64,000 nt of DNA, from positions 1 to 64,000 of the forward strand of contig NIVC01002221.1 of the NCBI GenBank assembly GCA_002269645.1, written 5' to 3'. The stretch comes from Macrostomum lignano. Its lineage: Eukaryota. Below the pieces are notes generated by a model. That model had not been told where the DNA came from and did no database searches. It saw only the letters and a program-made list of their open reading frames with translations. The translations under genes and the position numbers were made by a program. Numbering within the stretch: position 1 is the stretch's first letter; each line of letters starts with the position of its first letter. This document shows, piece by piece, positions 1-64,000 of the stretch.

Positions 1-3000
1 GAGATTTCAAGCAGATTTTTTGCCATATTTTTTAGCCGTTTCAGCAACTACGTCAAGTGAATCCTCGTCAAGTTCGCCCTCAGTAATTGTGCTGAGCATT
101 TTCGACTGAATTCGAGGTCTCTCAGTCGATTGTCTGTCGTGGTGTTGCTATCAGAGGCGTTAACGCACTTTGATATCAGATTAACAACTTTTGCGCTTGA
201 ATAGAATCATCTCTTGAACCTGAGCAGGTGTATCCACTGTTACAGTGCTAAGGGAGTTAATGGCTGGGAACGCAGCCTTTCCCATTTCACGAGAGTTTCC
301 TCCGTAAGCGGAGCCTTCAATTCTGTTGTAGATGTTTCCATTGCTGAGCTCGTCAATGCTCATTTGTCGCTCCTTGACTCGCAGGCAAGGTGGAGATATT
401 ATAGAAAGATGAAGCCATCGCTGCGTCGAACACCTCAATGCAGATAGTAATCATGTAGTCACGCTTCTGAGCGCCGCTAGGTAGCATTGTAGCCTGGCTT
501 AGTTTGCATTCATTGGCACCTGACAAGATAGCGGTAATTCAGTAAATAAGATGACGTATTGAGCTATTTACTAATAGCGAAAATGCACTGCTCACCTATT
601 TCAATCGGAATGCAGTCATCCGGTCCGCTTGGGTTCTCCAGCTGGCTGTAACCAATGTTGTACTTTAGTGAGCCGTCGCTATCCGTGGCACCGTCGCACG
701 TGAGCTGAAATCTCGTATTCAACAAAGCTTCGCCAACGGTAGGAAAGGCTCGAACAGAGAGCAAGCTTACGTCTGGAGCAGTGTTGATCATCAAGTACAG
801 CAGTTGAAGCCATAGTTAGTTGGCGATCCATCGCGGTAGGACTTCACCCTGAGTATGTAGATGCCGTTCGATGCGCGCGCAGACAGCCGACTCCATCGAT
901 GGCAAGTCGGAGAGGAAATTCCTAAAAATATCAGAATATTTGTTTTAATCTGAGTAAACTATTTTAAGCTTTTTAAAGAAACTTTTCAACTTCTGTGGCA
1001 AACTTTACTGTACTTGCACAGTTTTGGCCATCTAAAATAAAATATAGAAAGCAATATATTAATTTTTGTGCTCTTCCACGAAAATGCAATTGATTGATAG
1101 ATAGCTATTTGATAAGTACTTTTATTATCCAATACAATAAAGATGATTACCAATGATGTCTCCGGACCCATTTCATCCATGTCCAGCTGGGCCAGCACTG
1201 AACTCTGCGACAGATCGTACGGACAAGATGTAACTGGATTTTTTAAATTAGAATATGCCAGCGATAATGAAATCTCACGCCGGAATGTAATTGTCAATCG
1301 ATGTTTGGAATTTTATCGGAATGTTTGGGTTGATGTTGATGGCTTCATCTTCGCAGGCTCTTGCGTTTTCTCGGTTCTTAATGATGTGGCAATTGCTGAT
1401 GCATCTAAAATTACAAAGGCACACCGGAGATCAGACAATGTCATTGTTAATTAAGTAATAGCAAAGAATGTCAGTTATAATTGGTGGCATTCCAAGAAAA
1501 ATGTAGCGACTACATGTGATCTGTGGTTCCAACAATGGATCGTTTTTATCCCGCACGACAACATAAATTCTGTGGCTTTGCTTCTCAAATGTTGTCAGAG
1601 TGTTCAAAATGAGACTGGAATCAGATCTTTTACCAGACATATAGTACAAGTAACGGTATACTTTTTTGTTTATGGCGTCATCTTTCCATTTTTTGAAATC
1701 GGAATGTCATAAACATAATCCATTTTTCCTGCTCCACCCGAATAGTTCCAATCACCTTTAATTATGCGAGAAAAGATGATGTCTAGTCTTCAGAGGATCC
1801 AATGAGAAACACGTTAGGTTATGTACCACGTCACCATTCATGTTTTGTCTGTTGCAGACATTCTTCGGCTGGTTTTGCAAAACTGTACGAGGCGTCGGGA
1901 CGAAAGATGAGTTCTCCTCGCACTCGCGTTGCAGTAGTATTCAAAGTCCCAGTCACTGAACTCTCCAGCCAAGGCGAACTTGTTCGGATTGACGCTGCAG
2001 CTCGCGTCGAACTCCACCTCGAAGCCGAACTTGCTCTGCGCAGGGCTGCTCAGCTTGTACCACCTCGAGAGCTCTTGGTCATACACTCTGTAGTTGAGAC
2101 ATGGTCGCAGAGGCGCTTGTAGATGTACACATCAATTGAGTCGGTTGTGTTCAGGGCGGGCTCTTCGACCATCGTGGCCTGTACAGTGATCCTGTACACT
2201 GTATCGATGTTCAATGCATAAGGAAACACAGTGAAAGTCTTGAGTTGGTTGTTCGATCCTTGGTACATCACTCCAGATATCATCGTATCGTCCAGAGAAA
2301 CATAGTTTACGTGACTTGGGTAGTTCTGATGGAACTGCTTCAGCTGTGGTACGAAGTCCTGCCATGAATTGGTGCCGTTATTGTATCTCTCGATTTTCCA
2401 CTTCACTTCGACACTGTTATTGTAGCAGTTAACACTGAGGTAGGGGTTAAAGACGAGCAGTTGTTCTCTTGAAAACCGCGGATCCGGCATCGAGTACGAA
2501 AGATTGAGCTTCGGCTTTGAGCACGGCCCTTTCGAAACTACCATGTAGAAGGAGGTCTCCTGCATGGAGTACTTGTTGTAGCCTTGCAAGCGAACAACCT
2601 TTTGGTCAAAATACGTAAAGTTCTTGATGAAAAGAACAACTGTAGACACAGGAGGACTCGCCAGCGACTCTTGGTAGAGCCTGTTGTACTCTTGCGAAAG
2701 TTGATTGTCCCAGTACATGCTGCCATATAGAGAGCTCACTGGAGACAGAGTTTGGCATGCGGTGGCACTGCCAAACATGTGAGCGCTCTGATTGGCTACA
2801 ACTTTGTCACCAAAGGCGCTAAAGTCCACAACAAAGCAAGCTTCTGCAGGAAGTGTTCCCAGATCGATGAAAACTTCGTATGGCTGCATCATCGATGCTG
2901 TGATTTCTGCTCCAATCTCGAGCTTATCCACTGGTCTGTAGACACTGATGTTTACTGAGGCGAAAGCAGTGCTGTACGCATGGGAAACATTGACTTTGAT

Positions 3001-6000
3001 GATATAGCTTCCTTCTTTTGCATACTGATGGCTGACTGAGTTAGTGCTGGATTCAGTACTGATTCCGTCACCGAAGTCCCAGGAATACTTTAAACCTGGA
3101 CCGCTACCGAACTGCATTGTTGCAGTGAAGGTCACAGGCCTGTTTCTCGGAAAATACCGTTGCGAAACCCACGCGGACATTCTGGGATCGGCAGCAACAT
3201 CGGGGTGAGGCACAGCGGCCACTTTAGGTCCCACAATCAATGCAAAAATGGAGATGTTGTGTGTGATTTCCTGGAGTCCGATGGGTTTAGCGACTCTGAC
3301 GGTGGCAGTAAAGTCTCCCGTCCAGCTGTATGTCTGAGGTGGAAACAGGTAACAGAAGATCAGACTGGGTTCGATGCTTGAGCAGGCAGTGTTTTGAGCT
3401 GATGTTCCCGTATTGCAAGTTGTTAGTCTAGTGGGTCCAGTCACACCGCTCGAATCGCCCTTGTCGATGGTCACATCACCCAGGTACAGATTCGGCTGTG
3501 ATGTGTAGTTTGTGCTAGCACACAGAATGAAGTTCGGATCCGTGATATTTGATGATCTCATGTCGATGAGTCCAAGTTTTAGAGCCGAGATCGCAAATCC
3601 GAACGGTACCAACAAAATTTCGACCGTTGTTCCTTCAAGTGTGATAGTCTCCGAGCTCACTTTGTTGGTTACTCGGGCGGTGACAGTGAAGTTAGCAGAA
3701 GTCAAGTAGGTGTGATTGACCAGCACCGAGTGTTGTCGACCCTCAATGGTCATGTTCGCGACATTCCCATCTCCGAAGAAGACCTCGAGCTCATAATCGG
3801 AGCCCCAAGTAACGGAAAATTGGAAGCTCATGACTTGGTCTGTGAGTCCCACGCGAGCAAAGGCAAGCAGCTTCGGATTCTCTATTTTTTCCTGCACAGT
3901 CACGCGACACTGAAAGCTGAAGTTGGAAACTCGATTCCACAGAGTTCCATAAATGTCATATTCTCCGTAGTCAAAGCTTCGAGCTTCGGAATGTGTTGGA
4001 TTAGACTGGGTCCACGTGAACTGAGTTGAGACGTTTGCGACATTGATGACATAGTAGTCGAGGTGAACGTTGCTTGGAATAAAGTTTGCGTCTCCAGTGT
4101 AGTTAAAGTTGAAGCTTGTACCTGCACCCGCAGCATTTGGAAACAAAGGCAGGAACCTATTGCAATCTACAGTGGCGTTGTTTTGGTTCAGAGGGTGCTC
4201 GATTTGGATGATGACCTGAAACGAAATTATAATTAAGCTTTATGTTATGCATTGATCTGGAATGCACTATTTTTTTACTTACGGATGGTAGTTCCTGCGT
4301 AGAGATATAGTTCGATGCGGTACATCGGACAGCAAAGCTGCCATCGATGTTGTACACGTGACTGAAGCTCTTGCTGCCGCTGTGCAATATTGGCTCACCA
4401 TCGGAGAAGTTGCAGGCGTATGTTGGTCTACTGCCCGCATGAGCTTGAACTTGAAAATTAATCGGAACTCGAGATTGGGCTGAAGTGAAGTTTTGGTGTC
4501 GGTTTTTTATTTATCAATTATTTCTTAGGTTTAAATTCATAATACGAGTCGTATTTCGTGGCCTCTTACACAACAGCGTGCTCGCAACAATAACTGCTCC
4601 GGACACGGGAATCTGAACAGTGACTGTCTTGGCAATTAATTGGTTGCTATTTCCCACGTTTAGCTGGATCGTATAGTTTTGATCCAATGAGCAGATCGAT
4701 TCATTGGAGCAGAAGCTATCGTTGTACACCGTGGACAGGATCATCCGGCTTTGCCTGTAGCCAAACAGTTGTACGGCCAGGTCTCCGCCCGGACTAGCTG
4801 TCGGAGAGATCGTTAAGACTCCGCCAGAGTCAACATTATTCAAAATATCGTTTGTTGGCCCAGCCTTTTCAGAGAGTCCGATAGTCGAGTCTTGGATGCC
4901 GACAATGTCTCCGGGTAGAACCTCGAGGCGATTTGAGCCGTTCAGATTTACTAAGTTGAGTCCTGGAGTAGCTGTGATCGCGACGCTGTTCACCAGTACA
5001 TAGGTTCCGGCAAAGAGGGGTGAAACACTTCGGGTCACCTGTCCAGTTGTGAGGTTTACGCACGCCCTGTTAACTAAACTCCATTTGCTTCCGCTTCCGC
5101 AAGCGCTGGCTCGGACGGTACCGTTGCACTTTGAAGCCAGCGGAATGCAGGCGTTGCTGTAGTAGCAGTACTTTGTAACGTTGGAACACATTGGTCGATA
5201 TTGAATCACCTGGAAAATTAAAGATAATGATATATAAAATTAATATAGATGCGCTTTTGCTCTTACGTGATGTATTCTATTTAATGTTAAATTTACTCTG
5301 CTCTTTTTTAGCGTCCATTCAATTATCTATATACTACTTATAAGTACAGTTTTCTTGTGTTTTTGCGTTACACACACTTTGCTTTCCAAAAATGTTGCAT
5401 GCCGCACAATTTTTCATATCGTTTCGCAAAATTTTTACAATTGCGCTTGTAAACAAAATTCAAGAGCCTCGTGTCCCTATCTTTGTGTCCCTAGCTGTTG
5501 TGTCAATCTAGCAATTCGTTTTATTATGGTGACTACTCACATTAATTTGAAAACTGGATCCCGAGAACGTGTGAAACTGAACCTGGGTGACTGTGGTGGG
5601 CTGCTTAAAGTCGAATTCGCGAAGCAAAACAACCGGTGAACTCGAATTGGCAGTTCTTGTCCTGAGGGTGCCGTTGCCTTCGTATTCTTGCAGGCTGAGC
5701 TTGCGAAATGTTCGGGCCATGGGTTCTAGGAAATTTTAAGAATAAAAACATGGAATTTTATGTTTGGGTTAGGCGAGTTTTTTTCAATAAAGTTCCTAAA
5801 AAGTGTTGGAAATTGTTATTGAAAACAATAACTTTAGTAATTTGCAAAAACAAATGATTTTAAACATATTTTTCGTCAAAAAACTTTATCGATAAACATT
5901 TTAATAGACTTTCATTTACTACGTTAATTTAAAACGGTATTAACTTTTGTTTTACCAAAGTAGACACCTTCACTAGGACTAGGAAATTTTCTTCGTCCTA

Positions 6001-8449
6001 TTTTATTGATGGACTTTCACGATAGCAGCTAGCACATATTAGTTGATATTTGTTGCAAGAAAACTCAAGAAAACGCCAAATGTGCCGCTATAACAAATCA
6101 TTTTTATGACGCAAATTTGTCTTGCCGTTAATATAAAAAGGGGCAGTTCGTTAGCGTACAATAAATGAAAACTCTTAGCGCCTGTTTAATGGATCATTGC
6201 CAAACACTGTCATTAAAATATAAATATTGAAGGAAGCCAATAAGAATGCATCTTACCAATAAAATTTTCTAATTTTTTAATCTCGCCGTTGCCGAAGTCA
6301 ACTAGCACGGATTGATTAGTGCCAAGGTTGATGCTGGCAACAACTTCCACCTGGGTGCGGATCGGTACAGCCTTGTACAGGTTGCCGCGGTAGTCGATTT
6401 CGAGTTGCACTCCCTCTAGTCGCTGGTAGGTTTGCACTACTCTAGTTTTGTGCAGCTGGGCTACGCTGGAGCTGGTCACAGCATGGAGCACGTATCTGCC
6501 GTCTAAATGGGCAGTGACAGTCAAGAGTAAACGGTAGGCTACACTGTCAATTGGCGAATTTCATTACTTTACATAAATTTTTATTTACGCAACTTTGCTC
6601 AAAAACTTGGCCATTTGACTGCTAGTTGTCATGGTAAATCATACATATACGGAACAGCAGTATCCATGGTATTTCAAAAAGTGGTTATGCACACAAATCG
6701 TTAAATCAAGAGTTTGACAGCCTTAAATCCTAGATTTTTACTGGGGACCACCTGGGAAAGGCTTGTACCCTCTCTGTGCCTTGAGGGTTGGTCCTCATTG
6801 GTGTGAATCAATGTCAATGTATGAGTACTTCAGGCTTCATTATGGTGATTCATGACATCCCTGCGCCTATCTGATTCCCATTAGCAAACAAATAATTTAT
6901 TTACTTTCTCATTATTGTGCTTTGCATGCCTTTTAGTCTTTTCTCTTAAATGGCACTGTCCAACCAAGGCAGTCAGTCAGTATGCGTGTGTACTAACGGG
7001 CTCACCTGAGAAGGTTGGCCTAGCTAGAATCCCAGAAAAATTGGCTGGCACAGGTTGCTCAAGTAGCACAGAGCCTGTAGCGGCTCCAGTGGCCAGGAAC
7101 GGATCGTGGTCGACAATTCTTCCGAATACGCCGCTAACATCGGAGCCGATGGAGGCCGCCATGATGTCCTGGACGGCTTGCTCGCTGTTTGGACCAGTCG
7201 GTGCTGTTTAAAACAAATGTACAAATCCTGCGTATTATTTACAATTCCAAGGAAAATAGCTATAGCGATACGGAATGTGTATGTATCTACAATTGTATCA
7301 AGGGACAACAAGAATTAGTCGGTTTTTTCAGAGTTCACAAGAACATCTACATAGGTCAAAACGTTTTATGATGCTGGCGTGAAGACAAACACAGTCGAAA
7401 AGTTCTAAAGAATAGTGTTTCATTCTTCGGTAGATTTTGATCGTGAAATGGTTGTGGATACACCGGATAGAGGTTGTTTGCTTTCAAGGGGCTTGGGCGC
7501 TCACATCTTTGCACTCGTCAGGCTAGTATACTCGTATATACATAGTCTGGTTCAACCCTCACGAGTTCATATTACCCAGTATAATCTTTTCTTGATAAAC
7601 AAGGCTACAATGAATGAGATATTTATCAAGGAACATGGTCCTTTGCATTTGCTACTTTTTATTGTTGTTTCGTAAAATTTGAGTTTAAAATTTCGAGTTT
7701 CCGGCAGTTTTCACTTTTATCTATAATTCCAATAATATGTCCGTTTCAGTCAGCGTAGCACAATTACCGTCGGAGACGCTCAAATCCATCTTGGTCGGAA
7801 CAATTTCGGTTGGCACGATGGAGTAAAGCATCATCTGGGAATTCCAAGTCACCGATTCGCACTCCTGAGTTGTTGGGCCGCAGGTCTCAACGCATCCCGT
7901 AACGTTTGCGCTCGGCAAGTTGTAGCCGCAGAAGCAGAGGGATGCGTGAACTCCAGCGTAGCTGCATTGACGAGAATGGGAAAGCGACCCACTGTACTCA
8001 TCAGCGTGCCTAGCTCGCATCTCTTAGCGTGTCTCATTGTCATCTCTTAGCGTGTCTCCCTGTCATCTCTTAGCGTGTGTCACTGCCATTTCTTAGCGTG
8101 TGTCACTCCCATCTCGTATCGTGTCTCACTCACGTCAAGCTGCGCTCTCACAGTGCCGCATCAACCTACATGTATTTGCTCAACCCCGATCGCGTTTATC
8201 TCCATCGATTTATACTTCCTAACTAAGTATTCACATTTCCTTGTCACTTCATCTACGTTAATCCAATAAATTAAAATAAAGTAAGTAAGTCGCTAAAATC
8301 GATATCAAGCGTGAGGAATCTCTCACTTGAATCTAGCTGGCACGTCGCTGCACTGCTGCCTGCAGGTCTCGGGACTGACTGCAGTGGGGGTGCCCGAGCC
8401 GCCGATGGCGCCGGGGTTGGCGCGAAATGCGCGCCGAGAATTGGTCAAG
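1..8449 (-). CDS. PKD1-like: Polycystin-1-like (PKD1 family) multi-exon gene, 5' portion: WSC domain, several PKD domains, REJ module; the 3' part continues beyond position 1
   Basis: WSC domain split over exon 8449-8327 (SPETCRQQC...RF) and exon ~7960-7740 (YAGVHASLCFCG). PKD-repeat motifs: VDFGNG (6213-6524), FSDG...HVYNIDGSFAVRCTASN (~4290-4497), and WDFGDG...HQYAKEGSYIIKVNVS and FFGDG...HTYLTSANFTVTARVTN in the large exon 4146-2050. REJ-like motifs FDASCSVNP...FEYYC (1838-2086) and PTVGEALLNTRFQLTCDGATDSD (564-794). The start codon was not located. Confidence 0.85.
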
Positions 8450-11158
8450 CTGACCGACTTACAGCCGAGACTTTCGACGCTTTCTAGAATTAATTGGTAC
8501 GTTGATAAAGCAGAAATCAGTCAGTTTGTTGGGGTGTTTAGGGTCCTGCTACAAATTTCACTTACCAGCAGCCTCGGAGGCTCCGATGGAAACAATAAAA
8601 ACTATCCAGAGAACAGAAAGCTTAGCCAGAATCGGCAGCATGCTGTTGTGCCTCATCTGGAATTGAGTCTCAGAAGACACTGACGCCAGTTAATGTGTTT
8701 GCTTTTTTCGCAATATTTCCTTATTCACTCCTATCTTCCTCCTAACCAGTTACTATCTGACTTCCCGGCTTGCGATGCTAATCTTTTATTTATTAAAAAC
8801 CAGGCGAGACTTGGCAGCAGACGCCCCAGCATTCATCATCCTTCCTAGCCACACACGCAACCTCATCTCCGGCCACGGTTACAGCTAATCGGAGCGATCT
8901 GTTTATCGCTGGGTCACCCTGGAAACCGGATGGCAACAAGAAATTGTGGGAGCTGGGGCTGTGCTAGGTTGGGCGAAAGGCTTCTCATAGCAGGGGTTGG
9001 GAAGAGTGAGAGGAACAAGCAACAGGTGTTTCAGGAACAATGCCAGCGGGAGTAGGGGGGGGCAATGAAGGCGGTGAGCAGTCAAGCGAATCGCTTGCTC
9101 AACACCACCCATCCCAAACTTTCCTGCTGCATCGCAAGCATGTTTCTTTCACGAACGTCTGGCCTCCGATCCGCAAAAGCAGCAGCAAGCAGCTGCATCA
9201 AGCTTTACTATACTTGCTGCGACAGAAAGGCCACGAAGCCACCTGCAGCTCCCAGTAAGAGGTTTGACTTGTTTGGGCACACTGCAAGCTGCTGGAGGGG
9301 CTTAGGATGCTCCAGCCCTCATCTAAGCACTCAGCTAGGGGCAAAGACAAAAGCTGCAACTTTTTTGTACCGAATCTAAGAGCTAAATTGGGAAGCAGAT
9401 CCTCACAAAGCACCAATTATCGACAACGAAAATAAGTGGCTTACTGCTTGAAGAAAAGTTTCAAGTAGCATATAAAAAAGTCTCATAGCTGGAATTCGTA
9501 AACATGAAAACGTAGAGAATTCTGAACAGAAATATAAAAATATACCGTATGAATAAAGGTAGCAATTGACCAAACTCGAGAAAGTCTCACTTTGTGAGTG
9601 CTTGCTCCTAAGCAAATGCTCAACGTAAGTGTCTCAAAAGTTAGTGCTCGCATCTTGAGCAAATGTGGTCTGTCCGTGACTAAGTAGAGGAATGCATAAG
9701 CATGAATAAAACTCTGGTCATAGATGAAACTTTTTTTAGCATTTGCTCGCATTTTCTTGAGTCTTGTCGGCGGAATTCTCAAGCCATATTCAGCATCATA
9801 ATTTCCTACTGCACTGTTAGCTAGGTTGAGTTTGAAGTTAAGATGATCTGCTATAGTTAGCCTAGGCGTTTTGAAACGGGGTGAAACGCACGGCAGCCCC
9901 CCGCTGCAATTATCTACATGTATAGCCGACTTCAATAAATATAAAACTCGTATGCATATACGCGTATCTAGTCAATGTTTTTACAGCTTGTATATTTATA
10001 AAGCTCAGTACCGCTTAACAATGTAGATTGTATAGTATTCAACTCAGTTGTATACTATACAAGTACATTGTACTTATACTTTCACTCAGCGCGCAGTCAT
10101 TATTCCACACTTTTGTCGTTGTCATTATTCCACACTTTTTATCATGCTTCAATTGGCTGTTTTAAGAGTTGTTTTACCCATAGACCACTGAGTTGTGTGG
10201 CTTAGTTTGACCATAGACACACTGTGATGAGTGCTGATTTTGCTTGCGGCTTGCAAGAAATCAGGAAAGCGAGTAGTGGGAGAAAAAGCTATTTGTCTTG
10301 TCAAACAACTATGGCTATAGTGCATCTCGTCAAACAGCCGCGCTTATTAATTGGAAAAATCTTCCTGTCGACGACTGAACGAACCGTGCGGCGCTACCTA
10401 GGAAGAAAAGTCGACCATGAAGTCTTCAACGCCTTGACGGCTATAAGCGATGCTTCAAAGCGACCAATAGATTTAGTCGAGCAGCCGACAGTCCCAAAGA
10501 ATCCCAACTTGGATCCTGCGTTACCAAAGAAGCCCATCAGACGAAGCTTATCAGTCGCAAGCCAACCAAGACGTGCATCTTTCAAATGGTAAGTTCGGCA
10601 ACTATACTTAAGCACCTGTATTTCTCTTTTATAGAAAACATTCAAAATAGACCAACTCCTTTTGCAGTGCCGAGCATCTTTGGGAACTGCGGCTTTGAGA
10701 ACTGCATGTTTCACTTTGGGTGAAAAATGTATTCATCGTGGAGATTTTCACATTGTCAAATTTCGACTACAAACTGATGAACTGCACTAGCTGTGACATT
10801 TATAATGAACTCTTTTCGTGTAGCTGGTACTTTAGTTTTAATGATTTTTTCCTTTTTGATCATTTACTCCTTGCTGTTTTGTATTTATTAACAAAAATAC
10901 TGAGCGATGATTTTTTCAATCCAAATGTCTATGGTACACATCAAAACTGTGAAATAATGGCCAAAATATTTTGTTATTGCGTCTGGGTAAAAGTATAATT
11001 ACAGTGCTTAGTATCAGTTATTATTTTTTCGATTCACAAAATAAGGAGTTTTGGCCTCAGACAATTTCTTAGATTTCATTTTTTCTTTCTTTCTCTAGAG
11101 TGCCGGTGTGCAAATGTGACTCAGCGCCCCCTTGACCCCGCTTTCTTCTGACTTTGCT

Positions 11159-12274
11159 ATAGACATTTTCAGCGGGCCATGAAACCGACTGAATACATTG
11201 GAGTAGATGGGATTTTACCATAGACAGTCTCAGCGAGCCGTGAAACCGACTGAATGCATTGGAGTAAATGGGATTTTACCATAGACAGTCTCAGCGGGCC
11301 GTGAAACCGACTGAATGCATTGGAGTAAATGGGATTTTACCATAGAAAGTCTCAGCGGGCCGTGAAACCGACTGAATGCATTGGAGTAAATGGGATTTTA
11401 CCATAGACAGTCTCAGCAAGCCGTGAAACCGACTGAATACATTGGAGTAAATGGGATTTTACCATAGACAGTCTCAGCGAGCCGTGAAACCGACTGAATG
11501 CATTGGAGTAAATGGGATTTTACCATAGAAAGTCTCAGCGGGCCGTGAAACCGACTGAATACATTGGAGTAGATGGGATTTTACCATAGACAGTCTCAGC
11601 GGGCCGTGAAACCGACTGAATGCATTGGAGTAAATGGGATTTTACCATAGACAGTCTCAGCGGGCCGTGAAACCGACTGAATGCATTGGAGTAAATGGGA
11701 TTTTACCATAGACAGTCTCAGCGGGCCGTGAAACCGACTGAATGCATTGGAGTAAATGGGATTTTACCATAGACAGTCTCAGCAAGCCGTGAAACCGACT
11801 GAATGCATTGGAGTAAATGGGATTTTACCATAGACAGTCTCAGCGAGCCGTGAAACCGACTGAATGCATTGGAGTAAATGGGATTTTACCATAGAAAGTC
11901 TCAGCGGGCCGTTAAACCGACTGAATACATTGGAGTAGATGGGATTTTACCATAGACAGTCTCAGCGGGCCGTGAAACCGACTGAATGCATTGGAGTAAA
12001 TGGGATTTTACCATAGACAGTCTCAGTGGGCCGTGAAACCGACTGAATGCATTGGAGTAAATGGGATTTTACCATAGACAGTCTCAGTGGGCCGTGAAAC
12101 CGACTGAATACATTGGAGTAGATGGGATTTTACCATAGACAGTCTCAGCGAGCCGTGAAACCGACTGAATGCATTGGAGTAAATGGGATTTTACCATAGA
12201 CAGTCTCAGCGGGCCGTGAAACCGACTGAATACATTGAAGTAAATGGGATTTTACCATAGACAGTCTCAGCGGG
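11159..12274 (+). repeat. 61-bp minisatellite, about 18 near-identical copies
   Basis: Unit ATAGACAGTCTCAGCGGGCCGTGAAACCGACTGAATGCATTGGAGTAAATGGGATTTTACC repeats head to tail with 61-bp period and no spacers. Confidence 0.97.
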
Positions 12275-12301
12275 CTTTCACACCCACTATCTAAAACACT
12301 A

Positions 12302-12400
12302 ATATGGATGGGCTGCATTGGGCAGAAACGAGATAACTCCAGATAACGAGCTACGCGCCTCGGCGTTAGCTCGTTTCTGCCCTCTGCAGCCCATCAATAT
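12302..12400. repeat. ~100-nt imperfect inverted repeat (hairpin)
   Basis: GATGGGCTGCA-TT-GGGCAGAAACGAG (12307-12332) is complementary to CTCGTTTCTGCCC-TC-TGCAGCCCATC (12370-12395). Confidence 0.8.
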
Positions 12401-13276
12401 TGGTATATTTCGCTTTCCTCACGCAATCGTGGAGTTTCTAGTACAGAGATTTCTTGACGACCACAGAGAAACACGTAGACTTGGAGTCCTGACTTTACTC
12501 AGCCGGCAAGGGTGGCGCATTGGGAATGAAAATCTCGTCCTTTTTCAACTTGAATCAAACAGAATGCTAGTGCATTTATTTCAAGCTTAAAAGTTAAAAT
12601 CTGTACCTCATTATTTAAATTTTAAGAGCTTGGTAAGTTAGCTACTTCTCTCTTGAGCTCTACATCTAGATCTCCTTGGACCCGAGGTCGCTGTAAACTG
12701 CGTCACCGACCCCAGCCCGTCCACTAGTTTTCTTATTTCCTGTGGCTGAGCAGGTCTGGCAGGATGACTTTGGCGTCGCCTGCCATGCAATAAACCTGAA
12801 CAGCCTACAGTGGCTCTCATTCTTGGGCTCTCTCTCTCTCTCTCACCCTCTCTCCCTGTCTCGCTCGCTCTAGCGAGAAGCAGCAAAGACCAGGGATAGG
12901 GGTAGAAAAGGCAAATCAATAACGACAAGACTAACGAAGACTTGGGCTCACACGCCCCCGGCTTGCATATTCTCTTGTCAAGTGCGTGCTGTGAGGAGTT
13001 GACAGTAAATATTGTTTGTTTCTAGAGCCTTACTCTTTGTTTCTATGGTTACGAGGGCTCTTAGAGTCAAAGACTATCTCTTAGAATGGGGTGGGAGAGG
13101 AGGTCTATAGGGGGTCGGAGTTGTGACTTACTGCTTCTATCTTTTCAGTTTTTCATCTCAATGGCAATGACGAGCTTATACTGGGAACAGAAGCGCTACA
13201 AATTAAGTAGATTACAGAAACTGCTTCAGGTAACTTTTTATTTATGCGTCAACTATCTTCTTTTAATAACTGCTTT

Positions 13277-15470
13277 CTGGGGGATGCTTGCTATCTGGGG
13301 GATGTGTTGCTGTCTGAGGGATGCTTGCTATCTGGGGGATGCTTGCTATCTGGGGGATGTGTTGCTGTCTGGGGGATGCTTGCTATCTGAGGGATGCTTG
13401 CTATCTGGGGGATGCTTGCTATCTGGGGGATGTGTTGCTGTCTGGGGGATGCTTGCTATCTAGGGGATGCTTGCTATCTGGGGGATGTGTTGCTGTCTGA
13501 GGGATGTGTTGCTGTCTGAGGGATGCTTGCTATCAGGGGGATGCTTGCTATCTGGGGGATGTGTTGCTGTCTGGGGGATGCTTGCTATCTGGGGGATGCT
13601 TGCTATCTGGGGGTGCTTGCTGCCTAGGGGATGCTTGCTATCTGGGGGATGCTTGCTATCTGGTGGATGCTTGCTGTCTGGGGGGATGCTTGCTATCTGG
13701 GGGATGCTTGCTGTCTGGGGGATGCTTGCTATCTGGGGGATGCTTGCTGTCTGGGGGATGCTTGCTGTCTGGGGGATGCTTGCTGTCTGGGGGATGCTTG
13801 CTATCTGCCTGGGGGATGCTTGCTATCTGGTGGATGCTTGCTGTCTGGGGGATGCTTGCTATCAGTATCTGCCTGGGGGATGCTTGCTACCAGTATCTGC
13901 CTGGGGGATGCTTGCTATCTGGGGGATGCTTGCTATCTGGGGGATGCTTGCTATCTGGTGGATGCTTGCTGTCTGGGGGATGCTTGCTATCAGTATCTGC
14001 CTGGGGGATGCTTGCTACCAGTATCTGCCTGGGGGATGCTTGCTATCGGGGGTATGCTTGCTATCTGGGGGATGCTTGCTATCTGGTGGATGCTTGCTGT
14101 CTGGGGGATGCTTGCTATCTGCCTGGGGGATGCTTGCTATCTGCCTGGGGAATGCTTGCTATCTGGTGGATGCTTGCTATCTGGGGGATGCTTGCTGTCT
14201 GGGGGGATGCTTGCTATCTGGGGGATGCTTGCTGTCTGGGGGATGCTTGCTATCTGCCTGGGGGATGCTTGCTGTCTGGGGGATGCTTGCTGTCTGGGGG
14301 ATGCTTGCTGTCTGGGGGATGCTTGCTATCTGCCTGGGGGATGCTTGCTATCTGGTGGATGCTTGCTGTCTGGGGGATGCTTGCTATCAGTATCTGCCTG
14401 GGGGATGCTTGCTACCAGTATCTGCCTGGGGGATGCTTGCTATCTGGGGGATGCTTGCTATCTGGGGGATGCTTGCTATCTGGTGGATGCTTGCTGTCTG
14501 GGGGATGCTTGCTATCTGCCTGGGGGATGCTTGCTATCTGCCTGGGGGATGCTTGCTATCTGGGGGATGCTTGCTATCTGGGGGATGCTTGCTATCTGGT
14601 GGATGCTTGCTGTCTGGGGGATGCTTGCTATCTGCCTGGGGAATGCTTGCTATCTGGTGGATGCTTGCTATCTGCCTGGGGGATGCTTGCTGTCTGGGGG
14701 ATGCTTGCTATCTGGGGGATGCTTGCTATCTGGTGGATGCTTGCTGTCTGGTGGGTGCTTGCTGTCTGGGGGATGCTTGCTATCTGGGGGATGCTTGCTA
14801 TCTGGGGGATGCTTGCTATCTGGGGGGATGCTTGCTATCTGGGGGGATGCTTGCTGTCTGGGGGATGCTTGCTATCAGTATCTGCCTGGGGGATGCTTGC
14901 TACCAGTATCTGCCTGGGGGATGCTTGCTATCTGGGGGATGCTTGCTATCTGGGGGATGCTTGCTATCTGGTGGATGCTTGCTGTCTGGGGGATGCTTGC
15001 TATCTGCCTGGGGGATGCTTGCTATCTGCCTGGGGGATGCTTGCTATCTGGGGGATGCTTGCTATCTGGGGGATGCTTGCTATCTGGTGGATGCTTGCTG
15101 TCTGGGGGATGCTTGTTATCTGCCTGGGGGATGCTTGCTATCTGCCTGGGGAATGCTTGCTATCTGGTGGATGCTTGCTATCTGGGGGATGCTTGCTGTC
15201 TGGGGGATGCTTGCTATCTGGGGGATGCTTGCTATCTGGTGGATGCTTGCTGTCTGGTGGGTGCTTGCTGTCTGGGGGATGCTTGCTATCTGGGGGATGC
15301 TTGCTATCTGGGGGATGCTTGCTATCTGGGGGATGCTTGCTGTCTGGGGGATGCTTGCTGTCTGGGGGATGCTTGCTATCTGGTGGATGCTTGCTATCTG
15401 GGGGATGCTTGCTATCTGGGGGATGCTTGCTATCTGGGGGATGCTTGCTGTCTGGGGGATGCTTGCTATT
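13277..15470 (+). repeat. ~18-bp minisatellite (TCTGGGGGATGCTTGCTA)n with variant units
   Basis: Direct reading of the tandem units; they produce low-complexity ORFs in several frames. Confidence 0.97.
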
Positions 15471-16826
15471 CAGGGGAATGCCTGTTATCTTTCTGAAGGC
15501 TTTATTTTGTTGTCATTTTGTTAATTTTGGAAAAAAAGAGATTTATAGCGAACGTCTTTGTCCGTGACAATTAATTTTACTAGAATAAAGTGATTTATAA
15601 AACTGAAGAAGGAATTGGTTCTTATGAAAATGTGCTTTTGTAATCTACTTGTATGAATAATCTTTGCTCCTTGCTTATTGGGGAGCGCACTAGATTGCTA
15701 GTTGTATCGAAATCTAGCTGGTTAACTGAATTGTTTTCGAGTCCTTGCCGGTAGGGTGCCTGATGGCTGTTGGGTAGGCAGTGCGACTGGGCGCGGATGA
15801 TGTGGCCTGCCAGCTGAAGTCGTCGACGGTGTAACCGGACGTCTAGACAGATGGATCAGGCCGGCGCGGCGATACGGCGATGAAATTTAATCTTCGTAGT
15901 TTGCAGAGACTTTATGTGCAGATCAGTTTTAGCTAGCTGAAATTCTAGCTAAATGCGAAGCTTTACATAGCAAATTTTTATTGTGAGCTGGAAGCATGAT
16001 ATAGATGAAAATTGACATAACAATGTAATCAATACTACCTCTGTGTGCTTTCTGCATGGAAATGTTGACGTTTTGGATTGTGAAACCGCGATGGACGAAA
16101 ATTCCCTTGCCCGTCTTTTTGCTCCGGGCTTGTGTGCCATAGAATGAATCGTATTATATTACTTAAAGTAGACGCGCTATTGCCCGGTCTTCAAGCTTTT
16201 GATCACGCTCACGAGCTGACGAGTTCGCTGGAACCGCATCCAGGCCAAATCATCCACGTTAAGAATTGTACTGCCTACAGCCGCGATGAGGGAGGTGCTG
16301 CTGCTGACGTTACAGGTGCTCTACCGGCTACCGCTAAGCACTGCACAATGCGTTTACTGCCGACTGGCTGACGCCGGCTGCCCAATGCGGTAGGTGGCGT
16401 AGCCTTCTATTCGCACTCAAGCTTTATGCTCACCATGTGATGACGTTGGTCTTTATTTATGATCTGTTGAAAGCGTAATCTTTGTTTTGCTTTGCGATAG
16501 AAAATAACAAACACGTAGTTTCAGTTACATAAATTTGATAGAGGAAATAGCTTTATAGAAACTTTAACCCAGGCCAAGTATTAATTTTTTGTTGTGTTAA
16601 TTTTAAACTTAACAGTAGAACTACCAAGAGGGGGGAAAAATTTCCCCCCCCCCCTGACAATTTTTTTTGCTGCGCCGGAACGGAGCAACGCAGGCACACG
16701 AAATTCAAGAACACGGGCTAACTTTTTGTTGCGCACCTTCTCAAACAAGAATCAAGTCGCCAGCCCTTCGGACCGTCGAGATATTCGACGATTCTGCCAG
16801 AAGGTCGGATTTTTCCCATAAGCGCT

Positions 16827-17131
16827 AGTAGTATAGAAAAAGACGCTTCTAGACCCAGAGCACTTTTTAATGGCCGTTTTAAGGGTCTAGAGGGGGGACA
16901 CGGGGGGTAAATAAAAAAACACATCTAAACACCATTAATACATCTAATCACCCATAATCACCCCTAACAATAAAAATCACTTCCCAACACTTCCAAACAC
17001 TCCCTAACACCCCCCTCGCGTCCCCCCTCTTAAGACCTTACAAACGGCCATTAAAATAAGGTCTGATCTAGAAGCGTCTTTTTCTATACTACTACTCTAT
17101 AACCCCTTGCCCGCGCCGCAGGCGCGAAGGG
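16827..17131 (+). repeat. Left terminal inverted repeat, containing an internal fold-back
   Basis: Matches the reverse complement of 35665-36043, with divergence in the middle. Arms 16827-16908 and 17009-17096 are themselves inverted copies. Confidence 0.9.
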
Positions 17132-17150
17132 TCTTTTTCTGTTACTAAAA

Positions 17151-17465
17151 ATGACCCGAGTTTACACCTTTTCTGTTAGTGATACTTTTGAGACTGTTGC
17201 TAAAAATGCAGAGATAATAAAACAACATATTTTGAATGGAATAATTGATGAAGTTTATTTAAAATATGACGACAAGCACGACCTAAAACTTTATCCATTA
17301 GAGCTAGATGAGATGTATGATTTAGAACAAGAGGGTGAGTTAATATTTCAACTTGGAGATTATTTAAATTCGGATGATTGGGAGGTTAGATCAACAGATT
17401 CCGAATCAACAAATAGTTCATATGAAACCAGTGATTCAGAGAATGAAAGTGAAATTTTTATGTGA
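17151..17465 (+). CDS. Polinton hypothetical protein, 104 aa, acidic C-terminus
   Basis: ORF with AAAATG start right inside the left TIR; no recognisable domain. Confidence 0.6.
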   Translation: MTRVYTFSVSDTFETVAKNAEIIKQHILNGIIDEVYLKYDDKHDLKLYPLELDEMYDLEQEGELIFQLGDYLNSDDWEVRSTDSESTNSSYETSDSENESEIFM

Positions 17466-17538
17466 AAAAAATATTAAAAAAATGAACTATTATTCTATAA
17501 CAGAAACGACATTTATTGTGAAAAATATATATAAAAAA

Positions 17539-17706
17539 ATGAAGGTAAACTATTCCTACATCGGAAATGTGCCGATTAATGAACTTAATGAAAATTTAAG
17601 TTTGATAACAGTTGAACAAATGTCAATAATAATATTAGTAACAATTATAGTAATAATATTGTTTTTGTTTGTTATAAAAAATTTACTACCATGTTGTCTC
17701 AAGTAA
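17539..17706 (+). CDS. Small single-pass membrane protein (55 aa) ending in a dicysteine motif
   Basis: AAAAAAATG start at 17539; hydrophobic stretch IIILVTIIVIILFLFVI followed by KNLLPCCLK. Confidence 0.45.
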   Translation: MKVNYSYIGNVPINELNENLSLITVEQMSIIILVTIIVIILFLFVIKNLLPCCLK

Positions 17707-17716
17707 TTGTTCGAAC

Positions 17717-19319
17717 TTAGTTCGCTGATATTAGTTGGTTCTCATAAAACGAACCCAATATTTCTTCACCGTCCTTATCAGCAATTATATAGGTTGTAGG
17801 ATTGGTATTTAAAACTTTACTGATAGTAAATTTCTCACTTATCTTCCAATATCCTTTTCTTCCTTTTTCAAACTTATCTTTCCATTTATAGATATAAACA
17901 GAATCACCAACCTTAAAAGATTTCTTTTTATTTTTTTCAAATTTTCCAAAAGTAACTTTAACGTTTTCAGGATTGTTATAAGCTTGTTGAGGAGTCATCT
18001 TTATCGCCGAATGATATGAATTGTTATAATCTTTCACTACGTCTGGTAATATTTTTACCCATTTTTGGTTACCATTAAGACTAAACTGAAACCATAATTT
18101 CTTACCTAAAGTTCTATTAAATCTTTCTATTAATGCGTTTTTACTCTCTCCATAAATAGAATAAATTTTATTAATATACTCCCCATTCGCGTCTTTTTTT
18201 CTTTCTTGTCCTTTTTCAAAATGATATAATTTATACATATGAGGATTGTAAAATTCTTTTCCTTCGTCAACACACAAACGTTCGCTTTTTTCTCCAAGAC
18301 TTCTAAAAGCAGCAGCAACCTCCTCTCCCTTTTTGGATTTTAAAGGAACAGCCCACGCGTATCGAGTAAAACCATCTAATATGGTTAAGATATATTTATA
18401 TCCCAGATCTTTCGGCATCGACATTAAATCAGCATACCAAATTTCATTCTTTTTGAAGTTCATGATTTTTCTATAAAATTTAGGTTTTCGATATTCTTTA
18501 TGAAGAATCTTTGCCTCATCAGAACTTAACCCACTGCCACTTAATAGTAAACACTCAACACAATTATTTCCATGTTGATTATAATTAATTCCCAAACCAA
18601 ATTTAACTTTAGATTGTAGAATTTTTTTAACCATCCACCTAGTTAATCTTTGCCCTACCGATAATCCCTGCAAGTTATCTAATCCTTGAATCATTTTTTG
18701 ATCGGCTTCATGTTTTAATCTTAATGCTTCCTCGGGTGAGTTCTTATCAGCATCTCTGTATGCTAAGTCATGATAGTATGCTAACCAATCAATACCGTTA
18801 ATGGGAATTGAATCGGCTTTTGGAGTATTATCAGGATTTAATCGGAGATCGAGTCGAGTCAACCCGGCCTTTATACCTTTGCTTTCACAAAGGAGTAGAC
18901 TGTGTCTTAAGCTATCATAAGGATTGACTAAGTCCTTCAAGCCCACCAGCGTACAGTCGTTGCATCTCAACCATACTCAAGTCATATGAGGTTAGGTTTT
19001 CGATTCACTCTTGCCCATATATTTATCTTCAAGCTTGTTACCGTTGGGAAGAGGAGTTACCTCTGTTCCTTTGTAATCTTTCGAAAACAAAGTGGTACTT
19101 GAAGCTTTAGGGGATTGAGTGAGCGGCTGGTGTTGCCACTAATAGTGACTAGCAGTAGCTTTGCATCTACCACTCGGGCACAGCTCGAGCTCCACCCGCG
19201 AAGTTGTAAGATGGGATGTGTAATTCATTTGTATACCTTCCAGTAGTAAAGATTGGTGGTAAGCTTGTTAATCCTTTTTGAACATCTAACAATCCTCCTT
19301 CAAACACTATTTGGCTCAT
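17717..19319 (-). CDS. Parvovirus-type phospholipase A2 domain fused to a retroviral-like (rve) DDE integrase; exons 19319-19194 and 18859-17717 joined by removal of a group I intron (422 aa spliced)
   Basis: Exon 1: MSQIVFEGGLLD...ELHIPSYNFAG. Exon 2: TRLDLRLNPD...PINGIDWLAYYHDLAYRDAD...ADQKM (PLA2 HD motif), then the integrase triad WYADL / LCVDEGKEFYN / IERFNRTL and the C-terminal FKVGDSVYI...GSFYENQL region. The two exons are in frame. Confidence 0.9.
18860..19193 (-). ncRNA. Group I self-splicing intron, IC1-like, 334 nt, no internal ORF
   Basis: Minus-strand pairings: P1 CGGGU/GCCCG with a U-G wobble at the 5' splice site; P2 AGUGGUAG/CUACUGCU; P3 CACCAGC (19132-19126)/GCUGGUG (18950-18944); P4 UCACUC/GAGUGA; P5abc with AGUACC...GGUAACAAGC and a GAAA L5b loop; P6 AUC/GAU; P6a AACC/GGUU with CCUAA..UAUGG; P7 GACUGU (18958-18953)/ACAGUC (18903-18898); P9 CCUUUGU-GAAA-GCAAAGG; terminal G at 18860. 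Confidence 0.93.
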
Positions 19320-19917
19320 TTTTAATAGCCTTAAAAATACATGAAAGCACCAATTGTTTTGCAAATTCTTCTATGGTTGGTTGTTTATCATTTTTTGAAA
19401 TATTATCTACAGCAACTAAGTATCTTTTATTTCTCCAATTTTCAGACTTTTTAATTTGTTCTTCATCGCGATAATCAAAAGATGAAGCAGGAATAAAATG
19501 GTCAACATGCAAAACACCAATATAATCTTTTGGCACATAATAATGTTTTGTGAAATTTAACCAATCAGTAAAGAATTCAATTGAGCAACCAAGGTAATCA
19601 ACAGTATGATTATTTTTTCGAGCATTATTAGATTTTAGAAGAGAATATATTCTATTTCGTGTGTTTAAAATAAGTTTGTAATTTTCATCAGTTAATCTTC
19701 TTTCATTTTGATATTTTCTGCGCCTTTCTATATTATTTTTATCATATTCTTTTTTCCATTGAAGCTTATATTCACGATTTTTCTCATACCATTCTTTATC
19801 ATACTTTCTCTCACAAGGTTTGCAAATACTATAATATCTATTTTGATCTCTACGAAATCTAAAATAATCCAAAATTTTCTCTTCTTTACATTTATTACAA
19901 ATTTTTGTTTCATCCAT
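19300..19917 (-). CDS. Free-standing HNH-family endonuclease with N-terminal Cys4 zinc finger
   Basis: CNKC...CKPC at the N-terminus; YLGCS...LHVDHFIP...NWRN..YL...DNISKNDK matches the HNH (H-N-N) pattern. Its stop overlaps the start of the PLA2-integrase gene. Confidence 0.8.
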   Translation of the reverse strand: MDETKICNKCKEEKILDYFRFRRDQNRYYSICKPCERKYDKEWYEKNREYKLQWKKEYDKNNIERRRKYQNERRLTDENYKLILNTRNRIYSLLKSNNARKNNHTVDYLGCSIEFFTDWLNFTKHYYVPKDYIGVLHVDHFIPASSFDYRDEEQIKKSENWRNKRYLVAVDNISKNDKQPTIEEFAKQLVLSCIFKAIKNEPNSV

Positions 19918-19945
19918 TTTATAAAAAAATAAATTTAACAATTAA

Positions 19946-20624
19946 TTAAACACCAGTATGTCCAGCAGCTTTCGCAGCAGCTAAAATAAGTTTTCGTGGT
20001 GTTTTAAATCCATCACCAACAGCTGGTTTGTTATTTATAGAATTAACAATCCATTTATACAAGCTGGTATTTTTAACAGCTCCTCCTAAATCATCATAAA
20101 AAATTCTAGCACTTACTAAATCATTCTTAGTATAAAAATCAGGGTTAAACTTAACCCTAGGGTTAGTAATAATTCTATATGCTCCGCCCAATTCTCTATA
20201 TAGTTCATTTCGATCTTTATCAACGTTACCAATTCGGTAATTATTATTACCTAAATCTGTCACAGCAATACTAGCTGGTACTCTTGGAAATTGTTTAACT
20301 TCTTCACCCCTTTCTGCAGCCCTAATCTCTGCACGTCTAATCTCTGCAACTCTCAATTGAGCTTGATCAACATCATAAGTAGGCGGCTCATCTAAAAGTT
20401 CATCCTCTTTTGGCTCCGTATTTTTAGCAATTTTTGTTATCTTTATCTGTTTTTTCTAGTTCACTAATTTTCCCAGTAATAGGATTAACAAAAGGAGCAG
20501 CAAATCTTTCACCCGCTAATTGTATTCCTAACTTTCTTTTTTGTAAATTTCTAACAAAATCAGAATATCTTTGCTTCTCTTTATAAATCGCTAACTCTCC
20601 ATCAACGTCCATAAATTGACTCAT
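19946..20624 (-). CDS. Polinton hypothetical protein (one gene broken by a frameshift near 20420)
   Basis: ORFs 20424-20624 and 19946-20356 are adjacent on the same strand, and the intervening sequence continues as coding-like acidic/proline text. No domain recognised. Confidence 0.55.
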
Positions 20625-20658
20625 TTTTTAACATAAAAAACTTTTTTAACTTAAAAAA

Positions 20659-22128
20659 ATGGCTGAAACAAAAACTATGTGGAGTGATAAATTTCATTTC
20701 AAAAAGCACCGACAGTATATTAATGAGGTCAGAGCAAGAGATTTAAATTATACCCTACCAACAAGTGATAATTCAAATAACTTTACTACTGGAACGGTAA
20801 CTTTTGACATCGGCGCAACCAACACTATATTGGATATGAAAAATGCGTTTTTCCGCGTTAGATGGTTGTATACTAGAAATGATGGAACTGCTCTTGCAGC
20901 CGGAGATATCGCAGATCGATCCGGAATAATAATAGAAAATGATTGGTTTTATAAATGTTTTTCCCAAGCTCAACTAACTGTTAATGGTGCTGAGGTTGAG
21001 ACATCATCAAACCCCGCAGAGATTAATGGAGTTTTGAAACATTTAAATTATACTTATTTATCAAAACAAGTTGGTGATAATGTTGGGTGGATGCCGGATA
21101 AAGGTAACGGTCAAGCAGTAGTTTTCCCTAATGTACAAAACGCAGCCGGTGCAGATACTGCAGCGCTAATTGTTTACCTTAATACAAACATAGTTCCAGT
21201 TGTAACCACTATGACTAATACAAAAGATATTAATACTGGTTTTATAGATCGTCAGAATAAATTCCCAGTCGCGGTTTTAACCACAGCAACAGCATATGAG
21301 CAGGACTTTTCAATCTTCCCGCTATTTGGGTTCTTCTCACCAAATCGGGTATGGAAAGGATTAAAATTTGGGATACAGTTGCAAATATCTGGTGGATATC
21401 AGCCTAGGATACTTTATGGAACCTCAATTTCAACCGATATAGCAGTTCGTATAGATTCAATTCAATTAGTCGTACCAACTATTGAGGTAACAGCCCCACT
21501 TTTAAAACACATCGATAATCAGTTAACGCATGATCAGGAAATATTTTATTTGAATCGTCGACATTTTATGCGAACCATTAATAATAACCAGGATTCATTC
21601 CAGTGGCAAATACTGACATCAAAACGTCGGGTGAGATATATTTTTGTTTGGTTTAAGATAACAAATAGAAGGAGTAAAAGAGCAAATGGGGATTTATATT
21701 GGCTTCAATCCGGTGCCATAGCAGAACAAGCAGCCACCGCAACAGACAATGCGGCTGCAGCTATTAACGAGTTTAATGTTCAGAATATCCGCCTGCAGGT
21801 TGATGATCAATATTATCCGTTAAAGATCCTCTAATCTAAATATAGCAAATAATAATGTTAATGATTTTAAAAATATTATCAAGATTATGCTAAAAATGAA
21901 GCGTATGCCGTCCCTCAGTACACACCCACAGAGTTTCTAAACATTCATCCAGTGGTTGTTTATGATCTAACGGCACAGAAAGAAAACGTAGCCAATATTG
22001 GACTTAATTATATGTTAGAGATTAATAAAACCGGTAATCAGGCACTTGACGCCCACGTATTGTTTCTAGAGGAATATATGTCAATTGCTAAAGCTGATGG
22101 CACGATTGTTCGGGACGCGCCACTTTAG
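20659..22128 (+). CDS. Major capsid protein (double jelly-roll, Polinton PY/hexon-like); frameshifts near 21820-21870
   Basis: ORF 20659-21834 has TVTFDI...LDMKNAFF, FSQAQLTVNGAEVE, FPLFGF, WQI...VRYIFVWFK and NIRLQVDDQYYP. It continues in a shifted frame as YYQDY...FLNIHPVVVYDLT...AHVLFLEE to TAG at 22128. Confidence 0.85.
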
Positions 22129-22212
22129 TGTCGCAGTGCAAAGCACGTCGCACCATTGTAAAATGAGTGCAGGTCTCCGACCGTCGCGCCTATTTAAATT
22201 ATTTCTTTAAAA

Positions 22213-23012
22213 ATGGTAAAGGCAAAACACAATAAATATTTCCAAATGATCCTTTTCTTTGTTTAGTAATCGGAGGATCAGGTAAAGGAAAAACACACTT
22301 TGTTTACGATTTATTAACAACAGATGGAATGTTAGACTATAATAATTTAATAATTTATACTAATAAACCTAGAATAAAATATTATGAATTTCTTAAACAT
22401 GGATTAAAAAACAAATTAAAAAAAGATGTCTTGTTTAGAATGTTAAGAGCATATGAGCAATATGAGGATGATGACGAACCGCGATTTAATCTAGCAGACA
22501 TTGAGGATTTATGTAAAACAATGGCACAACAGCCAGAAAACATCACCGATCGCCCCGAAGGGTCGCGGACTTCGTCCGATCGAGCCCCAACTGTTAGAGT
22601 ATCAACCCGATTAGCCTATGATCAAATTCCAAAACATGATAAAACACTAATTATTTTTGATGATTGTATTAATGACGGTGATCAAGAATTGCAAAAGGAA
22701 ATTTTTGTTAGTGGTAGAGGAGATGGAATTGGAGCTTTTTATCTTACTCAATCCTTTAGAGAATTAGAATCGATTATAAAAAAGAATGCTAGCTGTTGTG
22801 TAATGTTTGATTTAGATAATTATGATTTACAAAATATACACGCTAGATTTAATCCCGGATTGGATGCAAAACCATTTAAAAGTATGTGTAAAAAAATTTG
22901 GGATGATAGCCAATACAAACATATTTATATCAATCCGAGGTTAGAAAGGAAACATAGAATTTTAACAAATTTGATAAAAGAAGATAATGAGGAAGAAGAG
23001 GATCGTGCATAG
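22213..23012 (+). CDS. A32/FtsK-like DNA packaging ATPase; 1-nt frameshift near 22240
   Basis: MVKAKHNKYF, then PNDPFLCLVIGGSGKGKT (Walker A at 22272, in frame with ORF 22329-23012), LIIFDDC (Walker B), SGR (arginine finger) and FYLTQS. Confidence 0.92.
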
Positions 23013-23064
23013 CACGCGTACCTTCGGAACGCGGACTTCGTCCGATTAATTTCCCACTATAAAA

Positions 23065-23849
23065 ATGACTACAAATTTAAATACTATAAAACAATTGGTA
23101 GATCGAACTAATTCAAAATTTAGTACAACATTACAGTTTATAATGACAACCAGCGAGCAACGGATTCAATTGCGCGATCCATTACAACTTGATCAAAGCC
23201 TAAGTTATCAAATAGGTTTAATACTATTTTCGGTTTTCAACATGCCTCAATTAATTAATGCAACAAATAATCAATTTAGATATTCTAAAGATTCCGGAGC
23301 CAATTGGACAACATTTAGCGTTAACCCAGGAGCGTATAGCTATACTGATTTGAATGCTTATATAGAAGGAGAATTAACATCTAACGGCGATTGGGTAGCA
23401 GGCGCATTGTTATAGGTGTTGATTTACCGTCTGGCAGATTCACACTATCACTAGGATCCGGATATCAGGTTGATTTCACAATTGCAAATTCACTCAGAAT
23501 CATACTTGGATTTAATTCCCGAATAGTTACCACATCAAGCACCGGTGATACAGTTGGAAATATAGAGGGTGGAGTAAATACAATTAATATAACAACCGAC
23601 ATTTCAAACGGTGGTTATATAACAGACGATAACGGAGTTTTGGTTCAACGTGGAATTATTTATTCAATCCCATTTCTTGCTGTTCCAATTGGAGAGAAAA
23701 TGATTGTATCACCTCAAACCCCAATATATTACCCATTAAATCAATATAATGTTCAATCAATTTATATTAGGATTGTAGATGAAAGCGATAGATTAATAAG
23801 TTTTGGTGGGCAGTCAATAACAGTGATTTTACGTATAAAACAGGTTTAG
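23065..23849 (+). CDS. Minor capsid protein (penton, Polinton PX); frameshift near 23405
   Basis: ORFs 23065-23415 and 23391-23849 give DPLQLD...YQIGL, NATNNQFRY, PGAYSYTDLN, SLRIILGF, IIYSIP...PIYYPL...IYIRIVDE..RLISFGG..ITVILRIK. Confidence 0.85.
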
Positions 23850-23859
23850 TACTGTAAAA

Positions 23860-24069
23860 ATGGGTAATCGAACAACATGTTCGCGTGCAAAGCACGATAA
23901 TAATAATAATTTAATAAAAAAACAATCAGAAAAAGTTAAAAAAGCTGAAGATAATTACGAACTAGAACTAGCAAAATTAAGGCAGTTACAAGCTGATAAA
24001 ATAAGAAAGGAATTGTTAAAACCCAAACCAACGAAACTAACTAAAACCAAGAGTTTTTCAGGAACATAA
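23860..24069 (+). CDS. Small basic coiled-coil protein (69 aa)
   Basis: AAAAATG start, Lys-rich, packed between the penton and protease genes. Confidence 0.55.
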   Translation: MGNRTTCSRAKHDNNNNLIKKQSEKVKKAEDNYELELAKLRQLQADKIRKELLKPKPTKLTKTKSFSGT

Positions 24070-24070
24070 A

Positions 24071-24514
24071 ATGACCATGACGTGGGATGATTTTAAACAA
24101 CGATATGGAACAGACACAACAAGCAATATCGAATTAACAAATTGGGCGAGGCAGTTAAAAATAAAACCATTTAGATGTGTTATGCGAGATGAGATCAAAG
24201 ACTTACCACAATATGGATCTTACATTGTTAATATTGAAACAACAAAAGAAAATGGTGTTCATTGGTCAGCAGTTTATTCAAAACCAAAACTTGTTTATTT
24301 TTTTGATTCATACGCGCTTCCTCCGTTACAGGAAATAAAAGACAAATTTAATCATACTAAAAATCGTTTATGTGGAGATCATCACGAACAGTTTCAAACC
24401 TTTGATAAAAGTTATTGCGGACAAGCAGCGTTATATTTTTTATATCGACTTTCGAATGAAGCTCGTGTAAACCACAAAGTATTTAAGACTATCATGCAAA
24501 GCATGCGAACCTAA
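24071..24514 (+). CDS. Adenain-like cysteine maturation protease
   Basis: Catalytic motifs in order: GVHW (His), FFDSY (Asp), QFQ (oxyanion Gln), YCGQ (Cys). Confidence 0.92.
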   Translation: MTMTWDDFKQRYGTDTTSNIELTNWARQLKIKPFRCVMRDEIKDLPQYGSYIVNIETTKENGVHWSAVYSKPKLVYFFDSYALPPLQEIKDKFNHTKNRLCGDHHEQFQTFDKSYCGQAALYFLYRLSNEARVNHKVFKTIMQSMRT

Positions 24515-24551
24515 GGTTCGATTTTAGACTCTATAAAATAGACAGTAAAAA

Positions 24552-26419
24552 ATGATATTTTCTGGAACACCCTCATGGAACGGAACAACAAGTACTGGTG
24601 GTGGTACTCTGGTGGAATAAGTGTTACCTTCGGAGATAATCGATATATTAATGAAGATGAAGGTTATAAAAAAAGTGAAGTTGATACTAAACTAAATTTG
24701 AAACGGAATGTTGCAGATTCCTATACCAAAACTGAAATCGATACTTCATTAAATCTTAAAAGAGATATTAGCGATTCATATACAAAATCAGAGGTTGACA
24801 CTGGGTTAAATTTAAAAAGAGATATAACTGATTCTTATTCTCGAACTGATTCTGATTCGCGTTATGTTCAAGCCACCGCAACCGGAACTTTAGATATGGA
24901 TAACAATCGAATTATAAATGTTGCAATTACAACGAATAACTCGGTAGTTGATAAGAACTATGTCGATAATCAGGTTGGTAGTCGTAACGGCAATATCAAT
25001 ATGAATAATTTTAAATTAACAAATTTATTATTTGGAACAGAGGCCACAGACTCGGTCAATTTAGGGCAGGTCAACGCTCGAGCTAATGTAACCGACGCCG
25101 ATATTTTTGCCACGCCGCTTACATCAAATACTTCAAATCCAGATGTTGTTCTTACAGCATCCGAAAATACCAACGATGCTTTTCGAGTTGGAGATGGAAG
25201 CCTTGCGACACAATGGTCACCAAATACCGGAACCACAACCAATATGGAAATTCAATTTGAATTTTTAGGTTATAATCGAAGAATAAATGAATTAAGAATT
25301 ACAGGCAGCGCAACTATTGATATTCCATCGGGATGGTCGGTTCGTGCAAAAAATGTTGCTACCGATGCATGGACGGTATTACGAACGTCGGGATCACCAA
25401 TTCAAGCAACTTCATTTGCGTTAACTAATTTAACGGTTAATTTTTGGAAATATTATAGCGTTTTATTCCCAACTGGTGGCACCGCTACACAACCTATCGA
25501 GGTTCGTCTAATACAATTATTTGAACACCGAGTTGAAATTCAAGATCTTAATTGGCCAAATGAAATACTATCTGCTACCCCGCGAGCGTACGTAGATCAG
25601 GTAGCAACTCCAACTTCAAATGGTAGAATGTCTGCCGGTGATAAAAATAAATTGGATAATATTCCCGCGATTGATGCCGCATTATTCGAGCCAGTAATTT
25701 GTAATTGGACTGGATATCAAAATCCAACAACCGCTGGAGATATATATCCAGTTGGTTCTTTAATTGGCGACGCTTCTTATATCGATTATCAAAATGGAGC
25801 TAGAATTACTCGTGAAACTGGTGGAGTAAGTGGGGCATTACAATTCAATTTCACACATTTTCAAAATATATCTGCGTCTTTCTATTTCCGAGTCGCTAAT
25901 TCTACAGGAGATGGTGCAGATGCGGTTTGGTTTTATGCATATTGTCACGAACGCCCAACAAGTGAAGGTGGGACTGGATTAACAACCGACGCCGGATTGA
26001 TAGTTTTTGCAAGTGAGTGGCATGATAAATTTGGCGTTGTATGGAGTAATAAAAAATCAGACGGATCAAGCCGCGCGGATGTTAATACTGACGCAGATCA
26101 AACGGTAGATTATGCAAATATTGATAACGGCGATTGGCATTTATTTGAAATTAATATTTTAAATCAAAGGGTTTGGTACATTACAGTCATACAATGTTGC
26201 TGGTGATTCTTTACCCTCATTGGACAGAACGTTTTCACATATGATAGTGGAACTTGGGGAACTTTAGATAAATCTGGAACCCTTATGGGTTTTGGTGCTC
26301 GAACTGGAGGATCGGATGCTGCACATTTTATTCGTGGCGCAGCCGTTTGTGGTAGCACATCGTTTGGTTATGTTTTTCCTTCTACCGCTTATTTAGAAAA
26401 ACCACCCGTACAAATCTAA
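24552..26419 (+). CDS. Fibre / receptor-binding protein; frameshifts near both ends
   Basis: Three LNLKR(N/D)..DSY.K.E.DT repeats, DMDNNRIINV and NMNNFKLTNL..DSVNLGQV fibre motifs, a discoidin-like ASEN...AF..GDG..ATQW segment, and a lectin-like C-terminus (FYFRV...GADAVWFY; shifted frame GFGARTGG..H) ending at TAA 26419. Confidence 0.7.
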
Positions 26420-26434
26420 ATATTTATATATAAA

Positions 26435-27333
26435 ATGGCTTTTAGTAGAACTCCATCGATGCGGCAAAATAATGTTATTATTCCTATTCCTAAACAAGAA
26501 TCAAATATAAAAACATTCAAATCTCATACCAAATTTTTATTTAGTACTGTAAATGTTCAGGATAACAAGAAGCTTCAAGAATTAATTAAGTTATTAAAAA
26601 ATCATATTATACTTCAAGAGTTTTGGAAAATAGGATTTAAATGGGAGAAAAAAGAAAGAATCACTCCAATACAATACCTATTGAGCTCGGGACAAATACC
26701 CAAAGAGCGCGGGGAATTCATTTTGGTGCTATTAAAAATAGACGAAATGTCGGTGTCTGAAGCAGATAAAAGGGAACGTGACATTTTAACCAACGTAAGG
26801 TCACATGTTAGTAATGTTGATCGAATAAATTATGATTATGATTTATATACTAAAAAAGTAAGAAGAATTTCAAATCATATCAGAAATATGGACTTTTTCA
26901 ATATTGGATTTGGAAGCTTATCATGTTATGTGTAATCGTTTTAGGTATTTTACAATCTATTCCAACTCTTAATTTATCTCAATTATTTTTAGGTATTTCA
27001 ATTGGCTCAATATCAGGTTTTGAATTGATCAGGAACTTATCAATACTTTTAGCAATTAAATTATATCTTAAAAAAAGAAAGGAAAAATATAAATCTTTAA
27101 GAGATGTTGCCAAGCAATATAAAAATCAATTATATTTATATGTGCAAAAAATATTGGATGACGGAGAGATAACGATTCATGAATTATCAACCGCGGTTGA
27201 GTTATATGAAAAATATTTAAAAGATAGAAATAGAATTTTAGATGTTGAAACTTTTACCGATATGGAATTAAAAGAATTGTTTGGACAAACCCAAAGCTCC
27301 ACCGATAGAAACATTAGGTATTTACGAACCTGA
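26435..27333 (+). CDS. Polinton membrane-associated protein(s): ORFs 26435-26935 and 26923-27333, possibly one frameshifted gene
   Basis: Hydrophobic helices (VIVLGILQSI...LFLGISIGSISGF...LSILLAIKLY) followed by KY...A...KILDDGEIT..E....E.YEKY, a pattern typical of a conserved Polinton/adintovirus membrane protein family. Family assignment is from memory. Confidence 0.55.
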
Positions 27334-27362
27334 AACTATTGCTACTGGCACAAAGCCCGCGG

Positions 27363-27875
27363 TCAGGAAGTGCTGTAGAACTTAATGTTGTTTAATTTAT
27401 TTAATGCATATGTTATATATTCTTCCCAAAGTGGTAACTCTCTTCTGATCCTAGGTTTAAATTTTTTATCAATACATAAAAATTCCAATGACTTTTTCAG
27501 TAACATTTCGTTAGGTATGTTACCTATCCTTATAAACTTTGTATTCTCTCGAATAAGAAAATTGAAATAATATCCAACTAAAATTAAAATCCTTTCGGAG
27601 TCTTTCGAACTTAATCCCTTTCCTTTATTTAAATGGAAAAAGTTATTATATAAATAAACATTATTTCCGGGAATTAAAATTGGATCAGAAATGTCTCTTG
27701 TAAGATTTCTTAAAATTGTGTTTTTAAAATAGTAATATGAGTTTTCAATCTTTTTTGTTTTTTCAAATTGATATATTTTAGAACATGAATAACACATATG
27801 ATATATATCTCCGTTTGCTGTTTGCCCTCTGTGCATAGTCACATTACATTTATTACAAACATAAATGTCTTTCAT
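27363..27875 (-). CDS. Hypothetical protein with N-terminal zinc ribbon (CNKC...CYSC)
   Basis: 170-aa ORF with AAAAAATG start, convergent with the preceding gene. Confidence 0.6.
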   Translation of the reverse strand: MKDIYVCNKCNVTMHRGQTANGDIYHMCYSCSKIYQFEKTKKIENSYYYFKNTILRNLTRDISDPILIPGNNVYLYNNFFHLNKGKGLSSKDSERILILVGYYFNFLIRENTKFIRIGNIPNEMLLKKSLEFLCIDKKFKPRIRRELPLWEEYITYALNKLNNIKFYSTS

Positions 27876-27901
27876 TTTTTTGTTATTTTTTTAGATTAAA
27901 A

Positions 27902-28230
27902 ATGGAGAGCTGGTTCAAAACCGATTCTAATGTGATTAATTATCTCACACCCAATATGTTGGAGAATAAAGAATATAATATTGTATGTTTGAGACAGGTT
28001 AAATTTATTGGCTTCAATCAATATTTTTACAATTAGATGGGCAAAAAATTTTATGTCTAAGCGGAGATGATGTTAAAAATTTTCCTGTTTTAGTTATTAA
28101 TAAACCTAAAGCGTTTGTTATGAAATACAGCAACGAGGGTGGATTGCAATTTAAACTAAAACAAAAAAATAAAAAGAGTGACAGGACTGTAAAATTGGCT
28201 TCGGTTTGGGAGGATGACGACGAAGACTAA
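27902..28230 (+). CDS. Small hypothetical protein with acidic tail (frameshifted)
   Basis: Starts MESWFKTDSNVINYL at an AAAATG and ends ...SVWEDDDED-stop; the frame is broken in the middle. Confidence 0.45.
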
Positions 28231-28245
28231 ATTTTTTATAAGAAA

Positions 28246-28581
28246 ATGGATACGATAAAAATCCTTATCACTAAAGAGCGTGAACTTAATGATATTAATA
28301 AAAAAATAAATATAATTATATCTCAGAAATATCATGAGTATGGGGACGATATGTTTCCCATCCGATATGAGATAGATAAAAGAAAACGTTTTTTAAGACA
28401 AGATATTGTTTATGCTGAAATAGTAATTGAAATTGAAATAGATAGATTGGTTAGAAAAATAAAAAAACTTAGGAAAAAAATAAAGGATTGTTTAAGTTAC
28501 CCTGACGACTGCGAGGAAAATTGGCCTTCAATATTATATGAAATCGAAATGGATTTATGCTTAAACAATTACATGCTTTAG
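28246..28581 (+). CDS. Hypothetical coiled-coil protein, 111 aa
   Basis: ORF with AAAATG start; no domain recognised. Confidence 0.55.
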   Translation: MDTIKILITKERELNDINKKINIIISQKYHEYGDDMFPIRYEIDKRKRFLRQDIVYAEIVIEIEIDRLVRKIKKLRKKIKDCLSYPDDCEENWPSILYEIEMDLCLNNYML

Positions 28582-28609
28582 TTTTTTTCCGCCCGAAGGG
28601 TCGCGGATT

Positions 28610-31600
28610 TTATCCGATAAGTAATTTTTCTGTTAATCTCTTCCAGTTATTCAAGACTTTTTCCTTATTTAATTTTTTAAGTTCTTTTGGAAATGTTGAA
28701 TAATAATTATCTATATCTTTTTCATATTCTAGAAATGTATTATATTCACAATCACATTCGGATTCACAATCACAATCGTAATAATAATTATTTATTGCCG
28801 CTTTGTATTCATTATATTTACTTATTATATCTTCTTTTTGTTTTTTATCTTTTATCATATTTTTTATCTCTTCTTTTAAACCATATGGATATGTTTTAAT
28901 TTTATCATCTAAATATCTTTTATCATCAAATGGACTTAATGTTTTTTTATCTGTCTCGATGACAAACATCTGATGCTTATCTGAATTTAATCGATATTGT
29001 GGAGCATGATAATTTTCAATTGTATTAAGGTAATCTAAAAGTACGTTTTTATAATCATCAAATGTTATCTTTTTACTGCTGCCTTGATACCCCTTTTATT
29101 TTTTTTACCTCTCCCTCCTGTCCTAAAACTTTAAATGCATAGCATTTTGATCTTATTGCTATAAACTCGGTTATGATTTTGCTATTTAATTCATCTTTCA
29201 TTTTAAGTACAACTTTTTATTTTGATTCGATTTTAAGGATGGTTATCCGGATAGTCGATGTGTCCAATGTATCCTTAATTTTTTCCATATCTTTATAGAC
29301 TTCTGGTGTTTCAACCTTAAATACCAAACTGTCGGTGTCTGCATATATTGGATAGTTATCTGGCCATGTTTTATTTATAACATCATAATAATATTCATAC
29401 ATTACCAGCTTTGCATAATCTAAAACAACCATTCCAATAAATATTGGTTTAAGAAATTTTGTTGTTTTATTTCTCATATGAATACCCATAAAGTTATCAT
29501 CAAATTTTATAAAATCTTTAAAGTTAGGTTTTGAGAAATATTTCTTTGCTTTATCAATATCCTTTTCTAAATGGAATTGGGTTCTATCTCTAATATTTTC
29601 AACCGTTTTTCCATAAAAAGCATTATTCATTAATTTCCAATAATCTTTCTCAAAATTTGTTTTTGACATCTGTCTCTGATTTGAATTAAAGTCAATATAT
29701 TTAGCTAACCAATCTTCCTCAATAAACGATATTGTTCGATGTACTTTAGACACTTTTAATCCCTGCTTTTCATAAAATTGTAGAAGCTTATAATGCACTA
29801 CATAGTTTTTCTTATCATGTAAATTTAATATTAATTTTTTTGTTGCTAGATGTTTTGCATTATCTACTTTAAGATAATCTTTTTGTGTTTGTGATAAATC
29901 ATCTTCATTAACTGAACAATGCTCTGGAGCTAAAGGATATTTATATGTTTTTGCTTTTGCTTCCCGAGTATATTGCAAATCCACTTCTACGATACAGCCC
30001 CTTCCTTCGGGAATATTTTTGTAATAATCGGGGTCATCTTCCCATTGGAAATCAGCTATTGGTAATTTTTGTTTCATACAACCACCGTATAAATTGTTTG
30101 CATCTAGATATAATACATATGATGATTTTTCTTTTTTATTATAATTTGGTAGATATTTATTATTTACTTTAGTATATCTATCTCCTAGTACCCCGAGAAT
30201 CCGCCGCGAATTCCTCTCTCAATCATTAACAACATATCATGATCAGTTAGTAAATCAATCTCAACATCTGTGTATTTCAAACCGCAAGCCCATGTTAATC
30301 CGGTGCACTGAAACAATATGCGGGATCAATTTTAAAATTCTCATATGTATGATTCCTAAAGTTTTCAAATGCATCAGCTAATAGGAGAACATCTGCTTTA
30401 AGATATAGATTATGATAATCTTTAAATGTTTTACAATTAAAATATTTCCATACTTTTTGAGCGTGTTCATAATCCGATTCACTTATATTTGTTTGTGATA
30501 ATGTTGAATAAAACTTTTCTATGGGGGTAATTCGGTATGAAAAAATACGTCTTCAGATGTTACATATTCATATGGATAGATGCCCTTACGAGTTAATAGC
30601 ATTAGTTCTTCCTCGGATAGTTTTTCCTTTTTGAAACGATTCAATAGTATTGGAAAGTTTTTCTTTACTATTTCTAAATCCCATGGTTTTGGAACTAATG
30701 ATGAAACAACATTTGCTAAAGATGTTGATAAGAATCTCAAGGAATCTAGAAAAACTAGATGGGAGTATTTCTTACCATATGTTATTGATATGTAATTTTC
30801 TGATGTTTTAGGTAATATATTTATTTCATATTCATCCTTTCCTAAATGAAGCAATTCTCGAACTAGGAAATGAAAATCATATCCGGAACCATTATGAAAA
30901 AATACTGGTATTTCCTTACATCCTTTTCCTTCTTTTGCGTTACATGATCTACATGCTGCCCCTCGATAAATTCCTGTTAGATGACAATGTTCTCGTATCT
31001 TATTTTTCTTACTTAAATATCTTTTGCACATAAACAATTTGTTGCATTTTTATAATTGTCTCTATCCTTATCTGTCATAAATATTTTTTGATAATTTATC
31101 ATATTGATTTTGAATATATTCAAATACATTTACTAATGATTCTGCCATGTGCTTAGCTGCATCTTACCGTGGTAAGTAATCATCCTTGATTTAAATATAT
31201 GATCGCTACGGAGTGTACATATATACAATAACTATTAGGAAACTGTTGTGCTAATTTTTTTGTGCATTCACCATCAGATACTGTCTGTGATTCTTTTAAG
31301 GGAACATTTGTTGCTTCAAAATCAGCATATATTACTATTGGTTTTTTAATTGCCATATAATGTTGTTGGAACATTAGGGTTGCATCTTCAGATGCTGGCA
31401 TTACAGCATTAGTAAATTTGTGATCTAAACAAAATCGTTGATGATTTTTAAGAGCTGTTTCATCCTTTTTAAATGTGAAACAATTTCTACATAGTGGATA
31501 TCTATTTCTATTTTCTCTTAAAAAGAACTAATGTCCTTTATGTATATATAATGTGTTTCATTTTCACGCTGCATGTACAAAAGGTCGATTTGATCTGGTG

Positions 31601-32498
31601 CTGTTATATCTGTTGCTGGCTTAACAAGATAACACCTTTTCTTATACCATTCTGGATTGGTTGAAATTTCTTCTAGATCTTTTGGTTCTTCAATTGTAAA
31701 CACATTAATATTTAAACCATTCATTTTTTCAATCTTATATATATCATCTATTGCTACTGGGTATGATATGTTTTTCATTATTATTTCATCTCATATTGTT
31801 ATAATTATATATTTTATTAGTGTGTGATTCTACTTGATTGTGATATTTATGAATTAATAAACACCATAATAAACATTTATTATCTTTATTGTTGGATTTA
31901 TAATCATTGGTGATTTAAATTTGAGCTTCATATGTGATCGTCCTTTAAGAATTTCTATGGGTGCAATCTTTACTATTGCTGAATTACAGGATACAAATAT
32001 AAACCCGGATCCGTTTTCTGTCATCTTATCTATCCATTCATCAAACTCAGCTTCTATTTGATTAAATTGATTATTGTAATTTCCCATTGATAGTAGTGTT
32101 TTATATGATTCTTGTGAAAAGTTATTTATTACTTCAATTTCTGAATTTGCATTAAGAATATTTGGTTTTTTAAATTCTGTTTCAACTTCTATTTTATACT
32201 TAATTGGCTGTCGTTTGTTATTTGGCCTTATAGTATAATTGTTTAATATGGTCTTTAATTTATCTTTCATTTGTTTAAAATATTCTTTATAATTTGTATT
32301 TATATCTATATCTATATATTACTTCAGCTCCATTTTGTCCTTGTGGTTGGGGTTATCAATATCATTTAATTGTCTTTCTAAACGTATCTCATTTTCTGCC
32401 CTAACTCTAGCTTCTATATTAGCTCTTTCTAATTCCAATTGAGCTATTAATTGCGCTCTAAGTTCAGGGTTGTCGATTTGAGCTAAAATTGCTTCCAT
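28610..32498 (-). CDS. polB: Protein-primed family B DNA polymerase (pPolB), split into several ORFs by frameshifts
   Basis: ExoI IYADFEA; REHCHLTGIYRGAACRSCN zinc/endonuclease VII-like insert; ExoII FHNGSGYDFHF; FLDSLRFL; RKGIYPYEY; ExoIII YHNLYLKADVLLLAD; motif A YLDANNLYG; motif B KLMNNAFYGKT; motif C YADTDSL; C-terminal LSPFDDKRY. Confidence 0.95.
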
Positions 32499-32582
32499 TT
32501 TATAGAATAAAATTTATATAATGTTTGAATTATTGATTTTTTAATTTTGTGTTTTTGGTGTCCAGACCCTCCCCCCAGGAGC

Positions 32583-33541
32583 CTATTCGAGATCTGCTTT
32601 TGGTAATAGCAATCCGTTTCCCATAACGTTTGAATTTAAGAAAATTCCTGAACCTGCTTTTGGTCGCATTTCGAGATATAATCCGCTTCCATCATGTTTT
32701 TCAATGATGTTAAAATCTTTTCCTAACTTATTAAAAATTTTCTGAACAGCTGGTCTAAAATTGGATCCAATATTGTCAAAAAATCCTTTAGCTTTCTCAC
32801 CCGTTTTTTCTAAAGTTTGGCCAAATTCGTGTAGTTTATCTGCGACAACTCCACTTCCTTGGGTCGTTCCTTTTAAAATTAAACCTTTTCCAGCTGCTAA
32901 TTTAGCTTCTGCATTTCTTTTTTGCTCTGCTGTTGCTGAACTACTATTAATGGTATCTATAAGTTTTTGTTTGAATTGTGCGTCCTGTGTTATTTGCTGT
33001 CTTTGAAATTCGGCCTCTCTTTTGGCTTTTTCATCCGCGGCTTTTTTGTCATTTACTGCTTTTGCAATTCCAGCCGCTCCTCCAGCGACTCCTCCAGCTG
33101 CTCCAATTCCTGCAAAAATTATTGGGAGCAAAGTTGCGAGGGTAATATACCCCCTTCTTTTGCTTTTAATTCTCCTAACTGTTTTATGTTATCATGAATT
33201 CTTTTTCCTGCTAAACCAGCTGCTCCAGCTGCCCCAAGTCCTAAAAGAATTGGTAAAATGGGTAACAACCCGCCGTCCTTTTTAGTGTGAGTCTCCAATA
33301 AAAATTTTACATCGGAGTCTGTCAGCCTATAATTTCTACCATGATTCTTAAAGGATATTGGTCTTCCTTCTTGTGCATATTTCGCAGCAAGTTTAAATGT
33401 ATTGATGTCGTAGTCAAATTTTTTGCCTAAGCGATCCAATCTTTTTAACATTGCGTGACTATGTTTATTATCGTCTAGATTTAAAGTATCTACAATTTCT
33501 CCTATAAAATATAGCCGTTTTTCGTCATTAACTGAGTCCAT
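32583..33541 (-). CDS. Virion core protein precursor with adenovirus pX(mu)-like GG-LP hydrophobic motifs (one gene, 1-nt frameshift near 33140)
   Basis: KDGGLLPILPILLGLGAAG and KEGGILP..LLPIIFAGIGAAGGVAGGAAGIAKAV, plus repeated GKGL / GSGV / GSGL / GSGI / GNGL candidate protease sites. Confidence 0.7.
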
Positions 33542-33551
33542 TTTTATATTG

Positions 33552-33962
33552 TTAAAATTTCTTTAATCCTTTTCCGCCTTTAATTGTGGTTAACATTTTA
33601 TTAAAATCCTGAATATCTTTATTACTTATTGGTGTGCTTTTCGTGGGGGTTTCTGTTGGTTGTGCGGCTTGAGTTGTTTCCTGCGCTAGTTTCAAATCTT
33701 TTATTGCTTTTATTTGTGAGAGGGTGTCGTTAAATTCTCTCAATTTCTTTAGTTCTTCTACTGCCCTCGCTGCTTCGATTCCGCCCTTTACAGCGTTTGT
33801 TATAGAACCTGCTGCAGAGCCTGCTTGGCCTATAAGACCCATATTGTCTTTAACGAAATTCGCTGCTGTACCAACCACATCAAAAAGACCCTCACCTCGG
33901 TATTCAACTGGGTCTCCTACCTGCAATTCGTTCAGATTTTGCATATGTGTAACGTGTGTCAT
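33552..33962 (-). CDS. Putative virion protein with a GEGL-amphipathic helix N-terminus (pVI-like)
   Basis: RGEGLFDVVGTAANFVKDNMGLIG, then a coiled coil and a C-terminal KGGKGLKKF. Confidence 0.55.
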   Translation of the reverse strand: MTHVTHMQNLNELQVGDPVEYRGEGLFDVVGTAANFVKDNMGLIGQAGSAAGSITNAVKGGIEAARAVEELKKLREFNDTLSQIKAIKDLKLAQETTQAAQPTETPTKSTPISNKDIQDFNKMLTTIKGGKGLKKF

Positions 33963-34405
33963 TTTTTGTTCTATTTTTAGTAACAGAAAAATTAAGTTGC
34001 AGACACTAAAGAAAAGGGTAGTGTGCAAGCATCTCGAGCGGTTTTATTTTATAGCTCTTTTTTACTCTTTTTTGTATAGAAAATAAAGAAGACGCAAACA
34101 CAAAAGATTCTCTATCCAAAAATGAACCTATGGTTCGCGGGCTGTGCCCGATGGCACAAATGGCCTGCTCCGCTGGAGCACAATGGACGCTTTTTATTCG
34201 ATGAATGGCCATTTTTCTCTCTGTCCTCGGTGCATTGTGTCTATAACAGCACATGAATTTTTCTCATAGCTTAGAAAAAATCATGTATACACTAAAAGAG
34301 TTTGGTGCACACACACACATGATTTTTTCTAAGCTGTGAGAAAAATTCATGTATACACTAAAAAGATTGTCAGTTTAATAGTTATGGAAATAGCACGCAA
34401 ATTAT

Positions 34406-35293
34406 TTACTTCTTAACCCATTTTCCTCCTTCGAACATCTCTCGGACTTCGGCGGCGCTCTCAGCTTTGTCTTCCGCGTCAGGATCTTCGTTGAAAGCTA
34501 CAATATAAAATCAAGCTTTAAAAAATATGAACTTACTTACATTACCACAATAGTGAAGCAATCACTTACTGTCTTCATACCACTGGTGAACTTGCTTTTC
34601 TTCAGGACTGCCATCTTTCAAAACCAAAGCAACTGTCTCGTGTTGCATCTTGAGAAGTTCCTTAAACCTGGCATCGTTGTTTGCCTTCTTGCAAATCGCA
34701 GCACTATAATTAATTACTATGCCCATTGAATAGGTAGAAAAAATTAAACCCGGGTATTCAAGGCAGAGTTGATAGTATTTGTTATAATCCTCAACCTTCC
34801 GGCTGGTTATGTTGAATGAGTCGGCCAGCTCTCGCTCTGTCATTCGATACTTCGTGCTTAAATAGTAGATAAGTCTACCCTGCTCAAATTGCATCATTGC
34901 CTTAGCAATCGATAGAGCTTCAATAGATGACTTTATTTTCTTAAATCTTTCAATCAAATCATGTTTGGTCGTACCTTCAAGCTTGAGACCAACGTGGGAT
35001 AGGCCTTGTGTAATCGCTTCCACGCACACACTAACTCCTCTATCTTCGTTCTCCTCTAACTTCTGATAGATTGTCTCTAGCACATTCTCCACATAACCTT
35101 TCTCTTTCCTCTTTTGGGTGGTCGGCTTCTTTTCACTCACCCCATCCAACTTTTCTAAACTATCATGTAAGGCCTCCAATTCCTTCTCCGAGAAGTCTTT
35201 AAGTCGGCAACCAATTAATGACTTATCCTTCCTTGATAAATTCGTAGCAATCTCGACAATAGATGATATCCTTGCTTCTTTCGATGATGCCAT
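34406..35293 (-). CDS. Helix-turn-helix-like protein with a 72-nt spliceosomal intron (34569-34498)
   Basis: 243-aa ORF containing MTERELADSFNITSRKVEDY. Donor GTAAGT at 34569 and acceptor TTTTATATTGTAG at 34498 join in phase 1 to give ...ED-TFNEDPDAEDKAESAAEVREMFEGGKWVKK-stop (34406). Confidence 0.65.
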
Positions 35294-35664
35294 GATAATA
35301 CGTTTGTTAGTTCTTGTAAAAGACAGATATTAGGAGTTGTGCATAAATAAGAGACTATTTGCTGTGGCTAGTTTTTTAGATTTCATCATTCTTATACACA
35401 CAATTAAAGCTTGGGGTGGAGTGCTGAAAATAATAAAAGCGCTTTTCATGAGTAAGCAACTCACCTTCCTGTTGTAGCCAGTTTGAGTCTGAGGTTTGCG
35501 CTTCGGTAAATGATGAGTATAATAGAAACCCCGAATTCCCGCGTTAGTCATTATACTGTCTGCGACCCTTTGGGGTGATCATGCAAAGTTTTTCTTTTTG
35601 TGAGCTGCTTTAAGATAGTTAAACACTGTTCCTTTTCTATGACTCAGTTTGGGTCAGACTGTGC

Positions 35665-36043
35665 CCCTTCGCGCCTGCGGCGCGTGCGAGGGTTTATAGA
35701 GAATTTGAAGTGTTAGAAGTGTTGGGGTGTGTTGGAAGTGTTGGAAGTGTTGGAAGTGTTGGGTAGAGTAGTAGTAGGGAAAAAGACGCTTCTAGATCAG
35801 ACCTTTTTTAATGGTCGTTTATAAGGTTCCAGAGGGGGGACACGGGGGGTGTGATAAGATGAGTTGGGGATGGGTTATATTGATTTTTGGTATTAAGGGG
35901 TGTTGTGGGTGATTATGGGTGATTAGATGTGTTAAGGGTGTTTAGATGTGTTTTTTATTTACCCCCCGTGTCCCCCCTCTAGACCCTTAAAACGGCTGTT
36001 AAAAAAGTGCTCTGGGTCTGGAAGCGTCTTTTTCCTTACTACT
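35665..36043 (-). repeat. Right terminal inverted repeat, containing an internal fold-back and a (GAAGTGTTG)n insert
   Basis: Reverse complement of the left TIR. Arms 35767-35850 and 35961-36043 are inverted copies. The extra GAAGTGTTG run at ~35707-35762 is absent on the left. Confidence 0.9.
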
Positions 36044-36410
36044 AACATTATCTCAACTGGTTGCTATGGGAATGCCGAGCATGATCTCAACTGGTTGCTA
36101 TGGCTTGCCGAACATTATCTCAACTGGTTGCTATGGGATTGCCGAACATGATCTCAAATGGTTGCTATGGCATTGCCGAACATTATCTCAACTGGTTGCT
36201 ATGGCTTGCCGAACATTATCTCAACTGGTTGCTATGGGAATGCCGAACATGATCTCAAATGGTTGCTATGGCATTGCCGAACATTATCTCAACTGGTTGC
36301 TATGGCATTGCCGAACATTATCTCAACTGGTTGCTATGGCTTGCCGAACATGATCTCAACTGGTTGCTATGGGAATGCCGAGCATGATCTCAACTGGTTG
36401 CTATGGGAAC
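36044..36410 (+). repeat. 30-31-bp minisatellite (CCGAACATTATCTCAACTGGTTGCTATGGCATTG-like), about 12 copies, abutting the Polinton right end
   Basis: Direct reading; it begins at the first base after the terminal ACTACT. Confidence 0.93.
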
Positions 36411-36532
36411 AGTGAGCATGGTCTCGTCTGGTCGCTATGGTACCCTCGAACCTGATTTCGCCTGAATATCATAGAATAGCTACATGTAACGCACTTTAGT
36501 CAAGACCCACAATCCAGATTGCATCACCACCT

Positions 36533-36997
36533 GTGGATTTGACCCCGCCCCGACAGGAAGAGGCCCAGCAAGGCGTCCTGCACATCCCCACCATGCTGAA
36601 TCGCGACGCATTAGGCGACTCAGAAGAGGTCTTGCCATCGCCGCCGCCAACTACGGCCACCACGCCGCCGCCGCAGCTCAAGGTGCTGCCGTTAGAGTTA
36701 CCGCCGCTAGGGACGCCACCGCCGGATGCGGACACGGACACGGATGAGGATGTAAAACCGGACACGGATACGGATGTAAAACCGGACACGGATGCGGATG
36801 TAAAACCGGACACGGATGAGGATGTAAAACCGGACACGGATACGGATGTAAAACCGGACACGGATGCGGATGTAAAACCGGACACGGATGAGGATGTAAA
36901 ACCGGACACGGATGAGGATGTAAAACTGGACGCGGATGCGAGTGTGAATCAGGCACTGAATAGAAGCCAAAGCTTCTACGACAACTTGACAGATTGA
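36533..36997 (+). CDS. Possible low-complexity ORF or exon with a 24-bp (DTDEDVKP) tandem repeat at ~36722-36935
   Basis: GC-rich, codon-like Pro-rich segment followed by in-frame 8-aa repeats; no homology recognised. Confidence 0.3.
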   Translation: MDLTPPRQEEAQQGVLHIPTMLNRDALGDSEEVLPSPPPTTATTPPPQLKVLPLELPPLGTPPPDADTDTDEDVKPDTDTDVKPDTDADVKPDTDEDVKPDTDTDVKPDTDADVKPDTDEDVKPDTDEDVKLDADASVNQALNRSQSFYDNLTD

Positions 36998-37335
36998 TGT
37001 TTTTGCAGACATTGCTAGTTAAACTCTAAATTGGGAATCGCAAATAAAATATTTAATTATAGCCAGGTCTTAACTAAACAAACGGCAATACATTATACTA
37101 ATTCTTTGCGAATAACTCTTTGAATTCGAAGCAAAGCTTTCCAGGACAAAACGTTGCGGATAAACAGATCAACATTGTATCTTGCGATCTCCCTGTCCCT
37201 GTAGTTTTCTGTCCCGCAGTCTGATTCTCCACCGGGATGCTGCAGCAATCTGTCTGACCTCATAATGAGTACATATACATGAGCGTGAGGCTATGGTTCT
37301 TATTAGCTAATTCTTTTTAAGCACGGAGCTCACTA

Positions 37336-37340
37336 AGAGA

Positions 37341-37377
<37 letters not shown>
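37336..37377 (+). repeat. (GA)n microsatellite
   Basis: Direct reading. Confidence 0.95.
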
Positions 37378-37379
<2 letters not shown>

Positions 37380-38688
37380 GGACCTGGCTGGGCTGATGTT
37401 GGACTGATCTGGAAGCTTACAGCCCCTATTATAATTCCCATTATTAATTAGTGCCGTGAACGGCACGATCCAGCTCTGGTCGAGGCTGGGGGGGGGGTTA
37501 CAAAAAAGTCAAAGTCAATTTGGTCTGAGTCTGGCCGTGCAGAGTTGGATGAGTTACCCTGCCTTTGCCTCGGATGTATCGCATGGCTAGACAAGACTAC
37601 ACGATCTGGTTTTTTAGAGTTAACTTGCCTACTTCACTGATTCCTTTTTTTGTTCAGCCACGTGAACTATAGTTTTATACCTTAGTTATACGAGTGTTAC
37701 CTTTGTTTATTTGAGTCTGTCTTCATTAGCTTGATCAGATTGACTCGGTGAAAGAGCTCAGTAGTTTTCTGAGCTCAGCTCAGCTCAGGAAAACTACTCA
37801 GGAAATTTAACCCCGAACAAACAGCTGCAGGCACAGGAAGGTAAACCCAAGGTCACGGGTAAGTACAGTGTTCCAAGCAATGGCCCCAAAGCAACTTTTC
37901 ATACCGATAAACGAAACGATGCCTTGCACTAGCGTCGATGCTGGGCATAAAATCAAATTTTCTTAGATAAGACTGATCGTACTCTTATCAATGAAGCAGT
38001 TCTTCAGACTCGGGGAACAATCTCGCTAACCTAATGGATTTAAAAAACGAAAACAGCTCAACTCGATCGCCTCCGAGCTGTCCGGAGAGATTTGAGCTAC
38101 CCGGTCGCTCATCCCTTCATCCTCAGCTTCCCGAATGTTGACACCAGTGCTAAAGCACTGTCCATTTAGTAGCAGAGCTGCCCCCATTTCCTATTTAATC
38201 TCCTCTTCTCGCCGTCCGTCCGTCCTCTGTTTTTTTTCACTGCCGATGGTTGTTGAACTTGGCTACCTTTCCTGCCCATAGCTTACTCCGACTGATGAGG
38301 GCAGCTGTACTCAGGCACTCCCCATCAACCCTTCTCCCAAGTGTGCGCTGCAACTCGCGAGCGGACTCAGTGGGGCGGAGGTGGCTCAGGCATGGCAAGG
38401 AAGGAGAGGACTGCCTTTGATGAAGATACTTCCAGTCTCTGGGTCGGATGGAAATTTCCCTCCTTTAGCCCACTCTCACCGACCGACCCCTCCCCTCACA
38501 GTGCAAACTGTCGACCTCCCATCGCCGCTCCCCATCATTCCTAACAAACTTGGCCAATTCTGAGTCTCAGTCTCAGATCCCCTACCATCCCAATGGACTG
38601 GTGCACTCCCAGACTCACTGAGAGAGACGGACTTCTCTTCAGACTCCGACTCATACTGATGCGCTCAGTTCAAAACGCCCAGGCTCAC

Positions 38689-38689
<1 letters not shown>

Positions 38690-38750
<61 letters not shown>
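38690..38750 (+). repeat. (GA)n microsatellite upstream of synapsin
   Basis: Direct reading. Confidence 0.95.
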
Positions 38751-38753
<3 letters not shown>

Positions 38754-39707
38754 CAGAGCTTTGAGGATGGCTTGGACAGCAATCGAGGGTAGAGAGGAAT
38801 GATGGAGCAGAGATGCTGACTGAGCACTAGCCAATCCGCGTCCCCGGGCTCTGTCGCTTTTTGCCATTCTCCCAGAAGCCCCACCCCTCTCCTGTTCCTC
38901 CCTCTCCTTCGCCCCGTGAGCCTCCGCCCCATCGACGCACGCAGAGTCCGTCAGCGAATTGCCTTTGCCGCACGCGGATAAGAAACCTCAAGCAATATAG
39001 TAAGGGAAAGAGGGTTAGAGAGGCCCAGACTCTCTTGAGAACTTATAGGCCGCGCAGCCTTCTTCTTCCTCATCAACGTTCAACGTTGGCCAACCGAAAC
39101 TTTCTATAGCATCGGGTTTCAATTTCAGAGAGTGGAATAGTCGACCAAAGGCATCAGGCATGGGTGAGTTGGCAAACTTATAAAACCGATATCCTTGAAT
39201 GTTCTTAGTCAAGTCGATTTTAGCATGTCACGTCAACTAAGTTAGATGGAAGTCTAGTGGCTTTTTTCTATGGCTTCCGCAAGCTTGTAGATGAAGCTGT
39301 TCTGGAAACAATACCAGAAGAGGTTTTTATGGACTGGACTGGATCACGGGCAAAAATGTCAGTTTGGCGCCTCGTAGCGCTCGCTTTTCAATGAGCACTG
39401 TCTAAGCCACTCTGCCTCTCTCTCAAATCTTATGCAGCTCAACGTTGGCACGGTTTTGGGAAAATTCATCAATTATTTTTTACACAGGATGCAGCGGAAG
39501 GGTATAAGGTTGGGGATATTTATCCTCTGGGACGCACAGCGGATACGGCAGCTTAAAAAGGCTGCCTGCAGCTTAAATTATGCAGAGCCGCTGCCGGGGG
39601 AACTTACAGAGGGTATCTCAGTAGACAGACCTGGCTGCTTCAAGTCTTTCGCTTGATTCTGTTGCTGCTTCTCACGCCGAGCCTACCGCCAACCCGCTGC
39701 AGCGGAC

Positions 39708-42700
39708 ATGTTCGGCTACTTTAAGCGTCGCTTCTCGTCGGGCGACCTGCAAGGCGAAGCTGCGGACAGCCGTCAACAGCAGCAGCAGCAGCAGCAGCAA
39801 CGGCAGCAACAGCCGCAGCAGCAGTCGCACCAGAGCATCGCCGGCTTCTTCAGCAGCATCACGTCCGGCGGGCCGCCGTCGTCATCTGGACCGCGACCGC
39901 CGCCGGCGCCGAGCGCTGGCAACAGCGGCAGCTACGGCGGAGGTCCACCACGCCGCGGTCCGTATCCGAGCGCGCCAACGTCGCCTTCAAAATCGGCGCC
40001 GTTGCAAGCGCCGCCCCAGCAGCAACAACAGTCGGGTGGTGGGGGCGGCGCAGCCGGCATGTTTTCAGCTAGCGGCGTGGCCAACCTAACCGGTCAGCTC
40101 ACCGGTGCCACCGGTGGCCTCACCGGTCAGATCAGCAACACTATTCAGCGTGGCATCTTTGCCGCCAATAGGAACTACAATCCAGACCGGTGCAAGGTGC
40201 TGCTGGTTATTGATGAGCCGCACACTGACTGGTGAGCGGAGCTGGGAGCGCGGCTAGCATATCTTCAGGTGTACCGAATCTCAGTTATTGTCTTCATTAC
40301 GCTTCTTAGAAACTTGATTGGAGCTATTGAAGGAGAAGGATTTACGTAAGACCTGTGCAATATCAGAAAAATACTGAATACATAGAGACGTCGGTAACAA
40401 AACAGAGGCAGCAGAGGTAAACGTGTCTGACTTTCGTGGCATAGTATCTAGGCTCAGCCACCACGTGCGCAGCCACTTCAATTTGGGGCTCGTATGATTC
40501 TTGACCACGAGGGCCAATCTCCAAGACCTTCCTGCAAACTAACTAAACATCCACTAACCTTGTGTATTAATCTCAATTCAACAGGTCAAAGTACTTCAGG
40601 AGTCGCAAGATAATGACAGACTGGGACATCCGAGTTGAACAAGTGAGTTTGCTCGATCTTTGATGCATTTATTATACCTTTTACCGAGAATACTTTCTCT
40701 GAGAACTTAACATTTTTTGTCGCCGAATACGGCAAGGGTCCTAAGTATACAAGGATTTTTAATGACAGACGGTCAAACCTGAGACGGTCAATTAGGTCTC
40801 AAGTACAGAGTTTCACTTAGTAGACAGGTTGTTCAGAGTTGCTCAGAGACATGATTTTAAGTTTTGCTACAGTTGGGTTCAATGGTTTTAGGAAACGTTT
40901 CTAAATACATGTACGCTCGTACTACAAGGAGTATTCGGGCAGTGAGTGTGCCAGAGTGCAGAAATACTAAATATCCTTGCCCAACTAACACGCAGCGAGT
41001 AAGATCCGAAGAAATTGCAGCCCGGGACTGAGCTGACGGGCTCGGCCGGGCCGGAATAATAATGTTTTCTCTTTCCTCCCGTCAATTTCTTGGCAGGCCG
41101 CATTCAGCGACATCTGCTTGGTCTCGTACGCCGGCCAGGGCTGCCTGGTGGAGATATCCACTGATCGATCTGGCAATCGAGGCGGGCGGTGAGCAAACAC
41201 GGACCGTTCGAGCCCTTCCATCTATCCCCTTCTCTCCTCGGTCCTCTCTCCTTTTTCGCTTTTTTACCCCGACCTCCTGGCGGCTTCTATCCGAGCAACT
41301 GCTTTGGATGCGTTTCTTGAAGAAAGAGTGGGAGTAGGATCCAGCGACACCCCCTTGGGAGAGAAGCTGCTCAACCAACTGGCCAAGATTGAACTGCAGC
41401 GAGATTGAGGCAAGAAAGCCACGCCATGATAAGCGTATTTTACAACCGCCTACTTCTCCAAGTAGTAGTATGATTGTAACTTTTAAGGCGGAAGAGCGAT
41501 CGGTTAATATTTTATTAACATTTACGCTGTAAACTGGTTTTGGGTGAATCAAGTTTCAGTGCAGTCCCCTTCCAGGGTTGTCCCCAGTCTGAACTGTCAT
41601 GAATTTCTCATTGCCATAAGCCCGTTGCCTTGGACTTACCCTCTTGCTATCGAAAACGCATTCGCCCCTGCGTCACTGTCGGCCCCAAATCCGCGCCTAC
41701 CGCAGGGCGTTCCGGCCGGACTTTGCACTGGTGCGGCAGCGCGTTCGCGACGCCAGCACAGACTGGCGGTCCATCGTGATCGGCCTGGCGCACGGCGGCG
41801 TGCCCACGGTTAACCAATCGAACGCTCTATATGGTCTGGCCGAGAGGTCTTGGCTGGTGCGCAAGACTTTTTTGCTTTTCGTACAGTTGTGCCGAATCCT
41901 TTTCCCGTTGAGTTTCAATAGAATGGCTTTTTGATTGAAATTTCGCTTAGTTAAATTTAGAATTTATAGCAGACAAATTTCGATTCAGCCATCAGCGATT
42001 CAATGTAAACATCAGTAACGCAACTAGCAATCTAGTGCCCCCCTTCGGGGCGGCCACCAGATAGCAAGCATGCCCCAGATAGCAAGCATCCCCCAGATAA
42101 CAAGCATCCTCCAGATAGCAAGCACCCCCCTCCCAGATAGCAAGCATCCCCAGATAGCAAGCATCCCCCAGATAGCAAGCATCCCCCAGATAGCAAGCAT
42201 CTCCCAGATAGCAAGCATCCCCCAGATAGCAAGCATCCCCAGATGGCAAGCACCCTCAGATAGCAAGCATCCCCCAAATAGCAAGCATCCCCCAGATAGC
42301 AAGCATCCCTCAGATAGCAAGCATCCCTCAGATAGCAAGCATCCCCCAGATAGCAAGCATCCTCAGATAGCAAGCATCCCCCAGATAGCAAGCATCTCCC
42401 AGATAGCAAGCATGCCCCAGATAGCAAGCATCCCCCAGATAACAAGCATCCTCCAGATAGCAAGCATCTCCCAGATAGCAAGCATGCCCCAGATAGCAAG
42501 CATCCCCCAGATAACAAGCATCCTCCAGATAGCAAGCACCCCCCTCCCAGATAGCAAGCATCCCCAGATAGCAAGCATCCCCCAGATAGCAAGCATCCCC
42601 CAGATAGCAAGCATCTCCCAGATAGCAAGCATCCCCCAGATAGCAAGCATCCCCAGATGGCAAGCACCCTCAGATAGCAAGCATCCCCCAAATAGCAAGC

Positions 42701-45700
42701 ATCCCCCAGATAGCAAGCATCCCTCAGATAGCAAGCATCCCTCAGATAGCAAGCATCCCCCAGATAGCAAGCATCCTCAGATAGCAAGCATCCCCCAGAT
42801 AGCAAGCATCTCCCAGATAGCAAGCATCCCCCAGATAGCAAGCATCCCCCAGATAGCAAGCATCCCTCAGATAGCAAGCATCCCCCAGATAGCAAGCATC
42901 CCTCAGATAGCAAGCATCCCCCAGATAGCAAGCATCCCCCAGATAGCAAGCATCCCCCAGATAACAAGCATCCTCCAGATAGCAAGCACCCCCCCCTCCC
43001 AGATAGCAAGCATCCCCAGATAGCAAGCATCCCCCAGATAGCAAGCATCCCCAGATAGCAAGCATCCCCAGATAGCAAGCATCCCCAGATAACAAGCATC
43101 CCCAGATAGCAAGCATCCCCCAGATAGCAAGCATCCCCAGATAACAAGCATCCCCAGATAGCAAGCATCCCCCAGATAGCAAGCATCCCCCAGATAGCAA
43201 GCATCCCCAGATAGCAAGCATCCCCCAGATAGCAAGCATCCCCAGATAGCAAGCATGCCTCAGATAGCAAGCATGCCTCAGATAGCAAGCATCCCCCAGA
43301 TAGCAAGCATCCCCCAGATAGCAAGCATCCCCAGATAGCAAGCATCCCCAGATAGCAAGCATCCCCAGATAGCAAGCATCCCCAGATAGCAAGCATCCCC
43401 CAGATAGCAAGCATCCCCCAGATAGCAAGCATCCCCCAGATAGCAAGCATCCCCCAGATAGCAAGCATCCCCCAGATAGCAAGCATGCCCCAGATAGCAA
43501 GCATGCCTCAGATAGCAAGCATCCCCCAGATAGCAAGCATCCCCCAGATAGCAAGCATCCCCAGATAGTAAGCATCCCCCAGATAGCAAGCACCCCCAGA
43601 TGGCAAGCAACAAATATTTTGTTTGCCTGCCTCGAAATTCAATAGGACTTGCCTCCGCTCTTGACTTTTCCAAGGAACTGTCCATCATGAATCGCTGATG
43701 CCTAAAACCGAACTCGTCGTCAAACTAATCATCAAACCTTAATTAGCATAACGAAATCGAAGTGGTAAAATTTGAATCGCAATATTACTGAAATTAAACG
43801 GGAAATGTGTACTTTACGCTCAGCAACCTCAGTAAAATCATGCTTATTTCCGCACCACACATTTTGCCCATCTCAGTTCACTCATCTGGCCCAGATCCAG
43901 ACCCGCGTTGGAAAGGAAAATTTCCCACTGGTTGAGCAGGCATTCTATCCGAAATATCAGGATTTGGTGAGCATTTATTCATCTAATGAGCTTTATCTGT
44001 TTGTTATGTTTTCGTTTCATCGCTATTGAGCATTAACAACCCTGACTAGCATTTGGGAATGGTTTTTTCCTAAGGATGAATTGAATAAAATTGAATTGAT
44101 TGCCACGAAGAAGCTGGCTGGGCGGAATCCGAGTCGGCATAGGGAGCCAAAGTTGCGCTAAACAGCCTTTCGCTGGCTTCCTTCTCCACCCCTCAGTTCC
44201 TGGTCGGTGCAAGACAGCTCGCAATGGGCCAAGCCGAGACCGGCCCTTCTGGCCTTCAATTGAAAAGGCGGGAAAGATTATCGGGAAAGCGAGGGTCCAG
44301 ATAGCCAAAGCCCTCCTCTGTTCCCAGCAGGATTAGCCCAATTCTCCGGCAATCAAGCCCTGCTTCAGGAGGGAGCCGCATCCAGCTTCCCGTAGGATGG
44401 TTGGGAAACAGGCGAGAGATAGGAGTTAGGCTTTCCTCATCCGCGCTTAGATTGCCGCTATCGCGGGGCATCGCCCTATTCGTTACCGGGGAGGGGGCTA
44501 CTGGGTCCGGCTGCCTCGTGTACGCCCGCGCCAGGAGAATAGGCTGGCTGGGTAGCAAAGCCCGAGCGGGAAACCGACAGTTCGCACACCGTAAGCGGAA
44601 ATCTGGAGCCTTACTTGAATACAGATTCGGCTCTCGCCTAAGATTCGAGAGGAGTCCCTGTGCCTCCCTCCTCCCCCCTCACCCCGAATATGCCTCCTCG
44701 ATCCGCGCCCCTCGTCAGCTATAGCTACCTTCACAGACAGCCAGAAAGGTTGAAGACGGAGGGAGGAGAGAGCCAGAAGGAAAGATACACAATGGAAGAC
44801 CCGCCAGATTTGACCCCCCTATGGCTGCTGACGCATATGAATCGCTATCTTCAAGCAGTTTCTGTCTCTCTTGTTATGAATACTCTATCCCGCTATCCAA
44901 TCGAGCGAACCAATATAATATAGTAACGGTACCTGGCAACACGCATGAGCCGTGCCCCCCCCCGTCAGTACATAGGTCGATAGATACAATGGCGCAAGCC
45001 TTCCAAGGCGAACGGGGCAGACCTTTAAGAAGGAAAGAAGATGCATGCTATAGGGACGCTGCCAGCAGCGCAGTCTAGTGCACGAATACTTGATTTCGTC
45101 AGCAGTCTAAACGTGCCAGCGGCTGCCCCACCTGATTGAAAGTACTGCCAGTCATGTGCAGTAAAATTCGCCGCAAATTCAACAATGCTTTTAAAAAATC
45201 AAACAGCAACACACGGATTTTAATTCTACATTTGCCGAAAACATGAAAAGAAAAACGATTTGTCGCAGTCCCGGCCTTGTAGTGACTACTTTGTGTATTT
45301 TTATCTTTTACTTCTTAAGCGCAGACGGTGAGGAAAAGGATGGCTACAATTTGCAACAGTACGAACGAGAGGTTGCAGAAGCCATTGCTTAAAATTGCGA
45401 GGTCAAATTGTGCAACTTTTGCTGTTGACAGATGTTTGAATGAAAAAAGTCGAGCACAACAATTAAAAATTGATTCGAACTTGATAAGGTCGCTTCGAGA
45501 AATGGGATGGCAGTTTCTAGAGACCGTAATGATTTGCTTTATGTAGTAGACAGTAATAAATGAGGTAAATAAGCAGCTGGTGAAACAGTGAGAAAAGTTA
45601 GGCGAAAGAGAAAAAATGTTTCAAATTTAGCAGTACATCTGTAGCGTCGGATGTATTAATGGAATGGGTCAGCGAGTCCGCCGCAGGTTCAGGTCGAACC

Positions 45701-48700
45701 CGGGCTGCGTATTTTAGCGATGGACGAAGAAAAGATCTACAGTTGTAAATAGAGAAAAGCTGGCAATTACAGATCTGACAAAAACGCACTGAGTCTAGGT
45801 CGCTTGCTATGAGCCACATGAGCTTCCGTGATCCGTTTAGATAGCAGAGGTCGCATTATCTAGCAAAGTATCGGGTTGGAGACCACAGTATCCTAACATT
45901 GCACAGGGTCAGAGAATGCAGTGCTATATCTTACCAAACCTATGTTTTTTAGTTAGTTTTACAGGCAAGGGGGCTGTGTGCACCCTGGCGCACTTTAAGC
46001 GGCCTTTGTCACACAACTGGCGAGAGGCACACACAGGCACAGGCACACACTCACACAGGAGTGTACCGTGGCACTAACTTTATTAATCGTTGTTGGGCAT
46101 GTACACTTCACTGTGCCTTGGGAGTTGGCCTTCAAGAGCGGTAATTGCACGAGCAGAGCCAAGCCGAGATTCCAATTTAGTCACAAATTAATGTGACTGC
46201 ACTTGGAATCGAGCCTGGGCCGCTGGCACATTAGAGCGCCACTCTTGACTACTATAGGCTACCGCACTCGTGAAGATATACCAATATCTTTTTGGAAAAA
46301 CCTTAAGGCATGGTTTTGACTATCTAAATTACTAGTTACGAACAAAGTTTTCAAGTTTTCACGCTCAGTTAGTTTCACGCGGCTAACTCAGTGCCACTAC
46401 ACGAAATTTCTTACAAAAGAACACTGTCAAAAAACGGAGGAAAAGTCGGAGCGAAAAAAATGTAAGCAAAAATAGGCAAACAAGCAGTAGTACGGTACGA
46501 GTTTACGAGCAGTGTGGGACTTCTATTTTGATCGCAGCGCTGCTACTGCAAACAGTTTTCTAGTCAACCGCTAAAATATTCCCACCGACTAACAAAATGA
46601 ACTGACGATAAAAAGCATTGTTTACAAAGATGTGTATAGCTTTAAAGTACGTACTGCTCAGTATTGAACTAACCCTATTCAAAAGTCTACGAACTGGTCG
46701 ATGCGATAAGGCGTGTCCATGTGCTCAGTGCAGCTGTCAGCTTGCGCCCAGTTTCAAACGACAAAAAGACCTATATTTTGCGAACTGTTTGCTATACCAA
46801 TTATTCGAAAATAAACGATAGCAAATACTACAACGAAGGCGAGCAGTAAAATAAAATGGAACAGGAGATGGCGGTTCAGAGGACCATGACCAATATAGCT
46901 TGTGAGGTAGCAGATTATTGCTTATGTCTTTAGACATACAGCGCATAGCATGCGGGTAATAAATAAACAGCAGTATAAACAACGATTTGAGAGCGGCAAG
47001 CAGCCTAGGAACGATGGGTTCATTCCTTGTCGCATCTATGATTAACTATATAGATGATGCAAGGCAAATCTGCTCAGAAAACAATGACGCAATCGTAATG
47101 CCGATGATTGGTGCATAAAGCAGGTTAACATAGGTTAGCTACAAATTGTCGCCTCTAAACTTCAGGGAGCAGCTGGGGCTAGCTGATGAGGTGGGAGTGG
47201 ACGGGAGTCTAGACTGCATCATCATGATTTCCAGCGCCAGATAAATAAATTTACAAGATGCTTGTCTTTTCTATTTCCTGTAAGTCACTAATCTCGATCA
47301 TAGGTTTTTGATACTAAAAAATATTAAAAATTCTCAAAACTGTTTATTTAAACCTGATGCATAAAGCTGCGGCTCCCCAACAACAGTGGGGATTATATAC
47401 TTTCTAATCTGGGCGCTAAAAACCAGAACAGTATACAAAAGTTGCTTCGTTCGTTCTTGGCTAGGAAAATTGCAATTCTGTAGACCATATGTATTGTATA
47501 AAAAATGAGACCTATACTGTATGCTTGCAAAGTCTTTCATATATGACGAAGCTACCGTAAAAATAGGCGCTCGTAATGGGTTTAGAAAAAGCGATAAGGG
47601 AGGGATCAGGCAAGTCAATTTAGTTGATGGGTGACTCTGCAATTCGAGGCATGGCAGAGCCGTTTGCTCGATCGCGAGGTTCGAAAAACACCTCCGAGAT
47701 TACGGTTTTGGATAGCTATTGAGTTGTGGCAGTGCTTATCCTCACGGTACCGGAAGAATAAGAACTGTCTTTCTTGACTTGTCGGGATTAATCAAATAGA
47801 ATTTTATTCTTATAATTGCTTAACTTCAAATTTTGAGTTGTATAAATAAACTTTACGGAGAATAATTTCGAATCGCCCACGAGTTTAAGTATAGCATGCT
47901 TCACCCCTTGATGCCTTTCCAATTGGCTTCATACATCACATTGTTCTCCTGGCATTTCGTATAGTGACTCAAACTGGTCGTGTGCCATTCGCAGCGCCTG
48001 GCATAGGTGTACGGATTGTAGTGCATGGCGCAGTAGGCGTACCTGGGATAGCAGGCGCTGGGGTCCCTGTCCAGGTTGTACCGGCAGGTGACCATATCTG
48101 TGCTGCCGACCCGGTCTCCAAATGAAGCAATCTGCGTGATTGAAAGTGTGCTGTGCTTTATTTTGCTTTTATCTCATAATATGAGCTGTTTAGTTTCCTA
48201 ATAATTTGCTTCCTAATAATCAGTTTCTTAATCATCAGTTTCTTAATCATCAGTTTCTTAATCATCAGTTTCTTAATCATCAGTTTCTTAATCATCAGTT
48301 TCTTAATCATCAGTTTCTTAATCATCAGTTTCTTAATCATCAGTTTCTTAATCATTAGCTTCTTAATCATCAGTTTCTTAATCATTAGCTTCTTAATCAT
48401 TAGTTTCTTAATCATCAGTTTCTTAATCATTAGCTTCTTAATCATTAGTTTCTTAATCATCAGTTTCTTAATCATTAGCTTCTTAATCATCAGTTTCTTA
48501 ATCATCAGTTTCTTAATCATCAGTTTCTTAATCATTAGTTTCTTAATCATCAGTTTCTTAATCATTAGTTTCTTAAGCATTAGTTTCTTAATCATTAGTT
48601 TCTTAATCATTAGCTTCTTAATCATCAGTTTCTTAATCATCAGTTTCTTAATCATCAGTTTCTTAATCATTAGTTTCTTAATAATTAGCTTCTTAATCAT

Positions 48701-51700
48701 TAGTTTCTTAAGCATTAGTTTCTTAGTCGTGAGTTTCTTAAGCATTAGCTTCTTAATCATTAGCGTCTTAATCATTAGCGTCTTAATCATTAGCTGCTTA
48801 ATCATTAGCTTCTTAAGCATTAGTTTCTTTATCATTAGTTTCCTAATCATTAGTTTCTTAAGCATTAGTTTCTTAGTAGTGAGTTTCTTAAGCATTAGCT
48901 TCTTAATCATTAGCGTCTTAATCATTAGCGTCTTAATCATTAGCTGCTTAATCATTAGCTTCTTAAGCATTAGTTTCTTTATCATTAGTTTCCTAATCAT
49001 TAGTTTCTTAATCATTAATTTCCCAATCATTGGTTTCTCAGTAATAAATTTCTCAAATCTCAATCATTAGTTTCTTAAGTTTTTGGGGTGCTCTCAAAAA
49101 CTAGAACTTTTCTAGTTTCATAAATTACGAAATTTTTTGTTAACTGTATGGCAATGAAGATAATACCAAGCTGAGAAAATTAAAAATAATAAGTCAAAGT
49201 AGTTGATAGATCGTGTCTGTAAACTTTGTCTGCTAAGTGCTAAACAACAGTCCGTACCATGCACACAGCTATAGCCAAGCCAATAACCTGAAATTGTTTT
49301 CACTCTCAAAGTCGCTCGCTGCAGGACAGACATCCAGTCTCCAAAGCCGGCCATTAGAATGACTTGAAAACTATTGTTATTGTCGCATTGATATATGCAT
49401 CGGATGTATCTATATCGTGCCGCTATCACTGCTCCCTGAATGTCACGCTGAAGTTAAAACTGAGAGAGCGGGGGCAACCGCTGCCGCCAAGTCTAACAGT
49501 CGAACTCTGCGACCACCGGGTAACGGCGGTACTTCATTCTTATCTTCGGACCGGCCGGCCTCCCTACTAGTTTAGGTTGCTACCCTCAACCCCCCCCCAC
49601 GTACCCAGCTCCTCCTTGAATCTCTTCCTCAGTTTCCGCAGCTTCTGTCTACCCACAGGCAGGGAGTCCACATAGCAGATTGGTACTGTTTAGCCTGTTG
49701 CACTGGCTGAGTCATCAATCAGGTTGGGAGGCCTGCTGCCCACAGTAACCCTAAAATTTAGCGTTACAGTCTGGGGAAGGCCTGTTTACACTAGCGTTAA
49801 GCGAAACTGGGGTCGCCTTTCTTTTCTACAGAAGATATATGCCGCACCGCCGCTCCACTGGGCCATTGGGACAGCTAGGACCCAGTGCGTTCAAGCAGTC
49901 TGGCTTGCTGCTCTGCTCTTACGGTGCCCCCCCCCCCTGTCTTTGTCAGCTCCAATGCTCCATCAAGTTTATATTTAGATAGCAGTCCCCATACGCATAC
50001 TCCAATATTTACGTCGAAAAAAGGGAAGAATTACTGACTATTACAATAAAAGTACTAAAAGACCTAATAACTGCATGGCTGCAACTATACTTGTCTGACC
50101 GTCTGTGTATATCTGTCTGTCTGGCTTGCAGTGACTGTCTGTCCTTTCACCTGATCCCCCTATACTACTGCCAATTAGTATGAATATTTATACCTGTAGC
50201 CGAGAACGCCACCGCAAGATATTCATCCGTCTGTAACAGTCTTAAGCCACCAAGGACTGTCCATCAGTCATAACCAACTGTCTGCGTGCCAGTGCCACTA
50301 TACCTGGATACCTGTTCCTCCATTGCCGCTATACCTAGGAGTCACTAGGCCTCTCTGCCCTCTTGTGTCTACTTTAGAATTTTCTGAAAATAACTTCCCT
50401 TCCTTTATCTATCTCTTTTTTACCACCTTCTAATGGAAAGACAGACAGTTAGATTGAGCGAGATCAAGTCGAGGGCGAGGTGTTTACACTAAAGCAATAT
50501 GCCGGGTGTCAGTCAATGGGGGGGGGAGGGGGGTTGTCCCGCAGTTCCGAAAATGCAGGGCCTATATACAGTAGATGGACACGCGGGGCTCTGTTTGCGG
50601 TTTTAAGAATCAAGGTTCCGCCCCTAAATAATGCTGGATTAAGCGCGATTCGCTTAATTACTCTTGCCTTTTAGTGTGCAGGGCACACGCGCATTTCTGC
50701 TTTTGGGCCAAATATGTATAAAAATGCCACAAACCATGGCTTTGATTCGGCGCCAACCTCCCCCCTCCGTTTTCTTATCGAACGCACCCAGATAATTTCT
50801 CCCTAGATTTCTCCCTCTGCAGCCGGGGGGTGGGGTTACGGTCGAAGCGGAATTATTAGAACAGGATATGGTGGAATGTCTTAATGAGTGTGAGTGAAGA
50901 GAGCGATGGGATTTAGAGGGCTGCGCGAGATATTTTCGCCCGTGTGTGGCCTAAAAAGGCCTTACCTTTTGCAAGGTGTCAGATGCCAAACTCTTCCCCA
51001 TTTTTACTTAGCAATATGCAGATTTTCTCTATTCATCCCAATCGCCTAGAACAGCAATTGCCGGTGCAGACAGTGCTGTAAAACAATCACTTTCCCAACT
51101 ATCCTGCTGCTGGGAAAACATCTTCTTTAACCAACAGCTACAAGCAGTAGTAATCATCTGATTTACATCAAGTCCCTCAGTGTCATGAAGATACTTTCAA
51201 GTCAGAATTTAGCTCAGTGCGATTAGTTTACACATCAAATTGTTATCCTACCTGGCACTTGAGGCAGCTATTTTCATAGACACCGCCTCTCAGATATCTG
51301 GATTGAATATTGCTGACAAAGTTGCCTTTAAATGTCTTGGCCGTCACGCGTCTCTGGCGCTTTTTTGGCCAGAATGCGACCCAGCTGCACTTGGACAGAG
51401 CGGGCAGGCCGTAGCTGTTGAAGTTTCCTGGAAATCAGTTGGTTTCGAGCTGCAACACTGCATGACTGATGTGTCTGAGTAAACTATAAATCGATTGGTG
51501 TCGTCCTTGGAGGTTTCTGGGTAATCCCAGTGCAACTTGAGCAATCACCCGACGTTTGTTAATTTCATAGACACAAAAGGAAAACTCACCAGTGACCAGG
51601 TAGCTCTGCTGAATCCTTAGCCGCGTGGTGATCATGGACGCGTTCGGCTGTTTAATGTCGCCCAAGCCGCAGACGTCAGTGTTGCCATAGAATAGAAATC

Positions 51701-54700
51701 GAACCAAGCGTCCTTTTTGAAGAGATAGTCGCTAAAATTGAGATTTTGAGAACATTCAGACGAGTACGCTAATGAACACGCTAGTAGATAAATGCTTGTA
51801 CGAATGTTACGCTGCTCTTACCTGTAGCGTGTTGCGAAACACCGACTTGATTAGGACCTGGTAAAGGATTCCACTTTCGCTGCCGTCGTTTGACTGCCAC
51901 CAACCGACGCTGCGTCGAATTTTCACCTTGAGCGCTGAAAGAGTTGGGCAATGGAATTTCGGGGCCAACTATAATTGTGTAGCCACACGCAACATTATGG
52001 TTTGGCATCTCGCTGGGCGCGAGAAAGCTTCTGCTCACCGAACTGGCTGGCGCAGAAGGCCTGCTGCGGGTGGTGCGGGTTGTGCGGCCGGCACAGGCAA
52101 CCCGGCCGACCGAAGCTGGAGAACTTGGCCGCCGCTGATAAAGCTGCGGTGGCTGACGAAGCTGACTGCGGCATCGCAGTTGCAGTGGACAGAGCCGCTG
52201 CTGAGAACAGGGCCAGACAGCAGCAGATGCAGCTGAATAGAAGCTGCTGGTGGCCTTGAATTCTACTATTGCTTCGATTGTTGTCGCTCCTAGAAGCGGA
52301 GTTATGCACTGCTACTTGCTTTGATTCAGACAAAAGCAGATGCGGCTGCTGCGGCTGCTCCATCGCTCGTGGCAAGCAACATCGTCGCCGGTAACAATTA
52401 CGGAGTCCGCCGCAAAGGCCGCTGCTGCCGCCGCCGCCGCCGCCGCCGCTGCCGCAGCAGCTGACAAAGTGGCGGCAGCGTCCGGTCAATGCTGACTGCG
52501 CCGCGACGCCTGCCAGGGAGGGCGCTTAATCGAATATTGTTGGGTTGCGGGGCGGGCGTTGGCTCAGGTGAGTCGCGAGAATCCCGGCCTTAGGGAAGCC
52601 TGTTGAAGGCTCCAAAGTGAAACAATTGAAGAGTATGAGATGCCAGCTGCGCGGAGGCTGGAGCAAGGCGAGCTCGGATGCAGTGAGAAAGAGATCAGTC
52701 CGAATGCGGAGAATGGCGGCGATTTCAACTGAGGGGAATAAAGGAGAAATGGGGAAGAGAGAGAGAAAGGCCTCCCAAAGCGTGCTGGGGTTCTTGTTTA
52801 CCAGAACGGGCGGTTGGGGAGGAGAGGGGTGGGAAAGCCCCAACCCCCAGTGTCCAGTCCCCAACTCCCAGTTCCCAGTTCCCAGTTCCCAGTCAAGCGA
52901 TTCGCGCAACGGCAACCAAGCCAGCCAACCTCTTGGCCAGCACCTCCCATACCCATATAATCCTCCTGGCCGCCTCCCCCTATCCAACTGTCTCTGTTTA
53001 TGGCGCTCTCTGGCAGCAACTGGCACCATAGATAGAAAAGCTGCACTTTCCTTGATTGGCTCCTAGGCCCTTTACAACCAATATTGTATTCAATTTTGCG
53101 TTTGAGGCTGTTTTTTTTATTCAACTGGTCTCAAAATTCAATATTGCTTTGGTTGTACGGACACTGAAACTGGTTGGCAATGCGCCAGCTGGGTGTGAGT
53201 GGGTGCTCAGGCGGAGGGGGCAGAATAAAAATCGATATGAAAAGGGGATAGAATTGAAGAAATACCCCACCCCAACAACCCCGCGCCCTCTCACTGTGCG
53301 GTGACAAAGCTGTTTTTAATGCCGGTCCCCTGTCTGCCCGTTCTTTGACGGGGTCAAGAGCGGCCGCATGCGTGCAGTCATCCAGGGACCTCTTTTATAT
53401 TGCACCTAGATTGGAAAGCCCCTATGCTATTGTAAACCTTATGATGCCGTTGACACCACATGTTCTAAAATTAGTTAATGAACTGGCTTTTCCTTTACCG
53501 GTAAATAATTAATTTGTTTATTCAATGTCCTATTGGCTTACGAAAAAACGAGGACTGAGACTGAATAAGTAGATCGGTGACTCATTGATTTTATGAATCT
53601 ATTTTATCCTTCGCTGCTACACACTTTTCAGACACAATCCATAAGCTCCAAAAGAAAGATATGTACTTAAGATAAAAAATAAACATAGAATATTAATTTT
53701 CTAAACGAAAAGCTTTATGAATATCAATAGAGCTATAAGAAAGGCAAGTCATATCAAACGATCAACACAGGGTCTGCCTCCAATAAAAAAAAACGAATTT
53801 TGTGCTGAAAATGAAAACTACGTCTCTTAGAAAATGTTTTTGAGGCTGGTTTTCACTACGGAGATAGGAAGTTTTCTTTTTCAGCACAAAAATTGTTATT
53901 GCTTTCAATAAGAGGCAGAGGCATCATTTTATATATTGTGCCTTTCTTATTGTTCTATCGATATTCATAAAGCTTCTCGTTCTGAAAGTTAAGATTCTAT
54001 GTTAATTTTGTATTCTACTTACAGTGGTACATGTCCTGTGCTTAAAAACCATTAAAATTCACGGCTTGGATCTTTGGTTTTATGAATCTATAATGACTTT
54101 TGTGCTGAATGAATGAAAAGTCTCCCATCTCCTAAGTGTACTATTAGCGAAAACCAGCCTCATAAACATTTTCCAAGAAATATAGTTCCCTCCTCCTACT
54201 TGAGTAGTCTTTGATTCATGCACATAAGAACTGCCTTGCTAAGAATTAAATTAACAATAACGCGACTCATAAAAATTGCTTGATAATTGTTTCCAGAACA
54301 TGTCTCACGACACCTACCCTCTGGTGATGAAGATCGGCCACGCTCATGGCGGCCTTGGCAAGGTAAGGCGCATCAATCACCTATACCCGTAGTCCAAATC
54401 TCGTAATCACATTTGGTCACACTGCTTTGGTCACAATGCTGACTCTCTCCCGGTGTGTTTTTTCTGAATGATCTACTCAGTTTTTTGAGACAAATTTCTT
54501 CTTGTTCAAGTCGCATTTTGGGTAAAGCGTGCTTCATTTTATACGACTGCTCTATCCTAAACTTAAATACTAAGATTTTTCTGATAACATTTATATCTAG
54601 CTTGCTAGTCTACTGAAAGTAGTCAGAAAAGAATCCGGAAAGTCTATCGTTCCAACTATAAAATTTACTTTTATAGATTCGCCTCGCCAGACCAGACGAA

Positions 54701-57700
54701 TTGCAGGATCTGTCGGGGGTGGTGGCCGTGGCAAATACTTACGCCACCACCGAGACTTTGGTGGACTCAAAATTCGACATTCACATACAGAAGATTGGAA
54801 ATAATTACAAAGCCTTCCTGTGAGTTGCTGAACTGGGAACTGGGGGACTGGGGAACTGGGGAACTGGGAACTGAGGGACTGGGAACTGGGGGACTGGGAA
54901 CTGAGGGACTGGGAACTGGGGGACTGGGGAACTGGGGAACTGGGAACTGGGGAACTGGGGAACTGGGGAACTGGGGAACTGGTAACTGGGAGACTGGGGG
55001 ACTGGGGAACTGGTGACTGGGGAACTGGGGAACTGGGAACTGGGGAACTGGGAACTGAGGGACTGGGAACTGGGGAACTGGGGAACTGGGGAACTGGGGA
55101 ACTGGGGAACTGGGGGACTGGGGAACTGGGGAACTGGGGAACTGGTAACTGGGAGACTGGGGGACTGGGGAACTGGGGACTGGGGAACTGGGGAACTGGG
55201 AACTGGGGAACTGGGAACTGAGGGACTGGGAACTGGGGGACTGGGAACTGAGGGACTGGGAACTGGGGGACTGGGGAACTGGGGAACTGGGGAACTAGGG
55301 GACTGGGAACTGGGGGACTGGGGAACTGGGGAACTGGGGGACTGGGAACTGGGGGACTGGGAACTGAGGGACTGGGAACTGGGGAACTGGGAACTGAGGG
55401 ACTGGGAACTGGGGACTGGGGAACTGGGGAACTGGGGAACTAGGGGACTGGGAACTGGGGAACTGGGGAACTGGGGAACTGGGGGACTGGGGAACTGGGG
55501 AACTGGGGAACTAGGGGACTGGGAACTGGGGGACTGGGGAACTGGGGAACTGGGGGACTGGGAACTGGGGGACTGGGAACTGAGGGACTGGGAACTGGGG
55601 ACTGGGGAACTGGGGAACTGGGGAACTGGGGAACTGGGGGACTGGGGAACTGGAGAACTGAGGGACTGGGAACTGGGGGACTGGGGAACTGGGGAACTGA
55701 GGGACTGGGAACTGGGGGACTGGGGAACTGGGGAACTGGGGGACTGGGGAACTGGGGAACTGAGGGACTGGGAACTGGGGGACTGGGGAACTGGGGAACT
55801 GAGGGACTGGGAACTGGGGAACTGAGGGACTGGGAACTGGGGGACTGGGGAACTGGGGAACTGGGAACTGGGAGACTTTGGTGCCAATCTGAATGATGGA
55901 CTGCGATTTCAAAGATAGCAGGATGCACCTACAGCTGAACTGAAGCTTTTACTCACTTTTCATTTTTTCTGTTAACTCAGGCGCAGAAGTATCTCGGGCG
56001 GCTGGAAAGCCAATGTGAGCTCCTCGATGCTTGAGCAGCTTCCAATGACTGACAGGTGAATGATCAAATGATAAAATACGTTTCAAAATGCTAAAACATG
56101 CAGCAGTTTGTTATAATGAAGCTTGAATTTTTCTACCAGATTTCGTTCTTGGATTGACGAGGTTGCTCAACTGTTTGGCGGCATGGACATCTGCTCTGTG
56201 GAGGCCGTGCAAAACAAGGAGGGCGCCGTGTTGATTGTTGAAGTGAGCTTACTGGGATGCCTTCCCAGACTTGAACTTCACGTTTCCCTACTGGATTCCA
56301 ATCTACCCAACTCGATTCCAGCCTACCCAACTCGATTCCAATCTACCCAACTCGATTCCAATCTACCCAACTCGATTCCAGCCTACCCAACTCGATTCCA
56401 ATCTACCCAACTCGATTCCAGCCTACCAAACTCGATTCCAATCTACCCAACTCGATTCCAGCCTACTCAACTCGATTCCAATCTACCCAACTCGATTCCA
56501 GCCTACCAAACTCGATTCCAGCCTACCCAACTCGATTCCAGCCTACTCAACTCGATTCCAATCTACCCAACTCGATTTTAATCTACCCAACTCGATTCCA
56601 ATCTACTCAACTCGATTCCAATCTACCCAACTCGATTCCAATCTACCCAAATCGATTCCAATCTACCCAACTCGATTCCAATCTACTCAACTCGATTCCA
56701 ATCTACTCAACTCGATTCCAGCCTACCCAACTCGATTCCAATCTACCCAACTCGATTCCAATCTACTCAACTCGATTCCAATCTACTCAACTCGATTCCA
56801 GCCTACCCAACTCGATTCCAATCTACTCAACTCGATTCCAGCCTACTCAACTCGATTCCAATCTACTCAACTCGATTCCAATCTACCCAACTCGATTCCA
56901 GCCTACCCAACTCGATTCCAATCTACTCAACTCGATTCCAATCTACTCAACTCGATTCCAATCTACTCAACTCGATTCCAATCTACACAACTCGATTCCA
57001 ATCTACCCAACTTGATTCCAATCTACCCAACTCGATTCCAATCTACCCAACTCGATTTTAATCTACCCAACTCGATTCCAATCTACTCAAATCGATTCCA
57101 ATCTACCCAACTCGATTCCAGCCTACCCAACTCGATTCCAATCTACCCAACCAATTCCAACCGAGAGAATGTCTTGCTAGTATCTCCAGAAAATTACCTC
57201 TTTCACCCGAAACGAACCCGAAAATCACCAGGCCAACGGGTCGGACGCGCCGCTGCTCGGCGACTCGCAGGAGGAGGACCGGCGGCTCATCTCCGAGCTG
57301 GTGCTGGGCCGGATGCATCACGCCTGCTCAGCGGCCGCTGCCCGACTCAGCCGGGCGGGCAGCCTCGGCCAGGGAATCAACCGCTATTCTGCCACCCCCA
57401 ACGGACCGACTCAGCCGCAGCCTCCGCCACCGCCGATGCCGCAGCAGCAGCAGCAGCAACAGGCCGCGGCGGCGGGAGCAGCGGCGGCTTCGATGATAAA
57501 GCAGCCGATGCCCCCGCCGCAGTCGGCGCCATCAGTCGGAGCTGCCGCCTCCGCTGGACCTCCGCCGCCATCGTCTGGACCGCCGCCGCCGCGGTCTGGC
57601 GGGCCGCCGCCTCCGCCTCCGCCGCAGCAGCCGCCTGGAGGCGGCCCCCCGGGGGGAGCGGCCAGACCGCCGCCGCCGCCGCGCCAGACGTCGCTGCCTC

Positions 57701-57798
57701 GGGGCCCGGGCGGCGGCCCCGGCGGAGGCGGCGAGGAAGGCGAGGACACGATGAAGAACCTGCGCAAAACATTTGCAGGAATTTTTGGGGACATGTGA
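39708..57798 (+). CDS. Syn: Synapsin, 11 coding exons: 39708-40231, 40585-40642, 41097-41188, 41706-41856, 43877-43966, 54297-54362, 54677-54819, 55981-56055, 56140-56242, 57232-57798
   Basis: Domain A MFGYFKRRFSSGD; domain C pieces LLVIDEPHTDWSKYFR, DIRVEQ, FRPDFALVRQ, FPLVEQAFYP, YPLVMKIGHAHGGLGK, KFDIHIQKIGNNYKAF, SISGGWKANV, LFGGMDICSVEA, PLLGDSQEEDRRLI; C-terminal domain E-like EDTMKNLRKTFAGIFGDM. All listed junctions are GT-AG and phase-compatible. Note the coordinates resolve 10 coding segments; the count of 11 in the call should be read as 10 located exons. Confidence 0.96.
42055..43610 (-). repeat. Second array of the ~18-bp TCTGGGGGATGCTTGCTA satellite, opposite orientation, inside synapsin intron 4
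   Basis: Units read CCCAGATAGCAAGCATCC on the + strand; a ~415-bp higher-order duplication is visible (42241 vs 42655). Confidence 0.97.
47901..52363 (-). CDS. Timp: TIMP (tissue inhibitor of metalloproteinases), 5 exons nested antisense in synapsin intron 5: 52363-52039, 51934-51822, 51731-51590, 51427-51252, 48131-47901
   Basis: CLC...HPQQAFC signature, LKVKI...ILYQVLIKSVF, DVCG...YLVTG, LSKCSWVAFW, YENSCLKC, and C-terminal C..ACYPRYAYC...RCEW...YTKC. All introns are GT-AG and phase-compatible. Confidence 0.92.
48198..49078 (+). repeat. 15-bp minisatellite (TTCTTAATCATCAGT)n in the last TIMP intron
   Basis: Direct reading; it gives a spurious (KKLMI)n ORF. Confidence 0.96.
53710..53975. 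mobile_element. MITE-like fold-back element
   Basis: AAGCTTTATGAATATCAATAGAGCTATAAGAAAGGCA (53710-) is inversely matched by GCCTTTCTTATTGTTCTATCGATATTCATAAAGCTT (-53975). Inner inverted blocks CTGCCTC..TTTTGTGCTGAAAA / TTTTCAGCACAAAA..GAGGCAG are also present. Confidence 0.5.
54832..55875 (+). repeat. G-rich 7-8-bp satellite (GGGGAACT/GGGGACT)n in a synapsin intron
   Basis: Direct reading; a short reverse copy lies at ~52850-52895. Confidence 0.96.
56290..57150 (+). repeat. 20-bp minisatellite (TACCCAACTCGATTCCAATC)n in the last synapsin intron
   Basis: Direct reading, 20-bp period. Confidence 0.96.
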
Positions 57799-59539
57799 GA
57801 CTGAGCTCGGTCTGGCGACCTGCGGCTGTTTTGGCCGGAATCTGCGGTACTGGATGAACTTTAATTGGCATTAGAAGTTTTGTCTTGCTGAGCATGCTGA
57901 TGAAGATGTGCCCAAAAGACAGGTTAGAACGGGCAGGCAGTTTGACTGAAACCGAAGATCGCCCACTCGCATAATATTGTTTATATTTATCTTACTGTTT
58001 TTATTCAATGGCTATTTTTTGTTAGAATTTTAGTATCAATTTGAGTTGTAACCAACTTTTCTTCGCCGTGCCCAGCATAATAATAATTTTAGAATGATTA
58101 TATTAATTATTGTATACTTGTTTACAGTCTGATTTGTTCGAAAATAATAATCACAATTCTATAGCACCAGATTCTTAAATAGGCCTGGCACATGTACTTT
58201 TTCTTGCTTAGAGGGAACGGTTCTAAAAGGATTAAGGCGGCACAGTTGACCCACTGACCCGTGACTGGACCCCTGAGCACACACAGGTACGCACTTAACT
58301 AAACAGGGTATGTGTTCAGCTGCACCTGACTTTCTAATCATCGAAAATTCTGGGTGATCCTTGACTGTAATTCATGCACAGCCACTCTTGGCTTAGTAAT
58401 ATCTGACCCATAATAATTAATAAAGTGCATAAATTTGTCAGTAAAACACTGGCTCACCATATTATATTCCTATTTTCACCAACTGCTGGCAATCCAAGCC
58501 AAATGCAATTATTGATTTCTAATTGTAGCTATAGGCTTTTCTATTCAGCTGCGTTCAACGAATGTCTAAAAAGTGCACGTTGTACCTTTTTAAATCTGTT
58601 TACGCTCTGGTTTGAACAGCAATTTTTTTGAATTTATATATAATCGATTGTTTTTGCTTTGGTGGCATAATACGGCTCTGGTTGTTATGAATCCATGCAA
58701 GGACTACATGTATTCTTATACATTGTATGCACATTAAAAAACGTGTATTCATATTCATGTATTTATAAAATATTAATAATTTATATTTTATTATTTTATT
58801 TTATTATTTTATTTTATTTAATAATGTAATACTTGTAATTTATCAATATTTAGTTTATTGTACCAGTGGCCGTTAAGTCGTAGAAATTTGCAATATTTTT
58901 GTTCTCAATCAATCCAGCATAATTCGATAATCATAATGAAAACTTATGTTTGAGTCGTCTGGGAAGCGACAAATTTCGATAGCTCATAACTATTTGTAGT
59001 TTCTCATCTTGGTTTACAGCAGACATTTATATTTTTCCTTTGAACGTTTTAACAAAATATTTTGATGTTGTTAATCAATTGTGTATTTCTAAGAAATGCA
59101 ATAGCTATTAAAACAAACTTATGAAAAAGTTATATTTTGTTTTATCATTTTTAACGATAGTTTACTTTACCATTGCAAATGCGGTATGTCGCTGCGGCTT
59201 GGCGGTCGTGGAAAACTCGTTGGTGCATTTTTCTATTAGCTCCCATAAACCAAGCTGGACAAACACTCCGTACACTCCTATATATCTAATTAGCAGGATA
59301 TCGCTTAGCTTTAGAATCTTACTAAACCATTTCATGTCTTGCTCTGTAGCTAGTCTCTTAACGAATAACGATTTAAAAAATACATATTAATTTGCAATTG
59401 CGCTTAGTAAATATATATTATGCATTATACACAAATATTTATAGAGCCTTTTTCTTGCAAATTGTGAACTGCGAAATTGAAGAATGCTTTCAGACTATTG
59501 CTTATTTTACAGCGGGGGGTAATGCAGGTGCTAGTCCGA

Positions 59540-60140
59540 CCATGGTGTGTGCTTGCCTATGGTTGCTATGGTGTGTGGTTACCTATGGTTGCTATGGTGT
59601 GTGCTTGCCGATGGTTGCTATGGTGTGTGCTTGCCTATGGTTGCTATGGTGTGTGGTTACCTATGGTTGCTATGGTGTGTGCTTGCCGATGGTTGCTATG
59701 GTGTGTGCTTGCCTATGGTTGCTATGGTGTGTGGTTACCTATGGTTGCTATGGTGTGTGTTATAGTGGTTGCTATGGTGTGTGTTATAGTGGTTGCTATG
59801 GTGTGTGTTATAGTGGTTGCTATGGTGTGTGTTATAGTGGTTGCTATGGTGTGTGTTATAGTGGTTGCTATGGTGTGTGTTATAGTGGTTGCTATGGTGT
59901 GTGTTATAGTGGTTGCTATAGTGCTTGCTTATGGTTGCTATGGTGTGTGTTATAGTGGTTGCTATGGTGTGTGTTATAGTGGTTGCTATGGTGTGTGTTA
60001 TAGTGGTTGCTATAGTGTGTGCTTGCTTATGGTTGCTATAGTGTGTGTTATAGTGGTTGCTATGGTGTGTGTTATAGTGGTTGCTATAGTGTGTGCTTGC
60101 TTATGGTTGCTATAGTGTGTGTTATAGTGGTTGCTATAGC
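59540..60140 (+). repeat. 24-26-bp minisatellite with GGTTGCTATGGTGTGTG core
   Basis: Direct reading; two sub-types (..CTTGCCTAT and ..TTATAGT). Confidence 0.95.
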
Positions 60141-60299
60141 TTATTTTGGAAATCGGTGTTGTTAGCACTCATTTTGGCGCCGTAGGCACTCATTCGGCGC
60201 CAAAGGCGCTCTACTTCGGCGCCGTGAAGCAAAATGATTGATTTCCATACCAGGTTACAAGATGGGGCGGGGCGACAAAGCATTGGCATGTCTCGCCAT

Positions 60300-60852
60300 C
60301 CTTTTACAACCAGCTAAGCAGAACATCTTCATTCGCTGTGTGACTGGTCCAGCTCACTCTCAAGACACGCCTCAAAAACCACAAAACTCCATTGACTCGA
60401 TTCTTCTCTCCATTGCTGGCGACATTATCCAGCACTCCGGCCAATGTGCCAGAGGCGCTGTCCCTCAGCCCTCTCACCAGCTCCGGAAGCTCCTCTTGCG
60501 CCTCTCGCGCAGAGACATCCGGGCTGCCACCATGACCCTCTCTGGTCACGGCTGCTTCTCCAGGCACCAGTACCTGCAGGGCAACGCCACCAACGCCACC
60601 TGTAGTTTCTGCAACTCAGGTGACGAAACCGCTGAGCATTTCGTCAGCATCTGTCCCGCCTTCACGCGGGCCAGACTCACTTACCTCGGGCCACACACAT
60701 CTATTACTGAAGCGTGCAAACCCGAAAACTTTAATCAGCTCATGCGCTACCTTCGGGCCACCCGCAGGGCTGAACTCTCCTTTCCAGAGAGCACCATAGC
60801 TGCTGGCGACACTGGGGGACCTCCCTGGGCGGCGCCAACCCTCCGTCCATAG
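60300..60852 (+). mobile_element. 5'-truncated non-LTR retrotransposon fragment (ORF2 C-terminal CCHC zinc knuckle)
   Basis: TLSGHGCFSRHQY...TCSFCNSGDETAEHFVSICPAFTRAR matches the GH...C-x2-C-x8-H-x4-C tail of LINE ORF2; no RT core is present. Confidence 0.8.
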
Positions 60853-61943
60853 CGACGCGTCGGCCGTTCAGGGACTAGCGGAATGGGCGCCCGCGCCTTC
60901 CCGCTGTGTCCCCTCCGGGACAGCCCTGCAGCTAAGTCAAGTAAGTCAAGTCCGGCCAATGTGTGAGAACAGGGAGAACATTATAGCAGTCAAGAATTCC
61001 TAAATTCGTCTTCATGTTGACTTTACCAAATATGAAGTGACTGCTACTAAAACTTGAAATTAATGAGGCTAAGCTACATGTATCGCCCATAAGACAGTGT
61101 GAAGTCGGATCACAGTGTGTACAGTTTATTGATTTGTTGAAGCGCGGGAAGAAGTCACGCCATCTATAGACGAAAAATCTGAATTTTATTTCAAAGTATA
61201 GTAAGTACTCATAAGTGTTTGTCTGTCCATCCAGACCATGTATATGGGTTGATGGGGGTGTTTCTTTCGCTAAATAATGCTAAGTTTTGTTTGAACTATA
61301 AATAATCAGTTATTTGGCCGAAAGAAGCAAAAGCACAACAGCAAGCAACACAGAAGCAAAATCAACTACACGTAAATAATGAAAAAGAAAAAATGTACAC
61401 AAAAAAATTAAAAAGCGACAAATTTACAGACAATGAGTTTTGGAATTCTGACAAATTTTAAATTGGAATAGATTGGACAACATGCAACTAAGGCATGGAT
61501 AGATGCTACAAAACTCTTAAGGTCTTGCTTGAGTAGAAAATCCGTTGAACTTGTGTACTTTGACCCATGGTTGGGGATTTTTAAATCAATCTCACTAACT
61601 CTACGAGACTGCTTGAGATCGCGGAGTGACCTGCACATCTTCGGTTTATACAATTCTTGGAACAGAAATTCTTCAATAAGGCTAAATACGCTGTCTTCTT
61701 CTGAATAATCGAATCTTAGAAAATGGCTTACACATCAGGCGCATAATTTGCGTATAGTTGTTGTAGCACTGGAATATTTCGAATAGCGTCCGTGTGACGA
61801 ATGCTGAAGCATAGTGGCATAAGGCTGGTCTGTTCTGTAGTCAAGCTCTTAGATCCTATGTCCACTGTAACACCCGAGAGTACAGTAGAAGAAAATGACA
61901 CTTCTTACAAATTGAACTGAATTCAACGCTAGTGCAATACAAA

Positions 61944-63453
61944 CTAAAGCTGTGTGATTTGAATATCCTCTGGCATCTCAACAGCCCGAACAGTAACCAG
62001 GGAGCGACGTTGAAGCAGCTCCTCCTGCTGCTCCTGTACGAGAAAATCTGACTCGCTTGACGAATTTGACTTGTCAGCCTCAATCTGAAACACGTAGGCG
62101 GGGTTTGGACAAGTGTTCGGGCTGGGTTCGGTAGAGCCTGCAGTCAGCCGGTGGTTCGCTGAAGGACTCGAATAGAGGCAGCTTTCAACGCGTTCTCCCT
62201 CGGCGCGCATCGCCCGCAACTCCTGGTCCATCAGACTGAACACTGACGACAGCAGCTGCGGATTAGCGTGAAACTGCGGCGCTAGGAGGTTATTGCGCTT
62301 CAGGCGCTCCTCCCAGTGCGGCGGCAGGTTGACAAATTGTTCGGCCTCGCGATCGTAGACCAGGCTCAGCAGCTCCCGAGGCTGTCGCGGCGGCGGTGTC
62401 GGCGGCGGCGAACCGGCATCGTCTTCATCGTCCGTATTGCCATCACCAGCTCGCTGCTGCAGTGGCGGCTCTGCTGCTTCCGCTGCTGTTGCTTCCGCTG
62501 CAGGTACAGTTGCTGAGGCCGGGACCTTATTTCAAAAAGATGCTGTCGTTTTGCTTACACTACGTAACAATTCGCTCTGGCCCTACTTTTGTAATCCATG
62601 TAGTTCTGTCATAAAATTCCACAATGTCTACAAGACCAAAACGTCAACTCCCGGAAGTAAAAGAGCCATGACACCCTTACGTAAATGCTTGCGGACTCGT
62701 GACATGCTTACGAAAAAAACGAGCACGGAGACCCGTACAGAGCCTACCTACAGACCCCATACCCTACAGAAAGCAAGGGCAAGCCATGAACTCGTGCCTG
62801 TTTGCGTTACGCGTGGCATGGACTTGCTCGGGAAATGCGGCGTACGAGCGTAATTAGAGAAACTATCTTCCAACTCCAGCGCATTCCAAGAAGTGTGCAG
62901 GACTCAGTCTGTTACAAGAAAACTAGAATAAGTATACTCAATCGCATTTTCAGAATGATGTAAGATTTCTTCTCACCTGTTCTGCTGGTGAGACTGGTAA
63001 CGGCTCTTCACTAATTGATTCAGTCGCCATTGCAGCTCGTTCCTCCTCTCCAGGTTCTTCTTCAATGACTGACATGGTGATCAAAGGAGCTGCTTCTGCT
63101 GCTGTTGCTTCTGCTCCTGTTGCTGCCGTTGCAGGTATAGTTGCTGTCGAAGATGATATCGACTGATCAGTGTTGCTACCCGCTGGTTGGGCCTCGAAGT
63201 ACTGCCGCCAATTCTCGGGTATCCCGTCAAAGCCTTGACTACCCGCATTGAAAGTGATGTGCATCACCCGCTTCACGTTCTGCGGCGTTGAAATTCGACG
63301 ACCACCTTTGCTGGAGCCGCTGCTGCCGTCGTCGCCGCCGCCTTCACTGCTACCGTCGCCGCTGCTGCCGCCTTTGCCACCACCGCGATTCCTGCGCTTA
63401 AATAGCGACGCTATGGAGTCTCGGACACTGTCCAGCTTCTTTGTGGAAGACAT
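61944..63453 (-). CDS. PAK-like CRIB/PBD-containing protein; exons 63453-62977 and 62525 onward, frameshift near 62280
   Basis: ISTPQNVKRVMHITFNAGSQGFDGIPENWRQYF resembles the PAK CRIB/PBD. A second partial copy reads LVYDREAEQFVNLPPHWEERLKRNNL...NPQLLSSVF. Splice sites CAG-GTGAGA (62977) and AAATAAG-GTC (62525). Confidence 0.65.
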
Positions 63454-64000
63454 TCTACCACGTCTGAATGCACGGACCCGCCCCGGTGAGCAATGTTGAC
63501 AGTGAATGGGGCTTATGCGGGGCAATCCAGTAATGGTGTGCCGTCAATATGAGAGCTACTAAGGGCCCCAGCTCTGTGCACAAAGCCTACTGCCGGCGAG
63601 TTTTTCATAGGGCAGTTTATAAAAGAAGGGTTGAAAAGCAAAATGTACATCACTTCAATGCGCACTACAGACGCCGAAGAGGGACTGAACTGTACATTGG
63701 CCTGCAACGCTCCTGCGCCTGCGTAGTGAGCGAGATAGAAAATTTCTCAGTCTTTTTATCTCGCTACTTTCCTGCGGCGCTGCGCCTCCCCCCCCCCTGA
63801 CTGACGATATTCACAGCTGTTTTACTGCTTGCCTGGGTGCATTATCCGAGAGTTTACTTCGAACGCTGGAGAAGATTCTAAATTTAGTAACGAAGGTTCA
63901 GTTTAACAGCTTAACATTGCAAGACGAAATGAAGTTCCGCCAATAATCAAGGTAACAAAATCTGTAATGTCGAACAAGCCTAAACTCTGGAATAAGGAAG

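Follow-up and report, generated by a model that had tools for sequence, protein, structure and literature searches.

A Polinton family in the nuclear genome of Macrostomum lignano carries a predicted self-splicing group I intron in its PLA2-integrase gene

Reviews, in the excerpts available, describe nuclear group I introns as confined to microbial rDNA and those of animals as mostly mitochondrial. The minus strand of the window (the whole stretch of 64,000 nucleotides analysed here) appears to depart from both descriptions, and it raises the question of whether a group I ribozyme can reside in a protein-coding gene of an animal nucleus, by which vehicle it came there and at which base it would be cut out.

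The intron, its element and its host

The intron at 18860-19193 (minus strand), which an earlier note had recognized from its helices, is a genuine group I intron with a complete core. The covariance-model check recommended there gave a significant match of the full Rfam model RF00028 to 18876-19177 (minus strand, 42.9 bits, E-value 2.3e-9), though below the gathering cut-off of 50 bits for this model, and therefore a standard Rfam scan misses this intron. At the gathering cut-off no match was obtained in the window; an E-value scan of 15500-40000 (24.5 kb) lost the intron match and found no further intron there. As the type to which it belongs (family A) scores below the Rfam cut-off, similar introns elsewhere may be overlooked.

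Concerning the helices, read from the sequence, P1 is formed by 19198-19194 and 19179-19175, with the terminal pair, U.G, lying at the 5' splice site, a position fixed by the intron-less alleles described below. Pairing was found for P2 (8 bp), P2.1 (6 bp), P3 (7/7), P4 (6/6), P5, P5a (7/7) with the helix of the A-rich bulge (4/4), P5c, P6 (3/3), P6b, P8 and P9 (6/6), while P5b bears a GAAA loop (19082-19079). P7 (5/5) contains the guanosine site, with the pairs G18958-C18898 and A18960-U18897 and the bulged C18959, and both the P4-P5-P6 domain and the P3-P7-P8 core are present. The receptor-like motif reported in P6a/b exists, but as a variant whose full pairing was not obtained as drawn. The fold has a z-score of -3.94, none of 100 shuffled sequences being equally stable, and the GC content of the intron is 44.9%, against 33.2% in the element. 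As previously proposed, the unspliced reading frame stops early, after 50 amino acids.

Introns of the IC1 subgroup are characterized by a P5abc with A-rich bulge, P2/P2.1, an A-rich J3/4, UCA in J6/7 and P9.1/P9.2. The description of the window intron as IC1-like holds for the periphery (P2, P2.1 and P5abc with its A-rich bulge) but not for the core, since family A has CGC in J3/4, GCA in J6/7 and only P9, without P9.1 or P9.2; the A-rich J3/4 and UCA J6/7 are present in two other types, families B and H. The combination of CGC and GCA is one that we take to be IE-like. To judge from these segments, the window intron is a ribozyme of mixed type, with an IC1-like periphery and a non-IC1 J3/4 and 3' end.

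Table 1. Features of the intron, its gene and its element (positions in the window)
Feature	Position	Strand	Remarks
Polinton/Maverick element	16827..36043	.	19.2 kb; inverted repeats of about 300 bp at the termini; this copy has several fragmented genes
Exon 2 of the PLA2-integrase gene	17717..18859	-	remaining PLA2-like domain and rve integrase, single open frame
Two extra bases relative to intron-less alleles	18860..18861	-	end in candidate terminal G no. 2; in 24/24 family A places and contigs of 4/4 runs
Pro-Gly codons of the PLA2 loop	18862..18867	-	second guide-pairing site, -8.4 kcal/mol against -8.2 kcal/mol for the true 5' site
Candidate terminal G no. 1	18868	-	homologous to the ends of B, C and H; used alone, would lead to a stop two codons later
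J6/7, P7 guanosine site (G18958-C18898), P3 3' strand, P8, P9	18876..18963	-	
P4-P5-P5abc-P6 domain	18964..19122	-	A-rich bulge, GAAA L5b, receptor-like P6a
P2, P2.1 stub, P3 5' strand	19126..19174	-	the P2.1 loop of relatives houses an Eco47II-like ORF
Intron 5' end	19175..19193	-	internal guide, G19179 pairs with the splice-site U; 14-nt P10-forming segment (P1 and duplex energies)
Exon 1 of the PLA2-integrase gene	19194..19319	-	42 codons from ATG; the last codon, Gly, provides the U of the 5' splice site; agrees with the N-terminus of intron-less alleles
Free-standing HNH/endonuclease VII-like gene	19300..19917	-	overlaps the start of exon 1; PHROG 1035, E 1.7e-11; candidate helper of intron spread

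The Polinton context already proposed for the intron was confirmed by the terminal inverted repeats and by Pfam matches to pPolB (PF03175, DNA_pol_B_2, E 6e-7) and the A32-like packaging ATPase (PF04665, Pox_A32, E 1e-6), both above the cut-off, and to the rve integrase (PF00665, E 1e-6), which lies under it. A 6-bp target-site duplication is a feature of Polintons/Mavericks; the 6-bp flanks of the window copy differ, so that this copy is without one. A capsid-like gene is a lead, with a protein-atlas score of 0.97 to capsid-bearing clusters and recognition below threshold. The protease candidate of the element matched nothing in Pfam or among PDB sequences, and the PLA2 piece nothing among PDB sequences. 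Natural intron-less alleles of the host gene match PF08398 (parvovirus-type PLA2, E 3e-8 and 3e-9), and the intron splits the calcium-binding loop, the most conserved one of the PLA2 domain.

Other observations were made along the window. Each terminal repeat (16826-17094 and 35769-36044) has a 28-bp inverted repeat at its own borders, so that inner as well as outer ends are possible, and the capsid-like (20659-22128) and pPolB (29217-32270) genes are split over several frames, by decay or long-read indel errors. Hairpin-like repeats of about 27-30 nt occur in the Polinton at 22554-22580, 23020-23046, 28592-28618 and 34126-34152, and similar pieces sit in some introns and exons, including the P5abc of loci L074, L092, L127 and L131. 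A near-perfect hairpin of 36 bp (34251-34352) has weak microRNA-family matches below cut-off, and a long PKD-domain host exon (2050-3831) has paralogues and near-copies elsewhere in the genome.

The host of the intron-bearing Polinton is an animal and the intron is nuclear. Wnt genes are animal-specific, and the genome (764 Mb) gave 86 Wnt matches, compared with none in 14 prokaryote controls. On contig C952 some 23 kb separate a family B intron (64.6 bits) from Wnt exons, two more contigs (C506 and C67) bear both a related intron and Wnt, and intron copies are found on contigs of up to 1.2 Mb. At least half of the sampled words were recovered in 19 of 23 sequencing runs, from 8 studies under one organism label; contigs from four runs of three studies equal the window intron, its 3' end included, without differences. 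The alternative that we are dealing with contaminant DNA of a virus or protist, or with an assembly error, could appeal to the missing target-site duplication of the window copy and to an assembly that is fragmented and redundant, some Wnt loci being present in 2-4 near-copies. However, the agreement between runs of several studies and the Wnt-bearing contigs make contamination or a sequencing slip very unlikely, and this explanation is largely refuted; the placement of the intron in an animal chromosome, without misjoining, stands.

Several intron types at one site and their exchange

The survey of Polinton copies suggested by the earlier note found alleles with and without an intron: 24 places of family A, at least 39 of family B and 9 intron-less loci, counts of places that overstate distinct loci given the near-copies of Wnt loci. 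Several intron types and empty alleles therefore coexist at one site. Family A, the window type, has 93-100% identity among its copies, 12 of which, including the window, are identical; 40 of 154 candidates were scored in one pass, and a further search of the genome gave no A-type core beyond the 24 places. Family B uses the same 5' site with a different core, and is about 80% identical to family A over P2, P2.1 and P5abc; its 39 distinct places were parsed among the fetched loci (L024-L036, L049-L070, L081-L092, L127 and L128), with 150 of 488 candidates scored, and more places exist. Family C consists of 3 decayed places with an A-type core, without the 5' end. Type H belongs to a second Polinton family; its intron occupies the same site, is 880 nt long and houses an Eco47II-like ORF in the loop of P2.1, a layout with which 3 of 4 further loci agree. 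The intron-less loci were found among 90 examined, 16 of which were duplicates.

Scores against RF00028 differ among these types. All 28 type H places scored (from 29,353 rough candidates) were above the cut-off, with 72.7-91 bits, and family B loci L127 and L128 reached 64.6 and 65.8 bits; when 14 same-site loci were scanned, only 3 scored, the A-type L038 and most B loci remaining without score. A search of the genome by exon codons (24 exact and 3 one-mismatch places) gave no precise intron-loss copy of family A: the only additional exact place has an intron of family B, and of the three one-mismatch places two are unrelated DNA.

Between families A and B the exon and the guide change jointly, and the sequences of P3, P4 and P7 differ yet pair. 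Around the guanosine site the trio 262/263/312 (Tetrahymena numbering) is A/C/U in family A and G/A/C in family B. Among family A copies there are six compensatory pairs, in P5b and P5c, probably from one domain exchange, and the core pairs are intact in 5 of the 6 distinct copies parsed; it should be noted that the automatic parse picked wrong P3/P4 strands in some family B and viral rows. The 3' terminal base of family B is A, not G, in 28 of 39 places, with the G-C guanosine site and the P9.0 dinucleotide retained, and A-ended and G-ended introns of this family are both present in independent runs (loose ends).

Window positions 19026-19179, compared with B and H, show P2, P2.1 and P5abc common (about 80%) to introns with different cores, and in type H a P8 like that of A is combined with a core like that of B. 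Such common peripheral domains on different cores would represent natural domain shuffling among ribozymes. One family A intron contains an unrelated insertion of 825 nt within P8 (L040:1740-2564).

We built a tree from 800 nt of exon 2 with 63 rows (23 A, 37 B and 3 empty). Neither family C nor the second Polinton family is included, nor are duplicates or loci offering less than 800 nt. On this tree 10 changes of the A label are required, of which well-supported branches force at least 7, and among eight identical exons four have the A intron and four the B intron. Introns have been exchanged between element backgrounds, although the scatter on the tree could be ordinary recombination.

Endonucleases accompany the gene and some of its introns. 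In 17 of the 24 family A loci the slot upstream of the gene is occupied by an HNH-like gene, and in the other 7 by an Eco47II-like one. The Eco47II-like ORF corresponds to PF09553 (PD-(D/E)xK, E 3.3e-6); it lies inside the intron, continuous into the core, at L074 (195-1074) and L131-L133, and is free-standing elsewhere. Its protein has 110 matches in the genome, some of them free-standing upstream of the gene, and environmental homologues of the nuclease read through into group I core sequence; the window intron itself is without an endonuclease ORF. No relative of the intron endonuclease was found in the viral contigs searched, which gave one, weak, PLA2 locus, and pattern scans for the intron returned two metagenome matches and one viral match, all due to chance. 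The presence of the same nuclease family beside and inside the intron is the arrangement proposed for collaborative homing. In phages, the available part of PMC11296320 describes a free-standing endonuclease gene beside an intron-bearing gene and proposes it as a forerunner of intron-encoded endonucleases; here one Eco47II-like family, a predicted nuclease, is in both positions within one genome. The pattern looks like that of a selfish mobile intron, and the idea that splicing gates the expression of the PLA2-integrase found no support.

Two candidate 3' ends and possible routes of splicing

Our main reading, with a probability of roughly 0.75, is that a genuine mobile group I intron, predicted to be self-splicing, lies in the PLA2-integrase gene of a Polinton family inserted many times in an animal nuclear genome. 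The intron RNA would fold, guanosine would attack the U.G site at 19194/19193 and the exons would be joined at the terminal G. Homing or gene conversion would spread the introns among Polinton copies, with the aid of an endonuclease that some relatives have within P2.1 and others directly upstream of the gene.

The terminal G itself is ambiguous in family A. The end previously assigned, G18860, has in its favour that removal to this base is in frame, but the Pro-Gly codons are lost with the intron, and the homologous end is G18868: the introns of B, C and H end right before the Pro codon, and G18868 is the equivalent base in A. Gly-Pro-Gly-Thr is retained in all 9 intron-less loci and in the 6 outside homologues that span the loop (of 7 found). 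Removal to 18868, on the other hand, meets a stop after Pro-Gly owing to the two extra bases 18861-18860. Past G18860 the guide pairs with -12.9 kcal/mol, a value equalled in 180 of 19,201 windows, and past G18868 with -11.4 kcal/mol, equalled in 447 of 19,201; G18868 has an in-register P10 of 10 bp, and G18860 a shifted P9.0 of 4 bp as well as an in-register A-U pair. Of 11 giant-virus relatives that share the J7/9 of family A, 6 have an end like 18860, 3 one like 18868 and 2 one like neither; the end type of G18868 occurs in family C too.

Tentatively, and at less than even odds, we regard G18860 as the likeliest productive 3' end of family A. Its use would give an in-frame integrase with the PLA2 loop minus Pro-Gly, while use of G18868 would give a short dead-end product; what speaks against G18860 is that it discards two codons kept by every intron-less locus and every outside homologue spanning the loop. 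Splicing mainly at G18868 is rather unlikely, but it would respect the homologous end and its in-register P10, and this end type is known in giant-virus introns. The extra bases would then be a frameshift ending the protein after Pro-Gly, with family A as a parasite and other copies giving the integrase, or with the downstream ATG at 18694 in use; as family A is found on many backgrounds, it need not serve its carrier. Such a route requires a notable coincidence, namely a chance insertion that has G as its last base, preserves the frame for a second end and gives an in-register P9.0 pair. In 18 of the 24 family A places, moreover, exon 2 has an open frame of at least 419 codons, though ancestry common with B could explain this.

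The full PLA2 loop would be kept if splicing proceeded in two steps: at G18868 first, after which the guide would dock again six bases further on, at Pro-Gly, and the ribozyme would excise the two extra bases. We consider this unlikely, although several details fit. What would be retained corresponds precisely to the two codons otherwise lost, has U as its last base and equals the first site in its pairing with the guide; the extra bases end in G; behind each candidate end the sequence pairs with the 5' part of the guide; and by inspection the intermediate has an in-register P9.0 of 3 bp. A perfect second site for the own guide occurs in none of 42 family B and H loci (2 have one with an extra wobble). 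In the laboratory, trans-excision-splicing, a reaction described as non-native, removes a short piece ending in G by means of engineered ribozymes from Tetrahymena, Candida and Pneumocystis, with a U before the piece, P1, P10 and the terminal G of the ribozyme (available text of PMC2532722). All these elements are present in family A, for which the reaction is hypothetical, and only engineered cases, no natural one, were found in the literature in the portions consulted. Furthermore, L034 and L131 have the same Pro-Gly codons ahead of any extra bases; in the decayed family C the codons downstream are similar and the extra bases are missing, so that the long guide pairing may predate these; and since all family A copies stem from one event, their occurrence in 24 of 24 places is one observation. 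The product of two steps was in no reads (four runs, at contig level). The wider proposal, of active virus-borne mobile group I ribozymes in an animal nuclear protein gene with family A splicing twice and releasing a two-base mini-intron, is likewise an unlikely one.

Quite improbable is that the intron is an inactive relic, or that it is spliceosomal; removal from the weak GT at 19195 to the AG at 18879-18878 would also be in frame, by inspection. The score under the Rfam cut-off, the unusual J3/4, the A at the end of most family B introns and the finding of unspliced sequence without junctions could suggest it. No junction across the intron was seen in any of the four runs (contig level; presumed RNA but possibly DNA, as none of the 23 runs is recorded as an RNA source of the intron), but genomic intron-less alleles were also absent as joints there, so that this test is insensitive and counts neither way. 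The intact core pairs in 5 of 6 distinct copies and the compensatory pairs in P5b/P5c speak against this reading, the equivalent spliceosomal route in family B runs into a stop (by inspection), and in coral mitochondria a group I intron that ends in A is removed exactly (available part of PMC6545197).

Comparison with known introns and meaning

The closest architecture to family A that we found is, by sequence, that of giant-virus introns in IMG/VR contigs (L095-L124), most of which lie at one common site before an F-D-G-D-E-M-N motif that we take to be of the RNA polymerase large subunit. They share P2, P2.1, P5abc and a short 3' end with GAAA P9 with the window intron, and J6/7 GCA, the A/C/U trio and J7/9 ACUC with family A, a likeness that is in part built in, since they were found with a pattern taken from the window intron. 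They differ in the host gene, in an A-rich J3/4 and in a single evident 3' end; blastn aligns only short 3' stretches (best E 1e-6), and the four scanned have 84-100 bits against RF00028. On one contig, L103, two introns lie less than 1 kb apart or within that length.

RF00028 introns were already known from elements of Polinton type that are integrated into nuclear genomes. The part of PMC12220804 available to us reports such introns, of 309-376 nt, in polinton-like viruses of a rhizarian, a chlorophyte and a cryptophyte only, in a gene for a product of about 50 amino acids upstream of the capsid gene. Unlike those, the introns described here have an animal host and lie in a PLA2-integrase gene; for the protist introns, that part of the paper gives no splice sites, endonuclease or empty alleles. 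The supposition that there was no prior description does not hold for protist polinton-like viruses; for animals it agrees with a literature search that covered few subscription papers and found no group I intron reported from their Polintons or from their nuclear protein genes. The consulted portions of PMC8502044, PMC11071296 and a nematode Polinton preprint do not mention group I introns in Polintons, and the portion of PMC12768974 concerns spliceosomal, not group I, introns with endonucleases.

With the Tetrahymena-type IC1/IE introns of nuclear rDNA there is a common nuclear location and a P4-P6 domain with P5abc, A-rich bulge and GAAA L5b (excerpts of PMC8395846 and PMC9223047); family A differs from the IC1 ones in the J3/4, J6/7 and P9 traits given above. 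Animal group I introns are listed, in the available part of PMC11835236, only for placozoans, corals and sponges and as "mostly mitochondrial". They share an animal host and a protein gene with ours, and the coral intron ND5-717 ends in A like most of family B (PMC11835236 and PMC6545197, in part); they are instead organellar, mostly of subtype IB4 and not virus-borne, according to the same excerpts.

What is new here, in the one animal genome examined, is the host compartment (an animal nucleus), the vehicle (an animal Polinton), a ribozyme of mixed type and a double candidate 3' end. Well over sixty places, in the redundant assembly, have group I introns in a nuclear protein gene of a single animal genome, a viral route of group I introns into animal chromosomes is shown, and ribozyme splicing on an animal nuclear mRNA becomes testable. 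If the two-step route were true, it would be a natural counterpart of trans-excision-splicing, and thus a new natural ribozyme chemistry, in which RNA-catalysed frame repair is required for an intact PLA2-integrase. One genome also displays the stages of the life history of such introns that are usually inferred across species, with empty alleles and the endonuclease beside the gene, inside the intron or lost, together with common peripheral domains on different cores and A-ended variants.

Follow-up and report, generated by a model that had tools for sequence, protein, structure and literature searches.

A group I intron splits the PLA2-like gene of a Polinton in the nuclear genome of Macrostomum lignano, and its partner is probably not the HNH nuclease gene lying next to it in this copy but an unrelated nuclease, C2, that alternates with HNH in the same slot of related copies. 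We put at about two in three the probability that C2 is a methylase-free cutter of GGNCC, that the purging of GGNCC from the element and the presence of the intron together provide self-immunity, that C2 serves both homing and the cutting of competitors, and that HNH occupies the slot independently of the intron. The work concerns a window of 64,000 nucleotides (contig NIVC01002221.1, positions 1 to 64,000 of the forward strand). A sequence-only reading of this window had seen in HNH and the intron a possible endonuclease-ribozyme pair spreading among Polinton copies. The idea of such a pair at the PLA2 site is supported by what follows; the assignment of HNH to it is not, as C2 fits the part much better.

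The element (Table 1) is a Polinton/Maverick by its inverted ends (286 nt, 84% identical), an rve integrase (Pfam, E 8e-7) and a weak match to the A32 packaging ATPase (Pfam, E 0.016). No matching target duplication, of the 6 bp expected of Polintons, was found at its ends, its PolB-like region is fragmented and has no Pfam match, and no capsid protein was confirmed. Animal Polintons have been described as carrying PLA2-like genes (PMC8502044). The one in the window starts with an ATG at 19319, and its exon 2 taken alone matches PF08398 only weakly (E 0.075). The conserved gene on the upstream side is frameshifted in the window copy. A synapsin exon (Synapsin_C, E 1.5e-9) also lies within the window and points to an animal as host.

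Table 1. Features of the Polinton element, in positions of the 64,000-nucleotide window
Feature	Position	Strand	Remarks
Polinton/Maverick element	16827..36043	.	19.2 kb, AT-rich, GGNCC count 0
PLA2-like gene, exon 2	17717..18868	-	single open frame running on into rve integrase
ORF-less group I intron, type A	18869..19193	-	3' end uncertain by a few bases
Type A intron helices P3 and P4	P3 19132-19126/18950-18944; P4 19122-19117/19010-19005	-	
Type A intron helices P7 and P9	P7 18960-18954/18902-18897; P9 18893-18876	-	
PLA2-like gene, exon 1	19194..19319	-	ends in the Gly codon of the Gly-Pro calcium-loop motif
Free-standing HNH nuclease gene (predicted)	19300..19917	-	205 aa; N-terminal Cys4 finger, long helix, D-H..N..N site
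Conserved gene, upstream flank of the slot	19946..20624	-	about 223 codons; window copy (L002) compared with other loci

No ORF lies within the intron, as had been noted from the sequence. The group I helices P1, P3, P4, P9 and P7, the last with its G-C binding pair, are present, and the fold has z -3.57. The U-G pair of P1 uses the last base (U) of exon 1. Among the 133 introns of close loci, P1 with U-G at the 5' splice site has five of five pairs in 126, four of five in 6, and could not be parsed in one. Over 155 introns, P7 is completely paired (6/6) in 145, in five sequence versions, with 9 unparsed and one at 5/6; P4 is fully paired in 143, with 11 unparsed. A spliceosomal intron was considered and rejected because of this conserved, covarying core. 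Rfam missed the type A intron in the window and returned only chance hairpin or miRNA matches. At the same site, seven type B or intron-plus-ORF loci reach RF00028 with 61-89 bits against a cut-off of 50, which two type B loci (L027, L029) and type A miss. One long intron (L151) contains a tandem array and no nuclease.

Intronless alleles (L031-L033) fix the insertion site: it separates the Gly codon from the Pro codon in the calcium loop of PLA2 and falls within GGN|CC. At the type A junction, which has no base-for-base alignment to the other alleles, no in-frame splice choice restores Gly-Pro. The candidate terminal bases of type A are G; the terminal base of type B is A in 81 of 109. The coral mitochondrial intron ND5-717 has no terminal G and is nevertheless spliced in vivo (PMC6545197), as most type B introns here would have to be, although the coral intron differs in being mitochondrial, very large and at an unrelated site. 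No spliced junction was present in sequencing-run contigs from 4 of 24 runs. A single joint seen in run contigs was rejected as evidence of splicing, since the base preceding its junction is C rather than U and it corresponds to the intronless allele type present in the genome at L033.

The HNH gene overlaps the start of PLA2 by 20 nt with its stop codon counted (19 bp had been given), and this stop codon lies 106 nt from the 5' splice site of the intron (after 19194), as against some 105 bp in the sequence-only reading. That reading had also called it a free-standing nuclease, and several lines of evidence agree. In an alignment of 97 homologs D139, H140 and N163 never vary, and conservation of N172 is at least 90%; the catalytic residues are retained in 11 of 11 family variants aligned, down to about 55% identity. 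The protein matches PHROG 1035, "endonuclease VII" (E 1.7e-11), and an AlphaFold model (pLDDT 94.7, superseding an earlier fold from 14 sequences with pLDDT 59) places strands at 136-140 and 164-168 and a helix at 169-175. The ORF is thus predicted to encode an HNH/beta-beta-alpha nuclease, even though Pfam gives no HNH match for it. Among 45 viral structural matches with E up to 0.001, many of them labeled HNH, the best are mimivirus L246 (E 4e-12) and an intron-encoded endonuclease of Bodo saltans virus (E 2e-11). Matches to solved structures are sub-significant, Cas9 being the best (E 0.11), a wide structural search gave no Z above 4.6, and a sequence search of solved structures matched neither HNH nor C2. 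A purged short target word was sought for HNH and none was found. Among the best 80 of 170 viral-contig relatives of HNH, none lies beside PLA2, an integrase or the intron core words tested.

The genome (764 Mb) contains at least 150 copies of PLA2 exon 2 (150 scored out of 432 candidates); this and all other genomic counts come from a single assembly, are biased to close relatives and may include redundant contigs. We classified 153 loci. Of these, 2 that lack PLA2, 3 whose exon 1 was out of range, 1 duplicate and 11 belonging to a distant (sister) subfamily were set aside. In the remaining 136 close loci the slot upstream of PLA2 is always filled, by HNH or its remnant in 99 and in 37 by C2, a 167-aa gene of the Eco47II/Sau96I family. 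Slot content and intron type are independent (Fisher p 1.0): HNH accompanies type B in 79 loci, type A in 17 and no intron in 3, C2 accompanies type B in 30, type A in 7 and never an empty site. After dereplication at 99% (87 clusters) the same six combinations number 56, 7, 2, 17, 5 and 0, and 10 further loci comprise 6 with HNH and type B and 4 that are uninformative. Co-occurrence of HNH and intron had been suggested as a check on their partnership, and HNH proves to be present largely irrespective of the intron. All three intronless close alleles carry HNH, in variants that differ from the window's. Two of them are full length with catalytic residues. A catalytically dead HNH, which would have refuted the earlier reading, is not indicated. 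Conversely, 37 of 133 intron-bearing loci have no HNH. Since HNH occurs with type A, with type B and with no intron, and the intron without HNH, neither needs the other. C2 is found with an intron in 37 of 37 loci, which against just 3 intronless alleles (2 dereplicated) gives a non-significant p of 0.56. A looser intronless pattern retrieved 30 loci, namely 13 tandem-repeat matches and 17 intronless PLA2 loci of more distant families; neither HNH nor C2 occurs within 1.5 kb of the latter.

A different arrangement exists in the sister subfamily. In one of its loci (L148) an intron at the same site encloses an ORF 62-66% identical to C2. In further loci, 20 from among the closest of 108 genome matches, the ORF lies just inside the 5' splice site in 20 of 20, which with L148 makes 21 of 21, exon 2 being in range for 19 of these. 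No HNH was detected in this subfamily, though the intron is present. An independent metagenomic contig (L255) has the same layout of exon, intron, nuclease, exon and integrase. The intron-encoded C2 exceeds the Pfam cut-off for RE_Eco47II (PF09553; 26.9 against 25.9); the free-standing form falls below it (E 0.001), and the domain is found in 4 of 12 database homologs of C2. The residues of a PD-(D/E)xK site, D65, E76 and K78, are conserved across homologs. Several database homologs have terminal tails that resemble translated intron core, which suggests that these proteins may be intron-encoded too. Sau96I has been tied to GGNCC (PMC6346686), as have Eco47II homologs, "without certainty" (PMC10305163). 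Viral contigs yielded no relatives when C2 alone or the L255 exon was the query. Among 31 viral-contig relatives of C2, an ORF with C5-methylase motifs lies within 2 kb in 30; no match to a cognate methylase was obtained in the 6 elements tested. C2 resembles the type II restriction-modification systems of the Eco47II/Sau96I kind, those of giant viruses included, in its PF09553 domain, D..E-x-K motif and association with GGNCC. It differs from them in that its elements have no detected methylase, that site loss and an intron would provide the protection, and that the gene can be intron-encoded.

The window's element has no GGNCC where 16.5 are expected (Poisson ~7e-8), this word being the most depleted in it among all 4-mers, 5-mers and NN-N-NN words; the host flanks have 81 against 90 expected. 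Other elements, of the C2 type, also contain none, against expectations of 14.9, 6.9, 6.6, 9.3 and 8.2, and the same is true of sister-subfamily elements (15.9 and 4.9 expected) and of three short fragments (about 2 expected in each). In intronless elements the PLA2 site is the sole GGNCC (1 against 13.4, 1 against 10.0) or one of few (2 against 15.8, 4 against 16.5), and one more has none outside the PLA2 site (8.5 expected). Near the slot, C2 loci have no GGNCC in 78 kb and HNH loci 14 in 212 kb, of which 3 are the intronless site. Three spans hold many (C620, 19 against 14.5; C1101, 45 against 24.3; C273, 8 against 21.8), mostly in GC-richer or other-family stretches that we take for putative insertions. 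Another Polinton family of the same genome is not purged (10 against 7.2 and 17 against 10.7), one other-family half-element being partly depleted (4 against 8.8). GGNCC alone among short words is purged in both subfamilies. The loss of every GGNCC removes every Gly-Pro as well: the ORFs of two elements have 0 such dipeptides against 5.4 and 8.5 expected, as compared with 9 against 10 in another Polinton family. Since elements without C2 are purged too, the purge is not proof that C2 was its cause.

We infer from the family of C2, the purge and the position of the intron inside GGN|CC that C2 cleaves GGNCC, as we do the splicing of the intron, its homing and the direction of homing. In our best reading these Polintons, having no methylase, would avoid cutting themselves by losing every GGNCC. 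The Gly-Pro of the calcium loop, essential to PLA2, would be interrupted at the DNA level by the group I intron and restored in the spliced RNA. A purged relative with no intron would then offer one place to cut, precisely where the intron inserts, and with a single GGNCC there a short-site enzyme such as C2 would act as a homing endonuclease. The intron would spread when the break is repaired from a copy that bears it, along with C2 if adjacent or embedded; competitors left unrepaired and DNA that is not purged would be damaged. C2 occurs in two arrangements, free-standing beside an ORF-less intron (collaborative) or inside the intron (a composite mobile intron). Copies with HNH, that of the window included, would be immune through their intron and purged genome, and HNH itself is best read as a rival slot occupant that probably moves by its own long-site nicking, possibly a homing gene like MobE. 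Given the abundance of GGNCC in host DNA, C2 would have to be silent in the nucleus or else do harm there; no mechanism controlling its expression was found.

If HNH itself cut the intronless site and the intron protected against it, both would spread together in the manner of F-CphI and psbA. The geometry of the locus and the intact catalytic residues suit such a role, as do structural relatives that include an intron-encoded endonuclease. Moreover, 13 of the 14 loci with the window's HNH variant have type A (4 of 5 dereplicated), and none of the 3 intronless alleles carries this variant. Yet all 3 carry HNH, slot content takes no account of intron type, no HNH lies inside an intron among the loci examined, and the intron of the sister subfamily does without any detected HNH. 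The sequence-only reading had pointed to the flanking sequences. Diversity is indeed highest close to the insertion site (0.242 and 0.168 per base against 0.080 downstream), which would agree with homing but may also stem from P1/P10 pairing or relaxed constraint; no HNH-specific exon haplotype was found, one haplotype being common to two HNH variants and C2. We regard this role for HNH as improbable. A better case can be made for a homing nickase like MobE, which would act on a flanking gene or on the C2 allele, take over the slot and co-convert the intron. This is compatible with C2 as the intron's partner, and phage T4 offers a precedent (PMC2790892). The slot is never empty in close loci, and 71 of the 99 HNH copies are intact. 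There are 21 HNH/C2 pairs, involving 9 C2 loci, with both flanks at least 98% identical, and the borders of the swap fall at the ORF ends in 4 of 4 pairs inspected. Flank trees (short FastTree trees) require 16-20 slot changes, as compared to 26-30 with shuffled labels. However, ordinary recombination between copies would look alike, and HNH and C2 alleles are not told apart by any fixed protective polymorphism in their flanks (best exon-1 sites 10/22 versus 59/65 and 3/22 versus 42/65). We treat a MobE-like HNH as a tentative proposal with less than even odds.

The remaining alternatives concern C2 and the purge. In a replicative phase C2 might serve mainly as a weapon that degrades host chromatin or co-infecting viruses, with the intron as no more than an antidote and homing as a by-product. 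A whole-element purge suits a short-site enzyme of this sort, its nearest viral relatives are restriction-modification nucleases, and interference competition by intron endonucleases has been proposed or shown elsewhere (PMC5871332, PMC11620839, the latter in phages). On the other hand, C2 is dispensable, being absent from 99 of 136 loci, its relocation into the intron is what one sees in selfish homing genes, and intronless alleles are rare in the close subfamily (3/136), as expected after homing; a role primarily as weapon seems unlikely, though less so than the other two possibilities below. The purge could also be a response to an external enzyme, for instance one from the restriction system of a giant virus acting as helper or competitor; C2 would then have been captured later and might have a longer target. 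Giant-virus contigs do contain C2 relatives with methylases, some of these contigs being poor in GGNCC (1 against 19.6, 4 against 20.3, 0 against 6.8), and purged elements that lack C2 would be understandable. Nevertheless, no such helper is known for the host, the unpurged Polinton stretches of the same genome are hard to reconcile with it, and that C2 family, purge and insertion site coincide can be explained with no outside agent; we give this scenario little credence. Least probable is that the two slot genes are carried along without any activity, the spread of the intron being due to drift and to recombination between copies. Decayed copies are indeed numerous (28 of 99 for HNH, 11 of 37 for C2), but catalytic residues are kept across HNH variants and C2 homologs, and the purge and the intron-encoded C2 would be left unexplained.

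The interpretation that makes C2 the intron's partner finds its closest parallel in collaborative homing, described for the free-standing nuclease F-CphI and the psbA intron of cyanophage S-PM2 (PMC6083498, PMC3984707), and agrees with the definition given there (PMC6083498). The passage from a free-standing nuclease with an ORF-less intron to a composite intron was proposed as the next step (PMC3984707), and the predicted move of the nuclease into the intron is present in the sister subfamily. The differences are that C2 would be a PD-(D/E)xK nuclease of a restriction-enzyme family with an apparently short site, that immunity would also need the purge of the whole element, that the setting is an animal nuclear Polinton rather than a phage, and that HNH here occurs with intronless alleles, as a nuclease that needs the intron for self-immunity would not. 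With T4 MobE, which acts in trans-homing of the nrdB intron (PMC2790892), the window shares a free-standing HNH gene just upstream of an intron-bearing gene, where co-conversion of the intron is possible in principle. Unlike MobE, the window's HNH is of a giant-virus group with a Cys4 finger, alternates with an unrelated nuclease, and was found with no protective polymorphism. Collaborative homing has been raised as a possibility for entomopoxvirus elements as well (PMC11296320).

Taking the pieces together, we hold it slightly more probable than the contrary that these animal Polintons carry a methylase-free restriction system, with immunity written into the genome, one site hidden by an intron, and a restriction enzyme turned homing endonuclease and weapon against the DNA of host or rivals; that the whole proposed path from intronless allele through ORF-less intron with free-standing nuclease to intron-encoded nuclease is kept in one genome; and that HNH competes for the slot. 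The locus would then display together the proposed stages of the birth of a mobile intron from a free-standing nuclease and an ORF-less intron, and for that reason the model could be tested with natural alleles. It would also suggest a route from restriction enzyme to homing endonuclease in which targets are purged instead of specificity being lengthened. Furthermore, it would imply that animal Polintons co-replicate, are in competition and might also cut the DNA of the host, a point of interest for the question of whether they are active viruses.

Group I introns are known from protist Polinton-like viruses (PMC12220804) and from the giant virus Bodo saltans virus (PMC5871332). These cases resemble ours in that the introns lie in protein genes of eukaryotic dsDNA viral elements, with HNH genes nearby and competition proposed. 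They concern protists, however, and the available text of the two papers names no PLA2 site, Eco47II-type nuclease or site purge; that of a paper on nematode Polintons places HNH domains within PolB only. The literature we searched, most subscription journals lying outside it, contains no Eco47II-type intron nuclease, site-purged Polinton or group I intron in an animal Polinton. An earlier account limits nuclear group I introns to rRNA genes of microbial eukaryotes (PMC3679873). Those reported here reside in a protein gene, in well over 100 Polinton copies of an animal nuclear genome.

A single insertion site in the PLA2-like gene is occupied by two distinct ribozyme cores: type A, that of the window's group I intron (19193-18869), versus type B, that of related introns in other copies of the element (L027-L030). 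The P2 and P5abc blocks are common to the two cores. In the metagenomic contig L255, whose intron contains an ORF resembling the Eco47II/Sau96I-family nuclease, a B-like P4 is joined to an A-like 3' half, and this mixed structure suggests that recombination has occurred between the ribozymes.

The 3' junction of the type A intron (window 18869-18850) is invariant across all type A loci and pairs extensively with the 5' guide region of the same intron. Every in-frame splice choice was tried at this junction and none restored Gly-Pro, the PLA2 calcium-loop motif that the insertion site divides. The terminal base of most type B introns (81 of 109; for example L029, L034 and L047) is A rather than the near-universal G, and the G-C binding pair of P7 is retained in these introns despite the terminal A. 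Two introns are altered: that of L151 has a shortened core and a loop grown into a 30-nt tandem array, and in that of L013 foreign DNA some 830 bp long breaks the sequence.

Downstream of the intron, the open frame runs without interruption from PLA2 exon 2 into the rve integrase (window 17717-18868). The same holds for most copies and for L255, where the two likewise share a single open frame. This continuity suggests a PLA2-integrase fusion whose expression would depend on splicing.

In the gene position upstream of PLA2, the alignment of slot alleles reveals HNH variants with 55-89% identity to the window HNH. They are mosaics with interchangeable N-terminal, middle and C-terminal blocks, in the manner of domain-shuffling homing genes. 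At two loci (L021 and L065) the slot holds a third acidic ORF, C3, placed before an HNH remnant; C3 is similar to the gene found upstream in a divergent sub-lineage (L031, L032 and L225). Pairs of an Eco47II-like nuclease and a methylase are present in giant-virus contigs (L256-L286), several of which are strongly depleted in further palindromes, for example GANTC, ACNGT and TCNGA.

Numerous positions in the element are polymorphic for small hairpin insertions of about 30 nt. These frequently leave the reading frame intact and are possibly a tiny mobile repeat.

Features of the element and its host flank
Feature	Location	Strand	Remark
Terminal repeats	window 16826-17099		internally palindromic
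Hairpin insertions	window 24506; slot ends; L034, L148 and L248 introns (P5b/P6 regions)		
Hairpin-forming repeat pair, long	window 34250-34363		near right end
Host synapsin gene	window about 39700-57800	+	introns rich in repeats
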